Assembly (NCBI GenBank): GCA_001791745.1
Contig: MGFG01000009.1
Span: forward strand, 5,175-68,730
Length of the DNA stretch: 63,556 bases
Reading direction: 5' to 3'
Origin: Candidatus Uhrbacteria bacterium RIFOXYC2_FULL_47_19
GTDB taxonomy: Bacteria; Patescibacteriota; Patescibacteriia; SG8-24
Each line of letters begins with the position of its first letter. Positions within the stretch are counted from its first letter, which is position 1. The notes beneath the pieces were generated by a model. It was not told where the DNA came from and searched no databases. It worked only from the letters and a program-made list of their open reading frames with translations. This document shows positions 1-63,556 of this stretch, piece after piece. The translations under genes and the position numbers were made by a program.

Positions 1-2315
<2,315 letters not shown>

Positions 2316-2460
2316 CTTACCACTGAAATACGGAAATGTTTTTTGCAAGTTGCACGTTGTCTGCATTGAATAAGATCCTCCTTTGCTAAAGCTTTAGAGG
2401 ATTTTCATCTATTGGAAATCGCTAAAGCGATTAAGAATATAGGTGATAAAGAGTGCGGAG

Positions 2461-2580
<120 letters not shown>

Positions 2581-2757
2581 CCTCGCACTTTTTGTTTTTT
2601 CGTCTAGTTTTAGCGAAATTTTGGCATGGATGGACGGTAAGATAGACCTCGAGTGAATCATGTCGTACCACTCATCAACCTTGACCTTGTTTTGTTTCTG
2701 GGTTATTCTGCTTTGTTGCCTGAGCTGATTCGGGCACACAATAGGAGGGTTGGAGTG

Positions 2758-2946
2758 ATGGCTGACATCATTGTTCGGGTAATCAGGAGACTAGAAGAGG
2801 AAAATATTTTTCCACGATCATCAACCAGGTCGGATATCGTGCCGCCATGGGCGAACGACGGGTTGTGGATGATTGGAACGAATGAGGTAACGACGAGTTC
2901 ATTGCATGATCCGGATGGCCTGGAGAGTGCAAGTGAGGGAGAATGA
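2758..2946 (+). CDS. small hypothetical protein (62 aa)
   Basis: ATG at 2758 preceded by AGGAGGGTTGGAGTG (Shine-Dalgarno, SD). Its stop TGA lies 1 nt before the next ATG (2948). The pair shares a terminator at 3214-3246. No recognisable motif. Confidence 0.4.
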   Translation: MADIIVRVIRRLEEENIFPRSSTRSDIVPPWANDGLWMIGTNEVTTSSLHDPDGLESASEGE

Positions 2947-2947
2947 G

Positions 2948-3184
2948 ATGGCTAACAACGGAATAAGGGTGTCACCAGCCGTAGCTCTAGAAGAGCTACG
3001 GCGATCCCCTGACAGCAGTACTTTTCGTCAATTTGGCGACCTGGTCGTTAATGACGGATCGGTGGTAGGCAGTCTCGGTCTTAACCCGGAAGATGTAGAA
3101 GGTCTTCGGCGACTAGCTATCGGGACGGAGATTAGGCGGGCACTGGTCGGTTTGACCAGAAGATCGGCTAAGATCTTCGGCTAG
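2948..3184 (+). CDS. small hypothetical protein (78 aa)
   Basis: ATG at 2948 preceded by GAGGGAGAATGAG and translationally coupled to the upstream small ORF. Followed by a rho-independent terminator. Confidence 0.4.
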   Translation: MANNGIRVSPAVALEELRRSPDSSTFRQFGDLVVNDGSVVGSLGLNPEDVEGLRRLAIGTEIRRALVGLTRRSAKIFG

Positions 3185-3213
3185 GCTAGATGGTAGTGAA
3201 AAACCTAGCTTTA

Positions 3214-3246
3214 GATCGAACATCTTATATGTTCGGTCTTTTTTTG
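3214..3246 (+). terminator. rho-independent terminator
   Basis: GATCGAACAT / ATGTTCGGTC 10-bp stem (one G-U), loop CTTAT, then TTTTTTT. Confidence 0.7.
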
Positions 3247-3338
3247 TTGGCTTATTTTGCTCTGGCTTTTGAGTCCGGCCTCATGGTAACCTCTCAGTAG
3301 AATAGATATAGCGGAAAGACTCATATTTAAGAGGGGTT

Positions 3339-4130
3339 ATGGAAATACCGCATATACTTCGTCGGTTAGGGTTCAGTGATCAGGAAATAAGGGTCTATTT
3401 AGCCTTACTGTCTAGTGGGGCCAGTTCCTTTAAGAGAATTTCTCAGGATACTGGTCTTAATCGCAGTACGGTTCAGGATGCTCTGAAGACACTCGGGGAC
3501 ATTGGTCTTACTAGTTCGTTTCAGCGACACAAAAAACAATACTTTTTAGCTGAGAATCCAGACAAACTGATGGAAGTGGTCGAGCAGCGAGAGAGGGGAT
3601 TGATTGATCTAAAACGTCGTATTAGCGAAGTATTGCCGGAACTTAGATCGATTTATTCTGATGGGACTGAACGACCAGCAGTTAAATATTATGAAGGAAT
3701 GAAGGGTGTAGAGATCATCCTTAAGGATATTTTATCTACCGTTTCCGAAGAGTCAGTTAACCGTCTTTGTCGTGTCTTCACTACTGCACAGCTTCGACAG
3801 TTTCTTTATCAAAATTTTCCTTTCTTTACGAAAGAGAGAGTAGCCAGAGAAATTCGAGTTAAAGCGTTGGTTGTAGGTGAAGACTCAGAAATGCGACCAC
3901 TTTATGAACAACGGACGATTTTTTCTGATAATCCACCAGCCTCCTGTTCATTTATCTATGGTAAGAAGGTAGCCCTGATTTCGGTTGATGATCACGATTC
4001 ACCAAGTGGTATATTGATTGACAATCCACGAATTGCGTTTATGCAAAGTACAGTCTTTGATCATATCTGGGGACAGCCAGTTGAAAGGCGTCGGATGGTC
4101 ATGGCCGCAGCGATCGAGGAACATATGTAG
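3339..4130 (+). CDS. TrmB-family winged-helix transcriptional regulator
   Basis: N-terminal HTH resembles TrmB-type regulators: LGFSDQEIRVYLALLSSGASSFKRISQDTGLNRSTVQDALKTLGDIGL. Long C-terminal domain, 263 aa. Confidence 0.7.
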   Translation: MEIPHILRRLGFSDQEIRVYLALLSSGASSFKRISQDTGLNRSTVQDALKTLGDIGLTSSFQRHKKQYFLAENPDKLMEVVEQRERGLIDLKRRISEVLPELRSIYSDGTERPAVKYYEGMKGVEIILKDILSTVSEESVNRLCRVFTTAQLRQFLYQNFPFFTKERVAREIRVKALVVGEDSEMRPLYEQRTIFSDNPPASCSFIYGKKVALISVDDHDSPSGILIDNPRIAFMQSTVFDHIWGQPVERRRMVMAAAIEEHM

Positions 4131-4151
4131 TTTTTTGAGCGCTAGATTTTT

Positions 4152-5453
4152 ATGCGATATATTGTTGATCTTCACGTCCACTCTAGGTATTCACGCTCTT
4201 GTTCGAAGAATCTGACTTTATCGAACATGTCGACTTGGGCGAGAGCTAAGGGTATAGACGTATTGGCCACATCGGACTTCACTCATCCGGCTTGGCTTAA
4301 GGAAATTGAGACTAAACTTGAGCCGGCCGAGAACGGTCTTTTTTCATTACGGAAAAATTTTGTGTCTGAGGATGGAGGTGGTAATTATGATGCAGCTCCT
4401 CAGGCAAAAGATAAACGAGACATGCGTTTCATACTTTCGACAGAGTTATGTTGTATCTATAAAAAAAGCGGACGTGTTCGTCGTCTTCATTTGGTTGTAC
4501 TGTCGCCGACTGTTGCGGCCGTAAAGTCGATCGTTAGTAATCTGGAGGGAATGGGTAAGAATTTAAAATCCGATGGTCGACCCATCTTAGGACTCGATGC
4601 CAAAGAAATAGTAAAGATGGCTCTTGAAGCCGATGAACGCTGCGAAGTTATACCAGCTCATGCTTGGACTCCATGGTTTTCTATTTTTGGTTCACAGTCT
4701 GGATTTGATTCACTTGAAGAATGCTTTGATGAATTGACGCCATATATTCACGCTGTTGAGACTGGACTGTCTTCTGATCCACCCATGAACTGGCGACTTT
4801 CCGCACTGGATCGTCTAGTCCTAGTTTCAAACTCTGATGCACATGGTTTGAGAAATTTGGCCCGTGAAGCCAATGTCTTTGAGTTGGATTCATTGTCTTA
4901 TGATTCGATTCTTACACCAATTCGAGAAAGAGACGCTTCGAAGTTTGTTTATACGATTGAGTTCTTTCCAGAAGAAGGCAAGTACCATACTGACGGTCAT
5001 CGGAATTGCGGCTTTAGTTGTGATCCAGAACAGACAGAGCGTTTAGGTGGAAGATGTCCAAAGTGTGGCAAGCTATTAACTCGTGGTGTTTTAGGTCGAG
5101 TTCATGCATTAGCTGATCGTCAAATGGGTGATCGTCCGAATGGGGCACCAGACTTTAAACATGTGGTTCCACTTGAGGAGATAATCGCTGATACTTTTGG
5201 TCGGGGTAAAGCAACAAAGTCTGTTGGTCTGACTTATCGTGAATTACTTGAAAAACTTGGGCCGGAGTTTGATGTCTTGCTCGATGTGTCGACGTCGGAT
5301 ATAGCCGCTGTGGCTGGAGAGCGTATAGCTGAAGGTGTCAGTCGGGTACGCGACGAAAATGTTTTTGTCAATCCTGGTTTTGACGGACAGTACGGCACAG
5401 TCAAAGTTTTTCAAGATAGCGAAATTGTAACTCAGACACTTCTCGCTTTGTAG
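4152..5453 (+). CDS. endonuclease Q (EndoQ)-like PHP-domain nuclease with zinc ribbon
   Basis: Ordered EndoQ-like motifs: DLHVHSRYSRS (PHP), PAHAWTPWFS, LVSNSDAH, EGKYHTDGHRNC, CPKCGKLLTRGVLGRV (Zn ribbon), NPGFDGQYGTVKVF C-terminus. 433 aa, similar in size to archaeal EndoQ. Confidence 0.8.
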   Translation: MRYIVDLHVHSRYSRSCSKNLTLSNMSTWARAKGIDVLATSDFTHPAWLKEIETKLEPAENGLFSLRKNFVSEDGGGNYDAAPQAKDKRDMRFILSTELCCIYKKSGRVRRLHLVVLSPTVAAVKSIVSNLEGMGKNLKSDGRPILGLDAKEIVKMALEADERCEVIPAHAWTPWFSIFGSQSGFDSLEECFDELTPYIHAVETGLSSDPPMNWRLSALDRLVLVSNSDAHGLRNLAREANVFELDSLSYDSILTPIRERDASKFVYTIEFFPEEGKYHTDGHRNCGFSCDPEQTERLGGRCPKCGKLLTRGVLGRVHALADRQMGDRPNGAPDFKHVVPLEEIIADTFGRGKATKSVGLTYRELLEKLGPEFDVLLDVSTSDIAAVAGERIAEGVSRVRDENVFVNPGFDGQYGTVKVFQDSEIVTQTLLAL

Positions 5454-5516
5454 TTTAAGTTTGTTGTTAAAAACAAAACGTCCACCTAATGGTGGGCGCT
5501 TTGCTTTTCCAAAGTA

Positions 5517-5690
5517 CTACTTCCGCTTCTTGGCGGCCTTCCGCTTCTTGGCGGCCTTCCGCTTCGGAGCAGCTTTCTTCACTGCCTTCTTAGCGACCTT
5601 GCGCTTCGGAGCAGCTTTCTTCACTGCCTTCTTAGCGACCTTGCGCTTCGGAGCAGCTTTCTTCTTTATGACTTTTTTCTTTGCTGGCAT
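5517..5690 (-). CDS. histone H1-like / lysine-alanine-rich basic DNA-binding protein (57 aa)
   Basis: MPAKKKVIKKKAAPKRKVAKKAVKKAAPKRKVAKKAVKK... The ATG at 5690 is preceded by GGAGGAGGTGA. Contains internal tandem DNA repeats. The longer GTG start in the track is less likely. Confidence 0.75.
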   Translation of the reverse strand: MPAKKKVIKKKAAPKRKVAKKAVKKAAPKRKVAKKAVKKAAPKRKAAKKRKAAKKRK

Positions 5691-5772
5691 TTTTATCACC
5701 TCCTCCTTTTACGAGGCGTACGAAGAGCTGTCGCACGTAACTCGTTAGTGATAACTTTACGCTCTTACGAAA

Positions 5773-5801
5773 AGTATACATACAACGTTTCACCTATGCA
5801 A
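5773..5801 (-). promoter_or_regulatory. sigma70-like promoter for the H1-like gene
   Basis: Minus strand reads TTGCAT, a 17-nt spacer, then TATACT, about 75 nt upstream of the ATG. AT-tract-rich DNA lies upstream. Confidence 0.45.
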
Positions 5802-5920
5802 TGTTTTTTCAATAAATTTTTTTTGTTAGAAATTTTTTTAATGCGTTTTTTAAAAATTTTTTCATCGACAAAAATTCTGACGCACTTTTTTGATTGCAAG
5901 AAAATATTTTTTGAAATTTA

Positions 5921-5992
5921 AAAAAGAGACCGGAGTAGTTTCGGTCTCATGATTATTGTTGGAAAAGAAACCCCCGGACGTAAGCCCGGGGA
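5921..5992 (-). terminator. two tandem hairpins terminating the 5996-6304 gene
   Basis: CCCCGG(N8)CCGGGG at 5971-5992. GAGACCG(N9)CGGTCTC at 5926-5948 is followed on the minus strand by TTTTTT. Confidence 0.6.
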
Positions 5993-5995
5993 GTA

Positions 5996-6304
5996 TTATT
6001 GCACGGTCGGACTTTTGATGACGTAAAACGTCATTATGTTTTTTCGGGTCTCACCAATTCTTACGCATTGACTGCACCAGTCAATAGCCATGGTTACACC
6101 GCATGAATCATCATCAGGGAGTAGGTGTCCATCTCCCGTCTCGGTGATACTGCGTCGCAGTATAGCCCTATTTGTTTCACGTCGTGCCTTGCAGTTACGG
6201 CAGACAAGTACTGTACGCCCAACCCCTGCGCACAATTCACAAAGGAACTGGCCACTGACTTCTCCTGGGTTGCCACAGGCTGTACAGTACCCTCGGACTT
6301 CCAT
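5996..6304 (-). CDS. Cys-rich zinc-ribbon-type small protein, hypothetical (102 aa)
   Basis: ATG at 6304 preceded by GGAGGCTAAA. Several CxxC pairs (CTAC, CELC, CRNC, CSQC). Confidence 0.55.
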   Translation of the reverse strand: MEVRGYCTACGNPGEVSGQFLCELCAGVGRTVLVCRNCKARRETNRAILRRSITETGDGHLLPDDDSCGVTMAIDWCSQCVRIGETRKNIMTFYVIKSPTVQ

Positions 6305-6349
6305 TTTAGCCTCCGGTTCTGGCAAGTAGGTAGGTTAACACATGCGTGT

Positions 6350-6982
6350 TTATAGATCAACCCCAGCTTCCGGCTGGTCCGATCCGAACAGTCTTTTTCT
6401 TAATTCGGCATTTTCTTGTCCACTTTTCTTATTAATCTGTTCTAAAAGGTTAGCTGTTGCCAGTTTGCCAATTTTTTCGATTTCTTTTAAGTATTTTTCT
6501 TCACTTGTTTTACCATTGGTCGGGTCTGACAATTCACCAATAATTAGATCAGCCTTATGTCCGAAATTTTGTTTGTCTTGATTTAGAGTTACATCGATGG
6601 TACATATATACTCTTTTCCTTGAAGGGTCACCGTTAGGAAGGCATCAATACCATGCAGATAATCAAGTGGTGTGCCGACAGCTGTGAAGGCTTTAACTTT
6701 AGCTTGAATATTATTATTCTCTAGTCCATCTTGCACTTCAATAAGCAGATCCTTAAAGAATGGTCTGCTTGGATTTTCCGGATCTCCAGGTTGGCTCTCC
6801 TTAACTAAACTGATAGCTCGATTACGGTCGAGATAATTCGGTTTACTGCTGCCGTCACTAAGTTTGGAGAGTAGTCTTTTGTACTTTGGATCTTTAGTAT
6901 CGATTTCTCCCAACATGAGAAATTCAAAGGTTCGTCCGGTTTCTCCATAATTCCTTTTTTCGTCTGAATTTAACCCTTCCAT
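6350..6982 (-). CDS. hypothetical protein (210 aa)
   Basis: Long ORF with ordinary composition and no competing ORF. No motif recognised. Confidence 0.5.
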   Translation of the reverse strand: MEGLNSDEKRNYGETGRTFEFLMLGEIDTKDPKYKRLLSKLSDGSSKPNYLDRNRAISLVKESQPGDPENPSRPFFKDLLIEVQDGLENNNIQAKVKAFTAVGTPLDYLHGIDAFLTVTLQGKEYICTIDVTLNQDKQNFGHKADLIIGELSDPTNGKTSEEKYLKEIEKIGKLATANLLEQINKKSGQENAELRKRLFGSDQPEAGVDL

Positions 6983-7049
6983 ATTTGTATGACTTATTAC
7001 AGCATCTTGATTTATATTATCTGACCTAGTATACTCCTTCCGGTTATAT

Positions 7050-7125
7050 GGGCCCGTAGCTCAGCTGGTAGAGCAACGCCTTTGCAAGGCGGAGGTCAGG
7101 AGTTCGAATCTCCTCGGGTCCACCA
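7050..7125 (+). tRNA. tRNA-Ala (anticodon TGC), CCA encoded
   Basis: Cloverleaf folds by hand: acceptor GGGCCCG/CGGGTCC with the G3:U70 Ala identity pair, anticodon loop TTTGCAA, T-loop TTCGAAT, 76 nt. Confidence 0.95.
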
Positions 7126-7193
7126 CCTCACTCGATTAGGTCTAAGCTCTCTAAAGAGCAGACTCGACCAATGTTAGGGTATTAGTGTTTAGG

Positions 7194-7622
7194 ATGTCCA
7201 TGCAGGGTGTATATCAAACTTTTTATTTTGGAGTCAATGTTCTTCTTGTAAGGGATAGTCGACTTTTATTGGGAAAGAGGAAGAACATTTATAGTGCTGG
7301 CACTTGGGGCCTGCTGGGCGGTCATCTTGAGCAAGGAGAAGTACTAGAGGATGCAGCAAAGTGAGAGTTAATGGAAGAGACTGGGTTGAAAGCGAATGAT
7401 CTAGAGTTTTCAAATATTGTTAATGATCGAAGTAGTGACCAAAATCGTTTACAAATTGGATTCATTATTAAGAGTATTAAAGGCGAGCCTGTATTGAATG
7501 AACCCGATCGGTGCGAAGAATGGAAATGGTTTGATTTTAGTGAATTACCGTCGGAGCTTTTTCCGCCACATGTCAGACAGATAGCGAACTTCCTCGACGG
7601 TTCGAACTTCGCCGATGCTTAA
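7194..7622 (+). pseudogene. NUDIX hydrolase interrupted by one in-frame TGA (7362-7364)
   Basis: The frame from ATG 7194/7200 reads ...GGHLEQGEVLEDAAK*ELMEETGL. This is a perfect NUDIX box GX5EX7REUXEEXGU with TGA in place of the conserved Arg. The downstream frame continues to 7622. Confidence 0.75.
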
Positions 7623-8215
7623 TGGATATGCAAATCGAACGTCCGAAATCCAAACAGCCGATTCCAGATAACGCTAGACGTGTTTTTGATGGTGTGATTT
7701 TTGATGTTAATCAATGGGAACAGGAACTTTTTGACGGCACCAAAACAACCTTTGAGAAGTTGAGGCGACCAGATACAGTTGTCGTGTTTCCTGTTTTAGA
7801 CGACGGTCGGATCGTTCTAACCGAACAGGAACAACCAGGCAAAGAACCGTTCATTGGGGCCACTGGTGGTCGGGTCGACAAGGGGGAGGGGGTATTGGAG
7901 GCAGCTAAAAGAGAGTTATTGGAAGAAAGTGGATACGAGGCTAGCAGATTTTATTTATGGGACACCCAACAACCAATCAGTAAGATTGATTGGACTGTCT
8001 TTATTTTTATAGCCAAGGGGTTGAGACGGGTTGCTGAGTTATCGCTGGACGCTGGAGAGCGTATCGAAATGAAGCCTGTATCGTTCGATGAGTTTGTCGA
8101 AATAGGATTATCTGAATGTTTTGGCGAGAAGGAGATTACTCCCAAGCTGTACGAGGCCAAGTTGGACCCGAATAAGATGGCTGAACTAAGGAAACTGTTT
8201 GATCCTAGGTCTTGA
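7622..8215 (+). CDS. NUDIX hydrolase (ADP-ribose pyrophosphatase-like)
   Basis: Intact NUDIX box GGRVDKGEGVLEAAKRELLEESGY. The start overlaps the upstream stop (TAATG). Confidence 0.8.
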   Translation: MDMQIERPKSKQPIPDNARRVFDGVIFDVNQWEQELFDGTKTTFEKLRRPDTVVVFPVLDDGRIVLTEQEQPGKEPFIGATGGRVDKGEGVLEAAKRELLEESGYEASRFYLWDTQQPISKIDWTVFIFIAKGLRRVAELSLDAGERIEMKPVSFDEFVEIGLSECFGEKEITPKLYEAKLDPNKMAELRKLFDPRS

Positions 8216-8250
8216 GTTGAGACAAATTGTTTGATATTTTGATGAATCTA

Positions 8251-8280
8251 AAACTCCGGTTTGAAGCCGGAGTTTTATAT
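8251..8280. terminator. bidirectional rho-independent terminator
   Basis: AAACTCCGG / CCGGAGTTT 9-bp stem flanked by A- and T-runs, between convergent genes. Confidence 0.7.
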
Positions 8281-8312
8281 AAAGGTTATCCCCGATTTAG
8301 TATTAACCTATC

Positions 8313-9278
8313 TTAGCTCCAGGGCCTGATGACGACCTGAGTAATTTCGTTCTTAGTGGGAAATTTTTCTAGTAGTCCGCTTTTGGCCCCGGTCTGTTGT
8401 ACTAGTCCAGCAGCGTTTAGCATGCCAACCGCGAGCGCTGGTTGTATTCCATTAAGCTTCATGAGTCCAGCGACGAAACCAGATCCAAAAGCATCACCGG
8501 CGCCAGTGGTGTTAATTCGTGGTACATCTACAATTTCACAGTGCCAGTTGTCGGCATTTTCCGTGGCGTAAGCTCCACCTAGTCCGTCAGTCATAAGTAG
8601 CGTCATTTTTGGTAGATTTCTCAATTTAGCCATTATTCCGGACAGATCTGTTTGGTCTAGTCCAGCCAATTCTGCTGCTTCTTCACGATTGAGATTTAAA
8701 ATATCGATTCGTCTCAGCAGCGGTTCGAGTTTAGCAAAACCGAACTTCAATTCGGTGTTGCCGGGATTGAAGGAGATTTTGGCACCTACAGCCTCTGCCT
8801 GATCGAGAATTCGCTCCAGTAGATCCAGGTCACCACCTAACGACGTGACGTAGAACCATTTAGCTTTGAGTTTAGGCCAAGGAATCTTGTTAATATCAAT
8901 TTTGCTGGCCGCACCTCGATGCACGAGAATGGTTCGCTCGCCACTGCCGGCCAGAATGATCACCGAGTAACCAGTCAAGTCGTCCTCAGTCTGTTGTATG
9001 AATTTGATTGATATATCGTCTGCCCTAAGAGTACTGACAATTTCTTGACCCTGAACATCACGTCCAACTGAACAGATTGTTGCTGTATTAAAACCAAGTC
9101 GCGAAAGCGTGGCTGCAGCGTTGGTTGCTCCTCCACCAGTACTGAACTCTAATTCGTCGATATCTATTTTTGCGCCTATTGGTAGACAAGTTTCGGTTTT
9201 TAATTCGTTTGCCTCCAATGAAGCGCTTCTAATAAATACGTCGTAGGTTGCTGATCCGATTGTGATTACATCGAACAT
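8313..9278 (-). CDS. PfkB-family carbohydrate kinase (ribokinase/phosphofructokinase-B-like)
   Basis: C-terminal PfkB signature NTTGAGDAFGSGFVAG, N-terminal GGGATNAA, 321 aa. Confidence 0.8.
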   Translation of the reverse strand: MFDVITIGSATYDVFIRSASLEANELKTETCLPIGAKIDIDELEFSTGGGATNAAATLSRLGFNTATICSVGRDVQGQEIVSTLRADDISIKFIQQTEDDLTGYSVIILAGSGERTILVHRGAASKIDINKIPWPKLKAKWFYVTSLGGDLDLLERILDQAEAVGAKISFNPGNTELKFGFAKLEPLLRRIDILNLNREEAAELAGLDQTDLSGIMAKLRNLPKMTLLMTDGLGGAYATENADNWHCEIVDVPRINTTGAGDAFGSGFVAGLMKLNGIQPALAVGMLNAAGLVQQTGAKSGLLEKFPTKNEITQVVIRPWS

Positions 9279-9283
9279 GGGAA

Positions 9284-9559
9284 TCAGATTAAGTCGAGCT
9301 TAATAACAGCATATTCTCTGAAGGTCAATATTTTTTTGATCCAATCATCTGTCAGTTCGTTCAAGTATGGATGTTCTTTTATGTCTTTAAAGATGTCGAT
9401 TTGTGACACTCTAACTCGGCGATTCAGTGGGGTATCGAGCACATAACCAACTTCATACTTTTTTGCCTCGTCTGAGACTCGGGTCGTGTAGGCGAAACCA
9501 AAATGTTCTAATTGCTGCTGGATGGAAGCATGTTCTTCCGGCGGAAAGTCAATTCGCAT
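9284..9559 (-). CDS. hypothetical protein (91 aa)
   Basis: ORF packed tightly between the neighbouring genes on the same strand. No motif recognised. Confidence 0.45.
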   Translation of the reverse strand: MRIDFPPEEHASIQQQLEHFGFAYTTRVSDEAKKYEVGYVLDTPLNRRVRVSQIDIFKDIKEHPYLNELTDDWIKKILTFREYAVIKLDLI

Positions 9560-9588
9560 GTTGATTGTGATTAGCAGAGTAGTTTTTG

Positions 9589-10794
9589 CTACTCCCCAAT
9601 TCTTTTAAGGATTCTAATGGTACCGTTTTCCAGCAGTATCTCTACCAAATCGCCGTTTCGCAAGACCCGGGTTGCTGTTTTGGTGCCGACTATACATGGC
9701 TTTTTCATCTCGCGGGCGACGATAGCTGCGTGACAAGTGAGCCCGCCTTCATCAGTAATAATCGCTTTAACTTGTTTGAGATAGGGGATGTAGTGCGGTG
9801 TGGTTTGTTCAGCAATTATGATTTTATTATCGGCTTTATTTCCAATCTGATCGAGTTCTGACTTGTTCCTAACAATTATCACTTCTCCAGTAACACTGCC
9901 GGATGAACCATAAGCGATTTGTCCGGTTAGTTCAGTTTTGTTCTTTTGGGTGTCCGATTCATGAGTCTGAGCTGTGAAGTGAGCTGTAATCTCTTTGACT
10001 GCTGGATCGTCACCACTCAGGACTGTTTCCGGCATTCCTTTAATATCCAAGAAAACGTAGCTGTGCTCACTTCGGTCCTTAACTGTTTCGACTATTATTT
10101 GATCGGTTATTTTTTCTTCCAGCCAGGATATAGCTTCGCTGATCGTCAGGAAGCCCAGTAGTGCTGTTGGCTCTAGGTTGATTTTCTCCTTGAGGATGTA
10201 TTTGAAAAAATGATACAGGTTGTTATCTAGCAACTCTTCTTTGAACGCTACTGAATTGCGCCAGGTGTCATGTTGTTGTAAGGCAAGCCGGGCTTCAGAT
10301 TTAGGATTAGTTTGTTCAGATAGTTTAAGTCCGAGAGAAAAAATCAGTATGAATTCTGCACCAGCTTCTCTATATAGATTGATCAACTCTTTGAAGATCT
10401 CGGTTGCTTTTCCTCGATCATTACAACTAATGGCCTTGATTAGCTGCGTACCAGCCACTGTCATTTGTTCATAAAGTTGGTCGCTTCGAGCGATGTGCTC
10501 GGAGAGTAGGTTTGGATTTTTAACTACTTTACTTTCAGAGATTGTGTGAAATCTCTTGGCTTGCTCCAGATTAATGATCCGCACTGTTCGACCATCTATC
10601 GGCACCAGCATTGAATCGGCAAATCTATCACCCCAATCCGGTCCGATGTGCTTCCGATAGCCGTCGGTCCTGGCTGTATAGAAAAGGAGTGAACTGTCAG
10701 ATCGAACACCCAACATCCATCTTTGACCTTTAATGTGGTCGATTATGGATTTTTGTTCAAACCGGTGATTGGGTCGATTCATCATGTCGTACAT
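9589..10794 (-). CDS. protein with a C-terminal PEP-utilising-enzyme mobile (swivel phosphohistidine) domain
   Basis: C-terminus ...AIITDEGGLTCHAAIVAREMKKPCIVG matches the PEP-utilisers phosphohistidine signature. The ~300 aa N-terminal part is unassigned. No ATP-grasp or PEP-binding barrel is seen. Confidence 0.7.
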   Translation of the reverse strand: MYDMMNRPNHRFEQKSIIDHIKGQRWMLGVRSDSSLLFYTARTDGYRKHIGPDWGDRFADSMLVPIDGRTVRIINLEQAKRFHTISESKVVKNPNLLSEHIARSDQLYEQMTVAGTQLIKAISCNDRGKATEIFKELINLYREAGAEFILIFSLGLKLSEQTNPKSEARLALQQHDTWRNSVAFKEELLDNNLYHFFKYILKEKINLEPTALLGFLTISEAISWLEEKITDQIIVETVKDRSEHSYVFLDIKGMPETVLSGDDPAVKEITAHFTAQTHESDTQKNKTELTGQIAYGSSGSVTGEVIIVRNKSELDQIGNKADNKIIIAEQTTPHYIPYLKQVKAIITDEGGLTCHAAIVAREMKKPCIVGTKTATRVLRNGDLVEILLENGTIRILKRIGE

Positions 10795-10800
10795 GTGGTG

Positions 10801-11736
10801 CTAGGCCTGGCCTTTGCAGCCAAAAACTCGCATTCGATCGCGAACAGTGGCTTTCATTAAAGCCTTGGATGGAGTGAGTAGTTTTCTTGGATCGATTTCA
10901 TCGGTCATTTCTGTAAGTGCTTGCCGTAATCCGACAGTAAAGGCCAGTCGTAGATCGGAATCGATGTTGATTTTGCGTATGCCAGCCTTGATAGCGCGGC
11001 GAATTTCACTATCTGGTACACCCTTAGCGCCTTTTAGGCGGCCACAATCACCGAGTCTTTCACAGTATTCTTTTGATTCGTTAACCAGTTCTTGATCTAT
11101 TTCTGAAGCTCCATGTAATACAAGCGGCACTCGTACTAACTGATCAATTTTTTTGAGTCTGGCAATATCTAGTTTAGCTTCTTCTTTAAACTTATAAGCA
11201 CCATGCGCTGTACCGATTGAGACGGCCAGGGCATCACATCCAGTCTCTATTGCGAAGCGTTGAGCTTCTTCTGGATTAGTGTAGAAAGCTCGTTTTTCAT
11301 CGACTGTAACTAAATCCTCGATACCTTTTATAGCTCCGATTTCTGCTTCGACTGAGACACCCTTGAGTTTGGCCCAACTAACAACTCGGCGTGTATTGGC
11401 TACGTTTTGTTTGTAAGGAAGGAGTGAACCGTCGTACATGACGGAGGTATAGCCTGCTGTAATCGCTCGTTTAATCAGCTTCAGATTTTTACCGTGATCC
11501 AAGTGGAGGACGACCGGAATTGGTGATTTGGCTGCCAGATTAACCATAGCTATTAAATAATCTAGACCGGCATATTCAATTGCACCTTCACTTGTTTGAA
11601 TGATAACCGGGGATCTTTCTTCGACTGCTGTTTCGATTACAGCCTGTAGAATCTCTAGATTGTTGATGTTGAAAGCTCCGACTGCATAGCCACCACGTTC
11701 GGCTCGGAATAATATTTTTTTGAGTGTAGTTAGCAT
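10801..11736 (-). CDS. fba: class II fructose-bisphosphate aldolase
   Basis: GGYAVGAFNINNLEILQAV..SPVIIQTSEG, HLDHG, LVLHGAS motifs. 311 aa. Confidence 0.9.
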   Translation of the reverse strand: MLTTLKKILFRAERGGYAVGAFNINNLEILQAVIETAVEERSPVIIQTSEGAIEYAGLDYLIAMVNLAAKSPIPVVLHLDHGKNLKLIKRAITAGYTSVMYDGSLLPYKQNVANTRRVVSWAKLKGVSVEAEIGAIKGIEDLVTVDEKRAFYTNPEEAQRFAIETGCDALAVSIGTAHGAYKFKEEAKLDIARLKKIDQLVRVPLVLHGASEIDQELVNESKEYCERLGDCGRLKGAKGVPDSEIRRAIKAGIRKINIDSDLRLAFTVGLRQALTEMTDEIDPRKLLTPSKALMKATVRDRMRVFGCKGQA

Positions 11737-11764
11737 GTTTCAGTGATTAGGTTCGACTATATTT

Positions 11765-12751
11765 TTACGCTTTGCGATGTAAAGCGCGACGAACGGCGGT
11801 TTTAATGTCGCTGACCGTCAGCTCGTACTCTGATAAGAGTTCGTCTGCTTCGCCAGATTGTCCAAAGCGGTTATGTACACCAACAAATTCGATTGGGGTT
11901 GGTGTGTTTTGGGCAAGTAATTCAGCCACAACCGAACCTAGTCCTCCGGCGATTTGGTGTTCTTCGACTGTAACCAGAGCACCGCATTTTTGGGCAGCCA
12001 TAAGTATCGCTTCGTCATCCAATGGTTTGATAGTGTGACAGTTAAGAACAGTGCATTCGATTCCGTCTTCGGCAGCTAACTCTTCGGCTGCTTGTAATGA
12101 CCTTTCTGTCATCAGTCCGCAAGCTATGATCGCTGTATCGGTACCCTCACGAAAGATTTGGACGCGGCCGATTTCAAACGGTGTATCAACAGAGGTTAGG
12201 GTTGGTACTTTGGCACGACCTAAGCGTAAGTAAGCTGGGCCATCGAGTGTTGCCAGGGCGAGTGTGGCTCGTCGAGCTTGTTCGGAGTCGCAGGGTACAA
12301 CCACTGTCATTTTCGGCAGACAACGCATGAGGGCTATATCTTCGAGTGCTTGGTGAGTAGCGCCATCGGCCCCAACCGACAGTCCGGCGTGCCCACCAAC
12401 CACTTTTAGATTTACATCATTTAAACAGACATTGGTTCGGATTTGTTCCCAGGAACGGCCAGGGGAGAAGGCAGCAAACGAGGCGACGAACGGTATTTTT
12501 CCAGCCAAGGCAAAGCCCGCACCCAGAGCCACTAATAATTGTTCAGAGACGCCGATGCGAACAAAGCGTTTAGGGAATTGCTGTTCAAATTCAGTCATCT
12601 TTAGTGATTCGGTCAGGTCGGCGCAGATGCCGATTATCCGCTCGTCTAGTTTAGCTGCTTCAACTAAACCTTGTCCGAAACCGTCGCGCGTGGCGGCGAG
12701 TAGTTTTTTTTGCTTGCCCGAATCATTCAGTTTCAAGTTTTGTTTAGACAT
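11765..12751 (-). CDS. tkt: transketolase, C-terminal (pyrimidine-binding) subunit
   Basis: RDGFGQGLVEAA, FVRIGVSEQ, GATHQALEDIALMR. Lies directly downstream of the N-terminal subunit gene (split transketolase). Confidence 0.9.
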   Translation of the reverse strand: MSKQNLKLNDSGKQKKLLAATRDGFGQGLVEAAKLDERIIGICADLTESLKMTEFEQQFPKRFVRIGVSEQLLVALGAGFALAGKIPFVASFAAFSPGRSWEQIRTNVCLNDVNLKVVGGHAGLSVGADGATHQALEDIALMRCLPKMTVVVPCDSEQARRATLALATLDGPAYLRLGRAKVPTLTSVDTPFEIGRVQIFREGTDTAIIACGLMTERSLQAAEELAAEDGIECTVLNCHTIKPLDDEAILMAAQKCGALVTVEEHQIAGGLGSVVAELLAQNTPTPIEFVGVHNRFGQSGEADELLSEYELTVSDIKTAVRRALHRKA

Positions 12752-12756
12752 ATTGA

Positions 12757-13617
12757 TCAGGCTACGTTCATAGTCAGCTTTTGTTCCACTGCTTGTAGTT
12801 CGGCTAGAGCTCGTTCAGTCTCTTCGTTGTTGGGTGCAAGGCCATGCCATTTATGATCGTTCTCCATAAAGCTAACGCCGCACCCCGGAATATTTTTAGC
12901 GATGATACAGGTTGGTCTATCACTAATCGACTTAGCCTGCTCTGCAGCTTTGATTATTTGACCAATGTCATTACCGTCGATTTCAATAACGTTCCAATTG
13001 AAGGCTAAATATTTTTCTTTGAGTGGTTCGATTGGCATGACTTCCTCGGTAGGTCCATCAATTTGAATGTCATTGCGATCAACAATACAAGTCAGGTTTG
13101 CTAATCGGTTTTTTCCGGCAAACAGTACAGCCTCCCAGTGCAATCCAGCACCATGCTCACCATCTGAAGTTAGTACATAGGTGTGCCAACTCAATTCATC
13201 TAGTCTGGCAGCATAGGCTAATCCAGCACCTTGGGCTAATCCAGCTCCTAGCGGACCGGAAGTTGATTCCAATCCAGGTAGCCGCAAACGTTCGGGGTGT
13301 CCTTGCAGTCTGGATCCAAAGTTGCGTAGGGTCAGCAGTTCATCGGGTGAGAAATAGCCAGCTCGAGCCATGGTGGCGTAGCGGGCCGGACAGATATGTC
13401 CATTCGACAGTAAAAAGCGGTCACGTTCATTCCAGTCCGGATTTTTTGGGTTATGGCGTAGGATTCGGAAGTAAAGTGCAACCATGACATCGGTCATGCC
13501 GAGTGAACCGGCTGGATGCCCCGATCCGGCGGCGTGGATCATTTTTATGATGTCCTGGCGGATCCGTATAGCTAGGATCTCCAGTTCGCTGTTCGATTCT
13601 TTGAAGTTGTGGTCCAT
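12757..13617 (-). CDS. tkt: transketolase, N-terminal (thiamine-diphosphate-binding) subunit
   Basis: GSGHPAGSLGMTD, LSNGH, GPLGAGL, SDGE..G..WEA, DRN motifs. 286 aa. Confidence 0.9.
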   Translation of the reverse strand: MDHNFKESNSELEILAIRIRQDIIKMIHAAGSGHPAGSLGMTDVMVALYFRILRHNPKNPDWNERDRFLLSNGHICPARYATMARAGYFSPDELLTLRNFGSRLQGHPERLRLPGLESTSGPLGAGLAQGAGLAYAARLDELSWHTYVLTSDGEHGAGLHWEAVLFAGKNRLANLTCIVDRNDIQIDGPTEEVMPIEPLKEKYLAFNWNVIEIDGNDIGQIIKAAEQAKSISDRPTCIIAKNIPGCGVSFMENDHKWHGLAPNNEETERALAELQAVEQKLTMNVA

Positions 13618-13711
13618 AAAGCCAAAAAGTCAATTTCTTCACTAAACTATAGCATTTTTAAGATCAGTTTCAATCATGTTTTTTAATAAACTCTTGGTCG
13701 ATGAATTGACC

Positions 13712-13740
13712 AAAACAAAAAGACCCGATTCTCAGGTCTA
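13712..13740 (-). terminator. rho-independent terminator after rpe
   Basis: AGACC(N9)GGTCT hairpin followed on the minus strand by TTTTGTTTT. Confidence 0.5.
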
Positions 13741-13751
13741 TTTGCCGCTTT

Positions 13752-14399
13752 CTAATTAATTTGTTTGATGGTTTGCAGGGCTGTATTTAGTTCTCTAAAA
13801 GCTTGCACTGGATCGGGTGAGTCGGTCAGTGAACTGCCGACTACTGCTGCATCAGCTCCGGCCGCAGCTACTGCAGCGATATTGTGCGGCTTAATACCAC
13901 CATCGACCACAATATGCAGGTCGGGGCAAAGACCACGAATAGTTCTTATTTTGCGTAGGATGTCCGGTTGAAAATCCTGTCCGCTTCGTCCCGGCTCTAC
14001 CGACATAACTAAAACCGAGGCAATATGGTCCAAGAACGGTGCGATATCTGAAACTGGGGTGTGTGGGTTGAGTGCTAAACCGATTCGATGTGGATTGTTG
14101 ACTGTTCTAAGAATGAGATCCTGTCGGTGTGTCGACTCAGTATGAAAGTAAACATGTTCAGTTCCAGAGACTAACCAGATTGGTACTTCATGTTCTGGAT
14201 TGTCGACCATTAAGTGCGCTCCGTATTTTAATCCATCAGCGTACTCTTCGACTAATAGGGGATCAGCCCAGCTTCTCTGTGGAACAAAGATTCCATCTGC
14301 CAGATCAACGTGAATTGTGAGACCCAAACAACGAACACGCTCGACCTTACGGGCAAATTCATCTTGAGTTGCGGCGAGTATGGATGGATAAATTTCCAT
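13752..14399 (-). CDS. rpe: ribulose-phosphate 3-epimerase
   Basis: PSILAA...IHVDLADGIFVP, HLMV, VVDGGI motifs. 215 aa. Confidence 0.8.
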   Translation of the reverse strand: MEIYPSILAATQDEFARKVERVRCLGLTIHVDLADGIFVPQRSWADPLLVEEYADGLKYGAHLMVDNPEHEVPIWLVSGTEHVYFHTESTHRQDLILRTVNNPHRIGLALNPHTPVSDIAPFLDHIASVLVMSVEPGRSGQDFQPDILRKIRTIRGLCPDLHIVVDGGIKPHNIAAVAAAGADAAVVGSSLTDSPDPVQAFRELNTALQTIKQIN

Positions 14400-14429
14400 A
14401 ATCCGACATTCGGAGAGTCGATTCTTGTA

Positions 14430-14909
14430 TTAGACCGATCCTTTTTCGTAGCTAGTAATTTTTTTCAGACGACGACGATGGCGTGCCTCTCCAGTAAACG
14501 AAGTTCGAAGCCAGATATTGACCAGTTTTTTGGCTATAATCGGTGTACCACTCAGAGTTCTAGATCCTAGACACAGAACATTCGCGTCATTATGTTGGCG
14601 TGACAGTCTGGTTGTATAACTATCGTAAGCTAAAGCAGCTCTAACTCCGGAAACTTTATTGGCGACGATGCATTCACCAATACCACTACCACCCATAACT
14701 ATAGCAACTGCCCGACCGCGCGATTTGGCTACAGCTTCGGCTGCCGGCAAGATGAAATCCGGGTAGTCGTCAGTCGGAGACAGTTTGAACGCTCCTTGAT
14801 CGACAACCTCGTATTTGGCACGAGTTAGATATTTTTTCAGTTCTTCTTTGAGTTCGTAGGCGGCATGGTCGGCCGCGAGATGAATAATTGGTTTGATTCG
14901 GTCGGGCAT
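14430..14909 (-). CDS. rpiB: ribose-5-phosphate isomerase B
   Basis: RpiB/LacAB pattern: AADHAAYELKEEL, GGSGIGECIVANKVSGVRAA, HNDANVLCLG. 159 aa. Confidence 0.85.
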   Translation of the reverse strand: MPDRIKPIIHLAADHAAYELKEELKKYLTRAKYEVVDQGAFKLSPTDDYPDFILPAAEAVAKSRGRAVAIVMGGSGIGECIVANKVSGVRAALAYDSYTTRLSRQHNDANVLCLGSRTLSGTPIIAKKLVNIWLRTSFTGEARHRRRLKKITSYEKGSV

Positions 14910-15026
14910 ATGATTTAGTTACCTATCCATCTTACCACGACACAGGCTTGGCTATTAATGCAATAATTTGGCCAAGTACTGTCATAGCTTGAAAGAACTC
15001 TGATTTATCGCTAAGTTAACTCCGTT

Positions 15027-18000
15027 ATGGCTAAATTCAACTTACCGTTAATCGAGAAGTCCGAGCTCGAGAATTGGAAGGAGAAACGGATCCTTCAACA
15101 GATTCTAGAGCGCAACAGAAAGCCGGCGGAGAATCCGCGTGGCAAGTTTGTTTTTTATGAAGGTCCGCCGACCGCCAATGGTAGGCCGGGCACTCATCAC
15201 GTTCTGGCTCGTGCTTTCAAGGATGCTGTGGTTCGCTACCGCACCATGCGTGGTTATTGCATTGATCGTAAGGCTGGTTGGGATACACACGGTCTACCGG
15301 TCGAGCTGGAGGTAGAGAAGCAGTTGGGTTTTACCAAAAAGCAGCAGATTGAGGAGTACGGAGTAGCGGCGTTTAATCGTAAGTGTCGTGAGTCGGTCTG
15401 GAAATATCTCGACCTGTGGCAGGATATCACACGGCGCATCGGCTTCTGGGTGGACATGGACGATCCTTACATTACTTATAAAAACGATTACGTCGAGTCG
15501 TTGTGGTGGATCTTGAAAGAAATCAGTAGTCAAGAAATAGAAGGTCAGCCGATGTTGTTCGAGGGTTATCGAACTACACCGCACTGCCCACGTTGTGTTA
15601 CATCCCTGTCGTCACATGAGTTGGCGCAAGGGTATAAGGATGTTGAGGACCTGTCGGTCTTCGTTAAGTTTGCAGTGAAAGGTCAGCCTGGATTGTTCTT
15701 TTTGGCTTGGACGACTACTCCTTGGACTCTACCAGCTAACCTAGCTCTTGCTGTTAGATCGGATATTGAATACGTCGAGGTCAAATTGGAAGGTTCAGAT
15801 GAACGTTTCATTTTGGCCAAGGCATTATTAGGTGTGTTGTTGAGCGGCCATGAGATTGTCTCGGAGAAGAAGGGGTCTGATCTGGTCGGATTAGAGTACG
15901 AGCCGCTCTATGATATCGCGCCGGCTGACAGTCGGAGTAAGGTTTACCGCGTTTACACTGCTGACTTCGTTTCTATGGAGGATGGTACTGGCATTGTGCA
16001 TATTGCCCCGGCTTATGGTGATGATGATGCTGAACTCGGGCGTGAGTATGGATTGCCACCGGTATTGAGTGTGGACGCAGTTGGAATCATGGCCGATGGA
16101 TTGCCTGGTGGCGGGAAATCGTTCAAGGAGTCAGATGACGATGTGAGGGCCGACTTGGTTTCTCGCGGGCTCTTATATAAGGAAGAGAAGTATCTGCACT
16201 CCTATCCGTTTTGCTGGCGTTGCGGTACGCCGCTTATGTACCTAGCGAAGAGATCATGGTACATCCGCATGTCCAAACTGCGCGAAGAGTTGGCGGCCAA
16301 CAACCAGCAGATCAATTGGGTACCGTCACATATTAAGGACGGCCGTTTTGGTGAGTGGTTGCGTGAGGCTAAGGATTGGGCTTTATCACGCGAGCGATAC
16401 TGGGGTACTCCACTGCCGGTTTGGAAGTGCACTGCTTGCAACAAAACTCGAGTTATTGGTGGTTTATCCGAATTAGATGAGGTGGCACCGGCGCGGAACA
16501 CTTACTTCTTTCAGCGTCATGGTGAGTCAACTAGTAATGTAGCTCGATTGATTACTAGCCAAGACTTATCCGATAAGTACCACCTAACCGAGCGCGGTCT
16601 AAAACAGGTCGAGGAAGCAGCAGCTAAGTACGCGGGAATGGGTATTGATTTTATCTACGCTTCTGACTTGCATCGAACTAAGCAGACTGCCGAGGCTATT
16701 GCTGCAGCCTGTGGTTTGAAGGTTATCTATGATGAGCGGTTGCGCGAAGTTAAGACAGATAGCTCAAGAGATCGATCTGAAGACGAGTTTACTGCTCAGT
16801 TTACCGACTACAAGGAACGGATGGATAAACATATAGAGGAGGAGGATGAGTCTCTGCGCGATGTCAGACGGCGTATCATTGCTACACTCAAGGACATCGA
16901 CTCGCGACATGAAGGTAAACGGATCATGATTGTTAGTCATGGTGATTTGCTTTACGGAGCTAAGACCGGACTTTTGGGTTATGACGACGAGATGACTGTG
17001 GCCAGAATGAAGGACGAATATGTGAATGTAGGTGAACATTGGGAGTATGAGTTGCCGCGTCGTCCATATGACGAGGAAGGTCATGTAGACGTGCATCGTC
17101 CATTCATTGATGAGGTTAAATTTAAGTGTGTTTGTGGTGGTGAGATGGTACGCGAGCTGGATGTGCTCGACTGCTGGTTTGATTCGGGTGCTATGCCTCT
17201 TGCTCAATGGGGCTATCCATATCTAGAAGGTTCGATTGAACGGATTGACGGTACCAATCCGACCAACTTTCCAGCCGAGTACATCTCTGAAGCTATTGAT
17301 CAGACACGCGGTTGGTTTTATACCATGCTCGCGATTTCGACCTTGCTCGGACGAGGGACTCCGTATCGGAATGTCATTTGTTTAGGTCATATTCTCGATG
17401 GTAAGGGACTGAAGATGTCCAAGTCTAAGGGTAATATTGTCGATCCGTGGACCATGATGGATAAATGGGGAGCCGATGCGATTCGTTACAGCTTTTTCAC
17501 TGTCAATCAGCCTGGCGAACCGAAGCGATTCGATGAAAAAGGATTGGAAGATGTAACTAAGAAGGTCTTTTTAATCCTTTGGAATGTGTTGTCATTCCAT
17601 CAAATGTTTGCCGTTAAGGGTGCAGATTTTTCAGCGGCCCCATCAAAGCCGCAACATGTCCTTGATCAGTGGTTATTAGATGAGTTGGATACATTGATTA
17701 CTGACTCAACTAATGATCTCGAGAATTATCAGGTGGTCGATGCCTGCCGGAGGTTCGGTGGCTTCGTGAATGACCTGTCAACTTGGTACATCCGTCGTAG
17801 CCGCGATCGGTTCAAGGGTGAGGAGAGTGAACGTTCCGAAGCTTCGGCCACACTCGGTTATACGCTATATACGCTCTCTAGATTGCTGGCACCATTCACT
17901 CCGTTTTTAGCTGAGGCGCTGTATCGAGAACTGGGTGGTCAGATGGATTCGGTACATTTGGAGAGTTGGCCGGAAAAATCGACTACTTCTTCGGATGAGA

Positions 18001-18494
18001 AGCTAGTTCAAAAGATGCGGATGGTTAGATCGGCGGCTTCGGTTGGACTTGAAAAGAGAGCTTCGGCTGGTGTACCGGTTCGTCAGGCTTTGGCTAAGGC
18101 AACCATTACTGCGAACGTGGATAGCGAAGACTGGATGTCTGAACTTTTGAGCGACGAGCTTAACGTATTGAATATAGAATGGAAGAAGGGTGAGCAGATT
18201 GAGGTTGAATTAGATACCGAGATAACTCCAAAGTTACGACGTTTAGGGTTGTTGCGTGAGATCGTTAGGAACGTCAATGCTCTACGTCGTGAAGCTGGTC
18301 TCACTCCATCTGATGAGATAGTTCTAAATTGGGAATCGTCCGGTGATCTCTGGTCGGAAACTTTTGCTGAACACAGTGTTGTACTTCAAGGATCAGTTCA
18401 TGCGGTCGACTTGAACCAGGGCCGGACCGAGACTGAATTTTCGACGGAAATAGATGCCGACGGTCAAACTCTCTGGCTAGGCTTCAATCATTAG
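15027..18494 (+). CDS. ileS: isoleucyl-tRNA synthetase with an internal histidine-phosphatase-like domain insertion (~nt 16495-17085)
   Basis: PPTANGRPGTHH (HIGH region), TTPWTLPAN (editing domain), LKMSKSKGN, WFDSG, DQTRGWFYT. The insertion carries RHGESTSN...SDLHRTKQTAE...IVSHGDLL. 1155 aa in a single frame. Confidence 0.92.
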   Translation: MAKFNLPLIEKSELENWKEKRILQQILERNRKPAENPRGKFVFYEGPPTANGRPGTHHVLARAFKDAVVRYRTMRGYCIDRKAGWDTHGLPVELEVEKQLGFTKKQQIEEYGVAAFNRKCRESVWKYLDLWQDITRRIGFWVDMDDPYITYKNDYVESLWWILKEISSQEIEGQPMLFEGYRTTPHCPRCVTSLSSHELAQGYKDVEDLSVFVKFAVKGQPGLFFLAWTTTPWTLPANLALAVRSDIEYVEVKLEGSDERFILAKALLGVLLSGHEIVSEKKGSDLVGLEYEPLYDIAPADSRSKVYRVYTADFVSMEDGTGIVHIAPAYGDDDAELGREYGLPPVLSVDAVGIMADGLPGGGKSFKESDDDVRADLVSRGLLYKEEKYLHSYPFCWRCGTPLMYLAKRSWYIRMSKLREELAANNQQINWVPSHIKDGRFGEWLREAKDWALSRERYWGTPLPVWKCTACNKTRVIGGLSELDEVAPARNTYFFQRHGESTSNVARLITSQDLSDKYHLTERGLKQVEEAAAKYAGMGIDFIYASDLHRTKQTAEAIAAACGLKVIYDERLREVKTDSSRDRSEDEFTAQFTDYKERMDKHIEEEDESLRDVRRRIIATLKDIDSRHEGKRIMIVSHGDLLYGAKTGLLGYDDEMTVARMKDEYVNVGEHWEYELPRRPYDEEGHVDVHRPFIDEVKFKCVCGGEMVRELDVLDCWFDSGAMPLAQWGYPYLEGSIERIDGTNPTNFPAEYISEAIDQTRGWFYTMLAISTLLGRGTPYRNVICLGHILDGKGLKMSKSKGNIVDPWTMMDKWGADAIRYSFFTVNQPGEPKRFDEKGLEDVTKKVFLILWNVLSFHQMFAVKGADFSAAPSKPQHVLDQWLLDELDTLITDSTNDLENYQVVDACRRFGGFVNDLSTWYIRRSRDRFKGEESERSEASATLGYTLYTLSRLLAPFTPFLAEALYRELGGQMDSVHLESWPEKSTTSSDEKLVQKMRMVRSAASVGLEKRASAGVPVRQALAKATITANVDSEDWMSELLSDELNVLNIEWKKGEQIEVELDTEITPKLRRLGLLREIVRNVNALRREAGLTPSDEIVLNWESSGDLWSETFAEHSVVLQGSVHAVDLNQGRTETEFSTEIDADGQTLWLGFNH

Positions 18495-18502
18495 TTCGTA
18501 TC

Positions 18503-19054
18503 ATGATCATCAAACTGACAGGTCAGTTGACCTACAAGGGAACGAACTACGCTATAGTTGAAACTGGTGGGGTAGGTTATCAGGTTTACCTTTCTTCCAG
18601 CACTCTGGCTGATTTACCTGGTGGTAGCGAGGTCGAACTTTGGACTCACGAACATGTTCGTGAGGAGTTACGTGATTTGTATGGTTTTCGTAGTGAGCGG
18701 GAGCGCGGATTATTTTTGGAGCTTTTGGACGTCTCGGGTGTAGGTCCAAAGATGGCTCAGAACATCATGTCTTTGGGTAAAGTCGAGGAGATCGAACGTC
18801 GGATTGATGCTGGTGATGTGGCCTGGATGTCACGTGTACCAGGTGTAGGCAAGAAGACCGCTCAGAAGATTATTTTGGAACTAAAAGGCAAGCTGACCGA
18901 TATCGGTTCGTCTGATCCGCTCGGTAGTGAGGTGGTCTCGGCACTCATGAATCTCGGCTACTCACGTGAGCAGGCCAATCAGGCGGCGGTTCAATCCGAG
19001 GAAGGACCAGTCGAGGAGCGGCTCAAGGCAGCACTTAAGGCATTGGCGAGATGA
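18503..19054 (+). CDS. ruvA: Holliday junction DNA helicase subunit RuvA
   Basis: MIIKLTGQL...VETGGVGYQVYLS, LLDVSGVGPKMA, VPGVGKKTAQKIILELK (HhH motifs). 183 aa. Confidence 0.9.
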   Translation: MIIKLTGQLTYKGTNYAIVETGGVGYQVYLSSSTLADLPGGSEVELWTHEHVREELRDLYGFRSERERGLFLELLDVSGVGPKMAQNIMSLGKVEEIERRIDAGDVAWMSRVPGVGKKTAQKIILELKGKLTDIGSSDPLGSEVVSALMNLGYSREQANQAAVQSEEGPVEERLKAALKALAR

Positions 19055-19674
19055 CTGCTCAGCGTGATGAGGATCGAGAGAAGATCGTTTCCGCCTATCG
19101 GAGCGGAGCTCAGGTTTTGGCCGACAAGTTCGACAGTATCGGGGTGAGGGTTGCAGACATCGATCGCACTTTGGGTTTTTGTCAGCAGGAAAGGCCGAAT
19201 ATCTTGGAGCTCGGTTGTGGCAACGGACGCGACGCACAGGAGCTGTACCGTCGGGCTGGGTCGTATCTTGGTTTGGATATCTCGCCCGATCTGGTCGAGC
19301 TGGCCAGGATGAAGGTTCCAAATGCGCGTTTTGAAGTGGCCGATGTGATGGAATACTCCTTTCCGCTCGAACTCGATGCAGTTTTCGCCTTTGCCTCCCT
19401 GATTCACCTAGACCAGGAAGAAATGGAGGACGTATTGATCAGAATCGCCGCGGCGTTAAAGCTGGGTGGTGTGCTGATGCTTTCGATGAAGTATGGGGAG
19501 TACCGTCGAGTGGTTAAGGAAGACGATTTTGGCACCAGAATATTCCATCTCTATACGCCTGAACTAATTGAAAATCTTGCCTCCTCCAATTTTGAAACCA
19601 TCTGGACTAGTCAGAAAAACCTGAGAGGACAGGACTGGTTTGAAATCATCCTTCGCAAGACTAACTCCGTCTGA
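19051..19674 (+). CDS. class I SAM-dependent methyltransferase
   Basis: Motif I ILELGCGNGRDA. Overlaps the ruvA stop (ATGA). Confidence 0.75.
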   Translation: MTAQRDEDREKIVSAYRSGAQVLADKFDSIGVRVADIDRTLGFCQQERPNILELGCGNGRDAQELYRRAGSYLGLDISPDLVELARMKVPNARFEVADVMEYSFPLELDAVFAFASLIHLDQEEMEDVLIRIAAALKLGGVLMLSMKYGEYRRVVKEDDFGTRIFHLYTPELIENLASSNFETIWTSQKNLRGQDWFEIILRKTNSV

Positions 19675-20724
19675 ATGTTGAAACTGGTCGAAAGTGAGTC
19701 GTCGGACTGGAATCGCTTCGTTCTCGAGAACGGCAGTGGCTTTTTGCAGTCTTGGGAGTGGGGCGAGTTTCAGGAAGCTGTTGGTCGGCGAGTTTTTCGT
19801 TATCGCATCGATCTGCCAGGTGACAACGGTCAGTCGGTTGCTCGGTTTACTGCGATTTATGATTCATTTCCATTTGGTCGCCGCTATTCTTACATACCCA
19901 TGGGTCCGATTGTCTCCATAGATGGTGATCGTCGGAATAAGTTTGGTGTGGCTGTTTCAGCCATTAGGGAGTCTATTACTCGGGAAGGTTTGGTGTTAGC
20001 TCGTCTGGAACCACCAGCAGGATTTAATAGAGAGGATCTAAGTCGAGATGACCTACTTCAACTGGGTTTGGTTCCGGCACGCGCCAGAAGTCCGCAACAC
20101 ACCAGTGTTGTTGATTTGATCAAGAGTTCTGATGAGCTACTGGCCGACATGAAGCAAAAGACTCGCTACAATATTCGATTGGCTGAGAAGAGAGAGGTAA
20201 ACGTGCGACAGGCCGATCCGTCCGACCTTCGTGCTTTCACTAAAGATATTGATCGTTTTCAACAATTACTAGCCGAGACAGCTGGGCGTGACAGGTTTCA
20301 TACACACGAATCGGACTACTACAGACGAATGCTACAAGTATTAGCACCGAAAGATGGGCACGATTTGTCGGTTCGTCTGATGTTAGCCGATTTTGAGGGG
20401 CAGACTTTGGCTGCGGCCGTTCTGGCTCAATTCGGCGATACGATGACCTATTTACATGGGGCATCATCGTCGCAGCATCGTGAGGTTATGGCTCCCTATT
20501 TGTTGCACTGGCAGGCTATGCTTTGGGCTAAAGAAGTTGGTCTATCAAGATATGATTTTTGGGGAGTGGCGCCGGAAGATTCAGCAGCCGATCATTCATG
20601 GTCTGGTCTAACTCGATTTAAGTTGGGTTTTGGTGGACAGCGCGAGTCGAACTTGGGAACCTGGGAGTTACCTGGTAGTAAATTTTGGTACGGGGCTTAT
20701 AAAATAACGAAACGATTTTTTTGA
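19675..20724 (+). CDS. FemAB-family peptidoglycan interpeptide-bridge aminoacyltransferase
   Basis: FLQSWEWGEFQ N-terminus, KTRYNIRLAEK, TYLHGASS. The length (349 aa) is typical of the Fem/lipid II aminoacyltransferase family. Confidence 0.8.
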   Translation: MLKLVESESSDWNRFVLENGSGFLQSWEWGEFQEAVGRRVFRYRIDLPGDNGQSVARFTAIYDSFPFGRRYSYIPMGPIVSIDGDRRNKFGVAVSAIRESITREGLVLARLEPPAGFNREDLSRDDLLQLGLVPARARSPQHTSVVDLIKSSDELLADMKQKTRYNIRLAEKREVNVRQADPSDLRAFTKDIDRFQQLLAETAGRDRFHTHESDYYRRMLQVLAPKDGHDLSVRLMLADFEGQTLAAAVLAQFGDTMTYLHGASSSQHREVMAPYLLHWQAMLWAKEVGLSRYDFWGVAPEDSAADHSWSGLTRFKLGFGGQRESNLGTWELPGSKFWYGAYKITKRFF

Positions 20725-20746
20725 TTCAAATTTGATGTTTGTAAAC

Positions 20747-20776
20747 AAAACCGGCCATCCATTGGCCGGCTTTTTG
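20747..20776. terminator. bidirectional rho-independent terminator
   Basis: AAAACCGGCC(N7)GGCCGGCTTTTT between convergent genes. Confidence 0.75.
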
Positions 20777-20799
20777 GCATTTTGGGGGTTATGGGAAGG

Positions 20800-21741
20800 C
20801 TACTTCATCTGCTGTTGTTCGATAGAAGGTTGAAGTGTCAGAGTTTGACGTGAGCGGAAGGCTAGTAGCACTGTCAGAGAAGCACCACCAACAAATAATG
20901 CAGCCGCCACAGCTTGAGGCCAGGTGAATTTGTGAGTGATAAAAATTGCTGACAGAACATTAGTTACCAGTGTGGCTAATACTAGTAGAGTGGCCACGTA
21001 GGTAGCAGGTGCTCGCTTTAGTGCTGAGTACCAAGTTATGACATAGCCGAGTAGTAGGGCGCTGGTAAGTAGTGTCCAGCCCCATTCCGCACCAGAGACT
21101 GCAGTCAGATTAGGCAAACCTTCTGTGACTAGTAAATAGACAATCAACGCAGCTGAACCAATGATCATTCTAGCCCCAGATACGGTTATTGCTGAGAGAT
21201 CAGTTAGTAGTTTTTTGGCCAGGACGTTTTCGACAGACCACATTAAAGTCGCTCCCAGGATCATTAGTTCACCAATATTGAATTCGAAGCCTTTGAATCC
21301 ACCAATCAGTAAGTTGGCGCCGAATAAAGCGATTATTCCGAGCCATTGCAAGACGGACACTCGCTCCTTTAAGAGTGGGACAGCCATGATTGCCACCCAG
21401 ATAAAAAGTGTCTTATGTATGAGTGCAGCGCTAGTTGCACTGGTCATGGTTAGACCGGTGAAGAACAGAACGAACGGAATAGCACCTCCAATCAAACCAA
21501 CTGCCAGGAGTGTTAGAATCTGACGTTTCGAAAGCTGTGACAATTCGTGGCGTTTTTTTAATGCCAAAAGTATTCCTACTAATGCTATGGCGACTAAGGC
21601 ATTTTTTAAGGTTGTATAAGCGACCGGAGAAGAGAATGAGTTCAAAGCAAACTTAGCAAGAAAGGTGTTGGTGCCAGAAATCGCTGCCGTTATTAGAGCG
21701 AGAATAGTGGCCCCTCGGATGAGATCTGGAGTTTTAATCAT
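20800..21741 (-). CDS. EamA/DMT-family transporter
   Basis: About 10 hydrophobic segments in two similar halves, typical of the drug/metabolite transporter superfamily. 313 aa. Confidence 0.75.
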   Translation of the reverse strand: MIKTPDLIRGATILALITAAISGTNTFLAKFALNSFSSPVAYTTLKNALVAIALVGILLALKKRHELSQLSKRQILTLLAVGLIGGAIPFVLFFTGLTMTSATSAALIHKTLFIWVAIMAVPLLKERVSVLQWLGIIALFGANLLIGGFKGFEFNIGELMILGATLMWSVENVLAKKLLTDLSAITVSGARMIIGSAALIVYLLVTEGLPNLTAVSGAEWGWTLLTSALLLGYVITWYSALKRAPATYVATLLVLATLVTNVLSAIFITHKFTWPQAVAAALFVGGASLTVLLAFRSRQTLTLQPSIEQQQMK

Positions 21742-21831
21742 AACGATTTGCAGGTTAATGACCGGTGAATTATACAGTCTAGTCCTTATCCGGCAAATTA
21801 TTACGTTATTTGTATTGAGAGGGTCAATATC

Positions 21832-21863
21832 AAAAAATACCGTCTTGCCGAACGGTGTTTTTT
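21832..21863 (-). terminator. rho-independent terminator after the small HiPIP-like ORF
   Basis: ACCGT(N8)ACGGT extended by A/T pairs. T-run on the minus strand immediately after the hairpin. Confidence 0.55.
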
Positions 21864-21874
21864 ACGTCTACTGT

Positions 21875-22066
21875 CTATTTAGCAGCTTCGAAGTAGTCGC
21901 AATGGCCGTTGGTATCGACCTGGCCGTACTTTTCGACTGCTTCGGCGAACGAGTCTCCCTCGGGTACGCAAGCGTTGACGCCATTTTCTGTCTTAAAGTT
22001 GCGACAGTTTTAGCATTGCGTACTTTCGTCCGCCCAATCCTTCTTGTAGTTCACGTCTTCCGACAT
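21875..22066 (-). pseudogene. HiPIP-like small Cys protein with an in-frame TAA (22010-22012)
   Basis: Minus-strand translation done by hand: MSEDVNYKKDWADESTQC*NCRNFKTENGVNACVPEGDSFAEAVEKYGQVDTNGHCDYFEAAK*. The C-x2-C...C...NGxC(D/S)(Y/W) spacing resembles high-potential iron-sulfur proteins. The stop sits inside the CxxC. Not in the ORF track because both halves are under 60 aa. Confidence 0.5.
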
Positions 22067-22076
22067 ATCTTATTCT

Positions 22077-22292
22077 TTAGTCGTTAGTTAATTTATCGAT
22101 CACTTCGCCGACCACATCCAACCGGAGTAGGTTAAGTCCGCGACCGTCAGCTCTCTTAATGGCGATTAGTTTGTCACCTTGCTCGATACCTAGCTCGCGT
22201 CGGAGGTCGCAGGGGATAGCAATCTGGCCTTTGTCGGTGACGGTCACTAGATTAAAGCCTCTCGTTTTTTTGTTACATATTCCTGAGGTCAT
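22077..22292 (-). CDS. AbrB/MazE/SpoVT-family DNA-binding protein
   Basis: VTVTDKGQIAIPCDLRRELGIEQGDKLIAI is the swapped-hairpin AbrB-type motif. 71 aa. Lies 10 nt upstream of the HiPIP-like ORF. Confidence 0.75.
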   Translation of the reverse strand: MTSGICNKKTRGFNLVTVTDKGQIAIPCDLRRELGIEQGDKLIAIKRADGRGLNLLRLDVVGEVIDKLTND

Positions 22293-22417
22293 AAGGTCTT
22301 TATAAGATTATTCTTGTTTATCTTACTTGATTGACCAGGTTTGTCAAGGGTTTAGATATTTAGTACCTTCTGCTACCCTAATTGGGTATACGAATCTTTT
22401 TTATAAATTTATGGTCT

Positions 22418-24178
22418 ATGCGTTCAGAACAGGAAAATGAGGTCATCTATCAAGGGGACGGTTGGATAATGGTCCGCACTGACGACGATAATCTGTTTGA
22501 TGTTCTTTATGGTGAGGGCTACGAGAGGGTGGTGCTCGTGAACGAGCTGGCCGACGGTACCTTTGAGTACATCATAGGAAAGAAATCGGAGGATGTGGTT
22601 GGTTTTCCGGTTGGACCAGAAACCGAGATCGGAACTTTTCTCTTTGAGTTGAACAAGCTTGAAATGGGGTGGAAGGGGAGCAATTTGTATGGTGGGGCAC
22701 CGATGAATACAGATGGATCCCGTTCCATTCTTACGCCCCATACTGTCGCTAGCCTTATCAATTTTACGATTCGTGAAGGCACTGCCATCCGTTCATCAGA
22801 TTCGGGCATGTCAAAAAAACAGGAGGGAGAGATTGATCCCAGCCTAATTTTTGATGAGGCTATTCTTGATTTTCAAGTAGACGCGGAACGATTGGGCAGA
22901 GTTAATTACGTTAATTTGGACAATGCCGCCACTACTCCACCTTTCTTAGCAGTACAGCGTGGTGTCGATGACTATCTGGTAACCTATGGATCTGTCCATC
23001 GTGGAGCGGGGATCAAGTCTAAGGTCTCAACGGATGTTTACGAGCGAACTCGTGACGTCATTAGGGATTTTGTGGGAGCACCAGAAAATTTTTACGTTCT
23101 ATTTACTGGCAATACCACCGGTGCAATGAATACGGCGGCTTACTTCTTCTCCTTTCTTGAAGGTAAGGTCGCCGTGTCTCAGATCGAGCACAGCTCCTCG
23201 TGGTTGCCGTGGATAAAGACAGAGGGGGAGAAGTCATTAGGGAACAGACGTGTTGAATTTCAACACCTGCCCGAAGTTCAGGAACATATACAAGAGGCCG
23301 GACGAGAGATGGTCTTACGATATTCACTTGACAAGAATGGAGAATTTGACCTCGATGGAATCGAGGAGATGTTGAAGTCCAACAATATAAAAGCTTTCGT
23401 TCTGACCGCGTCGTCGAATCTTACCGGATACCGCCCTGACATCAGAAAGATAGGCGAGATTGTTCATCGTTATGGCGCTTATTACATTGTTGATGCCTGT
23501 CAGTTTTTGCAGCATCACAAGATAGACATGATGGAGATGGGGATCGACTTTTTGGCCGCGTCAGGACACAAGTTTTACGCTCCTTACGGTGGCGGATTTC
23601 TGATAGGTCCGAAGATTTTTTTGGATCAGTTTTTACCCTATCAGATTGGTGGTGGAAATCTGCCATATATAACAAAGGAGGGCGTTTTCTTGCGCTATAA
23701 AAATCAGCTGGCGCATGATCCTGGCACTCCGAATGCTATAGGAGCTGTCGCTATGTCGGTAGCCTTGGAGAAGCTTAAGGAGATAGGAATAGACAGAATT
23801 GAGGCCTACGAAAGTCGTCTGACGAGAATAGCCTTTGATGCACTCAAAAAGAATCCGAAGGTTCGTATTCTGGTCAGTGATCTGCATTTAAGCACCGTGC
23901 TTCCTTTTGTGGTGGATGGGTTTGACTCAAAAATTTTTGCCGAGAGACTGAATAGAGAATTTGGAATCGGCGTCCGGGCCGGAAGCTTTTGTGTTTATGA
24001 TGTTGTGAGGGAATTACTCGGCATAGAGGACGAATCAAAAGTTATTGAGGCCGTTGAACGTGGTGACACCATGCTGATACCGGGAGTGATCAGGGCGTCT
24101 TTTGCTTTATGCAATACCGAGCGTGATGTAGACAGGCTTGTACAGGCCGTCAATTTTATTACCGAAAATAAGAATTGA
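22418..24178 (+). CDS. class-V aminotransferase / cysteine-desulfurase-like protein with an unassigned ~170 aa N-terminal domain
   Basis: NLDNAATTPPF, GSVHRGAGIKS, LFTGNTTGAMN, ASGHKFYAPYGGGFLIG (PLP-Lys region), IRASFALCNT. Start uncertain (TTG 22382 or ATG 22418). Confidence 0.75.
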   Translation: MRSEQENEVIYQGDGWIMVRTDDDNLFDVLYGEGYERVVLVNELADGTFEYIIGKKSEDVVGFPVGPETEIGTFLFELNKLEMGWKGSNLYGGAPMNTDGSRSILTPHTVASLINFTIREGTAIRSSDSGMSKKQEGEIDPSLIFDEAILDFQVDAERLGRVNYVNLDNAATTPPFLAVQRGVDDYLVTYGSVHRGAGIKSKVSTDVYERTRDVIRDFVGAPENFYVLFTGNTTGAMNTAAYFFSFLEGKVAVSQIEHSSSWLPWIKTEGEKSLGNRRVEFQHLPEVQEHIQEAGREMVLRYSLDKNGEFDLDGIEEMLKSNNIKAFVLTASSNLTGYRPDIRKIGEIVHRYGAYYIVDACQFLQHHKIDMMEMGIDFLAASGHKFYAPYGGGFLIGPKIFLDQFLPYQIGGGNLPYITKEGVFLRYKNQLAHDPGTPNAIGAVAMSVALEKLKEIGIDRIEAYESRLTRIAFDALKKNPKVRILVSDLHLSTVLPFVVDGFDSKIFAERLNREFGIGVRAGSFCVYDVVRELLGIEDESKVIEAVERGDTMLIPGVIRASFALCNTERDVDRLVQAVNFITENKN

Positions 24179-24183
24179 ATTTT

Positions 24184-25485
24184 ATGTCACATGAAGGTTT
24201 TGCCGAATCACTTTTCACAGAAACGCCGGATATTCCAGATACGGATGATTTGTTGGAGGAGATCGAGTCAATTGACGGAGATTTTGAAAATAAGGAGGTC
24301 ACAGAAGAGACAAAAGAAAGGTGGCGCGAGATTTTGCGTCAGATCCCAGTTGCAGTGAATAATTTTTATGGTGATCCGGTACTTCAGTGGAAAAACACGA
24401 TAGAAAAATTGAGAGAACTCGAGACGAGCCGACATGCCGGCCCCGTGGGTCTCATAATGAAGGGTAGGCTAACCCCAAAGAAGGTGGCCGAGCTTAAGGA
24501 AAAGAAGGAGGGGGGCCTTAATCTGGTAACACTGATCTCTATTTCTGAGCTGCCTTCCCTGGAGGGTACTGGGTCGGAGCATCGATATGAGAATATCAAG
24601 CTGCTTGAGCAGGCTGGGGTTCCGGCGATTGCCTATATTCGTCCGATGATGCCACCTTTTAATACCTCCGAGGAGATAATCAACGGAATGTTTCGGCAGC
24701 TGAAGGAGGCTGGATGCAAATATGCTGTAACCTCCGGATTCCGTGGTGATGAGGCGTTGGTTAGGAAGATGTCACCCGATGAGCAAGTTCAGTGGGCTAT
24801 GAGGGTTAAGGTGATGCCAGGAGAGGTCTATCAGCGCATAAAGAAACATGCAGAGGAAAACGGAATTCAGCTCTTTACTCGTACTTCATGTGCGGTTTCT
24901 GTGGCTACAGGTGATCAGTCTACGTTTAATCCCTACTACAACAGCCCTAACCTCGTTAAGTGTGCCGAGTTGGGTTGTCCGATCCAGGACACCTGCGGTC
25001 CACAGCCGCAACCAAGGGACGGATCGCTGGAATTGGTTCGTAGGCTGGGTTTCGAGGTGGAGTTTGTTCCCGCTCAAAATGGAAAGAAATGTGGTATAAG
25101 TGGTGAAAGTCGACTAAAGTGTCCTTCCTGTTGCACCACATGTTATTTTTCCAAAAACATTCCGCATTTGCTTGTGAAGGGCAATGTAAGTCTTGGTGAT
25201 CTTTCGTTCATTCGTTTTACAACTGGAATGTTAGCCATGCAGCCAGGTAGGAACGATGACGGAAGTAAGGAAGTCGGTCGTGTTAGGTTTCCTAACAATC
25301 CCGAAATAGATGACGTTCAGACGCTCAATAGTTGGTGGCCAGTCTCGAGAAACATCGCTAAGTGTTTTGGATGCAAATACTGTATCGTCGACGAATACTA
25401 CAACGAGACGGGGGAAAATCAGGAGGTAGGATTTCCGCCGGCGAATTTGGTGGACAAAATGTTTCCCGAAGACAGTAAAGAGTAA
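24184..25485 (+). CDS. radical-SAM-fold paralog lacking the N-terminal CX3CX2C, with C-terminal Cys clusters
   Basis: Aligns by eye to the next gene (NNFYGDPVLQW / NAISDPFWPRF and following segments). Acidic, Cys-free N-terminus. C-terminal CPSCCTTC (25120-25143) and CFGCKYC (25363-25383). Confidence 0.6.
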   Translation: MSHEGFAESLFTETPDIPDTDDLLEEIESIDGDFENKEVTEETKERWREILRQIPVAVNNFYGDPVLQWKNTIEKLRELETSRHAGPVGLIMKGRLTPKKVAELKEKKEGGLNLVTLISISELPSLEGTGSEHRYENIKLLEQAGVPAIAYIRPMMPPFNTSEEIINGMFRQLKEAGCKYAVTSGFRGDEALVRKMSPDEQVQWAMRVKVMPGEVYQRIKKHAEENGIQLFTRTSCAVSVATGDQSTFNPYYNSPNLVKCAELGCPIQDTCGPQPQPRDGSLELVRRLGFEVEFVPAQNGKKCGISGESRLKCPSCCTTCYFSKNIPHLLVKGNVSLGDLSFIRFTTGMLAMQPGRNDDGSKEVGRVRFPNNPEIDDVQTLNSWWPVSRNIAKCFGCKYCIVDEYYNETGENQEVGFPPANLVDKMFPEDSKE

Positions 25486-25494
25486 TCGTTGATT

Positions 25495-26382
25495 ATGAAG
25501 GAAGGCATGGAACAACCAGGAAGTCATGGTCACGGTTGCCCGGTGGGATGTGAGTATTGCGTTATAACAAAGGTGGAGTCGCGGCGTTCATTGTGGAATG
25601 AACGTACCTTGTTGGGCATCAATAAGGCCGTCACGATTCTTAATCCACCACCAGATCTACGGAATGAAGATGCCAAACGTGAGTTTTATGAGTTTCCACC
25701 CGAACTATTGCGCGGGGACTTTGTCGGGTTCAATGCGATTTCTGATCCGTTTTGGCCGAGGTTTAAGAATGAATTGGAATGGTTTCTGGAAAAGGTCGCG
25801 CCTGAGGCCAAGGCGGTTACTTGCGTCACTAAGTGGAGTCCGTCGGTACGACTATTGGACAGATTGGCCGAGATCCCCAACTTTCGTCTGATAGTGTCGA
25901 TTACTGGACTTGATGGTCTTGAGCGTACCAAGACCGTTCAGAGATTGGCACTTTTGGATGCCGCAAAACAGCGGGGCATTAAAGCCTTTCCCATAATTCA
26001 TCCGTACATAGCCGGAATGTCGGATTTGTCGTTTCTGCCGCATCTTAAGGAATTGGGTTACGATGAGGTTGATGTTAAGGGTTTGCGGTACAGCCATGAC
26101 ACCATGTCATCGTGGATGCCATCCGAGGGGCGTGTTCTTTATGAGGGTACGAATGAAAGTGAAGTACTTCCAGAAGACGGTTGGAGGGAGAAAGTTGAAA
26201 ATGCAGGAATAAAATTATCTGGTCTGAAGTCTTGGTATCGGCGTGACTTTGAGTCGCTGACTCCACACCTTTCTCGTGAGGAAGCAGAGGGGTTAGTCAG
26301 TCAGATTTTGGAGAGGGCTAACGTCACATCTTCTGATACCGATCAGGCGGTTCTCGATGAAGCTATAAAAAGGAGAATGTAG
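25495..26382 (+). CDS. radical SAM protein (SPL/COG1533-like)
   Basis: GHGCPVGCEYCVI is a canonical CX3CX2C at 25537-25560 near the N-terminus. 295 aa. Confidence 0.75.
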   Translation: MKEGMEQPGSHGHGCPVGCEYCVITKVESRRSLWNERTLLGINKAVTILNPPPDLRNEDAKREFYEFPPELLRGDFVGFNAISDPFWPRFKNELEWFLEKVAPEAKAVTCVTKWSPSVRLLDRLAEIPNFRLIVSITGLDGLERTKTVQRLALLDAAKQRGIKAFPIIHPYIAGMSDLSFLPHLKELGYDEVDVKGLRYSHDTMSSWMPSEGRVLYEGTNESEVLPEDGWREKVENAGIKLSGLKSWYRRDFESLTPHLSREEAEGLVSQILERANVTSSDTDQAVLDEAIKRRM

Positions 26383-26442
26383 CCGGTGAAGTTTTTGTAA
26401 AAGGGGTTAGACTCCTTCTATACATCAGGTGTCATAGAATTC

Positions 26443-26477
26443 AAAAAGCACCGGCCAAGAATAGGCAGGTGCTTTTG
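26443..26477. terminator. rho-independent terminator closing the desulfurase/radical-SAM operon
   Basis: AAAAAGCACC(N15)GGTGCTTTT. Confidence 0.65.
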
Positions 26478-26574
26478 AGAAGTTCGGAAGGTCCAGGTTG
26501 GACCCTCCCGATTCAGCCGCCGGATATTGCGTCCGGCGGACTTTTGGGGCTTTTGTCCGGGTGGCTAGGCCGGA

Positions 26575-27510
26575 CTAGACGACGAAGCGCTGGAAGATCG
26601 CCAGCACCTCCTCGGGGGTGAGGCACGAGGATGAGTTGTCCTCGTTCCTCGGGCTCCCGCCGATGGAGGTTCCTCCACCCCAGGTCCTGGAGAGGTCCTG
26701 GTTGGGGTTCTTCGCCTGCTCGGCACGACCGAGCTCGCCGAGGATGGTGTCCTCGAACTGTTCGACGGCCGTGACCGGCCGAGCCTTCGAACCCGGTCCC
26801 ATGGGGGCGGCGACGAGGTCCGACGCCTTGGCGACGGTGTACATCAGACCGCCGCCGCGGGCCTCCTGATACAGGAAGCCCAGGACCAGCCCCGCTCGGT
26901 AAAAGCCATCGAACGCGGTCGATGACTCCACTGGTTGCCACCCGGTGCGGGCCGACCACCCGTAGCCCCTCGAGATCTCCTCACGCACAGGGCGCTCGGA
27001 GATCTCGAGCTCGCCCGCGAGGAAGGCCGAGACCTTCCCGACGAACTCCTCGAGCATCTCGAGGGATTGGGCCGGAGCGTCCTTGCCCCACGGCGGGGTG
27101 ATCTCGCGGTGCAGCGGGTGCGCCGCGAATATCGGCCCGTGGGCGTCGGTCCGCCCGATCTGGGTGACGAGGTCTTCGACCTCCGGCTCCCAGGCCCGAA
27201 GCGGGTTGGCCAGGAGCCACACCGACAGAACCGTGTCCGCGTCGATGTCGTTGACGCAGACGACGGTCTCCTTGTCGACCGGCAGGCCGAGGCAGATCGC
27301 CTCGCGGACCTGCTCGCAGGTTGCCCTCGTGACCAGCCGGAGGCATCCGGCATGGTGGTCGAAGGAGAATCGGCGGCCGACCGCGTCGACGGCCGGGCCC
27401 TGAACGTAGCCGTCCAAGGCGATTGAGTTCGGCGGGAGCTTCTCGAAGGGCACGGTCGCGCCCTTCGAGAAGCTGATGTTGAGGGTGGTGATGGCGATGT
27501 TGATCGTCAT
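26575..27510 (-). CDS. hypothetical protein encoded in a high-GC island (311 aa)
   Basis: ATG at 27510 preceded by GGAGGATTGAGAC. G/C-rich third codon positions. All other frames are also open, as expected in high-GC DNA. No motif recognised. Confidence 0.6.
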   Translation of the reverse strand: MTINIAITTLNISFSKGATVPFEKLPPNSIALDGYVQGPAVDAVGRRFSFDHHAGCLRLVTRATCEQVREAICLGLPVDKETVVCVNDIDADTVLSVWLLANPLRAWEPEVEDLVTQIGRTDAHGPIFAAHPLHREITPPWGKDAPAQSLEMLEEFVGKVSAFLAGELEISERPVREEISRGYGWSARTGWQPVESSTAFDGFYRAGLVLGFLYQEARGGGLMYTVAKASDLVAAPMGPGSKARPVTAVEQFEDTILGELGRAEQAKNPNQDLSRTWGGGTSIGGSPRNEDNSSSCLTPEEVLAIFQRFVV

Positions 27511-27888
27511 GTCTCAATCCTCCGGGGCCGTGCTCTCGCGTCGGCCCCTAGCTGTGGTCTCCTCAAACTATCCGCTGTTTTGCCGTTCCCTCGCAGGAGC
27601 GGCCTCCTCCCTAATGAGAGGAGCGTGGGTCGACACAGGGATATGTCAACGTTCTCCCACTGGGCCCTTCTGTCCGCTTCCTCGAGAGGAATGCCGGACA
27701 AGGTGGGCTTTCACCTGGCCATTTGCCCCTTCAGTGGGGCCCACAGGAAGGCCAGCACCCTTTCGTTTTCGGGGTATTTCCCCTTTATATCTAATTCGCT
27801 CCCGTTTTTTTGGTCGAGAGCGGTTACTTTTTCAAAGTCCCGATTCACCTTAGGTTTTCGCCTCCGGTGGTCGGCTGCTTCAGCCTGA
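27511..27888 (-). promoter_or_regulatory. long GC-rich structured 5' leader of the island gene (possible riboswitch, class unresolved)
   Basis: About 375 nt between the predicted promoter and the ATG. Multiple strong hairpins, including GGGGCCG(N11)CGGCCCC abutting the SD, and a three-way-junction-like fold at ~27660-27755. Confidence 0.35.
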
Positions 27889-27894
27889 CGTAGG

Positions 27895-27923
27895 ACTATA
27901 GCACAGGATTAAAGTTTTGTCAA
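27895..27923 (-). promoter_or_regulatory. near-consensus sigma70 promoter facing the high-GC island
   Basis: Minus strand reads TTGACA, a 17-nt spacer, then TATAGT. Confidence 0.55.
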
Positions 27924-27966
27924 GGCTGAAGTGACATATCCATTCAGTATGAGTTCTTTTTGCTCG

Positions 27967-27991
27967 TATTTGTCATGTTTTATGACAAATA
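27967..27991. repeat. perfect 10-bp inverted repeat (operator-like)
   Basis: TATTTGTCAT gtttt ATGACAAATA. Confidence 0.8.
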
Positions 27992-28113
27992 ACATCGATA
28001 AGTAGTTTTTAACCCCGTCATATTTTTGGCGAAGGTGGCTTTTTCGTATGTGATTTCAGGTTTAATTGAAATTAAGCTGTTATCCCTCGGTGAGATAGAT
28101 TTAAGCTCAAAAA

Positions 28114-28145
28114 TGCAAAAACCCCACGGTTATGGGGTTTTTGCA
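28114..28145. terminator. perfect 13-bp palindromic hairpin terminator abutting tRNA-Arg
   Basis: TGCAAAAACCCCA cggtta TGGGGTTTTTGCA. Confidence 0.7.
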
Positions 28146-28220
28146 TGGTGCACCCGCAAGGAATCGAACCTTGATCTTGGGCTTCGGAGGCCCACGTTCT
28201 ATCCGTTGAACTACGAGTGC
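28146..28220 (-). tRNA. tRNA-Arg (anticodon CCG), CCA encoded
   Basis: Minus strand folds by hand: acceptor GCACTCG/CGGGTGC, D arm GTTC/GAAC, anticodon arm TGGGC-CTCCGAA-GCCCA, T arm CAAGG-TTCGATT-CCTTG. 75 nt. Confidence 0.92.
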
Positions 28221-28299
28221 GCTGCTTATTTTGTTCATCTAACTCGAGTGATGGTAGCCGACAAGGAGTGATAAATCAAGAAGCTAGGGTCAAATTTTG

Positions 28300-28815
28300 G
28301 ATTTCATTTTTCTACTCTTTACTTCTGGGTCCCGGATACTGTTCGACTCGCTACGCTCGCTCACAGTTCCGGGACGACAATGTTTTAACTTGTCATCCCG
28401 GAAGGCCGAGCAAGGCGAGGTCTATCCGGGATCCAGAAGCCAATCCCAATCTTTTGCTTCTGGGTCCCGGATACTGTTCGACTCGCTACGCTCGCTCACA
28501 GTTCCGGGACGACAGTGTTTTAACTTGTCATCCCGGAAGGCCGAGCAAGGCGAGGTCTATCCGGGATCCAGAAGCTAATCCCAATCTTTTTTGCCTCTGG
28601 GTCCCGGATACTGTTCGACTCGCTACGCTCGCTCATAGTTCCGGGACGACAGTGCTTTAATATGTCATCCCGGAAGGCCGAGCAAGGCGAGGTCTATCCG
28701 GGATCCAGAAGCTAATCCCAATCTTTCTGCTCCTGGGTCCCGGATACTGCTCGCTACACTCGCGGTTCCGGGACGACAAAAGGAAAGATGTCCAGCTCAA
28801 AGTCCGGGACGACAA
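28300..28815 (+). repeat. tandem array (~3.5 copies, period 135-137 bp) of a nested-palindrome repeat unit (modules A+B)
   Basis: CTGGGTCCCGG recurs at 28325, 28460, 28597 and 28733. Each unit is CTGGGTCCCGGATACTGTTCGACTCGCTACGCTCGCTCACAGTTCCGGGACGAC + TGTCATCCCGGAAGGCCGAGCAAGGCGAGGTCTATCCGGGATCCAGAAG. Confidence 0.9.
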
Positions 28816-28909
28816 AGGAGGTGAATGAACACAACGTTAAAAAGTTTTTGAAAAATTAGATCAAAAACCACCGGATAATCGGTGGTTTTCCCCAAAACGA
28901 ATTTCCACC

Positions 28910-31027
28910 CTACTTCACTCGTCCCTTGCCGGCGCCGTAAGTATCTTCAGTAAGTGAAGTAGTAAGTGGAGGTTGTGATAGGGAGAAATCTTCATTGATA
29001 TCTTTGTCGGTTGCATCGAGAGTTGTAGCGTCGACCAAAGTCGGGATACGATCGCGTTGACTGGCAGTCGGGACAATGGTTACGTCAAAGCTGATTTCGA
29101 CTTGATCAACTGTTTTAGGCAACCAGTTGAGTTGCCAAACAATATTTCGTTCGGCTGAGTCGTAGCTAATCTCACCGGCACTAACTTGTGAACTTCCAGT
29201 CCAGCTAACATTGTCTGGTAAATGAGCTGATAGTTTTAGGTCGGTCAGATCATGAAAAGAATTTGTAATAGTCCAAACGGCTCGGTAAGTGGTTGGTTGA
29301 TCAACCTCGGGGGGTAGAAGTCCAGAACCAACTGGCACACCTTCTTCGTCGTAAAACCAGGCCGCAGCAGAGATAGTTGTGTCACTTAGTACCTTTGCTA
29401 GGATCGGTTGTGACTTAGTGGTTTTGTTGACCACATCTCCATCAACTGACTTTACTTCAGTTTCAATCCAACCAGTTAGTGACCAGTTTCCAGTTTCGGT
29501 AGGTGGTTCAGCTGAGAGGGGAACAGAAAATTCAATCACTCCTTCTTCGTCAGCTTCGATTCGTGCTAGGGACGGGATTTGCTTTGATGTCCAAGTAATA
29601 CGACCATCGTTTAATTGTCCGTTGGACTCATCTTCCAGCTCATTCCAGAGAATTAGTCCGGTTTCTGGTGACGAGTTTAATTGAACTGAGACCTTAATAT
29701 TGCCAAGACTAGCTTTACCGGTGTTGCGATAGCTGATCGAGTAGCGAAGTTGATCTCCAAGTCGGACAGCTTGGTCATTAGATCGTCCGTTCAACACCAT
29801 GGCCGCCACTAATTCACCTTGCAGTACTTCAACAGTGGCTGAGGCTTCAGCTTGTGCTACGAAATTTTCAGTTGCATCGGTGTAGCCGATCTTTGTAGTT
29901 GCAGTTACGTTGCCATGTGCTTCGGAGGCGAAGGCACCAGTCACTTTTACTGAACCAGTTCCGTACGGTTCGACTGTGCCGAGGTGCCAAATAGAGTATG
30001 AATCGTCGGAGGCGGTTGGCTCACTCGATTCGGGGATAAATTCTGGTGGGTAGGATGCGACAATAGCGATATTTTCAATTTGACGATTTGAATCATTACG
30101 ATAGTTAAAAGTAAGTTCGACTTGATCACCAGGTAGAGATTTTTCTGGACCGATCGCTTCGATTTCTATAACTGATCCGGAGATTAGTATTCCTTCTGTT
30201 GTAATTTTTTGGAATTCAGAACTAAAGTTGGCCGGTCGATAAGTAAAAATTGTTTGAATGTCATGTTCTGTATCGAGAGGAGAGAGAAAAGAACCGGTGA
30301 AGGTTAATTGTCCTCGTCCCCAAGGTGGCAAAGAGCCGATCATGTAGGTGTGACCGTCTTCGAGCTCCGGGTCCGAAGAGGTTAAAAAGAATCCGTCAGG
30401 TAATCGTAATTCTAAGGTAGCTGTGCCTAATGGAGTGTCCGAGGAGTTCTTGTAGCGAATAACAAATTCGGTTTCTGCACCGCTCTTAACTTCGGTCGGT
30501 CCTTCGATTGACATTGTTACTTGATCTCCAGTGAAGCCGGACTTTGAGCTACCAAAGAACAAAAATCCGATCCAAGAGGCGGCGGCCAGCACAGCCGTGA
30601 AGATTAGTAGTCCGATCAGGATTTTTTTTGGAGTAGAATGGCGAACCTTCTCAAAGTGAGACATGTCCTCATCACCTTCTTGGTCTGAATCTCGATCAAA
30701 GTAGATTTCAGTTAACTCTTTTTCTATTTCATCACCATCAATAATTGGCATTTTTTCGGCAACTTCTGGTGGTAGAATTTTTGATAAATCAGCCGTGGGT
30801 GTCGTGGGAGCTACTGGGGTAGTTGGGACAGCTTTGGTGACTGATTCTTGTGGGGAAATAACCAAAAGTTCAGACTCCGATACAGGTGGAGTCGGCTTAG
30901 TTGGTGGATTGACGGTAGACTTTTTGGACGGTTTCTTGCTGGCCTTAGTCGATTTACTTCGACGAGACTTTTCAAATTTGCCAGCAGTCTTAGACTTCGG
31001 ATCTTTTTCCTCCTTCTTTTTTGGCAT
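28910..31027 (-). CDS. membrane-anchored surface protein with repeated DUF11/CARDB-like beta-sandwich domains
   Basis: Lys/Pro-rich N-terminus, one TM segment (ILIGLLIFTAVLAAASWIGFLFF), then at least four repeats of the pattern x-Y-x-N-x-(S/G)...L.L..P.GF. The ATG at 31027 (MPKKKEEK) is preferred over the track start. Confidence 0.65.
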   Translation of the reverse strand: MPKKKEEKDPKSKTAGKFEKSRRSKSTKASKKPSKKSTVNPPTKPTPPVSESELLVISPQESVTKAVPTTPVAPTTPTADLSKILPPEVAEKMPIIDGDEIEKELTEIYFDRDSDQEGDEDMSHFEKVRHSTPKKILIGLLIFTAVLAAASWIGFLFFGSSKSGFTGDQVTMSIEGPTEVKSGAETEFVIRYKNSSDTPLGTATLELRLPDGFFLTSSDPELEDGHTYMIGSLPPWGRGQLTFTGSFLSPLDTEHDIQTIFTYRPANFSSEFQKITTEGILISGSVIEIEAIGPEKSLPGDQVELTFNYRNDSNRQIENIAIVASYPPEFIPESSEPTASDDSYSIWHLGTVEPYGTGSVKVTGAFASEAHGNVTATTKIGYTDATENFVAQAEASATVEVLQGELVAAMVLNGRSNDQAVRLGDQLRYSISYRNTGKASLGNIKVSVQLNSSPETGLILWNELEDESNGQLNDGRITWTSKQIPSLARIEADEEGVIEFSVPLSAEPPTETGNWSLTGWIETEVKSVDGDVVNKTTKSQPILAKVLSDTTISAAAWFYDEEGVPVGSGLLPPEVDQPTTYRAVWTITNSFHDLTDLKLSAHLPDNVSWTGSSQVSAGEISYDSAERNIVWQLNWLPKTVDQVEISFDVTIVPTASQRDRIPTLVDATTLDATDKDINEDFSLSQPPLTTSLTEDTYGAGKGRVK

Positions 31028-31037
31028 AGTTGATGAG

Positions 31038-33641
31038 CTAGCGAATCGGCATCTCTCCCATGACACCAAAGAAAAGGTCATGGGTCAGTGTTGCGCTGGC
31101 GACCTCACGGCCGCGTTCGTCAGTTTCGTGATCGGGAGAAGACCAAATAGTAGAGTAGCCGCGCGGTAGGTCTACTGTAGAGATAAGTTCAGCTGGCACA
31201 GCTCCAGATTGTTTTTGAATCAGTAAGGAATAATTTAGTCGTCGACTCTCGCTACTATTGGTCAGTTTGGTGTAAAGCGAGGAGATTAGACTACCTTGAG
31301 GACCTTGGAGTTCTACGGTACCTGGAGGAAGTTGATAGGTAAGGGAAATTTCACTAGTTTGACCTGGATCAGTTTGGACCCAGTTACCAAAAACAGTTTT
31401 GCCATTTTCGGTTGTTGTTCGTGTTCCAGAACGACGGTCAAGCAGTTCTTTATCTTGGATCCGAGCTAAGGTCGGATCCTGTACATAATCAGGATCTGGT
31501 AATTTGAAGAGTTTAGGGTCCGGGCTTTCAAAGCCATTCGCTTCGACGAGCGTACTACCAAGTGGTACGTAAACACGTAAATAGTCCACATTGCGTACGC
31601 CAGTAAAAGTTTCGCCTTTGATGCCATTATGAGTTCGAGTCACAGTTAGGGTGACCAAAGCCGACCCATCAGCCAACACCTTGGCGTCATGTCTGATCTG
31701 TTCGGTCATAACCGAGTCGGTTTTCTGTCCGGCAATGTTCGAGTGAACTAGTTGTAGGTAGTCACCAGGGGAAGTTCTGATTTCACCTGACCAACCTAGT
31801 TCGACTGAACGATTTTGCATATCCGGATCATTGAACCACATCTGAATTTCACGATCGGCTAGCGAGTTACTTACTGCCTCAGCTAGTGGTAGATAGTCGT
31901 CACGTTCAGCGTTCATGACTAGGTCGAGAATTATCGGCGCTAGATCGGAAATGATTTGCTTTGGTTGATTTTCTTCACGGTTGTAGTCAAGCTCAACTTC
32001 ACGCTGTGTTTCAGTCATGAAGTTTTCAGAAGAAAGAGCAACTTCATATTTCGGCATTTCGATCGGGCCGACCACAGCCAGCAGTCGTTCCATTACATTG
32101 GCGTTGATTGCAATTACTCCATCAACAGTTGGTCCACCACTTTTTTCATAAAACCAGGCCAGACGTTGAGCGGAGGTTGGGAAGTCAGGTGACCAGTTGG
32201 CATCCTGGAATTGCCAGTGTGGGTTGATGAGTCGCAGCGGGCGAGGGGAGACCAATTTTTCAGTGAGCGATCCTTGTAGGTCATACGATCCACCGCCTGG
32301 TATTTCGAGATTGGTAACTTTGCCCTGATTAACATCGAGCAAAGCGAAGCTACCAATGAATCCACCCGTCGGTCGTAATTCAGAGTCGTTTTGGAAAACT
32401 ACTAAGTAACGTCGAGGCTGCTCTGATCCGACCAGTAAAGCCAGGAAGCCAGCCATGTGAGTGAGTTGATCCATACCACCAACTATTCGTGGTAGTTCAG
32501 ATTTGGCCTGACCGAGCGTGTCACGGTATTCAACTGGCAGCGACTCTGGGGACATCAGAGCCACAGCATCGTTGGCTCGCATCAAATGAGGCATGGCTCT
32601 AGAAAGTTGTATCTCGAGTCCACGTAATTTCTCTGATGGAGAGACATTAGATTCCAATACATCAAGCCCTGAGGCTAGTTTTTTGCCACCGGCCGTCAGT
32701 TGATCACCGACTACAAGCATGAGTCCAGCCGTTGAAATATTACTCGATGGAACTATCGAACCAGCGGCGGTTAGTACAGAAGATAAGATACCAAGTCGGT
32801 TTTTTATTTGAGTGAAATGTTCTTCAGCTTGACGGAAGGCAGCCTGAACTCCGTTAAAGTCACTGGTTTGAGCAGCGGTTTGCGCCAGCTTTAGGCTTTC
32901 CATGGCTTGAAGGCCCTGGTCCATGGTGTCGGCCTTGATCAGATTCAACGAACCGAACGATTTATAGATACCTAGCGGTAGTAATACAGCCAAAGCTAGC
33001 GAGGCTAAAGCCCAAACTGGGGCTAGTCGTAGACGAGGTGTGGTTAGTTTGGCTGGTAGTAGTTTGTCTAAATTTGGTTTGGGTAAATGAACGACTGGCA
33101 GAGTCGGTAGTTTTAGTTTGGTTGTTGGTTTGATTGGTTTAGTTACAGCAACTGGCGATATTTTGATAGTTGGATTTTTGACTGGGGTTGGGAGTAGTGA
33201 AATCAATGGCTGTAAAGTCAATCGATAAATGAGTACCATCACAGTTTGCAGAAGGGCTAAGACAGTCAGTTCGGCCATTGGATGTCCTTCGAAGAAGTTT
33301 CGGATGGTGATGGTTACAGCATGAATCAGTGTCAGAGCCTCCTTTGGAGGTAGATCGCGCCAACCCCTAGGTCGAATAGAGACCGATCGGTGGCGCATTT
33401 CTTTTAAATAGATCCGTTCGTCAAGCATCATCTGCCACTTGTTTGGTAAACGACGTTTGGTTTGGATTAGCTTGGTTTTTTTTGGTTGGGGAGTCGGGTG
33501 AACCTCAATCAATGGTGGTTTTAGGTTGATGACAAATGGCGAAAAACGACGCTCCCTTTCGGGTCGTTGAGTTTCTTCCATTCGCAACAGCTCTGGTATT
33601 GTGGTGTTGGTATCGTCAGGTTGTCTGTTGATGTCGTTCAT
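31038..33641 (-). CDS. DUF4012-like large envelope protein
   Basis: One TM region, then ELRPTGGFIGSFALLDVNQGKV and following segments typical of the DUF4012 family found next to polysaccharide loci. Start uncertain (ATG 33641 chosen). Confidence 0.65.
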   Translation of the reverse strand: MNDINRQPDDTNTTIPELLRMEETQRPERERRFSPFVINLKPPLIEVHPTPQPKKTKLIQTKRRLPNKWQMMLDERIYLKEMRHRSVSIRPRGWRDLPPKEALTLIHAVTITIRNFFEGHPMAELTVLALLQTVMVLIYRLTLQPLISLLPTPVKNPTIKISPVAVTKPIKPTTKLKLPTLPVVHLPKPNLDKLLPAKLTTPRLRLAPVWALASLALAVLLPLGIYKSFGSLNLIKADTMDQGLQAMESLKLAQTAAQTSDFNGVQAAFRQAEEHFTQIKNRLGILSSVLTAAGSIVPSSNISTAGLMLVVGDQLTAGGKKLASGLDVLESNVSPSEKLRGLEIQLSRAMPHLMRANDAVALMSPESLPVEYRDTLGQAKSELPRIVGGMDQLTHMAGFLALLVGSEQPRRYLVVFQNDSELRPTGGFIGSFALLDVNQGKVTNLEIPGGGSYDLQGSLTEKLVSPRPLRLINPHWQFQDANWSPDFPTSAQRLAWFYEKSGGPTVDGVIAINANVMERLLAVVGPIEMPKYEVALSSENFMTETQREVELDYNREENQPKQIISDLAPIILDLVMNAERDDYLPLAEAVSNSLADREIQMWFNDPDMQNRSVELGWSGEIRTSPGDYLQLVHSNIAGQKTDSVMTEQIRHDAKVLADGSALVTLTVTRTHNGIKGETFTGVRNVDYLRVYVPLGSTLVEANGFESPDPKLFKLPDPDYVQDPTLARIQDKELLDRRSGTRTTTENGKTVFGNWVQTDPGQTSEISLTYQLPPGTVELQGPQGSLISSLYTKLTNSSESRRLNYSLLIQKQSGAVPAELISTVDLPRGYSTIWSSPDHETDERGREVASATLTHDLFFGVMGEMPIR

Positions 33642-34785
33642 CGTTCTTTTGTAGACTTTGTTCGTAGATGGCCAATGTGCGAGCGGCCGTGTCACGCCAG
33701 CTGTAGCAAGTGCATTGGATTCTTCCAGCTTCGATCAGTTTAGTTCGCAGTCCTTCGTCATCAGCTAGTCGCGACATGGCTGTTACCATCGACTCGATGT
33801 CCTCCGGGTCGAAGTAGAGAGCAGCTTGACCCAATGTCTCTGGCAGACACGACTGATTTGAAGAGACGACCGGTAATCCGTAGCTCATCGCTTCAAGCGG
33901 CGGGATACCGAAGCCTTCACATAGTGACGGGAAGACGTAGAACGATGCGTTGCGATACAGATCGGCCAGCTCTTCGTCGCTGGCTCGTCCGAAGAATGTC
34001 ACTCCCAGGCCAAGTTGTTCGCGAGTCATCTCTTTCTGCAGTCGTTCGTAGAAGTAGTCGTTGGCCCCGACTAGCACCAGGCTATAGTTTTCGTGACCTT
34101 GCCGGCGAAATTGATCGAATCCTTTGACCAGACGTTCCAGATTCTTATGCGGATAGGCGCTGCCGACGTAGAGAGTATAAGGTTTCTTTGGTGCAGATGT
34201 TCGTTCGGTCGATTCGTTCTTGTTCTCATTATTGCCAAAGTTTTCAGAGCAGGCGCAATCGGTCACAATAATCGACTTATTTTTTGTTCTCGGGAAAAGT
34301 TGTTCGATTTCTTTTTTGGTTGTTCTGGAGACAGTCAAAATGGTTTTGGCTCGTCGAAGTGCATTGGCTATGACTAAGCGGTAGGCCAGAAATTTCAGTC
34401 GGTAGATCAGTGGGTTCAGAGTCGTGGATCGTACGGTCGGAAAACGTAGTAGGATCAGATCATGCACTGTCGTGATAAATGGCCGGCGGTATAGGATTGG
34501 TACATTGAAGTGAGGAAAGTGCATCAGGTCCAGATGAAAACGGCGCAGAAACAACGGGAAAAGGATTTGTTCATTTAGGGAATAGCAGCGATATTCAGCC
34601 AATTCCTTACGAAAGTTCGGTGTTGTCGGCTGATAATCATCGAAGTTTTCCCGACGTAGAAAGATCACGTACTCGTTCCGGTCGTCGAGTTGTTCGAGGT
34701 GGGTAATTAGCTCACTGACGTAACGCCCCAGACCTTTGCCGATTGTGCCGTAGAAACGGGCGTCAATGCCGATCTTCATGGTCAT
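33616..34785 (-). CDS. GT4-family glycosyltransferase
   Basis: FVFPSLCEGFGIPPLEAMSYGLPVVSS (EX7E region). 389 aa. Confidence 0.85.
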   Translation of the reverse strand: MTMKIGIDARFYGTIGKGLGRYVSELITHLEQLDDRNEYVIFLRRENFDDYQPTTPNFRKELAEYRCYSLNEQILFPLFLRRFHLDLMHFPHFNVPILYRRPFITTVHDLILLRFPTVRSTTLNPLIYRLKFLAYRLVIANALRRAKTILTVSRTTKKEIEQLFPRTKNKSIIVTDCACSENFGNNENKNESTERTSAPKKPYTLYVGSAYPHKNLERLVKGFDQFRRQGHENYSLVLVGANDYFYERLQKEMTREQLGLGVTFFGRASDEELADLYRNASFYVFPSLCEGFGIPPLEAMSYGLPVVSSNQSCLPETLGQAALYFDPEDIESMVTAMSRLADDEGLRTKLIEAGRIQCTCYSWRDTAARTLAIYEQSLQKNDERHQQTT

Positions 34786-34983
34786 GTTCAGCTAATTCCG
34801 GATGTCTATTAGAATCGTCGTTTTGGTTCCAAATACAATATGCATATTATAGCAGAAGACGTGTCTGGATTTAAGTGGAGTTCGATTCATGTGAGCATGT
34901 AAGTTTGTTGCCACTTTGTCATCGGTTCCAAATTAGGTATGCTGACTTTAGATGGGGGCATAACTCGGCCTAAATAAGCCTGT

Positions 34984-35562
34984 ATGGTTATGCAGAATGA
35001 AGAGCTTTATAGAAAATATCTTTCTGGGCGTCATTGGGATAATCATCCCACTTCTCATGCTCAAAAGTTTGCCGACTTTTTGCTCTCGGACGGATTTCGT
35101 GGCCGTCTAGTTGATCTTGGTTGTGGGAACGGTCGAGATGCAGCTGTCTTTTGTCATCGGGGGATTGAAGCCTGGGGTATTGATCTCTCTGAAGAGGAGA
35201 TTGCCATGGCCAGATCAAAACATCCGAACTGTCGGTTCGAGGTTGGCGATGCTGAACAGTTTGATTTTGTCGATTGTAGTATTGGAGCTCTTTTCATGAT
35301 TAATGTGGTGCACTATCTGGATAAGCATCGAGCTCTTAAGGAGGCTCATCGCGTACTTCAACCTGGCGGTTTTTTCCTGATTCATTTCAATACAATGATA
35401 GCGGATCAATATGGTCGGGTTGACTATGCACAGGACGAAGCAGAGATTTTTAGATTGATTAAAAATTTTGAAGTCGTCCAAAAAAATTCTCTTGTGCGAG
35501 TTGATTCAACTCCGATCGTTCATACGCATGCAATTCTCGAATTAATTTTGAGAAAGTCATAA
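34984..35562 (+). CDS. class I SAM-dependent methyltransferase
   Basis: Motif I LVDLGCGNGRDA, LQPGGFFLI. Confidence 0.75.
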   Translation: MVMQNEELYRKYLSGRHWDNHPTSHAQKFADFLLSDGFRGRLVDLGCGNGRDAAVFCHRGIEAWGIDLSEEEIAMARSKHPNCRFEVGDAEQFDFVDCSIGALFMINVVHYLDKHRALKEAHRVLQPGGFFLIHFNTMIADQYGRVDYAQDEAEIFRLIKNFEVVQKNSLVRVDSTPIVHTHAILELILRKS

Positions 35563-35580
35563 GGTTTATTTTTCAGAGTA

Positions 35581-35610
35581 AAAAAGATCGTTGTAAGACG
35601 ATCTTTTTTG
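35581..35610. terminator. bidirectional rho-independent terminator
   Basis: AAAAAGATCGT tgtaag ACGATCTTTTTT. Confidence 0.8.
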
Positions 35611-35620
35611 TCTGTCCGAA

Positions 35621-36745
35621 CTATTTTTTGATTTCGGCGAAGGCATGTTCCAGTCGGTCAGCACTGAGGTCCCAGGTGAATTGGCTGGCTCTGGTCGGTC
35701 CGGCCTGACGGAGATGTCTTTCCAGCTCTGCATCGTTTAGGATGGTGTTGATAGCCCAGGTTATCTCTTCAGTCCGATCGGGGTTAACTAGTAGTCCAGC
35801 CTCGCCAACCACCTCGGGTAAGGAGGTTGTACTACTGGCGATGACCGGTGTACCGCAGGCTAGGGCCTCGAGCACTGGCATGCCGAAACCTTCGTAGAAA
35901 GATGGGTAAACAAAGGTGGTTGCAGCTGAGTAAAGTGCTGGTTTATCATTTTCATCGATGTAACCAAGAAATTTGATTTTGTCTCGTTTATGTGACATTT
36001 TGGCAGTTTTGAAGATCTGGTTATACAACCAGCCTCGTCCACCAGCTAGTACTAGTTCAGTCTCGCCGGTGTCGGCTCGATCGAAAGCTTGGATGATTCC
36101 GATTACATTTTTGCGTGGTTCCAACGTGGCCAGAAATAAAACGAACTGTTCAGATAGACCGTATTTTTTTCGTATGTCGGCGGTCTCGGCGATGGCAAGT
36201 GGGTGATAAAAATTAGTATCTACACCAGGATTGACTACCTGTATAAGGGCTTCATCTAGATTGAATACCTCAACTAAGTCCTCCTTAGTATGATTCGAGG
36301 CTGCGATTACAAGTGCCGCCTGATTTAGCACACGTCGTAGTCCTGTCAGACGGTTGCGTAATCGATGTTTACAAGAGAAGAATTCTGGGCGTCGAATGAA
36401 GGATAAGTCGTGGACCGTCAGTGTATAGGGTTGATGAGTTGCTAGAAAGTTCAGATCTGGTAGGTAGGCTAAGTCGAATTCACCAACCATCTCTTCTAGT
36501 TTAGGTCGGCCGGTTAGGAAGATTGATAGGTTCAATAGGCGATTTGAGCGGCGAAAAAAGTGATGAGTGGTCGAGTTATCCGACAATGGAATGTCGACTG
36601 GAAACGGCAATCTTGAAGAATTGCAAAAGAGGGCGTATTGATGCGCCCCCCTTTCTATTAGACGCCGTATTAAGTGCAGCGTATAAAGTGGCACTCCGGT
36701 CCTCTGTGGTTCTAGGAGTGGCCGGATATCGATCGCGATTCTCAT
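35621..36745 (-). CDS. GT4-family glycosyltransferase
   Basis: [27 protein letters not shown]. 374 aa. Confidence 0.85.
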
Positions 36746-36747
36746 GC

Positions 36748-37914
36748 TTAATTGGTAATTTTCAGCCCTGACTCGACTTTTAGTAGTCGGTTGGATGATT
36801 GCATCAAAAATCCTTCTTCATTTTTGAGATGTTCTTGATAAGCATCGCGAACGAAGTCTTTAATCCGTCTTTTAAAGACGTCTGTATCAAACTGTTCAGC
36901 ATGTTGGCGAATTTTTTGTGAATCGAATTTTTCTGGCTCGAACCTGATCACGCAGTTAGCTAATTCTTCCCAACTTTGATCTTCCAAGAAGGTGCCGGTC
37001 ACTCCTTCAATGACTGTTTCTAGTGCTCCACCTCGTCGATAGGCAATAACTGGACGACCGGCGGCCATGGATTCGACCGGAGTAATGCCGAAGTCCTCGT
37101 CTTGCGGATGAAGATAAGCGATGGCTCGAGCGTAGAGTTCCGCCTTTTGTCGTTCATTGACTTTGCCGACGAATTCGATGTTTGGTCCAGCCATTCGGCG
37201 TAGCGTCGAGAAGGATGGTCCTTCACCGAAGATCTTGAGTGGAATGCCGAGTTTGTTGAATGCTCTGACTACAACATCGAATCTCTTGTAAGCCACCAGT
37301 CGGCCGCCGGCCAGATAGTAGTCGTCGACTCGTGGAGAGATTGAATAGTTGTGCGTGTCAACCGGTGGATGAATGACTGTGCTGTCGCGTCGGTAGTATT
37401 TGGCGATTCGGTGGCGTACTGCTTGGGAGTTGGCCACGAAACGATCGACTCGATCGGCGGCATTACGATCCCAAGAACGAATACTTGATAGAAGTAGTGG
37501 CATCATTGATCTAACCGGACGTGGTAATCCGATTTCGTTGATGTAGGTGTGAGTGTCAGACCAAAGGTAGCGAGTAGGTGTGTGGCAGTAATTGATGTGT
37601 AGTGTCTCTGGTTTAGTAATAACTCCTTTAGCGAAGGCTGATGTGCTTGAAAGCACTAAATCGAAATCATTAAGGTCATATCCTTCGGTCGCTGCCGGCA
37701 TGAGTGGCATCAGCCATCTAAAGCGACGTCTGGAAAATGGAATTCGTTGTAGAAAGGAGGTCCGAATGTCGCCTCGGAAGGTCTTTCCAAAGCGTTTTTT
37801 GTCGTGCAATAAGGCGAAGATTGGTGCCTTAGGCCAGACTTCGTGGAAGGTCTTGAAGACACGTTCGGCACCACCGTCTTGGATTAGGTAGTCGTGAACT
37901 AGGGCGATTTTCAT
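36748..37914 (-). CDS. GT4-family glycosyltransferase
   Basis: YLHPQDEDFGITPVESMAAGRPVIAYRRGGALETV. 388 aa. Confidence 0.85.
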   Translation of the reverse strand: MKIALVHDYLIQDGGAERVFKTFHEVWPKAPIFALLHDKKRFGKTFRGDIRTSFLQRIPFSRRRFRWLMPLMPAATEGYDLNDFDLVLSSTSAFAKGVITKPETLHINYCHTPTRYLWSDTHTYINEIGLPRPVRSMMPLLLSSIRSWDRNAADRVDRFVANSQAVRHRIAKYYRRDSTVIHPPVDTHNYSISPRVDDYYLAGGRLVAYKRFDVVVRAFNKLGIPLKIFGEGPSFSTLRRMAGPNIEFVGKVNERQKAELYARAIAYLHPQDEDFGITPVESMAAGRPVIAYRRGGALETVIEGVTGTFLEDQSWEELANCVIRFEPEKFDSQKIRQHAEQFDTDVFKRRIKDFVRDAYQEHLKNEEGFLMQSSNRLLKVESGLKITN

Positions 37915-37992
37915 GAAGTAGATCGGTCAGGGGTATGGTGAACAACGTTGCTTCTGGTCGGTTTTTTGGTTGTGTCTTAGCAAGACCCTGTC

Positions 37993-39408
37993 TTAGGCGA
38001 TTGTTTGGCGGGTCAGGATCACAATTGGTGTCTTGATCAGGATCGATAGGTCGAGCCAAGGTGACCAGTTTTCGATGTAGTAGGTATCAAGTCTGATCTC
38101 ATCTTCGAATGATAGATCACTTCGGCCGGAGACCTGTGCTAGGCCGGTGATTCCGGGTTTGATGGTGAAGACCCGCCGATGATGTTCTTTGTATTTTTCG
38201 ACCTCCTCCGGTAGATGTGGTCGTGGACCAACGAGCGACATATCACCCTTTAGTACCATAAATAGTTCAGGTAGTTCATCGATCGAGTATTTACGAATAA
38301 AGCGACCGACACGCGTGACACGCGGATCATCTTTGATTTTGACTAACGGTCCGTCTTTACGTGTGTTTAGTTCTGCTAATTCATCGTAGCGCAGAAAATG
38401 TTGGTCACGCTTCATTGACCTGAATTTTACGTAGGTGAATGGTCGTCCATTTTCGCCGATGCGTTTAACTATCGAACCATCAGGCAATTTCGAGAAGAAG
38501 ATCGTTCCCTTGGAGTCGATCTTGATGGCGATGGCTGTGATAATTAGGATGGGGGACACTAGGACGATGAGTAGAGCCGAAACAATAATATCGAAAATAC
38601 GTTTGAAGATGCGACCCCAGCCGTCGAGTCTAGTACTTCGGATTTCGACCACTGGCAATCCAGCAATATCGCCGATCTCTACACCACGAACCTGAGTTGC
38701 TAATAGGTCAGCGGTGTATTTGAAGGCTAATTGACGTGAACGGGCAAAAGCCAGGATGCGTGATAATTCATCGCGATCCGTTCCGGCTCCAATGACGATA
38801 ATTTCATCTAGTTGTCCAGATTTGGCTAATCGGTCGAGTTGCGACTTGGTTGCTCCGTCAAAGTGATCGAATCGACTAATCACCGAGAAGCCGAGGATTG
38901 GAAAACGACTGAAAGTCTCGGCTAATTTGTCGGCCGAACGCCGGTCGTCGTTAATAATAGCTACTCGATGTGTGCCAATGCCGTACTTGAGCAGTAATCG
39001 TTGGAGTAGACGGACGAAAATTCGACCACAGCCAACAAATAGAACAGCAAAAAACCAGACTGCCAGCACAATGAAACGTGATTCGAATAGTTCGCGGCGG
39101 AAAAAGATCAGGGCAATAGCGGTCATGATCGCTGTTGAGGACGACAAGAAAATTCGTGTCAGCTCAATGCGTAAACGGCGGGGGCCAGAGACGTTGTAGA
39201 GTCCTGCAAAGGCGAAAAATAGGACGAAAACTGAGGCTAGTCCGGTCAATAGTAGTAAGTAATCACTGAACGATATAGTTAGCACCACCGGACGGAAGTC
39301 AGTCAGCCAACCGAAGCGCAGGTTGTAGGCCGTGATTCCAGCCGCTAGTACCAGTAAGAAGTCGAACGGTACTAAGGCTGCAGTGAAGGCTAATTCTGTC
39401 CTTTTCAT
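37993..39408 (-). CDS. polyprenyl-phosphate sugar phosphotransferase (WbaP/exopolysaccharide initiating transferase family)
   Basis: N-terminal TM bundle plus C-terminal RIFDIIVS..., [31 protein letters not shown] motifs. 471 aa. Confidence 0.88.
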
Positions 39409-39436
39409 AGCTAAATATTCTTGGTTTACAGCGGCT

Positions 39437-39800
39437 TTATTTTAGCGGGGAATTCGACTCGAAGCAACCGGAGTTTTGGTGGTGCTCTTGATTGATAGGA
39501 ACTCGCCTGCCCCCCGCAGCTCTACAAGAGCACGGGTGGTGGACGTTGTTAGAATCCTTGCTGTCGCTATTTAGCCCCCGAAGTTCCCCGAAGCACCGTC
39601 GCAATCGTCGGTGGTGTCGAAACAATGGAAAGAAAATGCTGGACGACGAATGCCCTGCATGAAATCTCAGAGAAAAGGTCACGACTGTTAAGGGGTCTGT
39701 ACGCACGACGACTTCACCAACGGTGACGTTTTTTGTGCCACGCCAATTGCACCATTGCAATCTAAAACCCGCCACCTTCCAGTGACGGGCCATTAAACAA
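39437..39800. ncRNA. candidate structured non-coding region (identity and strand unresolved)
   Basis: A 410-bp gap between two minus-strand genes. Its only ORF (118 aa) has an implausible composition. Long-range stem GTGCTCTTG...CAAGAGCAC plus several GC hairpins (CACCG..CGGTG; CGTCGTG...). Confidence 0.3.
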
Positions 39801-39820
39801 TTAGTGTAATGTGCAATACA

Positions 39821-40072
39821 CTAAGCAAGCTTTGAATGAACCTTCAGCCGCTTAACATCATCTTCGATACGCTTCACGCGTTCAATCGTAAAAAGCCTTT
39901 CTTGATCGAGGCATTCTAGCATCTGAGTATGCGCATCAAGAGTACTCATAACATCATCGAATCTCACATCCGCATATTCTTGTGAAGGTAGTTTGTCGAT
40001 TTTTTCGTCCAGTTCGATAAGCTTTTGTATGATCTTGTTCTCATTCATAGTGTTACTATCATAGTAAATCAT
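39821..40072 (-). CDS. hypothetical coiled-coil protein (83 aa or shorter)
   Basis: ORF with heptad-like charged composition. Start uncertain. Confidence 0.4.
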   Translation of the reverse strand: MIYYDSNTMNENKIIQKLIELDEKIDKLPSQEYADVRFDDVMSTLDAHTQMLECLDQERLFTIERVKRIEDDVKRLKVHSKLA

Positions 40073-40255
40073 GATGCTGGAGTCTATCGGAGAGCGACCT
40101 TATCGCATTAGTAATTAGTGTCAAATACTTCTGATTTGAATGCGGTTTTAGAACAAAACTGACCGTCATGGCGGTTAGTTTTTGTGTAGCAGCCGTCGGA
40201 GGCTTGACTTTAATGATCTTTTCGGCTACATTTGCCTGGTCCTAAGAGGGACATT

Positions 40256-40719
40256 ATGGCCGACCGGACGGTCGCCTTTGCCGCAAAAACAGGGTAAGGG
40301 AGGAAAGTCCGGACACCCCTCGAGCGGCAACGCCGAGGAAGCAGGTAGTCGCTAACGACGACCGGGAATAAGGTTTGACGGGCATTTCTCCTAGGAAACT
40401 GGAGAAGTCTCTGTCGGCCCCAAGCCTAGGGAAAGTGAAACAGAAAATACACCGCCCGAATCCTAGCGCAAGCAAGGATGAGGTCTTGAGTGGAGTCGAA
40501 AGACTTTCTCAAGCTGGGTAAGGTTGAAAACGTGGGGTAAGAGCCCACGCGGGACAGCCGTGTGAGCGGCGCCGTGGAAAACCCTGCCTGGTGCAAGAGC
40601 AAGTTTGGTAGCTCGCTAGAGGTCGTCGGCAACGACGATCCCAGATAGATGGCCGTCCGTCGTCAGATGTGCGTTTCGTGCGTCGGGCGACGACAGAATC
40701 CGGCTTACAGGTCGACCAT
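40256..40719 (+). ncRNA. rnpB: RNase P RNA (bacterial type A)
   Basis: GGGAGGAAAGTCCGGACACC (P4 5' strand), GGTAAGAGCCCACGC, ACAGAATCCGGCTTACAGGTCGACC (P4/P1 3' strands), and 5' GGCCGACC pairing with the 3' end. About 464 nt, so some helices are expanded relative to E. coli. Confidence 0.9.
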
Positions 40720-40728
40720 GAATCGTCG

Positions 40729-40756
40729 AAAAATCCGCCCTTCCGGGCGGTTTTTC
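40729..40756 (+). terminator. rho-independent terminator after rnpB
   Basis: CCGCCC ttcc GGGCGG TTTTT. Confidence 0.75.
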
Positions 40757-40794
40757 GTTATTGTACCCATCACTTTTTAGAATCGGAGGACTCG

Positions 40795-41673
40795 TTAGCC
40801 TAGTAGTCTAGCTAAACAGATCGACTTGTCCTTTGGTGATATTTTGTCATTAGACTTGATTCGTTCAGCCAATCTTCTTTTTATTTCTAGTAATGTTGGT
40901 GAATCAGTAAAGAGCAGAAGACGACCAATCAATGGGTGGATATTAATTTCGTCTTCTAGTGTCAGTAGAAAATCCACATCCTCTTGAGTCGCTGTTCGTT
41001 TGGGTGTAGTTGTCTTGGATTCACCGGACAATTTGGAGAGAGTTCGTTCTATCCTTTGGACGGCATTGATCGGCCGAGCCTGTTCAGATGGTTGTAATGG
41101 ACGAACTATATTGTTGAGGTCTGGCATGTGTTGAAGATGACTGTAAAGCAGGTCGATGGTTTGGGCTCGCTCGGCCAGTTCTCGTTTCATTTTTTTGGCC
41201 TGATTTGAGTTTAGTCGTCCAATGTTTTCTGCGAGCTGCAGCAGTGAGTAAAGATCGTTTTGTAGCTGACTCTCCAACTCTTTATGTAGTCTGCCCCGCA
41301 TAGTCTCGTCTCTTTCTTTGTTGGGCTTGTTTGAATTTGATTTTTTGAAATCATCAAGTTCAGTGATTAGTCGGTCAATTTTTTCCGGAGCGTATTTTTC
41401 AATACGCGAAAACAGGTCTTGTCTTATATTCCAGGCTGCCTCTGAATCGTTTTCTTCTAGAGCTGGCAGGAAGTCATTATTCCTAGTTTTGATTTCGTGT
41501 ATCAGACAGTCGGACAGTTCTATGTCTAGCACTTCTTTTAATTGTATTGTCTCTGTTTCCTCGGACGATGATGAGGATTCTCGGTAGGGGTGGCTCATAG
41601 GTAGGTCATTTTTTGGATTGACTACGATTGTCAGTTTCGTATTGATTGTAGATGTGGAAGCTCGTCTGGGCAA
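40795..41673 (-). CDS. hypothetical protein (up to 292 aa)
   Basis: Long ORF, charged and helical in composition. The track start is TTG; an internal ATG (MSHPYRE, 41598) is possible. Confidence 0.45.
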   Translation of the reverse strand: MPRRASTSTINTKLTIVVNPKNDLPMSHPYRESSSSSEETETIQLKEVLDIELSDCLIHEIKTRNNDFLPALEENDSEAAWNIRQDLFSRIEKYAPEKIDRLITELDDFKKSNSNKPNKERDETMRGRLHKELESQLQNDLYSLLQLAENIGRLNSNQAKKMKRELAERAQTIDLLYSHLQHMPDLNNIVRPLQPSEQARPINAVQRIERTLSKLSGESKTTTPKRTATQEDVDFLLTLEDEINIHPLIGRLLLFTDSPTLLEIKRRLAERIKSNDKISPKDKSICLARLLG

Positions 41674-41747
41674 AGATTCAAGGTTAGTGTTTTCTGTCGA
41701 ATTGGATAGTTGTTTCGAATATGAGTGACTTTTTTGGAAATTGGAAA

Positions 41748-41769
41748 CCCCGCACTTTACGGTGCGGGG
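41748..41769 (-). terminator. GC-rich hairpin downstream of the island-2 gene
   Basis: CCCCGCAC tttacg GTGCGGGG, followed on the minus strand by a T-rich tract. Confidence 0.5.
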
Positions 41770-41792
41770 CTAAGTCGGGTGGATTGTGTTGG

Positions 41793-42428
41793 TTAGTTGT
41801 ATTGGAGGGCGCGGCCAGCAGCGGCCGCGAGGTGGGTAGCGGGGTCGGAATCGACCCCGATTGGAATCTCGGTCCGGACCAGGTGGTCCGTACCGACAGT
41901 TCGAATGGTCACGGTCCGCACGGCACGAGCCGGCATGACCGTGAATCCGATTCCCCGCCAGCCAGTAGCTCCGGGCCGCGAGGAGACCGCAGCTTCGTAG
42001 ACCACGAAGCTCGTCTCGCAGGTCAGCTCCGGATGGGGGGAGCAGGTCACCACCGAGTTGTGCTCGGCAGCCGTGGCCATGAGCTCGGCCTGGGCGTCGG
42101 TGACACCCTCGACCGAGACTAAACCCTGATCTTCATGGCCGATGATCAGGGTGCCGGGAACGTCCGCGAGGACGTCCCATCCAGCGGGCAGAATCAGGTC
42201 CGCTCCGCCTTCGATGGCTGCCACCATGTAGACGGCGGCATTCGAGGTCAGGACGACCTCTTCCGGCCGGACGACCGGGTCGGAGGTGCTGGTGTCGGCA
42301 TTGAGCGCCGACACCACGATCTGCTGCTGCCCGATGGTCGAGCAGCCGACCAAGGTGTTCACCGCCAGGGCGGTAATCACGATGGCCGCAGCCGAGAACA
42401 GGCCCCGCAGGGCGTTTATTATCCCCAT
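41793..42428 (-). CDS. predicted lipoprotein encoded in a second high-GC island (211 aa)
   Basis: Signal peptide with lipobox ...AVNTLVGCS. ATG preceded by AGGAGGAGAG. G/C-rich third codon positions. Overlapping ORFs in other frames are artefacts. Confidence 0.6.
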   Translation of the reverse strand: MGIINALRGLFSAAAIVITALAVNTLVGCSTIGQQQIVVSALNADTSTSDPVVRPEEVVLTSNAAVYMVAAIEGGADLILPAGWDVLADVPGTLIIGHEDQGLVSVEGVTDAQAELMATAAEHNSVVTCSPHPELTCETSFVVYEAAVSSRPGATGWRGIGFTVMPARAVRTVTIRTVGTDHLVRTEIPIGVDSDPATHLAAAAGRALQYN

Positions 42429-42748
42429 CTCTCCTCCTCGGGCCCTCGTGGACCCACAAGGGCTGTTGCCTCTTTTCCAGCCCTGACTTCAAATGATCTG
42501 GTTATGTCAGGTCGATTAAAGTCAAAACTGGATCTTTTTTGATTTCGGTAACCATCTCAACATATCACAAAAAGAGCATTTTTGTCAATGATGATAGGAA
42601 ATGGTTTAGCCCTATTTCGCTAATTTAAGGCCTTATATGTCTAGCTATACTTTACTTTTTTGGCACCAACCTTAGTTTTAGGTCCAAACCCAGCAAAACA
42701 ACCAAAAACCGCCAGATTTTGGTCTGGCGGTTCTCTATAACCGTTTCC

Positions 42749-43819
42749 TTACCTGATCCCAATCGTCCGACGCACATCTTCCATGGTCTTCCGTGCCGTC
42801 TCTCGGGCGCGTTCGCCGCCGGCCGCAAAGATCTTCAGTACCCGGTCCGGGTCGGCCTCCAGCTCGCGTTTGCGTTTGCGGAAGTCGGCGAACCGTTCAG
42901 CGATTCGTTCAGCTAGGAGTGGTTTGAGTTCGCCGTAGCGGATCGGCTGGCTGTCGAGGATGGCCTGGGCCTCGCCTTCATGTCCAAACAGGCGCAATAA
43001 CCCGATCAGGTTCCAAACTCCGGCTTGTCCGCGCAATGTCTCCTCGTCCAGACCTCGTTCCTCTGGTAGTTTGGACAGCAATTTATCGAGTTCTTTTTCT
43101 GAGAGTGTTGTTCGTCCCTCGGTTTCGCTAACTGCTCCTTTAATCTTTTTTAAGATAACCTCAGGTGCATCGGCTAACGCTACATAGGATTTTTCACCCA
43201 GCGATTTGGACATTTTTTTGAGCGGATCGGTCAGCGAGCGTAGCTTGGGGGTGTCGGTCAGGTACGGTTCTGGTTCGGGGAAGTAGTCGACGCCGTACTT
43301 TCGGTTGTAGAATCGAGCAATGTCGCGAGTTAGTTCAACATGTTGAACTTGATCGCGTCCGACTGGCACCGCCTGACCATGATGGATCAAAATGTCTGCC
43401 GCTTGCAGTACCGGATAGTCCAGTAATCCTAGATTGATATTTTTATCTTGCTGACCGGATTTGTCCTTGAATTGTGTCATCCGTTCCAAAAATGACAGGG
43501 GAGTGAGGGTGTTGAAGATCCAGCACAGCTCGGTGTGTTCTGGTACGTCGGACTGGCAAAAGAGTGTACATTTGCCTGGATCTAGACCGACGGCCAGTAG
43601 TTCGGTCATCGTTTCTATGATCTGACAACGTTTGCCTTGAGGGTCATAATCACCGGAAAGGGAGTGGTAATCAGCTACAAAGAAAGAACATTCGAAGTTA
43701 GGGTCGTCTTGTAGCCGGACCCAGTTTTTGAGAGCACCAACCCAGTTGCCGAGATGAATTTGGCCCGAAGGCTGAATGCCAGAAATGAGTGTTTTGCGTT
43801 TGTTGTTTCCTGCTGTCAT
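42749..43819 (-). CDS. trpS: tryptophanyl-tRNA synthetase
   Basis: SGIQPSGQIHLGNWVGAL (HIGH-type), DQVQHVELTRDIA, KMSKS. 356 aa. Confidence 0.92.
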   Translation of the reverse strand: MTAGNNKRKTLISGIQPSGQIHLGNWVGALKNWVRLQDDPNFECSFFVADYHSLSGDYDPQGKRCQIIETMTELLAVGLDPGKCTLFCQSDVPEHTELCWIFNTLTPLSFLERMTQFKDKSGQQDKNINLGLLDYPVLQAADILIHHGQAVPVGRDQVQHVELTRDIARFYNRKYGVDYFPEPEPYLTDTPKLRSLTDPLKKMSKSLGEKSYVALADAPEVILKKIKGAVSETEGRTTLSEKELDKLLSKLPEERGLDEETLRGQAGVWNLIGLLRLFGHEGEAQAILDSQPIRYGELKPLLAERIAERFADFRKRKRELEADPDRVLKIFAAGGERARETARKTMEDVRRTIGIR

Positions 43820-43947
43820 ATGCGGGAAGTATAAGGTGGGGTGGCCGAAATGACAAAAAACTGACAGGAATGATCCGGTCAGTCTTTTGTTTAAGTGGTT
43901 CCTGGTTTGAAGATGAATGGGTGTGTGACTTTGATCAATGATCGAGT

Positions 43948-45843
43948 TTAGACTTCGATCAATACCGGAAGAACCATAGGTCGGCGTTTGGTTTCCTTGA
44001 ACAGAAGTGAACCAACTTCGTTACGAATTTTGCTTTTAATGAATTCCTCAAGGGCTGGGGTTCGACTATCTGCATCCTTAAGAATTTTTTTGACTTTGAT
44101 CCGAGCTTTCTCGACCAGTTCCTTACTCTCACGCATATAGATGAATCCACGTGAGATGATGTCTGGGGAGCTAACTAATGCTCCGGTTTTTTTGTCGATG
44201 GTCACAATAACCACAAACATTCCTTCATCGGCTAGTTGTACACGATCGCGTAGTACGACTTGTGAAACATCGCCGACACCGAGGCCGTCAACCATCACGT
44301 ACTCGGTCTGGACTTTTTCGTCGGTTAATCTAATACCTTCATTGCTGACTTCAAGCACCTGACCATTTTCGGCAACTAAGACGTTTTCTTTTGGTATGCC
44401 AACATCTCTACCTAGTTCTGCATGTGCTTCCAGCATGAAGCGATTACCATGAATAGGAATCAGGTATTTAGGCATGGTCAAACGCATCATTAACTTCAGA
44501 TCCTCTTGCTTAGCATGTCCGCCAGCGTGGACGTCGAGATTTTCGAAGTGATAGACCTTAGCGCCTTGTTTTACGAGTGTATCTTTGAGTGATTGAACAG
44601 TTCGTTCGTTGCCCGGAATGACCGACGAAGAAAAGATTACGCCATCACCCTTGCGTAGAGAAACAGTTCGATGTTCACCATTAGCTACCCTCATTAACAC
44701 AGCATTGCGTTCACCTTGCGCACCAGTACAGATGACCAATGCTTTGTGATCGGGCAATCGAAGAAAGTCTTGAGCCTCGATGATAGTACTGGGCTTGAAT
44801 TTCATGTAGCCCATCTCTTTGGCAATTTCGATATTGTTGTTCATTGAGCGACCTTCGATCAGTACTCGGCGATCATACTTTTCGGCCAGCTCAATAATTT
44901 GCCCTACCCGAGTTAGGAGTGACGAGAACGTACCAATAATTAGACGTCCTGGATGTTCGCGAATGATGCGTTCCATCTCTTTGCCGACTTGGCTTTCCGA
45001 AATTTGATGGCCTGGACTTGTAGCATTGGTCGAATCAGAAAGGAGTGCTAGTGCACCATTTAAACCAAACGAGGCAATATGCGTCAGATCAACCGGATCA
45101 TCATTTACTGGTGTGTAGTCAAATTTGAAGTCACCGGTACAAAGAATGGTTCCGTAAGGTGTATGAAGTGCCGCACCGAAAGCGTCAGATATATTGTGAT
45201 TGACATGGAATGGCTCGAAGACGAAGTGTCGACCGAGTTGAATTTTCTTTTCTGAAGTAACCAACTGGATCTTCAACTTACTGACCGTACCAAATTCCTC
45301 TTGTCGTTTTTTAATGATGCCGGCGGTGAGTGGAGCAGTGAAGATTGTCGGATAACCAAGTCGGCCAATAGTTAGGGGAATACCCCCAATGTGGTCCATG
45401 TGTCCGTGCGTTACAATGACGCCACGGATGTTTTTCTCCTTGCCTTTTAACGAAGAGATATCTGGGATGATGTAGTCGATACCCGGCATGCCTTCTTCTG
45501 GGAACATCAGTCCGATGTCGAGGATGATAATGTCGTCGCCGCACTCGAAAACAGTGCAATTGCGGCCAATCTCTTCGAGTCCGCCTAGAGCATAAATTCT
45601 GAGTTTGGGAGTGCCGGCTGGAGCTTGTGTTTGATGCACAACTTCGCGGCTTAAGGGTCCAACCCCAGGTTTCCTAGCCTGTGGCCCATTGGCTGCAGTA
45701 GTAGGAATAACACGTTGTGGTTGTGGTCCGCGACGTACGGAAGAGTGTCCCGATGGTGGTCGGCGGCGTCTCTGGTCGTGACCAGAGCGGCGCTGACTTT
45801 GATGTGATTCGGTCTGACCGGATGTCTTTTCTTTAGGAGTCAT
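43948..45843 (-). CDS. rnj: ribonuclease J with an Arg/Pro-rich N-terminal extension
   Basis: Metallo-beta-lactamase HGHMDHIGG, beta-CASP and C-terminal domain patterns. The first ~80 aa are low-complexity and basic. ATG 45843 chosen. Confidence 0.88.
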   Translation of the reverse strand: MTPKEKTSGQTESHQSQRRSGHDQRRRRPPSGHSSVRRGPQPQRVIPTTAANGPQARKPGVGPLSREVVHQTQAPAGTPKLRIYALGGLEEIGRNCTVFECGDDIIILDIGLMFPEEGMPGIDYIIPDISSLKGKEKNIRGVIVTHGHMDHIGGIPLTIGRLGYPTIFTAPLTAGIIKKRQEEFGTVSKLKIQLVTSEKKIQLGRHFVFEPFHVNHNISDAFGAALHTPYGTILCTGDFKFDYTPVNDDPVDLTHIASFGLNGALALLSDSTNATSPGHQISESQVGKEMERIIREHPGRLIIGTFSSLLTRVGQIIELAEKYDRRVLIEGRSMNNNIEIAKEMGYMKFKPSTIIEAQDFLRLPDHKALVICTGAQGERNAVLMRVANGEHRTVSLRKGDGVIFSSSVIPGNERTVQSLKDTLVKQGAKVYHFENLDVHAGGHAKQEDLKLMMRLTMPKYLIPIHGNRFMLEAHAELGRDVGIPKENVLVAENGQVLEVSNEGIRLTDEKVQTEYVMVDGLGVGDVSQVVLRDRVQLADEGMFVVIVTIDKKTGALVSSPDIISRGFIYMRESKELVEKARIKVKKILKDADSRTPALEEFIKSKIRNEVGSLLFKETKRRPMVLPVLIEV

Positions 45844-46059
45844 AGTTTTTTGTCGGTTCTGCTTTGGACGGGGGTCAGCAAAGGGACAAGCGTCCATCGC
45901 CGCATCGTTTCCGATTCGAAAGATATATCGTTGATTAAATTAGTCGGCGAAGATGTCGCCATATCACCAACGGAAAATTCCGTCAGTGGTTTACCTTTCG
46001 GCAGAATTGAGTAGGGGACAGAGAGGAGATTAATCCGCTATTCAACTTTTCCGAAAGAG

Positions 46060-46132
46060 TTTTTGTTTGTTCTACCGCTCCCGAGAGACCTATTTAGATG
46101 AGTCTGTCAGGAGTGGTGCCGCGGGTGGGATT
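46060..46132. repeat. 73-bp direct repeat, distal copy (tRNA-Leu 3'-end fragment plus 54 bp of flank)
   Basis: Identical to 46272-46344 except one position (T at 46091 vs C at 46303). Confidence 0.95.
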
Positions 46133-46271
46133 CTCTCCTCGCCCGTCCGAATGACGGGCTTCGTCACCTGGACAGCGCCGGACCCTGCACCAGTTCGGGT
46201 CCGTCGGCGCTCGCACGTTCGCGTCTGGACGGACGCTCACCGCTCGCTACTGTCCGTTCAAATCCCTCAAT

Positions 46272-46344
46272 TTTTTGTTTGTTCTACCGCTCCCGAGAGA
46301 CCCATTTAGATGAGTCTGTCAGGAGTGGTGCCGCGGGTGGGATT
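46272..46344. repeat. 73-bp direct repeat, proximal copy overlapping the 3' 19 nt of tRNA-Leu
   Basis: TTTTTGTTTGTTCTACCGCTCCCGAGAGACC(C/T)ATTTAGATGAGTCTGTCAGGAGTGGTGCCGCGGGTGGGATT. Confidence 0.95.
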
Positions 46345-46412
46345 TGAACCCACACGGAGTTGCCCCCACTAGCTCCTGAAGCTAGCGTGTCTGCCAGTTT
46401 CACCACCGCGGC
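46326..46412 (-). tRNA. tRNA-Leu (anticodon CAG), class II with long variable arm, CCA encoded
   Basis: Minus strand: acceptor GCCGCGG/CCGCGGC, anticodon arm CTAGC-TTCAGGA-GCTAG, long variable arm, T arm GTGGG-TTCAAAT-CCCAC. 87 nt. Confidence 0.92.
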
Positions 46413-46429
46413 ATTTTTTGTTCCTGGGA

Positions 46430-57611: not shown

Positions 57612-58034
57612 CTCCTGGGTCCCGGATACTGTTCGACTCGCTACGCTCGCTCACAGTTCCGGGACGACAAGGTTTTATTTGTCATCTCGAAACCGCAACC
57701 TTTCTTAATTTGTCATCCTTACTTTTTATTTTGTCATCCCGGAAATTGCGAGCCTTTCCAGCTGTCATCCCGGAAGGCCGAGAGGAGCGAGGTCTATCCG
57801 GGATCCAGAAGCCGATCGTTTTACTCCTGGGTCCCGGATACTGTTCGACTCGCTACGCTCGCTCACAGTTCCGGGACGACAAAGTTTTATTTGTCATCTC
57901 GAAACCGCAACCTTTCTTAATTTGTCATCTCGAAACCGCAACCTTTCTTATTTTGTCATCCCGGAAATTGCGAGCCTTTCCAGCTGTCATCCCGGAAGGC
58001 CGAGAGGAGCGAGGTCTATCCGGGATCCAGAATC
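57612..58034 (+). repeat. second locus of the nested-palindrome repeat family (two 212-bp super-units of modules A-D-(D)-C-B)
   Basis: CTCCTGGGTCCCGGATACTG occurs at 57612 and 57824. Extra modules are TTTGTCATCTCGAAACCGCAACCTTTCTTA (x3) and TTGTCATCCCGGAAATTGCGAGCCTTTCCAGC (x2). Confidence 0.9.
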
Positions 58035-58053
58035 CACATCTTCAACAAAACCA

Positions 58054-58090
58054 AAACCCCGGAAGTTGATTCCGGGGTCTGTCTTTTGGT
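58054..58090. terminator. bidirectional terminator (serves rplS on the minus strand)
   Basis: ACCCCGGAA gttgat TTCCGGGGT with T-rich tracts on both sides. Confidence 0.7.
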
Positions 58091-58109
58091 CAAATCATGT
58101 TTTGTGAAG

Positions 58110-58643
58110 CTACTTCTTGCCGATCAGGATTTCTTTGAGACGCTTCTTGTACTTGCCGCGCAGGAAGTAGAGTTTAGAGCGACGAACACGTACTTGCTTA
58201 ATCACTTCGATCTTTTCGATCGCTGGCATAGCCAAGGGGAAGATACGCTCTACACCAAAACCTTTCGAAACTTTGCGAACTGTAATAGTGGCACTGATTC
58301 GGTTATGGCCTTTTTTACCAATAACTAATCCTTCGAAAACCTGGATACGCTCGCGTTCATCACCACGTGGTGTAACGTCCTTAATCTTGAGGTGAACTCG
58401 GACTGTCATTCCGGGAACTATCTTTTGGGCCGATTCTTCCAGCTTGATTTCTTCGGCTGCAGTCTCCTCGGCTGGAGTTTCTTCGGTCTCAGTTGGGGCC
58501 TCTTCTTCGGTCTCAGTTGGTGCTTCCTCGGCCAGGGTTTCTTTTACCCCGGTTTGTGGCTGTATCTCAACTTCGATCGGAGTCTCTTCGATCGGTGTCG
58601 TCTCTGTTGTCTCTTCGGTAGTCTTGTTGTCTTCTTCGGCCAT
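58110..58643 (-). CDS. rplS: ribosomal protein L19 with an acidic repeat-containing N-terminal extension
   Basis: C-terminal ~115 aa match L19 ([22 protein letters not shown]...TVRK...[16 protein letters not shown]). The N-terminal ~65 aa are E/T/P-rich with EEAPTETEE repeated. ATG 58643 chosen. Confidence 0.85.
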
Positions 58644-58838
58644 ATTTAGCTCAGTTGACGTTTTTTTTGAAGTCGATAACACTCGATTTTAGACGGAATG
58701 TTTTTCAGAACGAACCTAGCATACACGGCGTCACGACTCAAGTCAAGTAGTCTTGGATCAAAAAAATGAAGGTAGGACTTAGGTTTCTTTTTTGCACAAC
58801 CGAGATAAAAGTTGCAATTCAGTCAGTCGCTCAAGACC

Positions 58839-59792
58839 CTACAGACTAACATTGTCGCGTTTTCGTAGTCCGGCAAGAAAAGTTTCGAGTTCTTTTGGTA
58901 GTGGTGCATTGAACTCTAGCCTTTGTCCGTCTTTAGGGTGGTGAATCGCTAGGCGGCGGGCATGCAAAAAGAGTCGACCAATGGACAAGGGAGACTTACT
59001 CGGACCGTAAAGCTTATCGCCGGCTACTGGGCAACCGATCGACTTGAGATGAGTTCTAATTTGATGAGTACGTCCGGTTTCGGTTTGGACTGCCAGCAGT
59101 GCCGCCCCCGGCAGATATTCCTCGACCGAATAGTGAGTTACAGCTGGACGATCGCCTTCAATTGGTTGGCTACGCGCGGCCATTCGTCGCTCACTAGTCG
59201 AACGGCCAATTGGTAGATCAATTGTCCCTTCGTCATGCGGTGGCCTACCGATAGCTAGCACGGCATACTCTTTTTCTACGTCGTGAGTCTGAAAACTCTT
59301 CTTTAATGATTCGTAGGCTTGGTTAGTTTTGGCCACGACCATTAAACCCGAGGCATCTTTGTCGAGTCGATGCATAATACCTGGTCGTTCTGGGCTTTCA
59401 CCTATTTTTTCAATCGGTGGGTAGTGAGCTAGAAGAGCATTCGCTAGGGTGTCCTGTTCATTACGAACCGTGGCATGAACTAACAGACCTGACGGCTTGT
59501 TGATTACAATCAAGTCGTCATCTTCGTAGATGATTTCAAATTTAATGTCTGGACGAGGTAGTAATACAAATGGTGCATCATTGGCAGTCAGTGCTTCGTC
59601 AGAAAAAGTGATCAGATCTCCGACACGTAGTGCTTCATGTGGTGATTTGGCTGGACGTCCGTTTAATTGAACCAGATCATGTTTGATCACCTTTTGTATT
59701 GCGGAGCGTGAAATCGAACCATCTCTTTCAGTCAGAAAAACATCGAGCCTTTTGCCCACGTCTTTTTCTTCAATTGTAATTTGGGTTTCCAT
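58839..59792 (-). CDS. RluA-family pseudouridine synthase (RluD-like, with N-terminal S4 domain)
   Basis: HRLDKDASGLMVVAK catalytic motif, KEYAVLA, GRTHQIRTHL. ATG 59792 (METQITIEEK) chosen. Confidence 0.88.
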   Translation of the reverse strand: METQITIEEKDVGKRLDVFLTERDGSISRSAIQKVIKHDLVQLNGRPAKSPHEALRVGDLITFSDEALTANDAPFVLLPRPDIKFEIIYEDDDLIVINKPSGLLVHATVRNEQDTLANALLAHYPPIEKIGESPERPGIMHRLDKDASGLMVVAKTNQAYESLKKSFQTHDVEKEYAVLAIGRPPHDEGTIDLPIGRSTSERRMAARSQPIEGDRPAVTHYSVEEYLPGAALLAVQTETGRTHQIRTHLKSIGCPVAGDKLYGPSKSPLSIGRLFLHARRLAIHHPKDGQRLEFNAPLPKELETFLAGLRKRDNVSL

Positions 59793-59915
59793 AATTGGTG
59801 GGTTTTTCGTAATTATACGGCCTGCAGTTGGTTTTAGGATAATGCTGTCTTTGAAAATATGAGAAAAGAAACGGGGCACTCGGCCCCAAGATTCACTCGT
59901 CGTAAGTAAGTCGGT

Positions 59916-60425
59916 TCAGCAGTAGCGTGCTGTCGGCGATGGTCGGACTTGAGTGCCGACCTTACCGTCGTTTCGCCGGCGGTCTTCCCGGGCTCTTCTT
60001 TCCTGGGGACGTGTTGTGGCCCTAGCCCGAAGACCGTCCTTGAGCCGGCGTCTTCTTTTCTTCTTACTGCGGCCGAAGAAAGGTACGTCGTTCTCATCGG
60101 CCAATTGTTCGACGAAGTCTGGTGGATCAGTCTTTTCGCTGATAACTCCCTCGTCGTCTGTCTGAGCCAGTGAACAGCCACAGTTTCGGCAGCTGTTACT
60201 ACTTATGGCATGACGACCACAGTAGGCGGCTTGGAAGTAGGTCTCGCAGCCACAAATTTTGGCTGGTACAAGATCGTTCTGTCTGATCATTTTGTCCTGA
60301 CAGTTCAGGCAGAGCAGTGGATCCACCGGAGATTGAGGTGAAACAGCACTAACTCGTTGCAGTTTCTTGGTCGCAGGGGTTCTTTTTGTAGAGTCTATGG
60401 GACACCTCCTTTGGCCATGGAACAT
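59916..60425 (-). CDS. Cys-rich (zinc-ribbon-like) protein with a basic C-terminal tail, hypothetical
   Basis: ATG preceded by AAGGTGTAAACTG. Contains CLNC...CGC...C...CRNCGC and a KKKRRRR tail. 169 aa. Confidence 0.5.
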   Translation of the reverse strand: MFHGQRRCPIDSTKRTPATKKLQRVSAVSPQSPVDPLLCLNCQDKMIRQNDLVPAKICGCETYFQAAYCGRHAISSNSCRNCGCSLAQTDDEGVISEKTDPPDFVEQLADENDVPFFGRSKKKRRRRLKDGLRARATTRPQERRAREDRRRNDGKVGTQVRPSPTARYC

Positions 60426-60528
60426 CAGTTTACACCTTAAGTCAAGGATGGAAATGGTTCTATTGTATTAGGATGAGTTTGAATTTTTTGTGATTGCCGA
60501 ATTGTTACTTCAGAGGTTTTTTATGAAT

Positions 60529-60647
60529 AAAAAAACGAGGGATCAGTTTTTTGTGAACCGTTCCCTCGAAAGCAAGGTCCTGCCGCCCGTCGGGAGCATT
60601 TTTGCGTCAGGAGTCTCTGATTTAGAGACTGATCATGATGTGCCTCC
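60529..60647 (-). promoter_or_regulatory. attenuator-like leader: SD plus 4-codon mini-ORF, hairpins and an intrinsic terminator upstream of the Cys-rich gene
   Basis: Minus strand reads GGAGGCACATC-ATG ATC AGT CTC TAA (60636-60622). Then hairpin AGTCTCT/AGAGACT, then CGAGGGA(N19)TCCCTCG followed by TTTTTTT (60568-60529). Confidence 0.35.
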
Positions 60648-61131
60648 TTTTTTGAGGGCCTCCTCCTGTAAACGTTAGTGTGACACAAAAAGGACTTTGA
60701 TCAATCGTCATTTGTTAACAGTTGGAATGTTTCTGTTGACAAACGGTGGAGAAAATAAACCGTCTACATTGGACGGTTTAATGATATTTTTTTGGTCATC
60801 ATTTGGTGTGGTTTGATGTTTATGTTTGTAGTTGATGTGTTTAGGGGACACTTCCCCCCAAGTGGGTTGTTAGATGTTTTTGTTGTCAGTTGTTTTGGTG
60901 GGGTTTCTTTTGTGGCCCAAGAAGTAGCTCAGATATATGTTCATTGGTTGTCTCGGCCGGTCTAATAAAGAATTAATTCATTGTCTAGATTTATTTCACT
61001 ATATTGATCTTTTTTGGCTTAAGTTGATCTATTTCTAGGTCTCGACTTGTTAAAAATAATAATTTGTATTTTATATATTTCAGACTTTTTAGCTATTTAA
61101 AGGCCAGAATCCCACCTATATCCAACGAGAC

Positions 61132-61160
61132 TTGACAGATTTTTAAAAATCTGCTAAGGT
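61132..61160 (+). promoter_or_regulatory. extended -10 sigma70-like promoter
   Basis: TTGACA (61132-61137), 17-nt spacer ending in TGC, then TAAGGT (61155-61160). Strongly AT-rich DNA lies upstream. Confidence 0.5.
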
Positions 61161-61576
61161 CCGTCGTCGGGTGATCAAGGGTATCACCGACCGGGCGGTT
61201 TCAGCTCGAATAATCGGTCGATTTGAACGGTACGAGTATTGTCATTCTACCTTTGCCTCTTGGTCCCGAAATCATTTTCCCGTTTTTTATAGGGAGCCTC
61301 GGACCATGGTATGGATGGAGGATGGGTGATGGTCGCGAGTCGTTCGAAAGAAGCAGGGCTTTAAGCCCTGCTTCAGGGTTGGACTGTCCGGTCCAGGTCT
61401 GAAGCAGGGTTTAGGCTCAAAATTAGTCCACTCTCTTGTGTAGGGTCTCGCATTCTGTCCTCCTGCCGGAGGCGCTGAACCGGAAGTCGGTCGGCGTCCG
61501 CGGTGGGAGTAGCACAGTTTGGATCATTGGGCGGGCGCGATAAAGGTCGGGCCGTCCGAGAAAGAAAGGAGTCGTT

Positions 61577-61738
61577 ATGCATGACGACTGTTTGACCCAG
61601 GAAGTCAAAACGTACTTGTCAGCGGCTGGTGGGCCCACCTATCGTGGTGTGCTTGATCTCAGAGTGGGTCGGATTGAGTCCGGCTTGCAAGGTTTTCTCG
61701 TAGTGGGCGGGAGGCACTGGAGTTGCTTCCCTAACTGA
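61577..61738 (+). CDS. small ORF (53 aa) with a strong RBS inside an otherwise non-coding transcription unit
   Basis: AAGGAG, 6 nt, then ATG. Translation: MHDDCLTQEVKTYLSAAGGPTYRGVLDLRVGRIESGLQGFLVVGGRHWSCFPN*. Below the track's 60-aa cutoff. Confidence 0.4.
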   Translation: MHDDCLTQEVKTYLSAAGGPTYRGVLDLRVGRIESGLQGFLVVGGRHWSCFPN

Positions 61739-61882
61739 AAGACTTAATGATCGAGAGTCTGAAATAGTGTTGGAGTGATGGACTCTCCGAGGAAGATCTT
61801 ATAATTTTTAACAATGAAGGGGAGGAGGATCTCGACGAGGACGATGATTGATAGTGTCGTCGTCGAGCGATCACGCTAAAGA

Positions 61883-61908
61883 CCGTCCTTTTTGGGGCGG
61901 CCTTTTTT
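61883..61908 (+). terminator. rho-independent terminator
   Basis: CCGTCC tttttg GGGCGG (one G-U), then CC TTTTTT. Confidence 0.55.
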
Positions 61909-61922
61909 ATCTCTTCGAACTA

Positions 61923-62231
61923 TTAATTTCTGCCGGACAGGCGGATGACCACCTCGGGATCGTCGTTCGATGAGGTGCGGTTTCGGCGTTCGTGGCCGCA
62001 GATGATGCAGCGGTGCAGGATAGTCGTCTCGCCGCCGTTTTTGATCTCCAGTCCAATCGGCTCCATTAGTCCGCCACAGTTGGCTAATCGGTCGCCGGGA
62101 TTTACGTCTACATGTCGGCTCCAAAGACAGCTCGGGCAGTGATTAGTGTAGCCGTCGCCACGGACAAAAATTCCGCATCTAGCGCAGGTGAAGTCTTCTT
62201 TAGTACGTTGGAATTTTTTTGAGAGAAGCAT
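61923..62231 (-). CDS. RNHCP-domain zinc-binding protein
   Basis: FTCARCGIFV...GYTNHCPSCLWSRHVDVNPGDRLANCGGLMEP...RCIICGH matches the RNHCP domain pattern. ATG 62231 chosen. Confidence 0.7.
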   Translation of the reverse strand: MLLSKKFQRTKEDFTCARCGIFVRGDGYTNHCPSCLWSRHVDVNPGDRLANCGGLMEPIGLEIKNGGETTILHRCIICGHERRNRTSSNDDPEVVIRLSGRN

Positions 62232-62373
62232 GTATTTTTGTTGAGTGGCATTATTATATATTTTTGTCTTTGGTGGTTTCAATCGAGTTTCTTTTGTCTT
62301 TTTTAAGATGATTCGAACATATGTCTGTTGTTCGGTCTGGTCAACATAGAAATAATCCGTCGATCTAGTTCGT

Positions 62374-62811
62374 TCAATTTCGCTGGTCGTATCTTTGTCT
62401 GAGTTCAGATTTAAAGTTATCTATTTGTTGTCGTTTGAATTCAAGGGCACTCATTAGTCGATCTACCTTTTCTAACGCTGATTCGATTTTTGAGTCGAAA
62501 TTGGTTTCCCCTTCCTTAAGGAAGGCCGGTTCGAACAATGCAACAGCGGCATTTTTCTGTATTGCCGTTTTTAGCTCTTTCCCTAGATGTATACTGAATG
62601 ATTCACATTTATGTTGAATTTCATATTCTGTAAGGCCGATCAGTAAATCAATGTCTAGAGGTCTGCGACCCAGTTCAATAACCGCATCCAGTTCATCTTT
62701 TATTTTGTCATAATTTTTATTGCCATAACGTCTCCTAACGTATAGTGGGTAGATGCCGGTATTGGGTTGGTTCCATTGGGTAGGCAAAGGCATGCGTGTA
62801 GTCGATGGCAT
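62374..62811 (-). CDS. hypothetical protein (145 aa), possibly the 3' part of a frameshifted gene
   Basis: The ORF overlaps the upstream ORF by 77 nt in another frame. Helical, charged composition. Confidence 0.4.
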   Translation of the reverse strand: MPSTTRMPLPTQWNQPNTGIYPLYVRRRYGNKNYDKIKDELDAVIELGRRPLDIDLLIGLTEYEIQHKCESFSIHLGKELKTAIQKNAAVALFEPAFLKEGETNFDSKIESALEKVDRLMSALEFKRQQIDNFKSELRQRYDQRN

Positions 62812-63082
62812 TCAGGCCAAGTAAGTCGGCCATGAGCAGACCATTCTTTAACCCCTCAACCGACCTGATGAATTGGCGCATTATTTGTTCGCGTTTTTCC
62901 TCGATGGTTTTAGTCAGATTTTCGTTAACCCTGTCATCTTGACCTATTTCGTCGAGGAACGTGACCAGCTTATTAATCTCGTTGCCCGCCGTTGACCAGT
63001 CGTAAATCAGATCCATGAACTTTTCTTCTAGCTCATTGTGTTTGTTGTCTTCTCTCGAATCAAATCTTTTTTCCCAGTTCAC
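62735..63082 (-). CDS. hypothetical protein (115 aa, GTG start in the track), possibly the 5' part of a frameshifted gene
   Basis: Open frame extends upstream to a TGA at ~63200 with no ATG. Same composition as the downstream ORF. Confidence 0.35.
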   Translation of the reverse strand: MNWEKRFDSREDNKHNELEEKFMDLIYDWSTAGNEINKLVTFLDEIGQDDRVNENLTKTIEEKREQIMRQFIRSVEGLKNGLLMADLLGLNAIDYTHAFAYPMEPTQYRHLPTIR

Positions 63083-63322
63083 TAGTATGAACCTCCAGTT
63101 TATCTCGGCTGTTTTTAGATTGGCCAGAAGTTCTCCTTTTAGATCGTTAACCAGTTGTTTCGGATCTAACTTGTCGATTCGTGTTTCAAATAGAAATTTT
63201 GGATCCCATTTTCAGTCGTTGCTCTAGCAGTATCCGGTCCGAATCCTAGGTCTTTTAGAGCTCGAATTAGTCTGAAACTTTTCTGCTCTTGCGGAGAATA
63301 TATTTCAATTCTTCTTATGAAT

Positions 63323-63556
63323 CTGTCATCCCGGAAATTGCGAGCCTTTCTATTTTGTCATCCCGGAAATTGCGAGTCTTCCCAGCTGTCATCCCGGAAG
63401 GCCGAGCGGAGCGAGGTCTATCCGGGATCCAGAAGCTAACCCCAATCTTTTTTGCCTCTGGGTCCCGGATAGCCGCTGTCGCGACTTCCGGGACGACAGA
63501 AGGAATAATGTTCAGTTCGCAGTTCCGGGACGACAACATTCTTTTGTTATCTCAAT
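63323..63556 (+). repeat. third locus of the nested-palindrome repeat family (modules C-C-B-A'), running to the window edge
   Basis: TGTCATCCCGGAAATTGCGAG occurs twice. Then TGTCATCCCGGAAGGCCGAGCGGAGCGAGGTCTATCCGGGATCCAGAAG, then CTGGGTCCCGGATAGCC...TTCCGGGACGACA twice. Confidence 0.9.

What the first reader, a model, noticed from the sequence alone, without database searches (positions are those of the whole stretch)
16495..17085. Complete histidine-phosphatase (PGAM-like) domain inserted in frame inside isoleucyl-tRNA synthetase
ORF 15027-18494 has every IleRS landmark I can read: PTANGRPGTHH, the TTPWTLPAN editing core, and LKMSKSKG. The insertion lies between the two halves of a zinc knuckle, C-T-A-C (nt 16428-16439) and C-V-C (17127-17135). 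IleRS normally has only a short linker there before D(L/V)HRP(F/Y)IDE. Here ~195 in-frame codons carry the ordered motif set of the histidine phosphatase superfamily: RHGESTSN (Arg codon at 16515), LTERGLKQ, SDLHRTKQTAE, DERLREV, ESLRDVRRR and IVSHGDLL (His codon at 16938). There is no stop or frameshift, so this is a domain insertion, not a gene junction. I know of no described IleRS carrying a phosphatase/mutase module. The catalytic residues look intact, so it could act on tRNA termini or a nucleotide-like ligand, or supply a moonlighting activity in a reduced genome. Those functions are speculative.
Basis: partly seen in the sequence, partly recalled or inferred. Interest (0 to 1): 0.78.

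Follow-up and report, generated by a model that had tools for sequence, protein, structure and literature searches.

The report
Phosphatase domain nested inside isoleucyl-tRNA synthetase
The enzyme that charges tRNA with isoleucine in this uncultured, small-genome bacterium (Patescibacteria/CPR) carries a complete and apparently active histidine-phosphatase domain spliced into one of its surface loops; the feature is shared by hundreds of related lineages, I found no paper describing it, and its purpose is unknown.

Summary
ORF 15027-18494 (+), 1155 aa, is a complete type-2 IleRS (TIGR00392, 836 bits against a cutoff of 621). About 200 in-frame codons (aa 487-686, nt 16485-17084) lie between the two halves of a zinc knuckle, where insert-less relatives have 3-11 residues.

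The insert is a His_Phos_1 domain (E = 2e-35). It folds with confidence (pLDDT 94) and is closest to the phosphatases PhoE and PspA, not to phosphoglycerate mutases. It keeps every catalytic residue.

It is not an assembly artefact. Of the 120 nearest protein clusters, 119 carry it, from independent assemblies. R497, H498, R550, E608 and H638 are invariant in 114 of 114 sequences.

New findings:
- In a neighbour-joining tree the insert-bearing IleRS form one CPR clade, with a few secondary losses.
- Other lineages carry two to four copies, at four different IleRS loops.
- The same family also exists as a ~190-aa gene abutting insert-less ileS (10 of 11 informative loci), in the same argS-ileS locus.
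- Single cases are fused to ArgRS or to Sua5/TsaC.

This fusion/fission pattern argues that the phosphatase works with IleRS. The substrate is unknown. I favour a nucleotide-type ligand over a tRNA terminus, with low confidence. No publication was found. I rate it a new variant of a known kind.

The parts
15027..18494 (+). ileS: type-2 isoleucyl-tRNA synthetase, 1155 aa, with a nested phosphatase domain
   Evidence: ORF. TIGR00392 scores 836 bits against a cutoff of 621. Best PDB matches are type-2 IleRS 8C8W/8C8V, with Foldseek E = 8e-91. The AF2 model has pLDDT 93.8 and pTM 0.86.
15189..15200 (+). Non-canonical class I signature motif G-T-H-H (GXHH in place of HXGH)
   Evidence: Sequence. 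The clade consensus is GIHH. Brkic et al. 2023 (PMC10485003) link this motif to mupirocin hyper-resistance in IleRS2.
15714..15740 (+). Editing-domain (CP1) threonine-rich motif TTPWTLPAN
   Evidence: Invariant W228-T234 in alignment A1.
16428..16439 (+). N-terminal half of the second zinc knuckle, C468-T-A-C471
   Evidence: C468 is 98% and C471 89% conserved.
16485..17084 (+). Inserted segment (aa 487-686), delimited by comparison with insert-less IleRS
   Evidence: 8C8W and insert-less CPR, Chloroflexota and Clostridia IleRS have a 3-11 aa linker here. AF2 pLDDT is 92 or higher across the segment. The insert-only model has pLDDT 94.3.
16509..16988 (+). His_Phos_1 (PF00300) core, aa 495-654
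   Evidence: Pfam E = 8.7e-34. PhoE 1EBB/1H2E profile E = 6e-32. Foldseek TM = 0.81 to 1H2E.
16515..16538 (+). RHG motif: R497, H498 (predicted phospho-acceptor nucleophile), G499, N504
   Evidence: Aligned to PhoE R9/H10. R497 and H498 are present in 114 of 114 sequences.
16671..16694 (+). Second phosphate-binding arginine, R550, in HRTKQTAE
   Evidence: 114 of 114 conserved.
16731..16751 (+). DERLREV, with E574 as the predicted general acid
   Evidence: Aligned to the PhoE LRE motif. E in 106 and D in 8 of 114 sequences.
16848..16874 (+). ESLRDVRRR, with E608 and R616
   Evidence: E608 in 114 of 114 and R616 in 113 of 114.
16932..16946 (+). VSHGD, with H638 as the second catalytic histidine
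   Evidence: 114 of 114 conserved. Aligned to the PhoE tHG motif.
17127..17135 (+). C-terminal half of the zinc knuckle, C701-V-C703
   Evidence: Both cysteines are 98% conserved.
17412..17426 (+). KMSKS loop
   Evidence: K796-K799 are invariant.

Best explanation
This is the organism's working type-2 IleRS. A complete PhoE/PspA-like histidine phosphatase (branch 1 of the superfamily) is nested at the tip of the second zinc-knuckle hairpin of the catalytic domain. By position this is the CP3-type insertion, which is my inference. The domain is inherited with the synthetase across Patescibacteria.

Shown: the architecture, the fold, the intact catalytic set (R497, H498, N504, R550, E574, E608, R616, H638), clade-wide conservation, and genetic coupling to ileS.

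Inferred, about 0.8: the domain is an active phosphohydrolase that works through a phospho-His498 intermediate, with E574 as the general acid.

Inferred, about 0.55: its job is tied to aminoacylation or translation rather than to general metabolism. The same family is found embedded in IleRS at several loops, as a separate gene translationally abutting ileS, fused to ArgRS, fused to the t6A enzyme Sua5/TsaC, and next to a TrpRS/TyrRS gene.

My committed guess for the substrate, about 0.3: a small nucleotide-type phospho-ligand common to these ATP -> AMP + PPi enzymes (AMP or another adenosine phosphate, or a terminal phosphoanhydride). Hydrolysing it locally would relieve product inhibition or pull the adenylation step forward. 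A phosphate on the 3'-terminal adenosine of tRNA is my second choice, about 0.2.
For: Architecture:
-.
- AF2 full-length model: pLDDT 93.8, pTM 0.86, insert pLDDT 92 or higher.

Phosphatase type:
- PhoE profile E = 6e-32, with RHG, LRE and HG aligned.
- Foldseek TM = 0.81 to PhoE and 0.74 to PspA; dPGMs align worse (target-normalised TM about 0.6).

Selection:
- Insert pairwise identity is 39% against 56% for the body, yet R497, H498, R550, E608 and H638 are present in 114 of 114 sequences.
- The full catalytic signature is present in 197 of 231 embedded domains and in both copies of nearly all double-domain proteins.
- Insert and body identities co-vary, r = 0.66.

Spread:
- 119 of 120 nearest clusters carry the insert.
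- 971 representative clusters reach E <= 1e-30.

Single clade with losses.

Coupling:
- The standalone gene abuts ileS in L081/82, L084, L085, L086, L087, L088, L095, L096 and L098, and sits about 700 nt upstream in L093.
- argS lies upstream of both the split and the embedded forms.
- There are ArgRS and Sua5 fusions.
- A tandem copy sits beside a tRNA-synt_1b gene.
- Insertions occur at four IleRS loops, with duplications.

Small-ligand preference:
- The PhoE-like lid subdomain is retained.
- Sua5/TsaC is not itself a tRNA-binding enzyme (established knowledge).
- The query insert has a net charge of -10.
Against: - No activity, substrate or binding data exist. Nothing here distinguishes the candidate substrates directly.
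- I could not obtain model coordinates, so I do not know whether the phosphatase pocket faces the synthetic site or the tRNA path.
- The ArgRS, Sua5 and TrpRS/TyrRS links each rest on one representative cluster.
- Some CPR lineages (a Uhrbacteria subclade, L012, P0081) have lost the insert and have no copy within the flanks I could see. The function is therefore dispensable or supplied from elsewhere.
- In this window's own lineage (query plus P0001), three family motifs that probably line the pocket have drifted: SSWPE -> TSQDL, FGxFNGK -> KTDSSRDR, PEGGES -> EEEDES. This enzyme may have changed specificity or may be decaying.
- Hydrolysing AMP looks wasteful for an organism that salvages nucleotides.
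Confidence: 0.5

Rival explanations
1. tRNA-end phosphatase. The tethered domain removes a 2'/3'-phosphate, or a toxin-added pyrophosphate, from the 3'-terminal adenosine of tRNA so that it can be charged. It would be a built-in tRNA repair or antitoxin step.
For: The family associates with enzymes that handle tRNA 3' ends: IleRS, ArgRS, and a TrpRS/TyrRS neighbour. The insertion lies in the catalytic-domain connective region. toxSAS toxins are known to pyrophosphorylate tRNA CCA ends (my own knowledge; not tested here).
Against: Sua5/TsaC, another fusion partner, does not bind tRNA (established knowledge). The domain keeps a PhoE-like small-substrate lid. The query insert is acidic, with net charge -10. 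I know of no precedent for a branch-1 histidine phosphatase acting on RNA termini. It is also unclear why repair would be attached mainly to IleRS.
Confidence: 0.2
2. Metabolic moonlighting. The domain is an ordinary small-molecule phosphatase (phosphoserine, sugar phosphate, or a PGM substitute) that a reduced genome parked inside an essential, constitutively expressed gene. It has no mechanistic link to IleRS.
For: The closest characterised relatives are metabolic enzymes: PhoE, PspA, CobC and GpgP. CPR genomes are gene-poor. In this window ileS lies next to a sugar-metabolism cluster of RpiB, Rpe, transketolase, FBA, PfkB and a PEP-utilising enzyme.
Against: Capture is recurrent and specific to IleRS, at four loops. 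There are duplications within IleRS, a conserved hp-ileS abutment in translation-gene neighbourhoods, and ArgRS and Sua5 fusions. No NCBIfam equivalog cutoff is reached; the best is 89 bits against 225. The sugar cluster is on the opposite strand and is not conserved in related loci.
Confidence: 0.18
3. Regulatory or architectural module. The domain senses a phospho-metabolite or is itself phosphorylated on His498, and it may dimerise as PhoE and PspA do. In this way it tunes or dimerises IleRS to couple translation to energy state.
For: Branch-1 enzymes form stable phospho-His intermediates and are usually dimers (established knowledge). Tandem and double-domain forms could be intramolecular pseudo-dimers. 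The AF2 pTM of 0.86 suggests a fixed orientation on the body.
Against: Full conservation of the general acid and of both Arg and both His residues points to turnover, not only to binding. There is no precedent in aaRS.
Confidence: 0.1
4. Artefact or junk: an assembly chimera, an intein-like selfish element, or a neutral decaying insertion.
For: The query lineage has drifted at three family motifs. The insert evolves faster than the body.
Against: More than 100 independent assemblies carry it. There is no compositional break. There is no Hint or intein domain, and the fold is His_Phos. The catalytic residues are invariant.
Confidence: 0.02

Closest known systems
Type-2 bacterial IleRS (IleRS2) with the non-canonical GXHH signature motif; Priestia megaterium IleRS2 structures 8C8U/8C8V/8C8W; Brkic et al. 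2023, PMC10485003
   Same: The whole synthetase body matches: Rossmann/HUP domain, CP1 editing domain, both zinc knuckles, KMSKS, Anticodon_1, and the C-terminal DUF5915/ARD-type domains. Phmmer E = 3.5e-236, with 32% identity over the Foldseek structural alignment. The GTHH motif is the naturally swapped form tied to mupirocin hyper-resistance.
   Different: PmIleRS2 has about 9 residues where this protein has about 200. Two IleRS-focused phylogeny and structure papers I checked for these terms mention neither Patescibacteria nor a phosphatase.
PhoE (YhfR) broad-specificity phosphatase of Geobacillus stearothermophilus (1EBB, 1H2E) and the Hydrogenobacter phosphoserine phosphatase PspA (4IJ5)
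   Same: The fold matches (TM 0.81 and 0.74). RHG, the second Arg, the LRE acid and the C-terminal HG all align. The size is about 190-200 aa, and there is no mutase-type C-terminal tail.
   Different: Sequence identity is only 24-29%. The domain is nested inside another enzyme. It has family-specific motifs (SSWPE, PEGGES) and a terminal beta-strand that returns the chain to its entry point. The substrate is unknown. NCBIfam equivalog cutoffs are not reached.
NCBIfam NF040702, 'isoleucine--tRNA ligase, N-acetyltransferase domain-containing' (ileS_w_GNAT)
   Same: It is a precedent for a bacterial IleRS that carries an extra small-molecule enzyme domain.
   Different: The domain is different (GNAT). 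This protein scores 266 bits against a cutoff of 1999, so it is not a member.
Bifunctional RNase H / acid phosphatase (PRK07238, Rv2228c type)
   Same: A PhoE/CobC-like His_Phos domain is fused to an enzyme of nucleic-acid metabolism. The insert matches the phosphatase half at 64-67 bits.
   Different: That is an end-to-end fusion, not a nested insertion. The partner enzyme is different. The cutoff of 326 bits is not met.
Lineage-specific insertion modules of class Ia synthetases (CP2/CP3, the LeuRS leucine-specific domain, the IleRS2 INS subdomain)
   Same: They are surface-loop insertions in the catalytic or anticodon-binding body that are gained and lost between lineages. The INS example comes from bioRxiv 10.64898/2026.02.03.703510; the others are from my own knowledge.
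   Different: Those modules bind tRNA or shape the active site and have no independent catalytic chemistry. This one is a complete second enzyme.

Membership tests
Isoleucyl-tRNA synthetase (TIGR00392 ileS) | Whole-protein score above the curated equivalog cutoff | tested here: met
   836.4 bits against a cutoff of 621.4, matched in two stretches that flank the insert.
Isoleucyl-tRNA synthetase (TIGR00392 ileS) | Class I signature motifs (HIGH-type and KMSKS) and CP1 editing motifs | tested here: met
   GTHH (the non-canonical GXHH variant), KMSKS, TTPWTLPAN and GTGIVH are present and conserved in the clade.
Type-2 IleRS (IleRS2) | Closest to IleRS2 rather than IleRS1 in sequence and fold; type-2 C-terminal domains; a GXHH motif, which Brkic et al. 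2023 found only in IleRS2 | tested here: met
   8C8W IleRS2 gives E = 3.5e-236, against IleRS1 8C9F at 7e-95. Foldseek gives 8e-91 against 3e-54. DUF5915 is present. The motif restriction is from PMC10485003.
Acquired mupirocin-resistance IleRS, MupA/MupB (NF000257/NF000258) | Score above the exception-model cutoff of 1900 bits | tested here: not met
   716 and 735 bits.
Histidine phosphatase superfamily, branch 1 (PF00300) | Pfam score above the gathering threshold | tested here: met
   117-122 bits against 21.7.
Histidine phosphatase superfamily, branch 1 (PF00300) | Catalytic core: RHG nucleophile His, two Arg, a second His, and a Glu general acid, all in register with a solved member | tested here: met
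   Profile alignment to PhoE 1EBB. Residues R497, H498, R550, E574 and H638 are invariant or E/D across 114 sequences.
Histidine phosphatase superfamily, branch 1 (PF00300) | Alpha/beta fold of the superfamily | tested here: met
   AF2 pLDDT 94.3. Foldseek TM = 0.81, rmsd 2.3 A to 1H2E.
Histidine phosphatase superfamily, branch 1 (PF00300) | Phosphohydrolase activity through a phospho-histidine intermediate | not testable with these tools
   Needs an enzyme assay.
Cofactor-dependent phosphoglycerate mutase (dPGM; TIGR01258, NF038349, PRK14115 and others) | Score above the family cutoffs; full-length match including the mutase-specific middle insertion and C-terminal tail | tested here: not met
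   The best is 84-89 bits against 225 (NF038349), and 24-31 bits against 81.7 (TIGR01258) with only the N-terminal ~70 residues matched. dPGM structures align only over residues ~8-110 by profile and with a target-normalised TM of about 0.6.
Named phosphatase equivalogs (PspA NF045917, CobC TIGR03162/PRK15004, GpmB PRK03482, SixA TIGR00249) | Score above the equivalog cutoff | tested here: not met
   70 against 350, 66 against 163, 85 against 261, and 24.5 against 74.5.
Intein / homing insertion | Hint or endonuclease domains with splice-junction residues | tested here: not met
   Pfam reports only His_Phos_1 in the insert. The fold is PhoE-like. The boundaries are a conserved N491 and P680, not Cys/Ser...His-Asn.

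The most novel reading that the evidence does not exclude
The histidine phosphatase is a previously unrecognised accessory activity of the translation apparatus in Patescibacteria. It would be a second catalytic centre that IleRS (and sometimes ArgRS or TsaC) carries or recruits to process a phosphorylated nucleotide or tRNA terminus as part of normal tRNA charging, or in defence of it. That would make this the first aminoacyl-tRNA synthetase with a built-in phosphohydrolase step.
Probability: 0.35. Interest if true: 0.88.

Novelty: new variant of a known kind. Interest (0 to 1): 0.7.

Why it matters
Aminoacyl-tRNA synthetases are among the most conserved enzymes known. Extra catalytic domains inside their cores are rare, and in bacteria almost unheard of.

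Here a complete second enzyme sits in the catalytic domain of an essential synthetase across a superphylum that makes up a large share of bacterial diversity. It has been duplicated, re-inserted at other loops, split off as an adjacent gene, and fused to other translation enzymes. That pattern is the classic signature of a real functional partnership.

Finding the substrate could reveal one of three things: an unknown step in tRNA charging or repair, an unknown link between energy or phosphate metabolism and translation, or a resistance mechanism. The last would sit alongside the clade-wide mupirocin-hyper-resistance motif.

The family also offers a natural set of split, single, double and absent variants for experiments.

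Tried and rejected
- **Mis-assembly or chimera.** Rejected: 119 of 120 nearest clusters from four independent sources share the architecture, and there is no GC break.
- **Intein.** Rejected.
- **True phosphoglycerate mutase.** Rejected on family cutoffs and fold comparison.
- **Word-index search with the insert alone**. It returned only 8 distant standalone proteins and missed the embedded ones, so it was uninformative. The exhaustive profile search replaced it.
- **Standalone His_Phos 2.5 kb upstream of insert-less ileS in L012**. It has E-S-H-G instead of RHG and scores only 93 bits. I judged it an unrelated superfamily member.
- **Alignment A3 of 32 standalone proteins.** It was too divergent for a locus scan. 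The narrower A4 worked.
- **Domain-level NJ tree to decide whether the split or the embedded form is ancestral**. It was star-like, so the direction is unresolved.
- **Net-charge comparison to test RNA binding**. Inconclusive: the spread ran from -21 to +34.
- **Tandem protein P0242.** Its neighbourhood shows no aaRS link.
- **Nine literature searches and three papers searched for the relevant terms.** None describes the architecture.
Full report
**1. The observation**

ORF 15027-18494 on the + strand encodes 1155 residues with no stop or frameshift.

- GTHH within PTANGRPGTHH: aa 55-58
- TTPWTLPAN: aa 230-238
- KMSKS: aa 796-800
- C-T-A-C: nt 16428-16439
- C-V-C: nt 17127-17135
- Arg497 codon: nt 16515
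- His638 codon: nt 16938

The quoted range 16495-17085 is one base out of frame. The in-frame range is 16494-17087.

Pfam splits tRNA-synt_1 into two pieces around a His_Phos_1 match at aa 495-654. E is 8.7e-34 in the whole protein and 2.4e-35 for the insert alone. Anticodon_1 and DUF5915 follow. NCBIfam calls the whole protein ileS, with TIGR00392 at 836 bits against a cutoff of 621.

Against solved structures, residues 15-483 align to residues 19-474 of Priestia megaterium IleRS2 (8C8W), and residues 685-1055 align to 484-852. About 200 residues therefore replace about 9. GC content is flat across the region.

**2. What the host protein is**

Sequence and predicted fold both put it in type-2 IleRS. 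8C8W gives E = 3.5e-236, against 7e-95 for type-1 8C9F. Foldseek gives 8e-91 against 3e-54. The full-length AlphaFold2 model is confident, with mean pLDDT 93.8 and pTM 0.86. The insert region is at 92 or above.

Both zinc knuckles are conserved: C187/C190/C396/C399 and C468/C471/C701/C703. The signature motif is the swapped GXHH form (GTHH here, GIHH in the clade consensus). Brkic et al. 2023 showed that this form confers mupirocin hyper-resistance and found it only in IleRS2 (PMC10485003).

The window holds no second IleRS and no other His_Phos gene.

**3. What the insert is**

A profile of 37 insert sequences finds the phosphatases PhoE (1EBB/1H2E, E = 6e-32), PspA (4IJ5) and CobC first. True dPGMs match only over their N-terminal ~100 residues. 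The insert-only model (pLDDT 94.3) superposes on PhoE with TM 0.81 and rmsd 2.3 A. dPGMs give a target-normalised TM of about 0.6.

No NCBIfam equivalog cutoff is met: dPGM_arch 89 against 225, GpmB 85 against 261, PspA 70 against 350, CobC 66 against 163. The insert is therefore a phosphatase-type branch-1 member of unassigned specificity, not a mutase.

RHG, the second Arg, the LRE acid and the C-terminal HG are in register with PhoE. The model ends in a beta-strand (aa 671-675) that brings the chain back to its entry point. The standalone relatives have the same strand, which makes the fold easy to insert.

**4. It is real and widespread**

Of the 120 closest protein clusters (45-100% identity), 119 carry PF00300. 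They come from NCBI, JGI, ENA and Logan assemblies. Where named, they are called Patescibacteria, Parcubacteria, Paceibacterota, Uhrbacteria or Pacebacteria. A few are labelled with other phyla, which I suspect are binning errors.

In species-representative genomes, six loci carry the insert, including a Saccharibacteria MAG and a Paceibacterota MAG. An exhaustive profile search of 1.84 billion representatives gives 971 clusters at E <= 1e-30.

Across 114 insert-bearing sequences:
- The insert evolves faster than the body, at 39% against 56% mean pairwise identity.
- The two identities co-vary, r = 0.66.
- R497, H498, R550, E608 and H638 are present in 114 of 114. R616 is present in 113. E574 is E in 106 and D in 8.

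This pattern indicates purifying selection on catalysis in a domain inherited together with its host.

**5. Evolutionary pattern**

I built a neighbour-joining tree of the IleRS body, with insert columns removed, from 198 sequences. It has no support values and is provisional. All insert-bearing proteins fall in one clade beside Chloroflexota and other type-2 IleRS. The earliest CPR branches (L006, the Saccharibacteria L004, L005) carry the insert.

The insert-less sequences inside the clade are a Uhrbacteria subclade (L007, L008, L011, L032), L012 and P0081. They have 3-11 residue linkers. P0081's locus keeps the window's ileS...ruvA-femAB order, so it looks like a clean secondary loss.

The simplest reading is one ancient gain and several losses.

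**6. New findings that bear on function**

(a) *Multiple copies and multiple sites.*
- P0130 has two tandem domains at the canonical site.
- P0140 has one at the canonical site and one at the position of query aa ~863-876.
- P0135 and P0191 have one at ~729-748 and one at ~863-876.
- P0248 has a single domain at ~739.
- P0129 has four stretches, one of them at ~417-426.
- P0140 is a single ORF on its contig.
- Both copies keep the full catalytic signature in nearly all of them. The exceptions are one copy each in P0129 (N->A) and P0131 (ER->QQ), plus N-terminally truncated copies.

(b) *A split form.* Clean ~190-aa standalone members score 180-230 bits against the insert profile. In 10 of 11 informative loci the gene lies directly upstream of an insert-less ileS. 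It abuts or overlaps ileS in L081/L082, L084, L085, L086, L087, L088, L095, L096 and L098, and lies about 700 nt away in L093. The exception is the 2.1-kb contig L083.

(c) *The same locus.* argS sits immediately upstream both of the split form (L081, L085, L087) and of the embedded form (L099, L102). One cluster, P0195, is ArgRS with the domain fused to its C terminus.

(d) *Other partners.* P0209 is Sua5/YciO/YrdC (the TsaC enzyme of t6A synthesis) with a C-terminal domain of this family. The tandem protein P0180 lies just upstream of a tRNA-synt_1b (TrpRS/TyrRS) gene. A second tandem protein, P0242, shows no such context.

Fusion in some genomes and adjacency in others is the classic 'Rosetta stone' sign of a functional partnership. 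Here the partners are ATP-dependent enzymes of tRNA charging and modification.

**7. How it most likely works**

*Shown:* the fold, the catalytic residues, their conservation, and the genetic coupling.

*Inferred from established chemistry of the superfamily:* His498 attacks a terminal phosphoryl group held by R497, R550 and H638. E574 protonates the leaving group. Water then releases phosphate.

*Inferred from section 6:* the reaction serves aminoacylation or translation (about 0.55).

*Substrate.* My leading guess, about 0.3, is a small nucleotide-type ligand common to the ATP -> AMP + PPi partner enzymes. Three points favour this:
- Sua5/TsaC does not bind tRNA.
- The PhoE-like lid for small substrates is kept.
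- The query insert is acidic, with net charge -10.

A phosphate or pyrophosphate on the tRNA 3' end is second, at about 0.2. Metabolic moonlighting (about 0.18) and a regulatory or dimerising role (about 0.1) remain open. I could not obtain model coordinates, so the geometry relative to the synthetic site is untested.

**8. A caveat specific to this window**

Only the query and its near-identical fragment P0001 have lost three family motifs that probably line the pocket: SSWPE -> TSQDL, FGxFNGK -> KTDSSRDR, and PEGGES -> EEEDES. They keep the catalytic set. This lineage may have shifted specificity or may be relaxing. The clade-level conclusions do not depend on it.

**9. Comparison with what is known, and novelty**

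The body is an ordinary IleRS2 of the GXHH kind. The insert is an ordinary branch-1 histidine phosphatase. The combination is not ordinary.

NCBIfam has a model for an IleRS with a GNAT domain, but this protein fails it (266 bits against 1999), and there is no model for this architecture. Sources name the protein generically. Nine full-text searches found no description. Nor did term searches (Patescibacteria, phosphatase, insertion) within two IleRS phylogeny and structure papers and one paper on CPR aaRS. The library is incomplete, so prior description cannot be excluded.

I classify the finding as a new variant of a known kind. It is common in nature but apparently undescribed.

**10. Verdict**

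The function is unresolved, but fusion and fission evidence now ties it to IleRS. Interest is 0.7.

Noticed in passing
window 15189-15200: The IleRS signature motif is G-T-H-H, the swapped GXHH form. The whole CPR clade has GIHH as consensus. Brkic et al. 2023 tie this form to millimolar-Ki mupirocin hyper-resistance in IleRS2. This suggests that the clade's IleRS evolved under pressure from inhibitors.
   Followed up: partly
P0130, P0135, P0140 (locus L117 1932-6191), P0191, P0248, P0129: Other CPR IleRS carry two to four His_Phos domains, in tandem or at other loops. These loops correspond to query aa ~417-426, ~729-748 and ~863-876. The catalytic residues are intact in nearly all copies.
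   Followed up: partly
L081 10001-10570, with ileS at 10572-13367; also L084, L085, L086, L087, L088, L093, L095, L096, L098: A standalone ~190-aa member of the same family lies directly upstream of an insert-less ileS, often between argS and ileS. L081's IleRS has a canonical HYGH motif and a eukaryote/archaeal-like PFATGTPHYGH sequence.
   Followed up: yes
P0195; P0209 (L109 977-2140); P0180 (L113 2081-3313): The same phosphatase family is fused to the C terminus of ArgRS and of Sua5/YrdC (TsaC, t6A synthesis). As a tandem protein it also lies just upstream of a TrpRS/TyrRS-type gene.
   Followed up: partly
window 16494-17087, compared with relatives P0002-P0030: Only this lineage has lost three family motifs that probably line the pocket: SSWPE -> TSQDL, FGxFNGK -> KTDSSRDR, and PEGGES -> EEEDES. 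The catalytic residues are kept.
   Followed up: partly
window 40256-40723: The bacterial class A RNase P RNA match spans 468 nt for a 367-position model, which implies about 100 nt of extra sequence.
   Followed up: no
window 1-2580: The window opens inside a 23S rRNA gene (model positions 600-2925 covered in 2318 nt, so no large intron in this part), followed by a 5S rRNA gene at 2462-2580.
   Followed up: no
window 8313-14909 (- strand): A sugar-phosphate metabolism cluster lies divergently upstream of ileS. It comprises a PfkB-family kinase, a PEP-utilising-enzyme mobile-domain protein, class II FBP aldolase, a transketolase split into two ORFs, Rpe and RpiB. The adjacency to ileS is not conserved in related loci.
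   Followed up: partly
window 22382-24178 (+): In a 598-aa class-V aminotransferase ORF (TTG start), Pfam's best stretch covers only aa 311-586 and the match is in two stretches. Either the start is over-called, or the protein has a large unassigned N-terminal or inserted segment.
   Followed up: no
window 18503-20724 and L116 5534-7026: The order ileS ... ruvA - femAB-family gene is conserved between the window and the insert-less relative P0081. A FemAB-type (aminoacyl-tRNA-dependent) transferase therefore lies close to ileS in both.
   Followed up: no
L003 (labelled Acidobacteriaceae MAG); P0029 (Eisenbacteria); P0049 (Baltobacteraceae): A few insert-bearing IleRS sit in bins named for non-CPR phyla. 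In the tree they fall inside the CPR clade, so mis-binning is the likely cause. Horizontal transfer was not excluded.
   Followed up: no
L012, ORF at 6772 (+), 212 aa: An unrelated His_Phos superfamily protein with E-S-H-G in place of RHG lies 2.5 kb upstream of an insert-less CPR ileS. That ileS has also lost the zinc-knuckle cysteines.
   Followed up: partly

Follow-up and report, generated by a model that had tools for sequence, protein, structure and literature searches.

We detected, in a 63,556-nucleotide stretch of a Candidatus Uhrbacteria contig (hereafter, the window), a compact cassette of three genes, g1, g2 and g3, which encode a SufS-type cysteine desulfurase and two radical-SAM-fold proteins. 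We tentatively propose, with a probability of about 0.45, that this trio is a self-contained, horizontally mobile module in which radical SAM chemistry inserts sulfur into a probably ubiquitous substrate, possibly a nucleic acid. The trio had been singled out in an earlier note as a same-strand operon with junctions of 10 nt or less, and the open reading frames agree with this layout (Table 1): g1 and g2 overlap by 4 nt, while g2 and g3 are separated by 3 nt if g3 starts at its TTG, or by 9 nt if it starts at the ATG at 25495. The g1 reading frame also holds an in-frame TTG at 22382, upstream of the ATG at 22418. The motifs quoted in that note, i.e., NLDNAATTPPF, SVHRGAG and SGHKFYAPYGGGFLIG in g1 and GCPVGCEYC in g3, were all found.

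Table 1. Features of the trio and its flanks (positions within the window).
Feature	Positions	Strand	Description
AbrB/MazE-type small DNA-binding protein	22077–22292	−	TIGR01439 AbrB, E 1.1e-9; PF04014, E 1.7e-6
g1	22418–24178	+	ATG start, 586 aa; SufS-type (group II) cysteine desulfurase with N-terminal extension
g1 N-terminal extension	22424–22762	+	Copy of the w_311-family C-terminal domain
g1 PLP-dependent desulfurase domain	22892–24160	+	TIGR01979 aligned to residues 159–581
g2	24175–25485	+	436 aa; circularly permuted radical-SAM-fold protein, 12 invariant cysteines
g2 Cys-rich insert, C239 to C323	24889–25143	+	Nine invariant cysteines (alignment A1)
g2 C-terminal CX2CX2C (CFGCKYC)	25363–25383	+	Displaced radical-SAM cluster motif; C397, C400, Y402 and C403 invariant
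g3	25489–26382	+	297 aa; canonical radical SAM enzyme, SPL/COG1533-like branch
g3 CX3CX2C motif (CPVGCEYC)	25537–25560	+	Invariant in family alignment
Hairpin	26444–26476	.	Lies between g3 and w_311, which converge; possible bidirectional terminator
w_311	26575–27510	−	311 aa; family without annotation, in loose association with the trio

The assignment of g1 to the NifS/SufS-type PLP fold was borne out by its matches to Aminotran_5 of Pfam (E 2.7e-70) and to SufS TIGR01979 (E 2.5e-66; 224 bits, under the cutoff of 475), and its closest solved structures were SufS/CsdA (E 1e-42 to 1e-37). Both the PLP lysine and the catalytic cysteine, the latter in R-x-G-x-F-C-x-Y, are invariant in 31 of 31 family members, including the Clostridia and viral copies (K397 and C537 when counted from the TTG at 22382, corresponding to K385 and C525 from the ATG). 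Dedicated desulfurases can also serve cluster building alone, e.g., NifS for nitrogenase, which counts against sulfur insertion. The earlier note described a domain fused to the N-terminus of this fold that could not be placed; the fusion stands, while the domain now has a counterpart in the C-terminal half of w_311, the product of the convergent gene downstream. The HMM of the w_311 family matched the g1 reading frame at E 9e-23, jackhmmer aligned residues 178–307 of w_311 with residues 15–127 of that frame, and BLASTP gave 30% identity over 134 aa (E 1e-8), so that, judged by sequence similarity, this half of w_311 is the source domain of the extension. The same extension recurs in g1 of L032, L047/L048 and L049, while most other g1 homologs lack it and have 21–58 residues ahead of the LDNAATT motif.

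The w_311 family comprises 306 clusters, none of them with a Pfam domain, and the few members carrying a name are from Patescibacteria, plus one from Dehalococcoidia. Residues D33, D51-H52-H53, N87, D90, D92, D122, W277-G278-G279 and R288 are invariant, and the AF2 model (pLDDT 93) found no neighbour in a fold search against the PDB (best E 0.22). In the L006/L018 and L013 groups, distant relatives are encoded immediately upstream of the trio, and the family also occurs without the trio (L015, L016); the GC content of w_311 is 67%, against 47% for the window.

The canonical radical SAM motif reported for g3 was confirmed, and its cysteines C17, C21 and C24, together with Y23, are invariant in 37 sequences, with no other invariant cysteines in the family. 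The match of g3 to Radical_SAM PF04055 fell under the cutoff (E 1.2e-3; 19.5 bits versus 29.5), and many of its homologs have a precomputed PF04055 match and carry the JGI name 'DNA repair photolyase'. On the other hand, g2 (72 clusters at 90% identity) is distinctly divergent from g3, although its description as a paralog of g3 holds: BLASTP aligned the two at 24% identity over 169 columns (E 2e-4), hhalign aligned the two family alignments with a probability of 93.9% (E 1.6e-7, 105 columns), and the HMM of each family matches the other. Reading g2 as a mere motif-less paralog was rejected, since the protein is permuted and carries a CX2CX2C at its C-terminus.

In the 29-sequence alignment A1, 12 cysteines of g2 are invariant (C239, C263, C268, C274, C306, C316, C319, C320, C323, C397, C400 and C403), and an aromatic residue is invariably present ahead of the last cysteine of the cluster motif. 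The Cys-rich insert includes the CPSCCTTC motif, with which relatives were recovered. In 12 non-permuted relatives that have the CX2CX2C motif, the matching profile segment (positions ~338–382) is N-terminal, before the NN-x-[FY]-GDP core, the split HMM matches reaching domain E-values down to 7.5e-10. The order of these segments shows that g2 is a circular permutant whose CX2CX2C segment has moved to the C-terminus; its invariant GDP motif occupies the position of the SDP motif of g3. The insert probably ligates two auxiliary Fe–S clusters, and its CX4CX5C spacing in the window protein, absent from some family members, resembles the auxiliary motif of LipA. The best PDB folds for the AF2 model of g2 (pLDDT 84.4, pTM 0.86) were NifB, LipA and HydE, all of them radical SAM enzymes whose handling of sulfur or clusters relies on auxiliary clusters (E 2e-5 to 4e-4; target-normalised TM 0.36–0.58), but these matches are weak, with a query-normalised TM of ~0.3 and generic TIM barrels scoring comparably. 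ThiC, a radical-SAM-related TIM barrel, likewise has its cluster cysteine motif (CX2CX4C) at the C-terminus; however, its family is unrelated, and g2 acquired its C-terminal motif through permutation within a family in which the motif is otherwise N-terminal.

In 33 of 47 distinct locus groups, which span 31–80% g2 identity, the genes follow the order g1-g2-g3, the remainder being mostly short contigs or contig ends, and in all loci with enough flank the three genes are adjacent, mostly in the same order. Besides, Aminotran_5 and g2 are fused in P0198 (784 aa) and P0203 (845 aa), and a non-permuted g2-like protein is fused with a g3-like one in P0206 (820 aa), thus supporting the co-conservation that the earlier note had proposed to check. 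Most copies are chromosomal, and carriers of the trio include, besides Patescibacteria, Clostridia MAGs and Proteobacteria-labelled MAGs as well as four IMG/VR viral contigs, which rules out a system specific to the CPR. The viral contigs, together with integrase, AbiEii, type I R-M, Toprim primase, Mu Gam and IS605 genes at trio loci, point to mobility, and in the Uhrbacteria locus the trio has a GC content of 41% versus 49% for the locus and is adjoined by an rve fragment. No match to g2 was found in cultured phage or plasmid collections, and none to g3 below E 0.3 in the phage collection. A TrmB-like regulator, present in 10 of the 47 groups, is the sole neighbour family found in more than four, and no nuclease, methylase-type reader or DNA-binding partner was conserved among the neighbour families of these groups.

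The flanks in the window correspond only in part to what had been described. The divergent AbrB-family gene is present, but it did not recur at other trio loci and is a local neighbour outside the conserved cassette. The HiPIP-like gene is absent: between the EamA transporter gene (20800–21741, minus strand) and the AbrB gene there are only minus-strand ORFs of 30 and 38 aa, the latter without cysteine. For the shared terminator claimed at 26443–26477, the inverted repeat was recovered (arms 26444–26456 and 26464–26476, 13 nt each, 92% complementary), preceded by AAAA and followed by only TTTT, and the terminator scan made no call there.

Neither the profile searches nor the gene neighbourhoods contradicted the suggestion of sulfur insertion, and we infer the following scheme. 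The desulfurase g1 would convert L-cysteine to alanine, bind the sulfur to its invariant cysteine as a persulfide and hand it directly to g2, in which the nine extra invariant cysteines would suffice for two auxiliary Fe–S clusters and a Cys–Cys dyad. Partnering g2, most likely as a heterodimer, g3 would cleave SAM, and the resulting 5'-deoxyadenosyl radical would abstract a hydrogen atom from the substrate. Sulfur held by g2 would quench the substrate radical to form a C–S bond, and g1 would replenish it. The two radical-SAM-type sites suggest two hydrogen abstractions, which could mean two sulfur insertions, or one insertion and a second step.

This proposed system lies outside known pathways, as the earlier note supposed. 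Pfam has no family for g2, NCBIfam returned for g2 and g3 only PA0069/Rv2578c radical SAM models at 15–16 bits and no qualifying LipA, BioB, MiaB, RimO or LipS1 match, PADLOC matched neither protein, PDB sequence and profile searches with both gave nothing meaningful, and a literature search returned no description of the trio. In sequence, both g2 and g3 are closest to spore photoproduct lyase (SPL) and its COG1533/PA0069/Rv2578c branch, with a [ST]DP-type motif shared past the cluster loop; this distant resemblance (15–35 bits versus cutoffs of 360–430) and the genomic context possibly link the trio to nucleic acids. However, SPL acts alone with one cluster and no desulfurase link, whereas g2 is permuted and Cys-rich. 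In their chemistry, LipA and LipS1/LipS2 resemble the scheme proposed here, as radical SAM enzymes that insert sulfur from an auxiliary Fe–S cluster, and LipS1 and LipS2 cooperate, one sulfur being inserted by each (PMC10332631). They belong, however, to the BioB-like branch, and their operons lack a dedicated desulfurase; the LipS1 model reached only 1 of 37 g3 family members at a non-qualifying E 0.057, the LipA model none, and no lipoate ligase or lipoyl-domain gene recurred near the trio in the 47 groups. The mobile, sporadic DndA-DndC and SspA-SspD systems also have a dedicated NifS/SufS-like desulfurase feeding a DNA-modifying Fe–S protein, and g1 matched SspA and DndA at E ~6e-27 to 6e-26 in PADLOC. 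Their sulfur acceptor, however, is a PP-loop ATP pyrophosphatase (PMC10853773) rather than a radical SAM fold, and PADLOC gave no hit to DndC/D/E or SspB/C/D for either g2 or g3.

Considering these likenesses, g1 might instead be a private NifS-like Fe–S assembly factor for g2 and g3, whose chemistry would then proceed without sulfur transfer and could be DNA/RNA repair, an isomerisation or a C–C bond reaction, as in SPL or gp53 of phage M6. We regard this as unlikely, although g2 and g3 would need about three clusters and one cluster, respectively, many of the hosts are Patescibacteria with reduced genomes, phages may need an assured cluster supply, and the characterised SPL-branch enzymes perform no sulfur chemistry (PMC8989533). 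Against it, the fusion partner of g1 is g2 rather than a scaffold protein, and the 47 groups show no recurrent U-type or A-type scaffold gene around the trio. Moreover, Clostridia-labelled MAG contigs keep g1 amid ordinary chromosomal neighbours. Clostridia-type organisms normally possess housekeeping desulfurases, so the retention of g1 fits a supply of sulfur at the level of the substrate. It is very unlikely that g2 and g3 build a metallocluster or cofactor for an enzyme encoded elsewhere, like NifS with NifB or HydE/HydG: a dedicated desulfurase beside radical SAM enzymes with many cysteines and auxiliary clusters is typical of such maturases, and the fold search for g2 placed NifB and HydE at the top, but these matches are weak and without relation at the sequence level, no client metalloenzyme or scaffold gene is conserved nearby in the 47 groups, and the fact that phages and islands carry the trio in unrelated hosts disfavours a host-specific client.

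In phage M6, thymidine hypermodification places a PLP enzyme, gp52, beside an SPL-like radical SAM isomerase, gp53, acting on DNA (PMC8989533), an established architecture resembling that of the trio, which viral contigs also carry. A role of g1 in DNA hypermodification of this kind, as a PLP enzyme processing an amino-acid-nucleobase conjugate on DNA instead of a desulfurase, is nevertheless improbable: gp52 is a decarboxylase, whereas in g1 the cysteine loop of desulfurases is invariant and the best scores are with SufS/CsdA; M6 has one radical SAM enzyme and the trio two; most trio copies are chromosomal; the phage matches listed for g1, g2 and g3 include no M6-type record; and the 5-hmdU kinase and transferase genes of M6 lie outside the cassette, with no recurrent neighbour family as a candidate for the kinase or a glycinyl transferase. 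Just as improbable is the addition of thioether or thio groups to a peptide (RiPP) or a housekeeping protein, as sactisynthases or RimO do. In its favour, SPASM/twitch maturases typically have a Cys-rich auxiliary-cluster region after the radical SAM core, but the 800 bp around the trio hold no conserved small ORF (the best cluster covers 2 of 47 groups), and SPASM, protease and transporter families do not recur, though a housekeeping protein might still be the target. Even less credence is given to synthesis of an antiviral or toxic sulfur-bearing nucleotide analogue, conceptually like that of prokaryotic viperins. In the L013 group, the immediate neighbour of g3 is an adenylate-kinase-like gene, L006 has NT5C and NUDIX genes downstream, a NUDIX gene adjoins the non-permuted relative P0214, the remote relative P0278 shows weak similarity to MazG at its N-terminus (E 2.6e-4), and some loci lie in a defence-island context; yet none of these neighbours occurs in more than a few groups, phages themselves carry the cassette, and PADLOC recognised neither g2 nor g3.

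Overall, we favour a mobile sulfur-insertion module. With no other conserved partner, an affinity to the branch that contains SPL, and carriage by phages and islands, the substrate of the trio would probably be a ubiquitous one, most plausibly DNA, RNA or a nucleotide.

The three genes g1, g2 and g3, encoding a SufS-type desulfurase, a cysteine-rich protein of permuted radical SAM fold and a canonical radical SAM protein, form a genuine three-gene enzyme system that is conserved, mobile and as yet uncharacterised. It brings known superfamilies into a new arrangement, including a circularly permuted radical SAM paralog, and we infer its function. Checking of the open reading frames (ORFs) recovered the compact operon described in the earlier note, with a 4-nt overlap between g1 and g2 and a gap of 3 nt (TTG start) or 9 nt (ATG start) between g2 and g3, and every motif cited there was found in the ORFs. 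The divergent upstream gene was likewise identified by Pfam and NCBIfam as coding for an AbrB/MazE-type protein. The proposed shared terminator stands in part, since an inverted repeat with 13-nt arms is present, but it is followed by just four T residues and was not called by the terminator scan. The HiPIP-like gene was not recovered, as the interval from the EamA transporter gene to the AbrB gene holds only minus-strand ORFs of 30 and 38 aa, the longer one with zero cysteines.

Coordinates of the trio, its surroundings and selected features of compared loci
Sequence	Feature	Coordinates	Strand	Remark
Window	EamA transporter gene	20800-21741
Window	AbrB/MazE-type gene	22077-22292	-	divergent, upstream of trio
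Window	g1	22418-24178	+	from ATG; in-frame TTG at 22382
Window	g2	24175-25485	+
Window	g3	25489-26382	+	from TTG; ATG at 25495
Window	Inverted repeat	26444-26476
Window	GC island	26480-27900		w_311 gene
Window	w_311	26575-27510	-	just downstream of trio, opposite strand
Window	tRNA-Arg(CCG)	28146-28220	-	directly adjoins tandem repeat
Window	Tandem repeat	28318-28753		135-bp unit
Window	RNase P RNA match	40256-40723
L047	Trio	6659-11069		Uhrbacteria GW2011_GWA2_52_8d
L006	TrmB-like regulator	2064-2831
L015	TrmB-like regulator	3876-4685		trio-less locus
L011	DUF3228 protein	2277-2804
L049	DUF3228 protein	12051-12638
L044	P0206 fusion	6001-8463
L046	P0214	2933-4156

The window is a piece of a bacterial chromosome, containing 23S and 5S rRNA, RNase P RNA and three tRNA genes, and the nearest named relatives of its proteins are found in Uhrbacteria and other Patescibacteria. 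At 468 nt, the match to the 367-position RNase P RNA model (184 bits) is long enough to imply that insertions of considerable size separate it from the class A consensus. The 135-bp tandem repeat (3.2 copies, 95% matches) carries called ORFs that look like repeat artefacts, and it may represent an RNA element, the end of a mobile element or repeats within a protein. No tRNA-Arg direct repeat flanking the region, indicative of an integration site, was found.

The comparison set was drawn from the contigs of diverse g2 and g3 homologs and from scans of GTDB species genomes, IMG/VR and JGI metagenomes, and comprised 100 loci in 47 distinct groups. As expected for the undescribed system proposed in the earlier note, the trio is co-conserved, being complete in 33 of the 47 groups and nearly always in the order g1-g2-g3; the incomplete groups are mostly short contigs or contig ends, and two reflect limits of ORF calling. 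Both radical SAM-type genes are rare, g2 accounting for 72 and g3 for 213 of 5.8 billion clusters (90% identity). The hosts are chiefly Patescibacteria (Uhr-, Nomura-, Sacchari-, Morani- and Paceibacteria). Beyond these, the trio was found in Clostridia metagenome-assembled genomes (MAGs), on contigs of 90-155 kb, at 33-35% identity and in one case between mecA and radC-mreBC. MAGs with an Alpha- or Gammaproteobacteria label carry it too, one group having an autotransporter gene close by, as do four viral contigs from IMG/VR (75-178 kb). Trio contigs were observed in MAGs labelled Micrarchaeota archaeon, Gammaproteobacteria, Alphaproteobacteria and Succinivibrionaceae (L017, i.e., JAHJBR010000022.1, L021, L025, L027-L029, L038 and L039). 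Some short contigs of this kind may be mis-binned Patescibacteria or mobile-element contigs, and the host range is qualified accordingly.

The genes around the trio include many of mobile elements and defence, i.e., integrase, AbiEii, type I R-M, Toprim primase, P4 cII-like, Mu Gam, ParA, IS605 OrfB and GmrSD. In the Uhrbacteria locus L047, the trio (41% GC) differs from the locus as a whole (49%), an rve integrase fragment of 171 aa lies ahead of it, and its flanking genes, TsaD/TsaE, T2SSE and FtsH, are not those of the window; the cassette has thus moved even among close relatives. On the viral contigs, Pfam matches to the neighbours are nearly empty and PHROGs returned only primase, ATPase and families of unknown function. 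The g2 gene was not matched in cultured phage and plasmid collections, tblastn with g2 and g3 as queries, run on 50,697 phage records, gave nothing below an E value of 0.3, and the phage matches listed for g1 (31 of 37 records) are genes either of SufS/CsdA type or lacking annotation.

All-against-all clustering of the ORFs in the 100 loci revealed no constant partner gene besides the trio, the most frequent families being TrmB-like regulators, seen in 10 of the 47 groups, and CCA-adding enzymes, seen in four. The TrmB-like regulator (ca. 259 aa; L006, L015, L022, L023, L024, L031, L032, L067, L070 and L085) lies 1-7 kb from the trio on the strand opposite to g2, and in the trio-less L015 it occurs near a homolog of w_311, the 311-aa protein encoded convergently downstream of g3 in the window. 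Its recurrence could stem from a gene order shared by related Patescibacteria, or point to a link in regulation. No conserved precursor peptide or small ORF flanks the trio in the 47 groups. Two unrelated loci encode a DUF3228 protein within a few kb of the trio. In the L013 group, g3 is directly adjoined by a gene for an adenylate-kinase-like protein, and in L006 the trio is followed by genes for NT5C, NUDIX and inositol-phosphatase proteins. These nucleotide-metabolism neighbours are scattered hints, none of them recurrent.

The g1 protein matches Aminotran_5 (PF00266) with an E value of 2.7e-70 (237.6 bits, cutoff 21.5), and its closest solved structures are SufS/CsdA. Its best curated match, SufS (TIGR01979; E 2.5e-66), scored below the cutoff (224 against 475 bits), as did CsdA, which came next (157 against 607 bits). 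In an alignment of 31 homologs drawn from all lineages, H396-K397 and R532/G534/F536/C537/Y539 (numbered from the upstream TTG) are invariant, so that the PLP lysine and the cysteine of the R-x-G-x-F-C-x-Y loop are kept throughout; g1 is therefore equipped for persulfide formation. Ser-Phe is found where His-His precedes the catalytic cysteine of SufS/CsdA. Based on its Aminotran_5 fold, PLP lysine and loop cysteine, g1 is predicted to be a group II (SufS/CsdA-type) desulfurase.

The N-terminal domain of g1, which could not be placed in the earlier note, is now recognised as a homolog of the C-terminal half of w_311. The two share 30% identity (BLASTP, E 1e-8), the w_311 family HMM matches the g1 ORF with an E value of 9e-23, and jackhmmer aligned residues 15-127 of this ORF to residues 178-307 of w_311. 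The extension is also found in the closest relatives of g1 (Uhrbacteria L047/L048, L049 and Saccharibacteria L032), and is missing from most other g1 homologs in the 31-sequence alignment. A 593-aa g1 in L022, considered as a further N-terminal extension, proved to be an ORF-calling artefact. The w_311 family comprises at least 306 clusters, none of them with Pfam domains, and its few named members come from Patescibacteria and one Dehalococcoidia. Its invariant residues (D33, DHH51-53, N87, D90, D92, D122 and WGG277-279) include DHH, NDxDxD and WGGG motifs, from which a DHH-type phosphoesterase was considered; this assignment was unsupported, as Foldseek returned no PDB fold neighbour (best E 0.22) for the AF2 model (pLDDT 93). 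The w_311 gene forms a sharp GC island, with 67% GC (65-69% in 300-bp windows) in a window of 47%. The protein may represent a new fold, and its gene may have arrived recently by horizontal transfer.

Given the homology to the g1 extension and the adjacency to the trio in three lineages, with distant w_311 relatives directly upstream of the trio in two lineages other than that of the window, w_311 was considered as a fourth component of the system and rejected. The family occurs without the trio (L015 and L016) and is missing from most trio loci, and we regard w_311 as a loose associate, an accessory that may be a substrate-binding or adaptor domain. In L047, a gene of 328 aa that converges on the trio has no homology to w_311.

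In g3, the CX3CX2C motif with an aromatic residue before its third cysteine (C17, C21, Y23 and C24) is invariant in all 37 sequences compared. C17, C21 and C24 are the only invariant cysteines among these homologs, which indicates a single cluster of the canonical type. The window protein matches the radical SAM family PF04055 weakly (19.5 bits, E 1.2e-3; gathering cutoff 29.5), and many close homologs carry a precomputed match to it. The NCBIfam models PA0069/Rv2578c (COG1533) gave no match to the window protein and matched four of the 37 homologs (best E 1e-4).

The second gene was described in the earlier note as a paralog of g3, and three comparisons agree with this: BLASTP (E 2e-4), hhalign of the family alignments (93.9%, E 1.6e-7) and the cross-hitting of the HMMs. 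A Pfam scan gave no family match for g2, and its scores against the PA0069/Rv2578c models were far below the cutoffs (16.4 bits against 360 and 14.9 bits against 430). The best PDB matches to its AF2 model (pLDDT 84.4, pTM 0.86) are NifB, LipA, HydE, SkfB and SuiB, with a probability of 1.00 and low TM scores. NifB, LipA and HydE are radical SAM barrels with auxiliary clusters, and generic TIM barrels score close behind. The model and the hhalign comparison with the g3 family predict for g2 a partial TIM barrel akin to those of radical SAM enzymes, despite the low structural similarity. The family alignment contains 12 invariant cysteines, nine of them in an insert (C239, C263, C268, C274, C306, C316, C319, C320 and C323) and three close to the C-terminus, where C397, C400 and C403 make up a CX2CX2C motif with invariant Y402 (residues 397-403 of 436). 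The N-terminal cysteine motif usual in the radical SAM loop after strand 1 is not present in g2, the chain of which begins near an invariant NN-F-Y-G-D-P, the counterpart of SDPFWP in g3.

Relatives of g2 clarify how this arrangement differs from the usual one. Searching 1.84 billion representative proteins with the family profile (E up to 0.001) returned 476 relatives, 42 of them below 1e-30, and 14 were inspected, i.e., thirteen of 330-446 aa and the 820-aa P0206. In 12 of the 14, the CX2CX2C motif (e.g., CFGCAYC, CYRCPYC) is N-terminal and stands ca. 35-50 residues ahead of NN-x-[FY]-GDP; P0240 has a canonical CPLGCAYC in its place, and the fourteenth, P0238, shows the same permutation as g2. 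On the non-permuted relatives, the g2 HMM gives a split match, with profile positions ca. 338-382 matching the N-termini (domain E down to 7.5e-10) and positions 8-320 aligning downstream; the cluster loop has therefore been shifted from the front to the back of the g2 chain. The permuted protein retains both the GDP motif and an aromatic residue directly ahead of the last cysteine, and we infer from the sequences that the displaced cluster site is probably still functional. The non-permuted relatives with N-terminal CX2CX2C form a separate, larger clade; for a radical SAM cluster motif, the CX2CX2C spacing is itself unusual. Three relatives are fusion proteins: P0198 and P0203 join Aminotran_5 to g2, and P0206 joins a non-permuted g2-like to a g3-like part. 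The P0206 gene stands alone in a CPR-like chromosome with the desulfurase absent; downstream of another relative, P0214, a NUDIX gene begins after 3 nt.

To our knowledge, radical SAM sulfur insertion is confined to a few enzyme families (LipA, BioB, MiaB/RimO and LipS1/S2), and how the sacrificial sulfur of these enzymes is replenished is still debated. The profile searches with Pfam, NCBIfam and PADLOC, run on the trio and two neighbours, gave no family assignment for g2 and g3; PDB sequence and profile searches assigned them nowhere either, and no description of the g1-g2-g3 set was found in the literature. In its proposed working, the cassette most resembles LipA, LipS1/LipS2 (PMC10332631), BioB and MiaB/RimO. 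The curated LipA, BioB, MiaB and RimO models do not match g2 or g3 at E values up to 0.1; among the 37 g3 homologs, two match BioB (E 0.012) and one matches LipS1 (NF053742; E 0.057), and no lipoate-ligase-like family recurs near the trio in the 47 groups. The lack of a qualifying profile match places the cassette outside these systems. Membership in the radical SAM mobile pair (protein B, TIGR04470) was also rejected, all matches (three of 37 g3 homologs and remote relatives, E 1e-5 to 8e-3) being below the cutoff of 410 bits. A Family 2A encapsulin cargo desulfurase (NF041166) matches g1 below cutoff (194.7 bits against 800) and in the desulfurase domain only; the neighbours are AbrB-like and w_311 genes rather than an encapsulin, and the N-terminal extension is homologous to a folded domain of w_311, so this candidate was rejected too. 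With the Dnd/Ssp phosphorothioation systems, the dedicated desulfurase is the only resemblance: within the trio, PADLOC matched g1 alone (SspA 6e-27, DndA 6e-26) and detected no DndC/DndD/DndE or SspB/SspC/SspD in g2, g3 or the two flanking genes, and the sulfur acceptor in Dnd/Ssp is a PP-loop protein (PMC10853773).

In the mechanism we propose for the cassette, g1 would form a persulfide and hand its sulfur to the auxiliary clusters or a Cys-Cys dyad of g2, while 5'-deoxyadenosyl radicals would be generated by g3 and probably by g2 too. The sulfur on g2 would be captured by a substrate radical, and g2 would be replenished by g1. The alternative is that g1 serves cluster building only. Clostridia-type organisms usually possess housekeeping desulfurases, and g1 is nevertheless retained on the Clostridia-labelled contigs among ordinary chromosomal genes; this retention and the g1-g2 fusions favour sulfur as a stoichiometric reactant, beyond cluster building, with NifS as a counter-example to the argument. 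As for the substrate, a nucleic acid or nucleotide is our first guess, of modest probability, because g2 and g3 appear to lie in a branch resembling spore photoproduct lyase (SPL)/COG1533 (with scores far below curated cutoffs), because a PLP enzyme stands beside an SPL-like radical SAM enzyme in phage DNA modification (PMC8989533), and because the cassette is carried by phages and islands. No sequence relationship of the trio to gp52/gp53 of phage M6, which act in thymidine hypermodification, was found among the phage matches listed. More specifically, and in our judgement rather improbably, the cassette could write a new sulfur modification on DNA, or on a nucleotide subsequently built into DNA, through radical C-H thiolation by SPL-like radical SAM enzymes with their own desulfurase, for self-marking or restriction evasion.

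If this were true, it would represent a second route for sulfur into DNA, independent of phosphorothioation, with phages and mobile islands using the mark for self-marking or restriction evasion, and g2 would provide the first documented case of a radical SAM domain that is both circularly permuted and catalytically active. The permuted g2 implies that the radical SAM cluster loop can come from the opposite end of the chain, which is relevant for enzyme evolution and for motif-based annotation, by which such proteins are overlooked. Since the desulfurase is linked both genetically and, in the fusions, physically to a cluster-rich acceptor, sulfur resupply becomes testable in a three-protein system. 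The movement of the cassette among hosts that range from Patescibacteria and Clostridia to Proteobacteria-labelled MAGs and large phages suggests that the trait is portable; it may be a new modification of nucleic acids.
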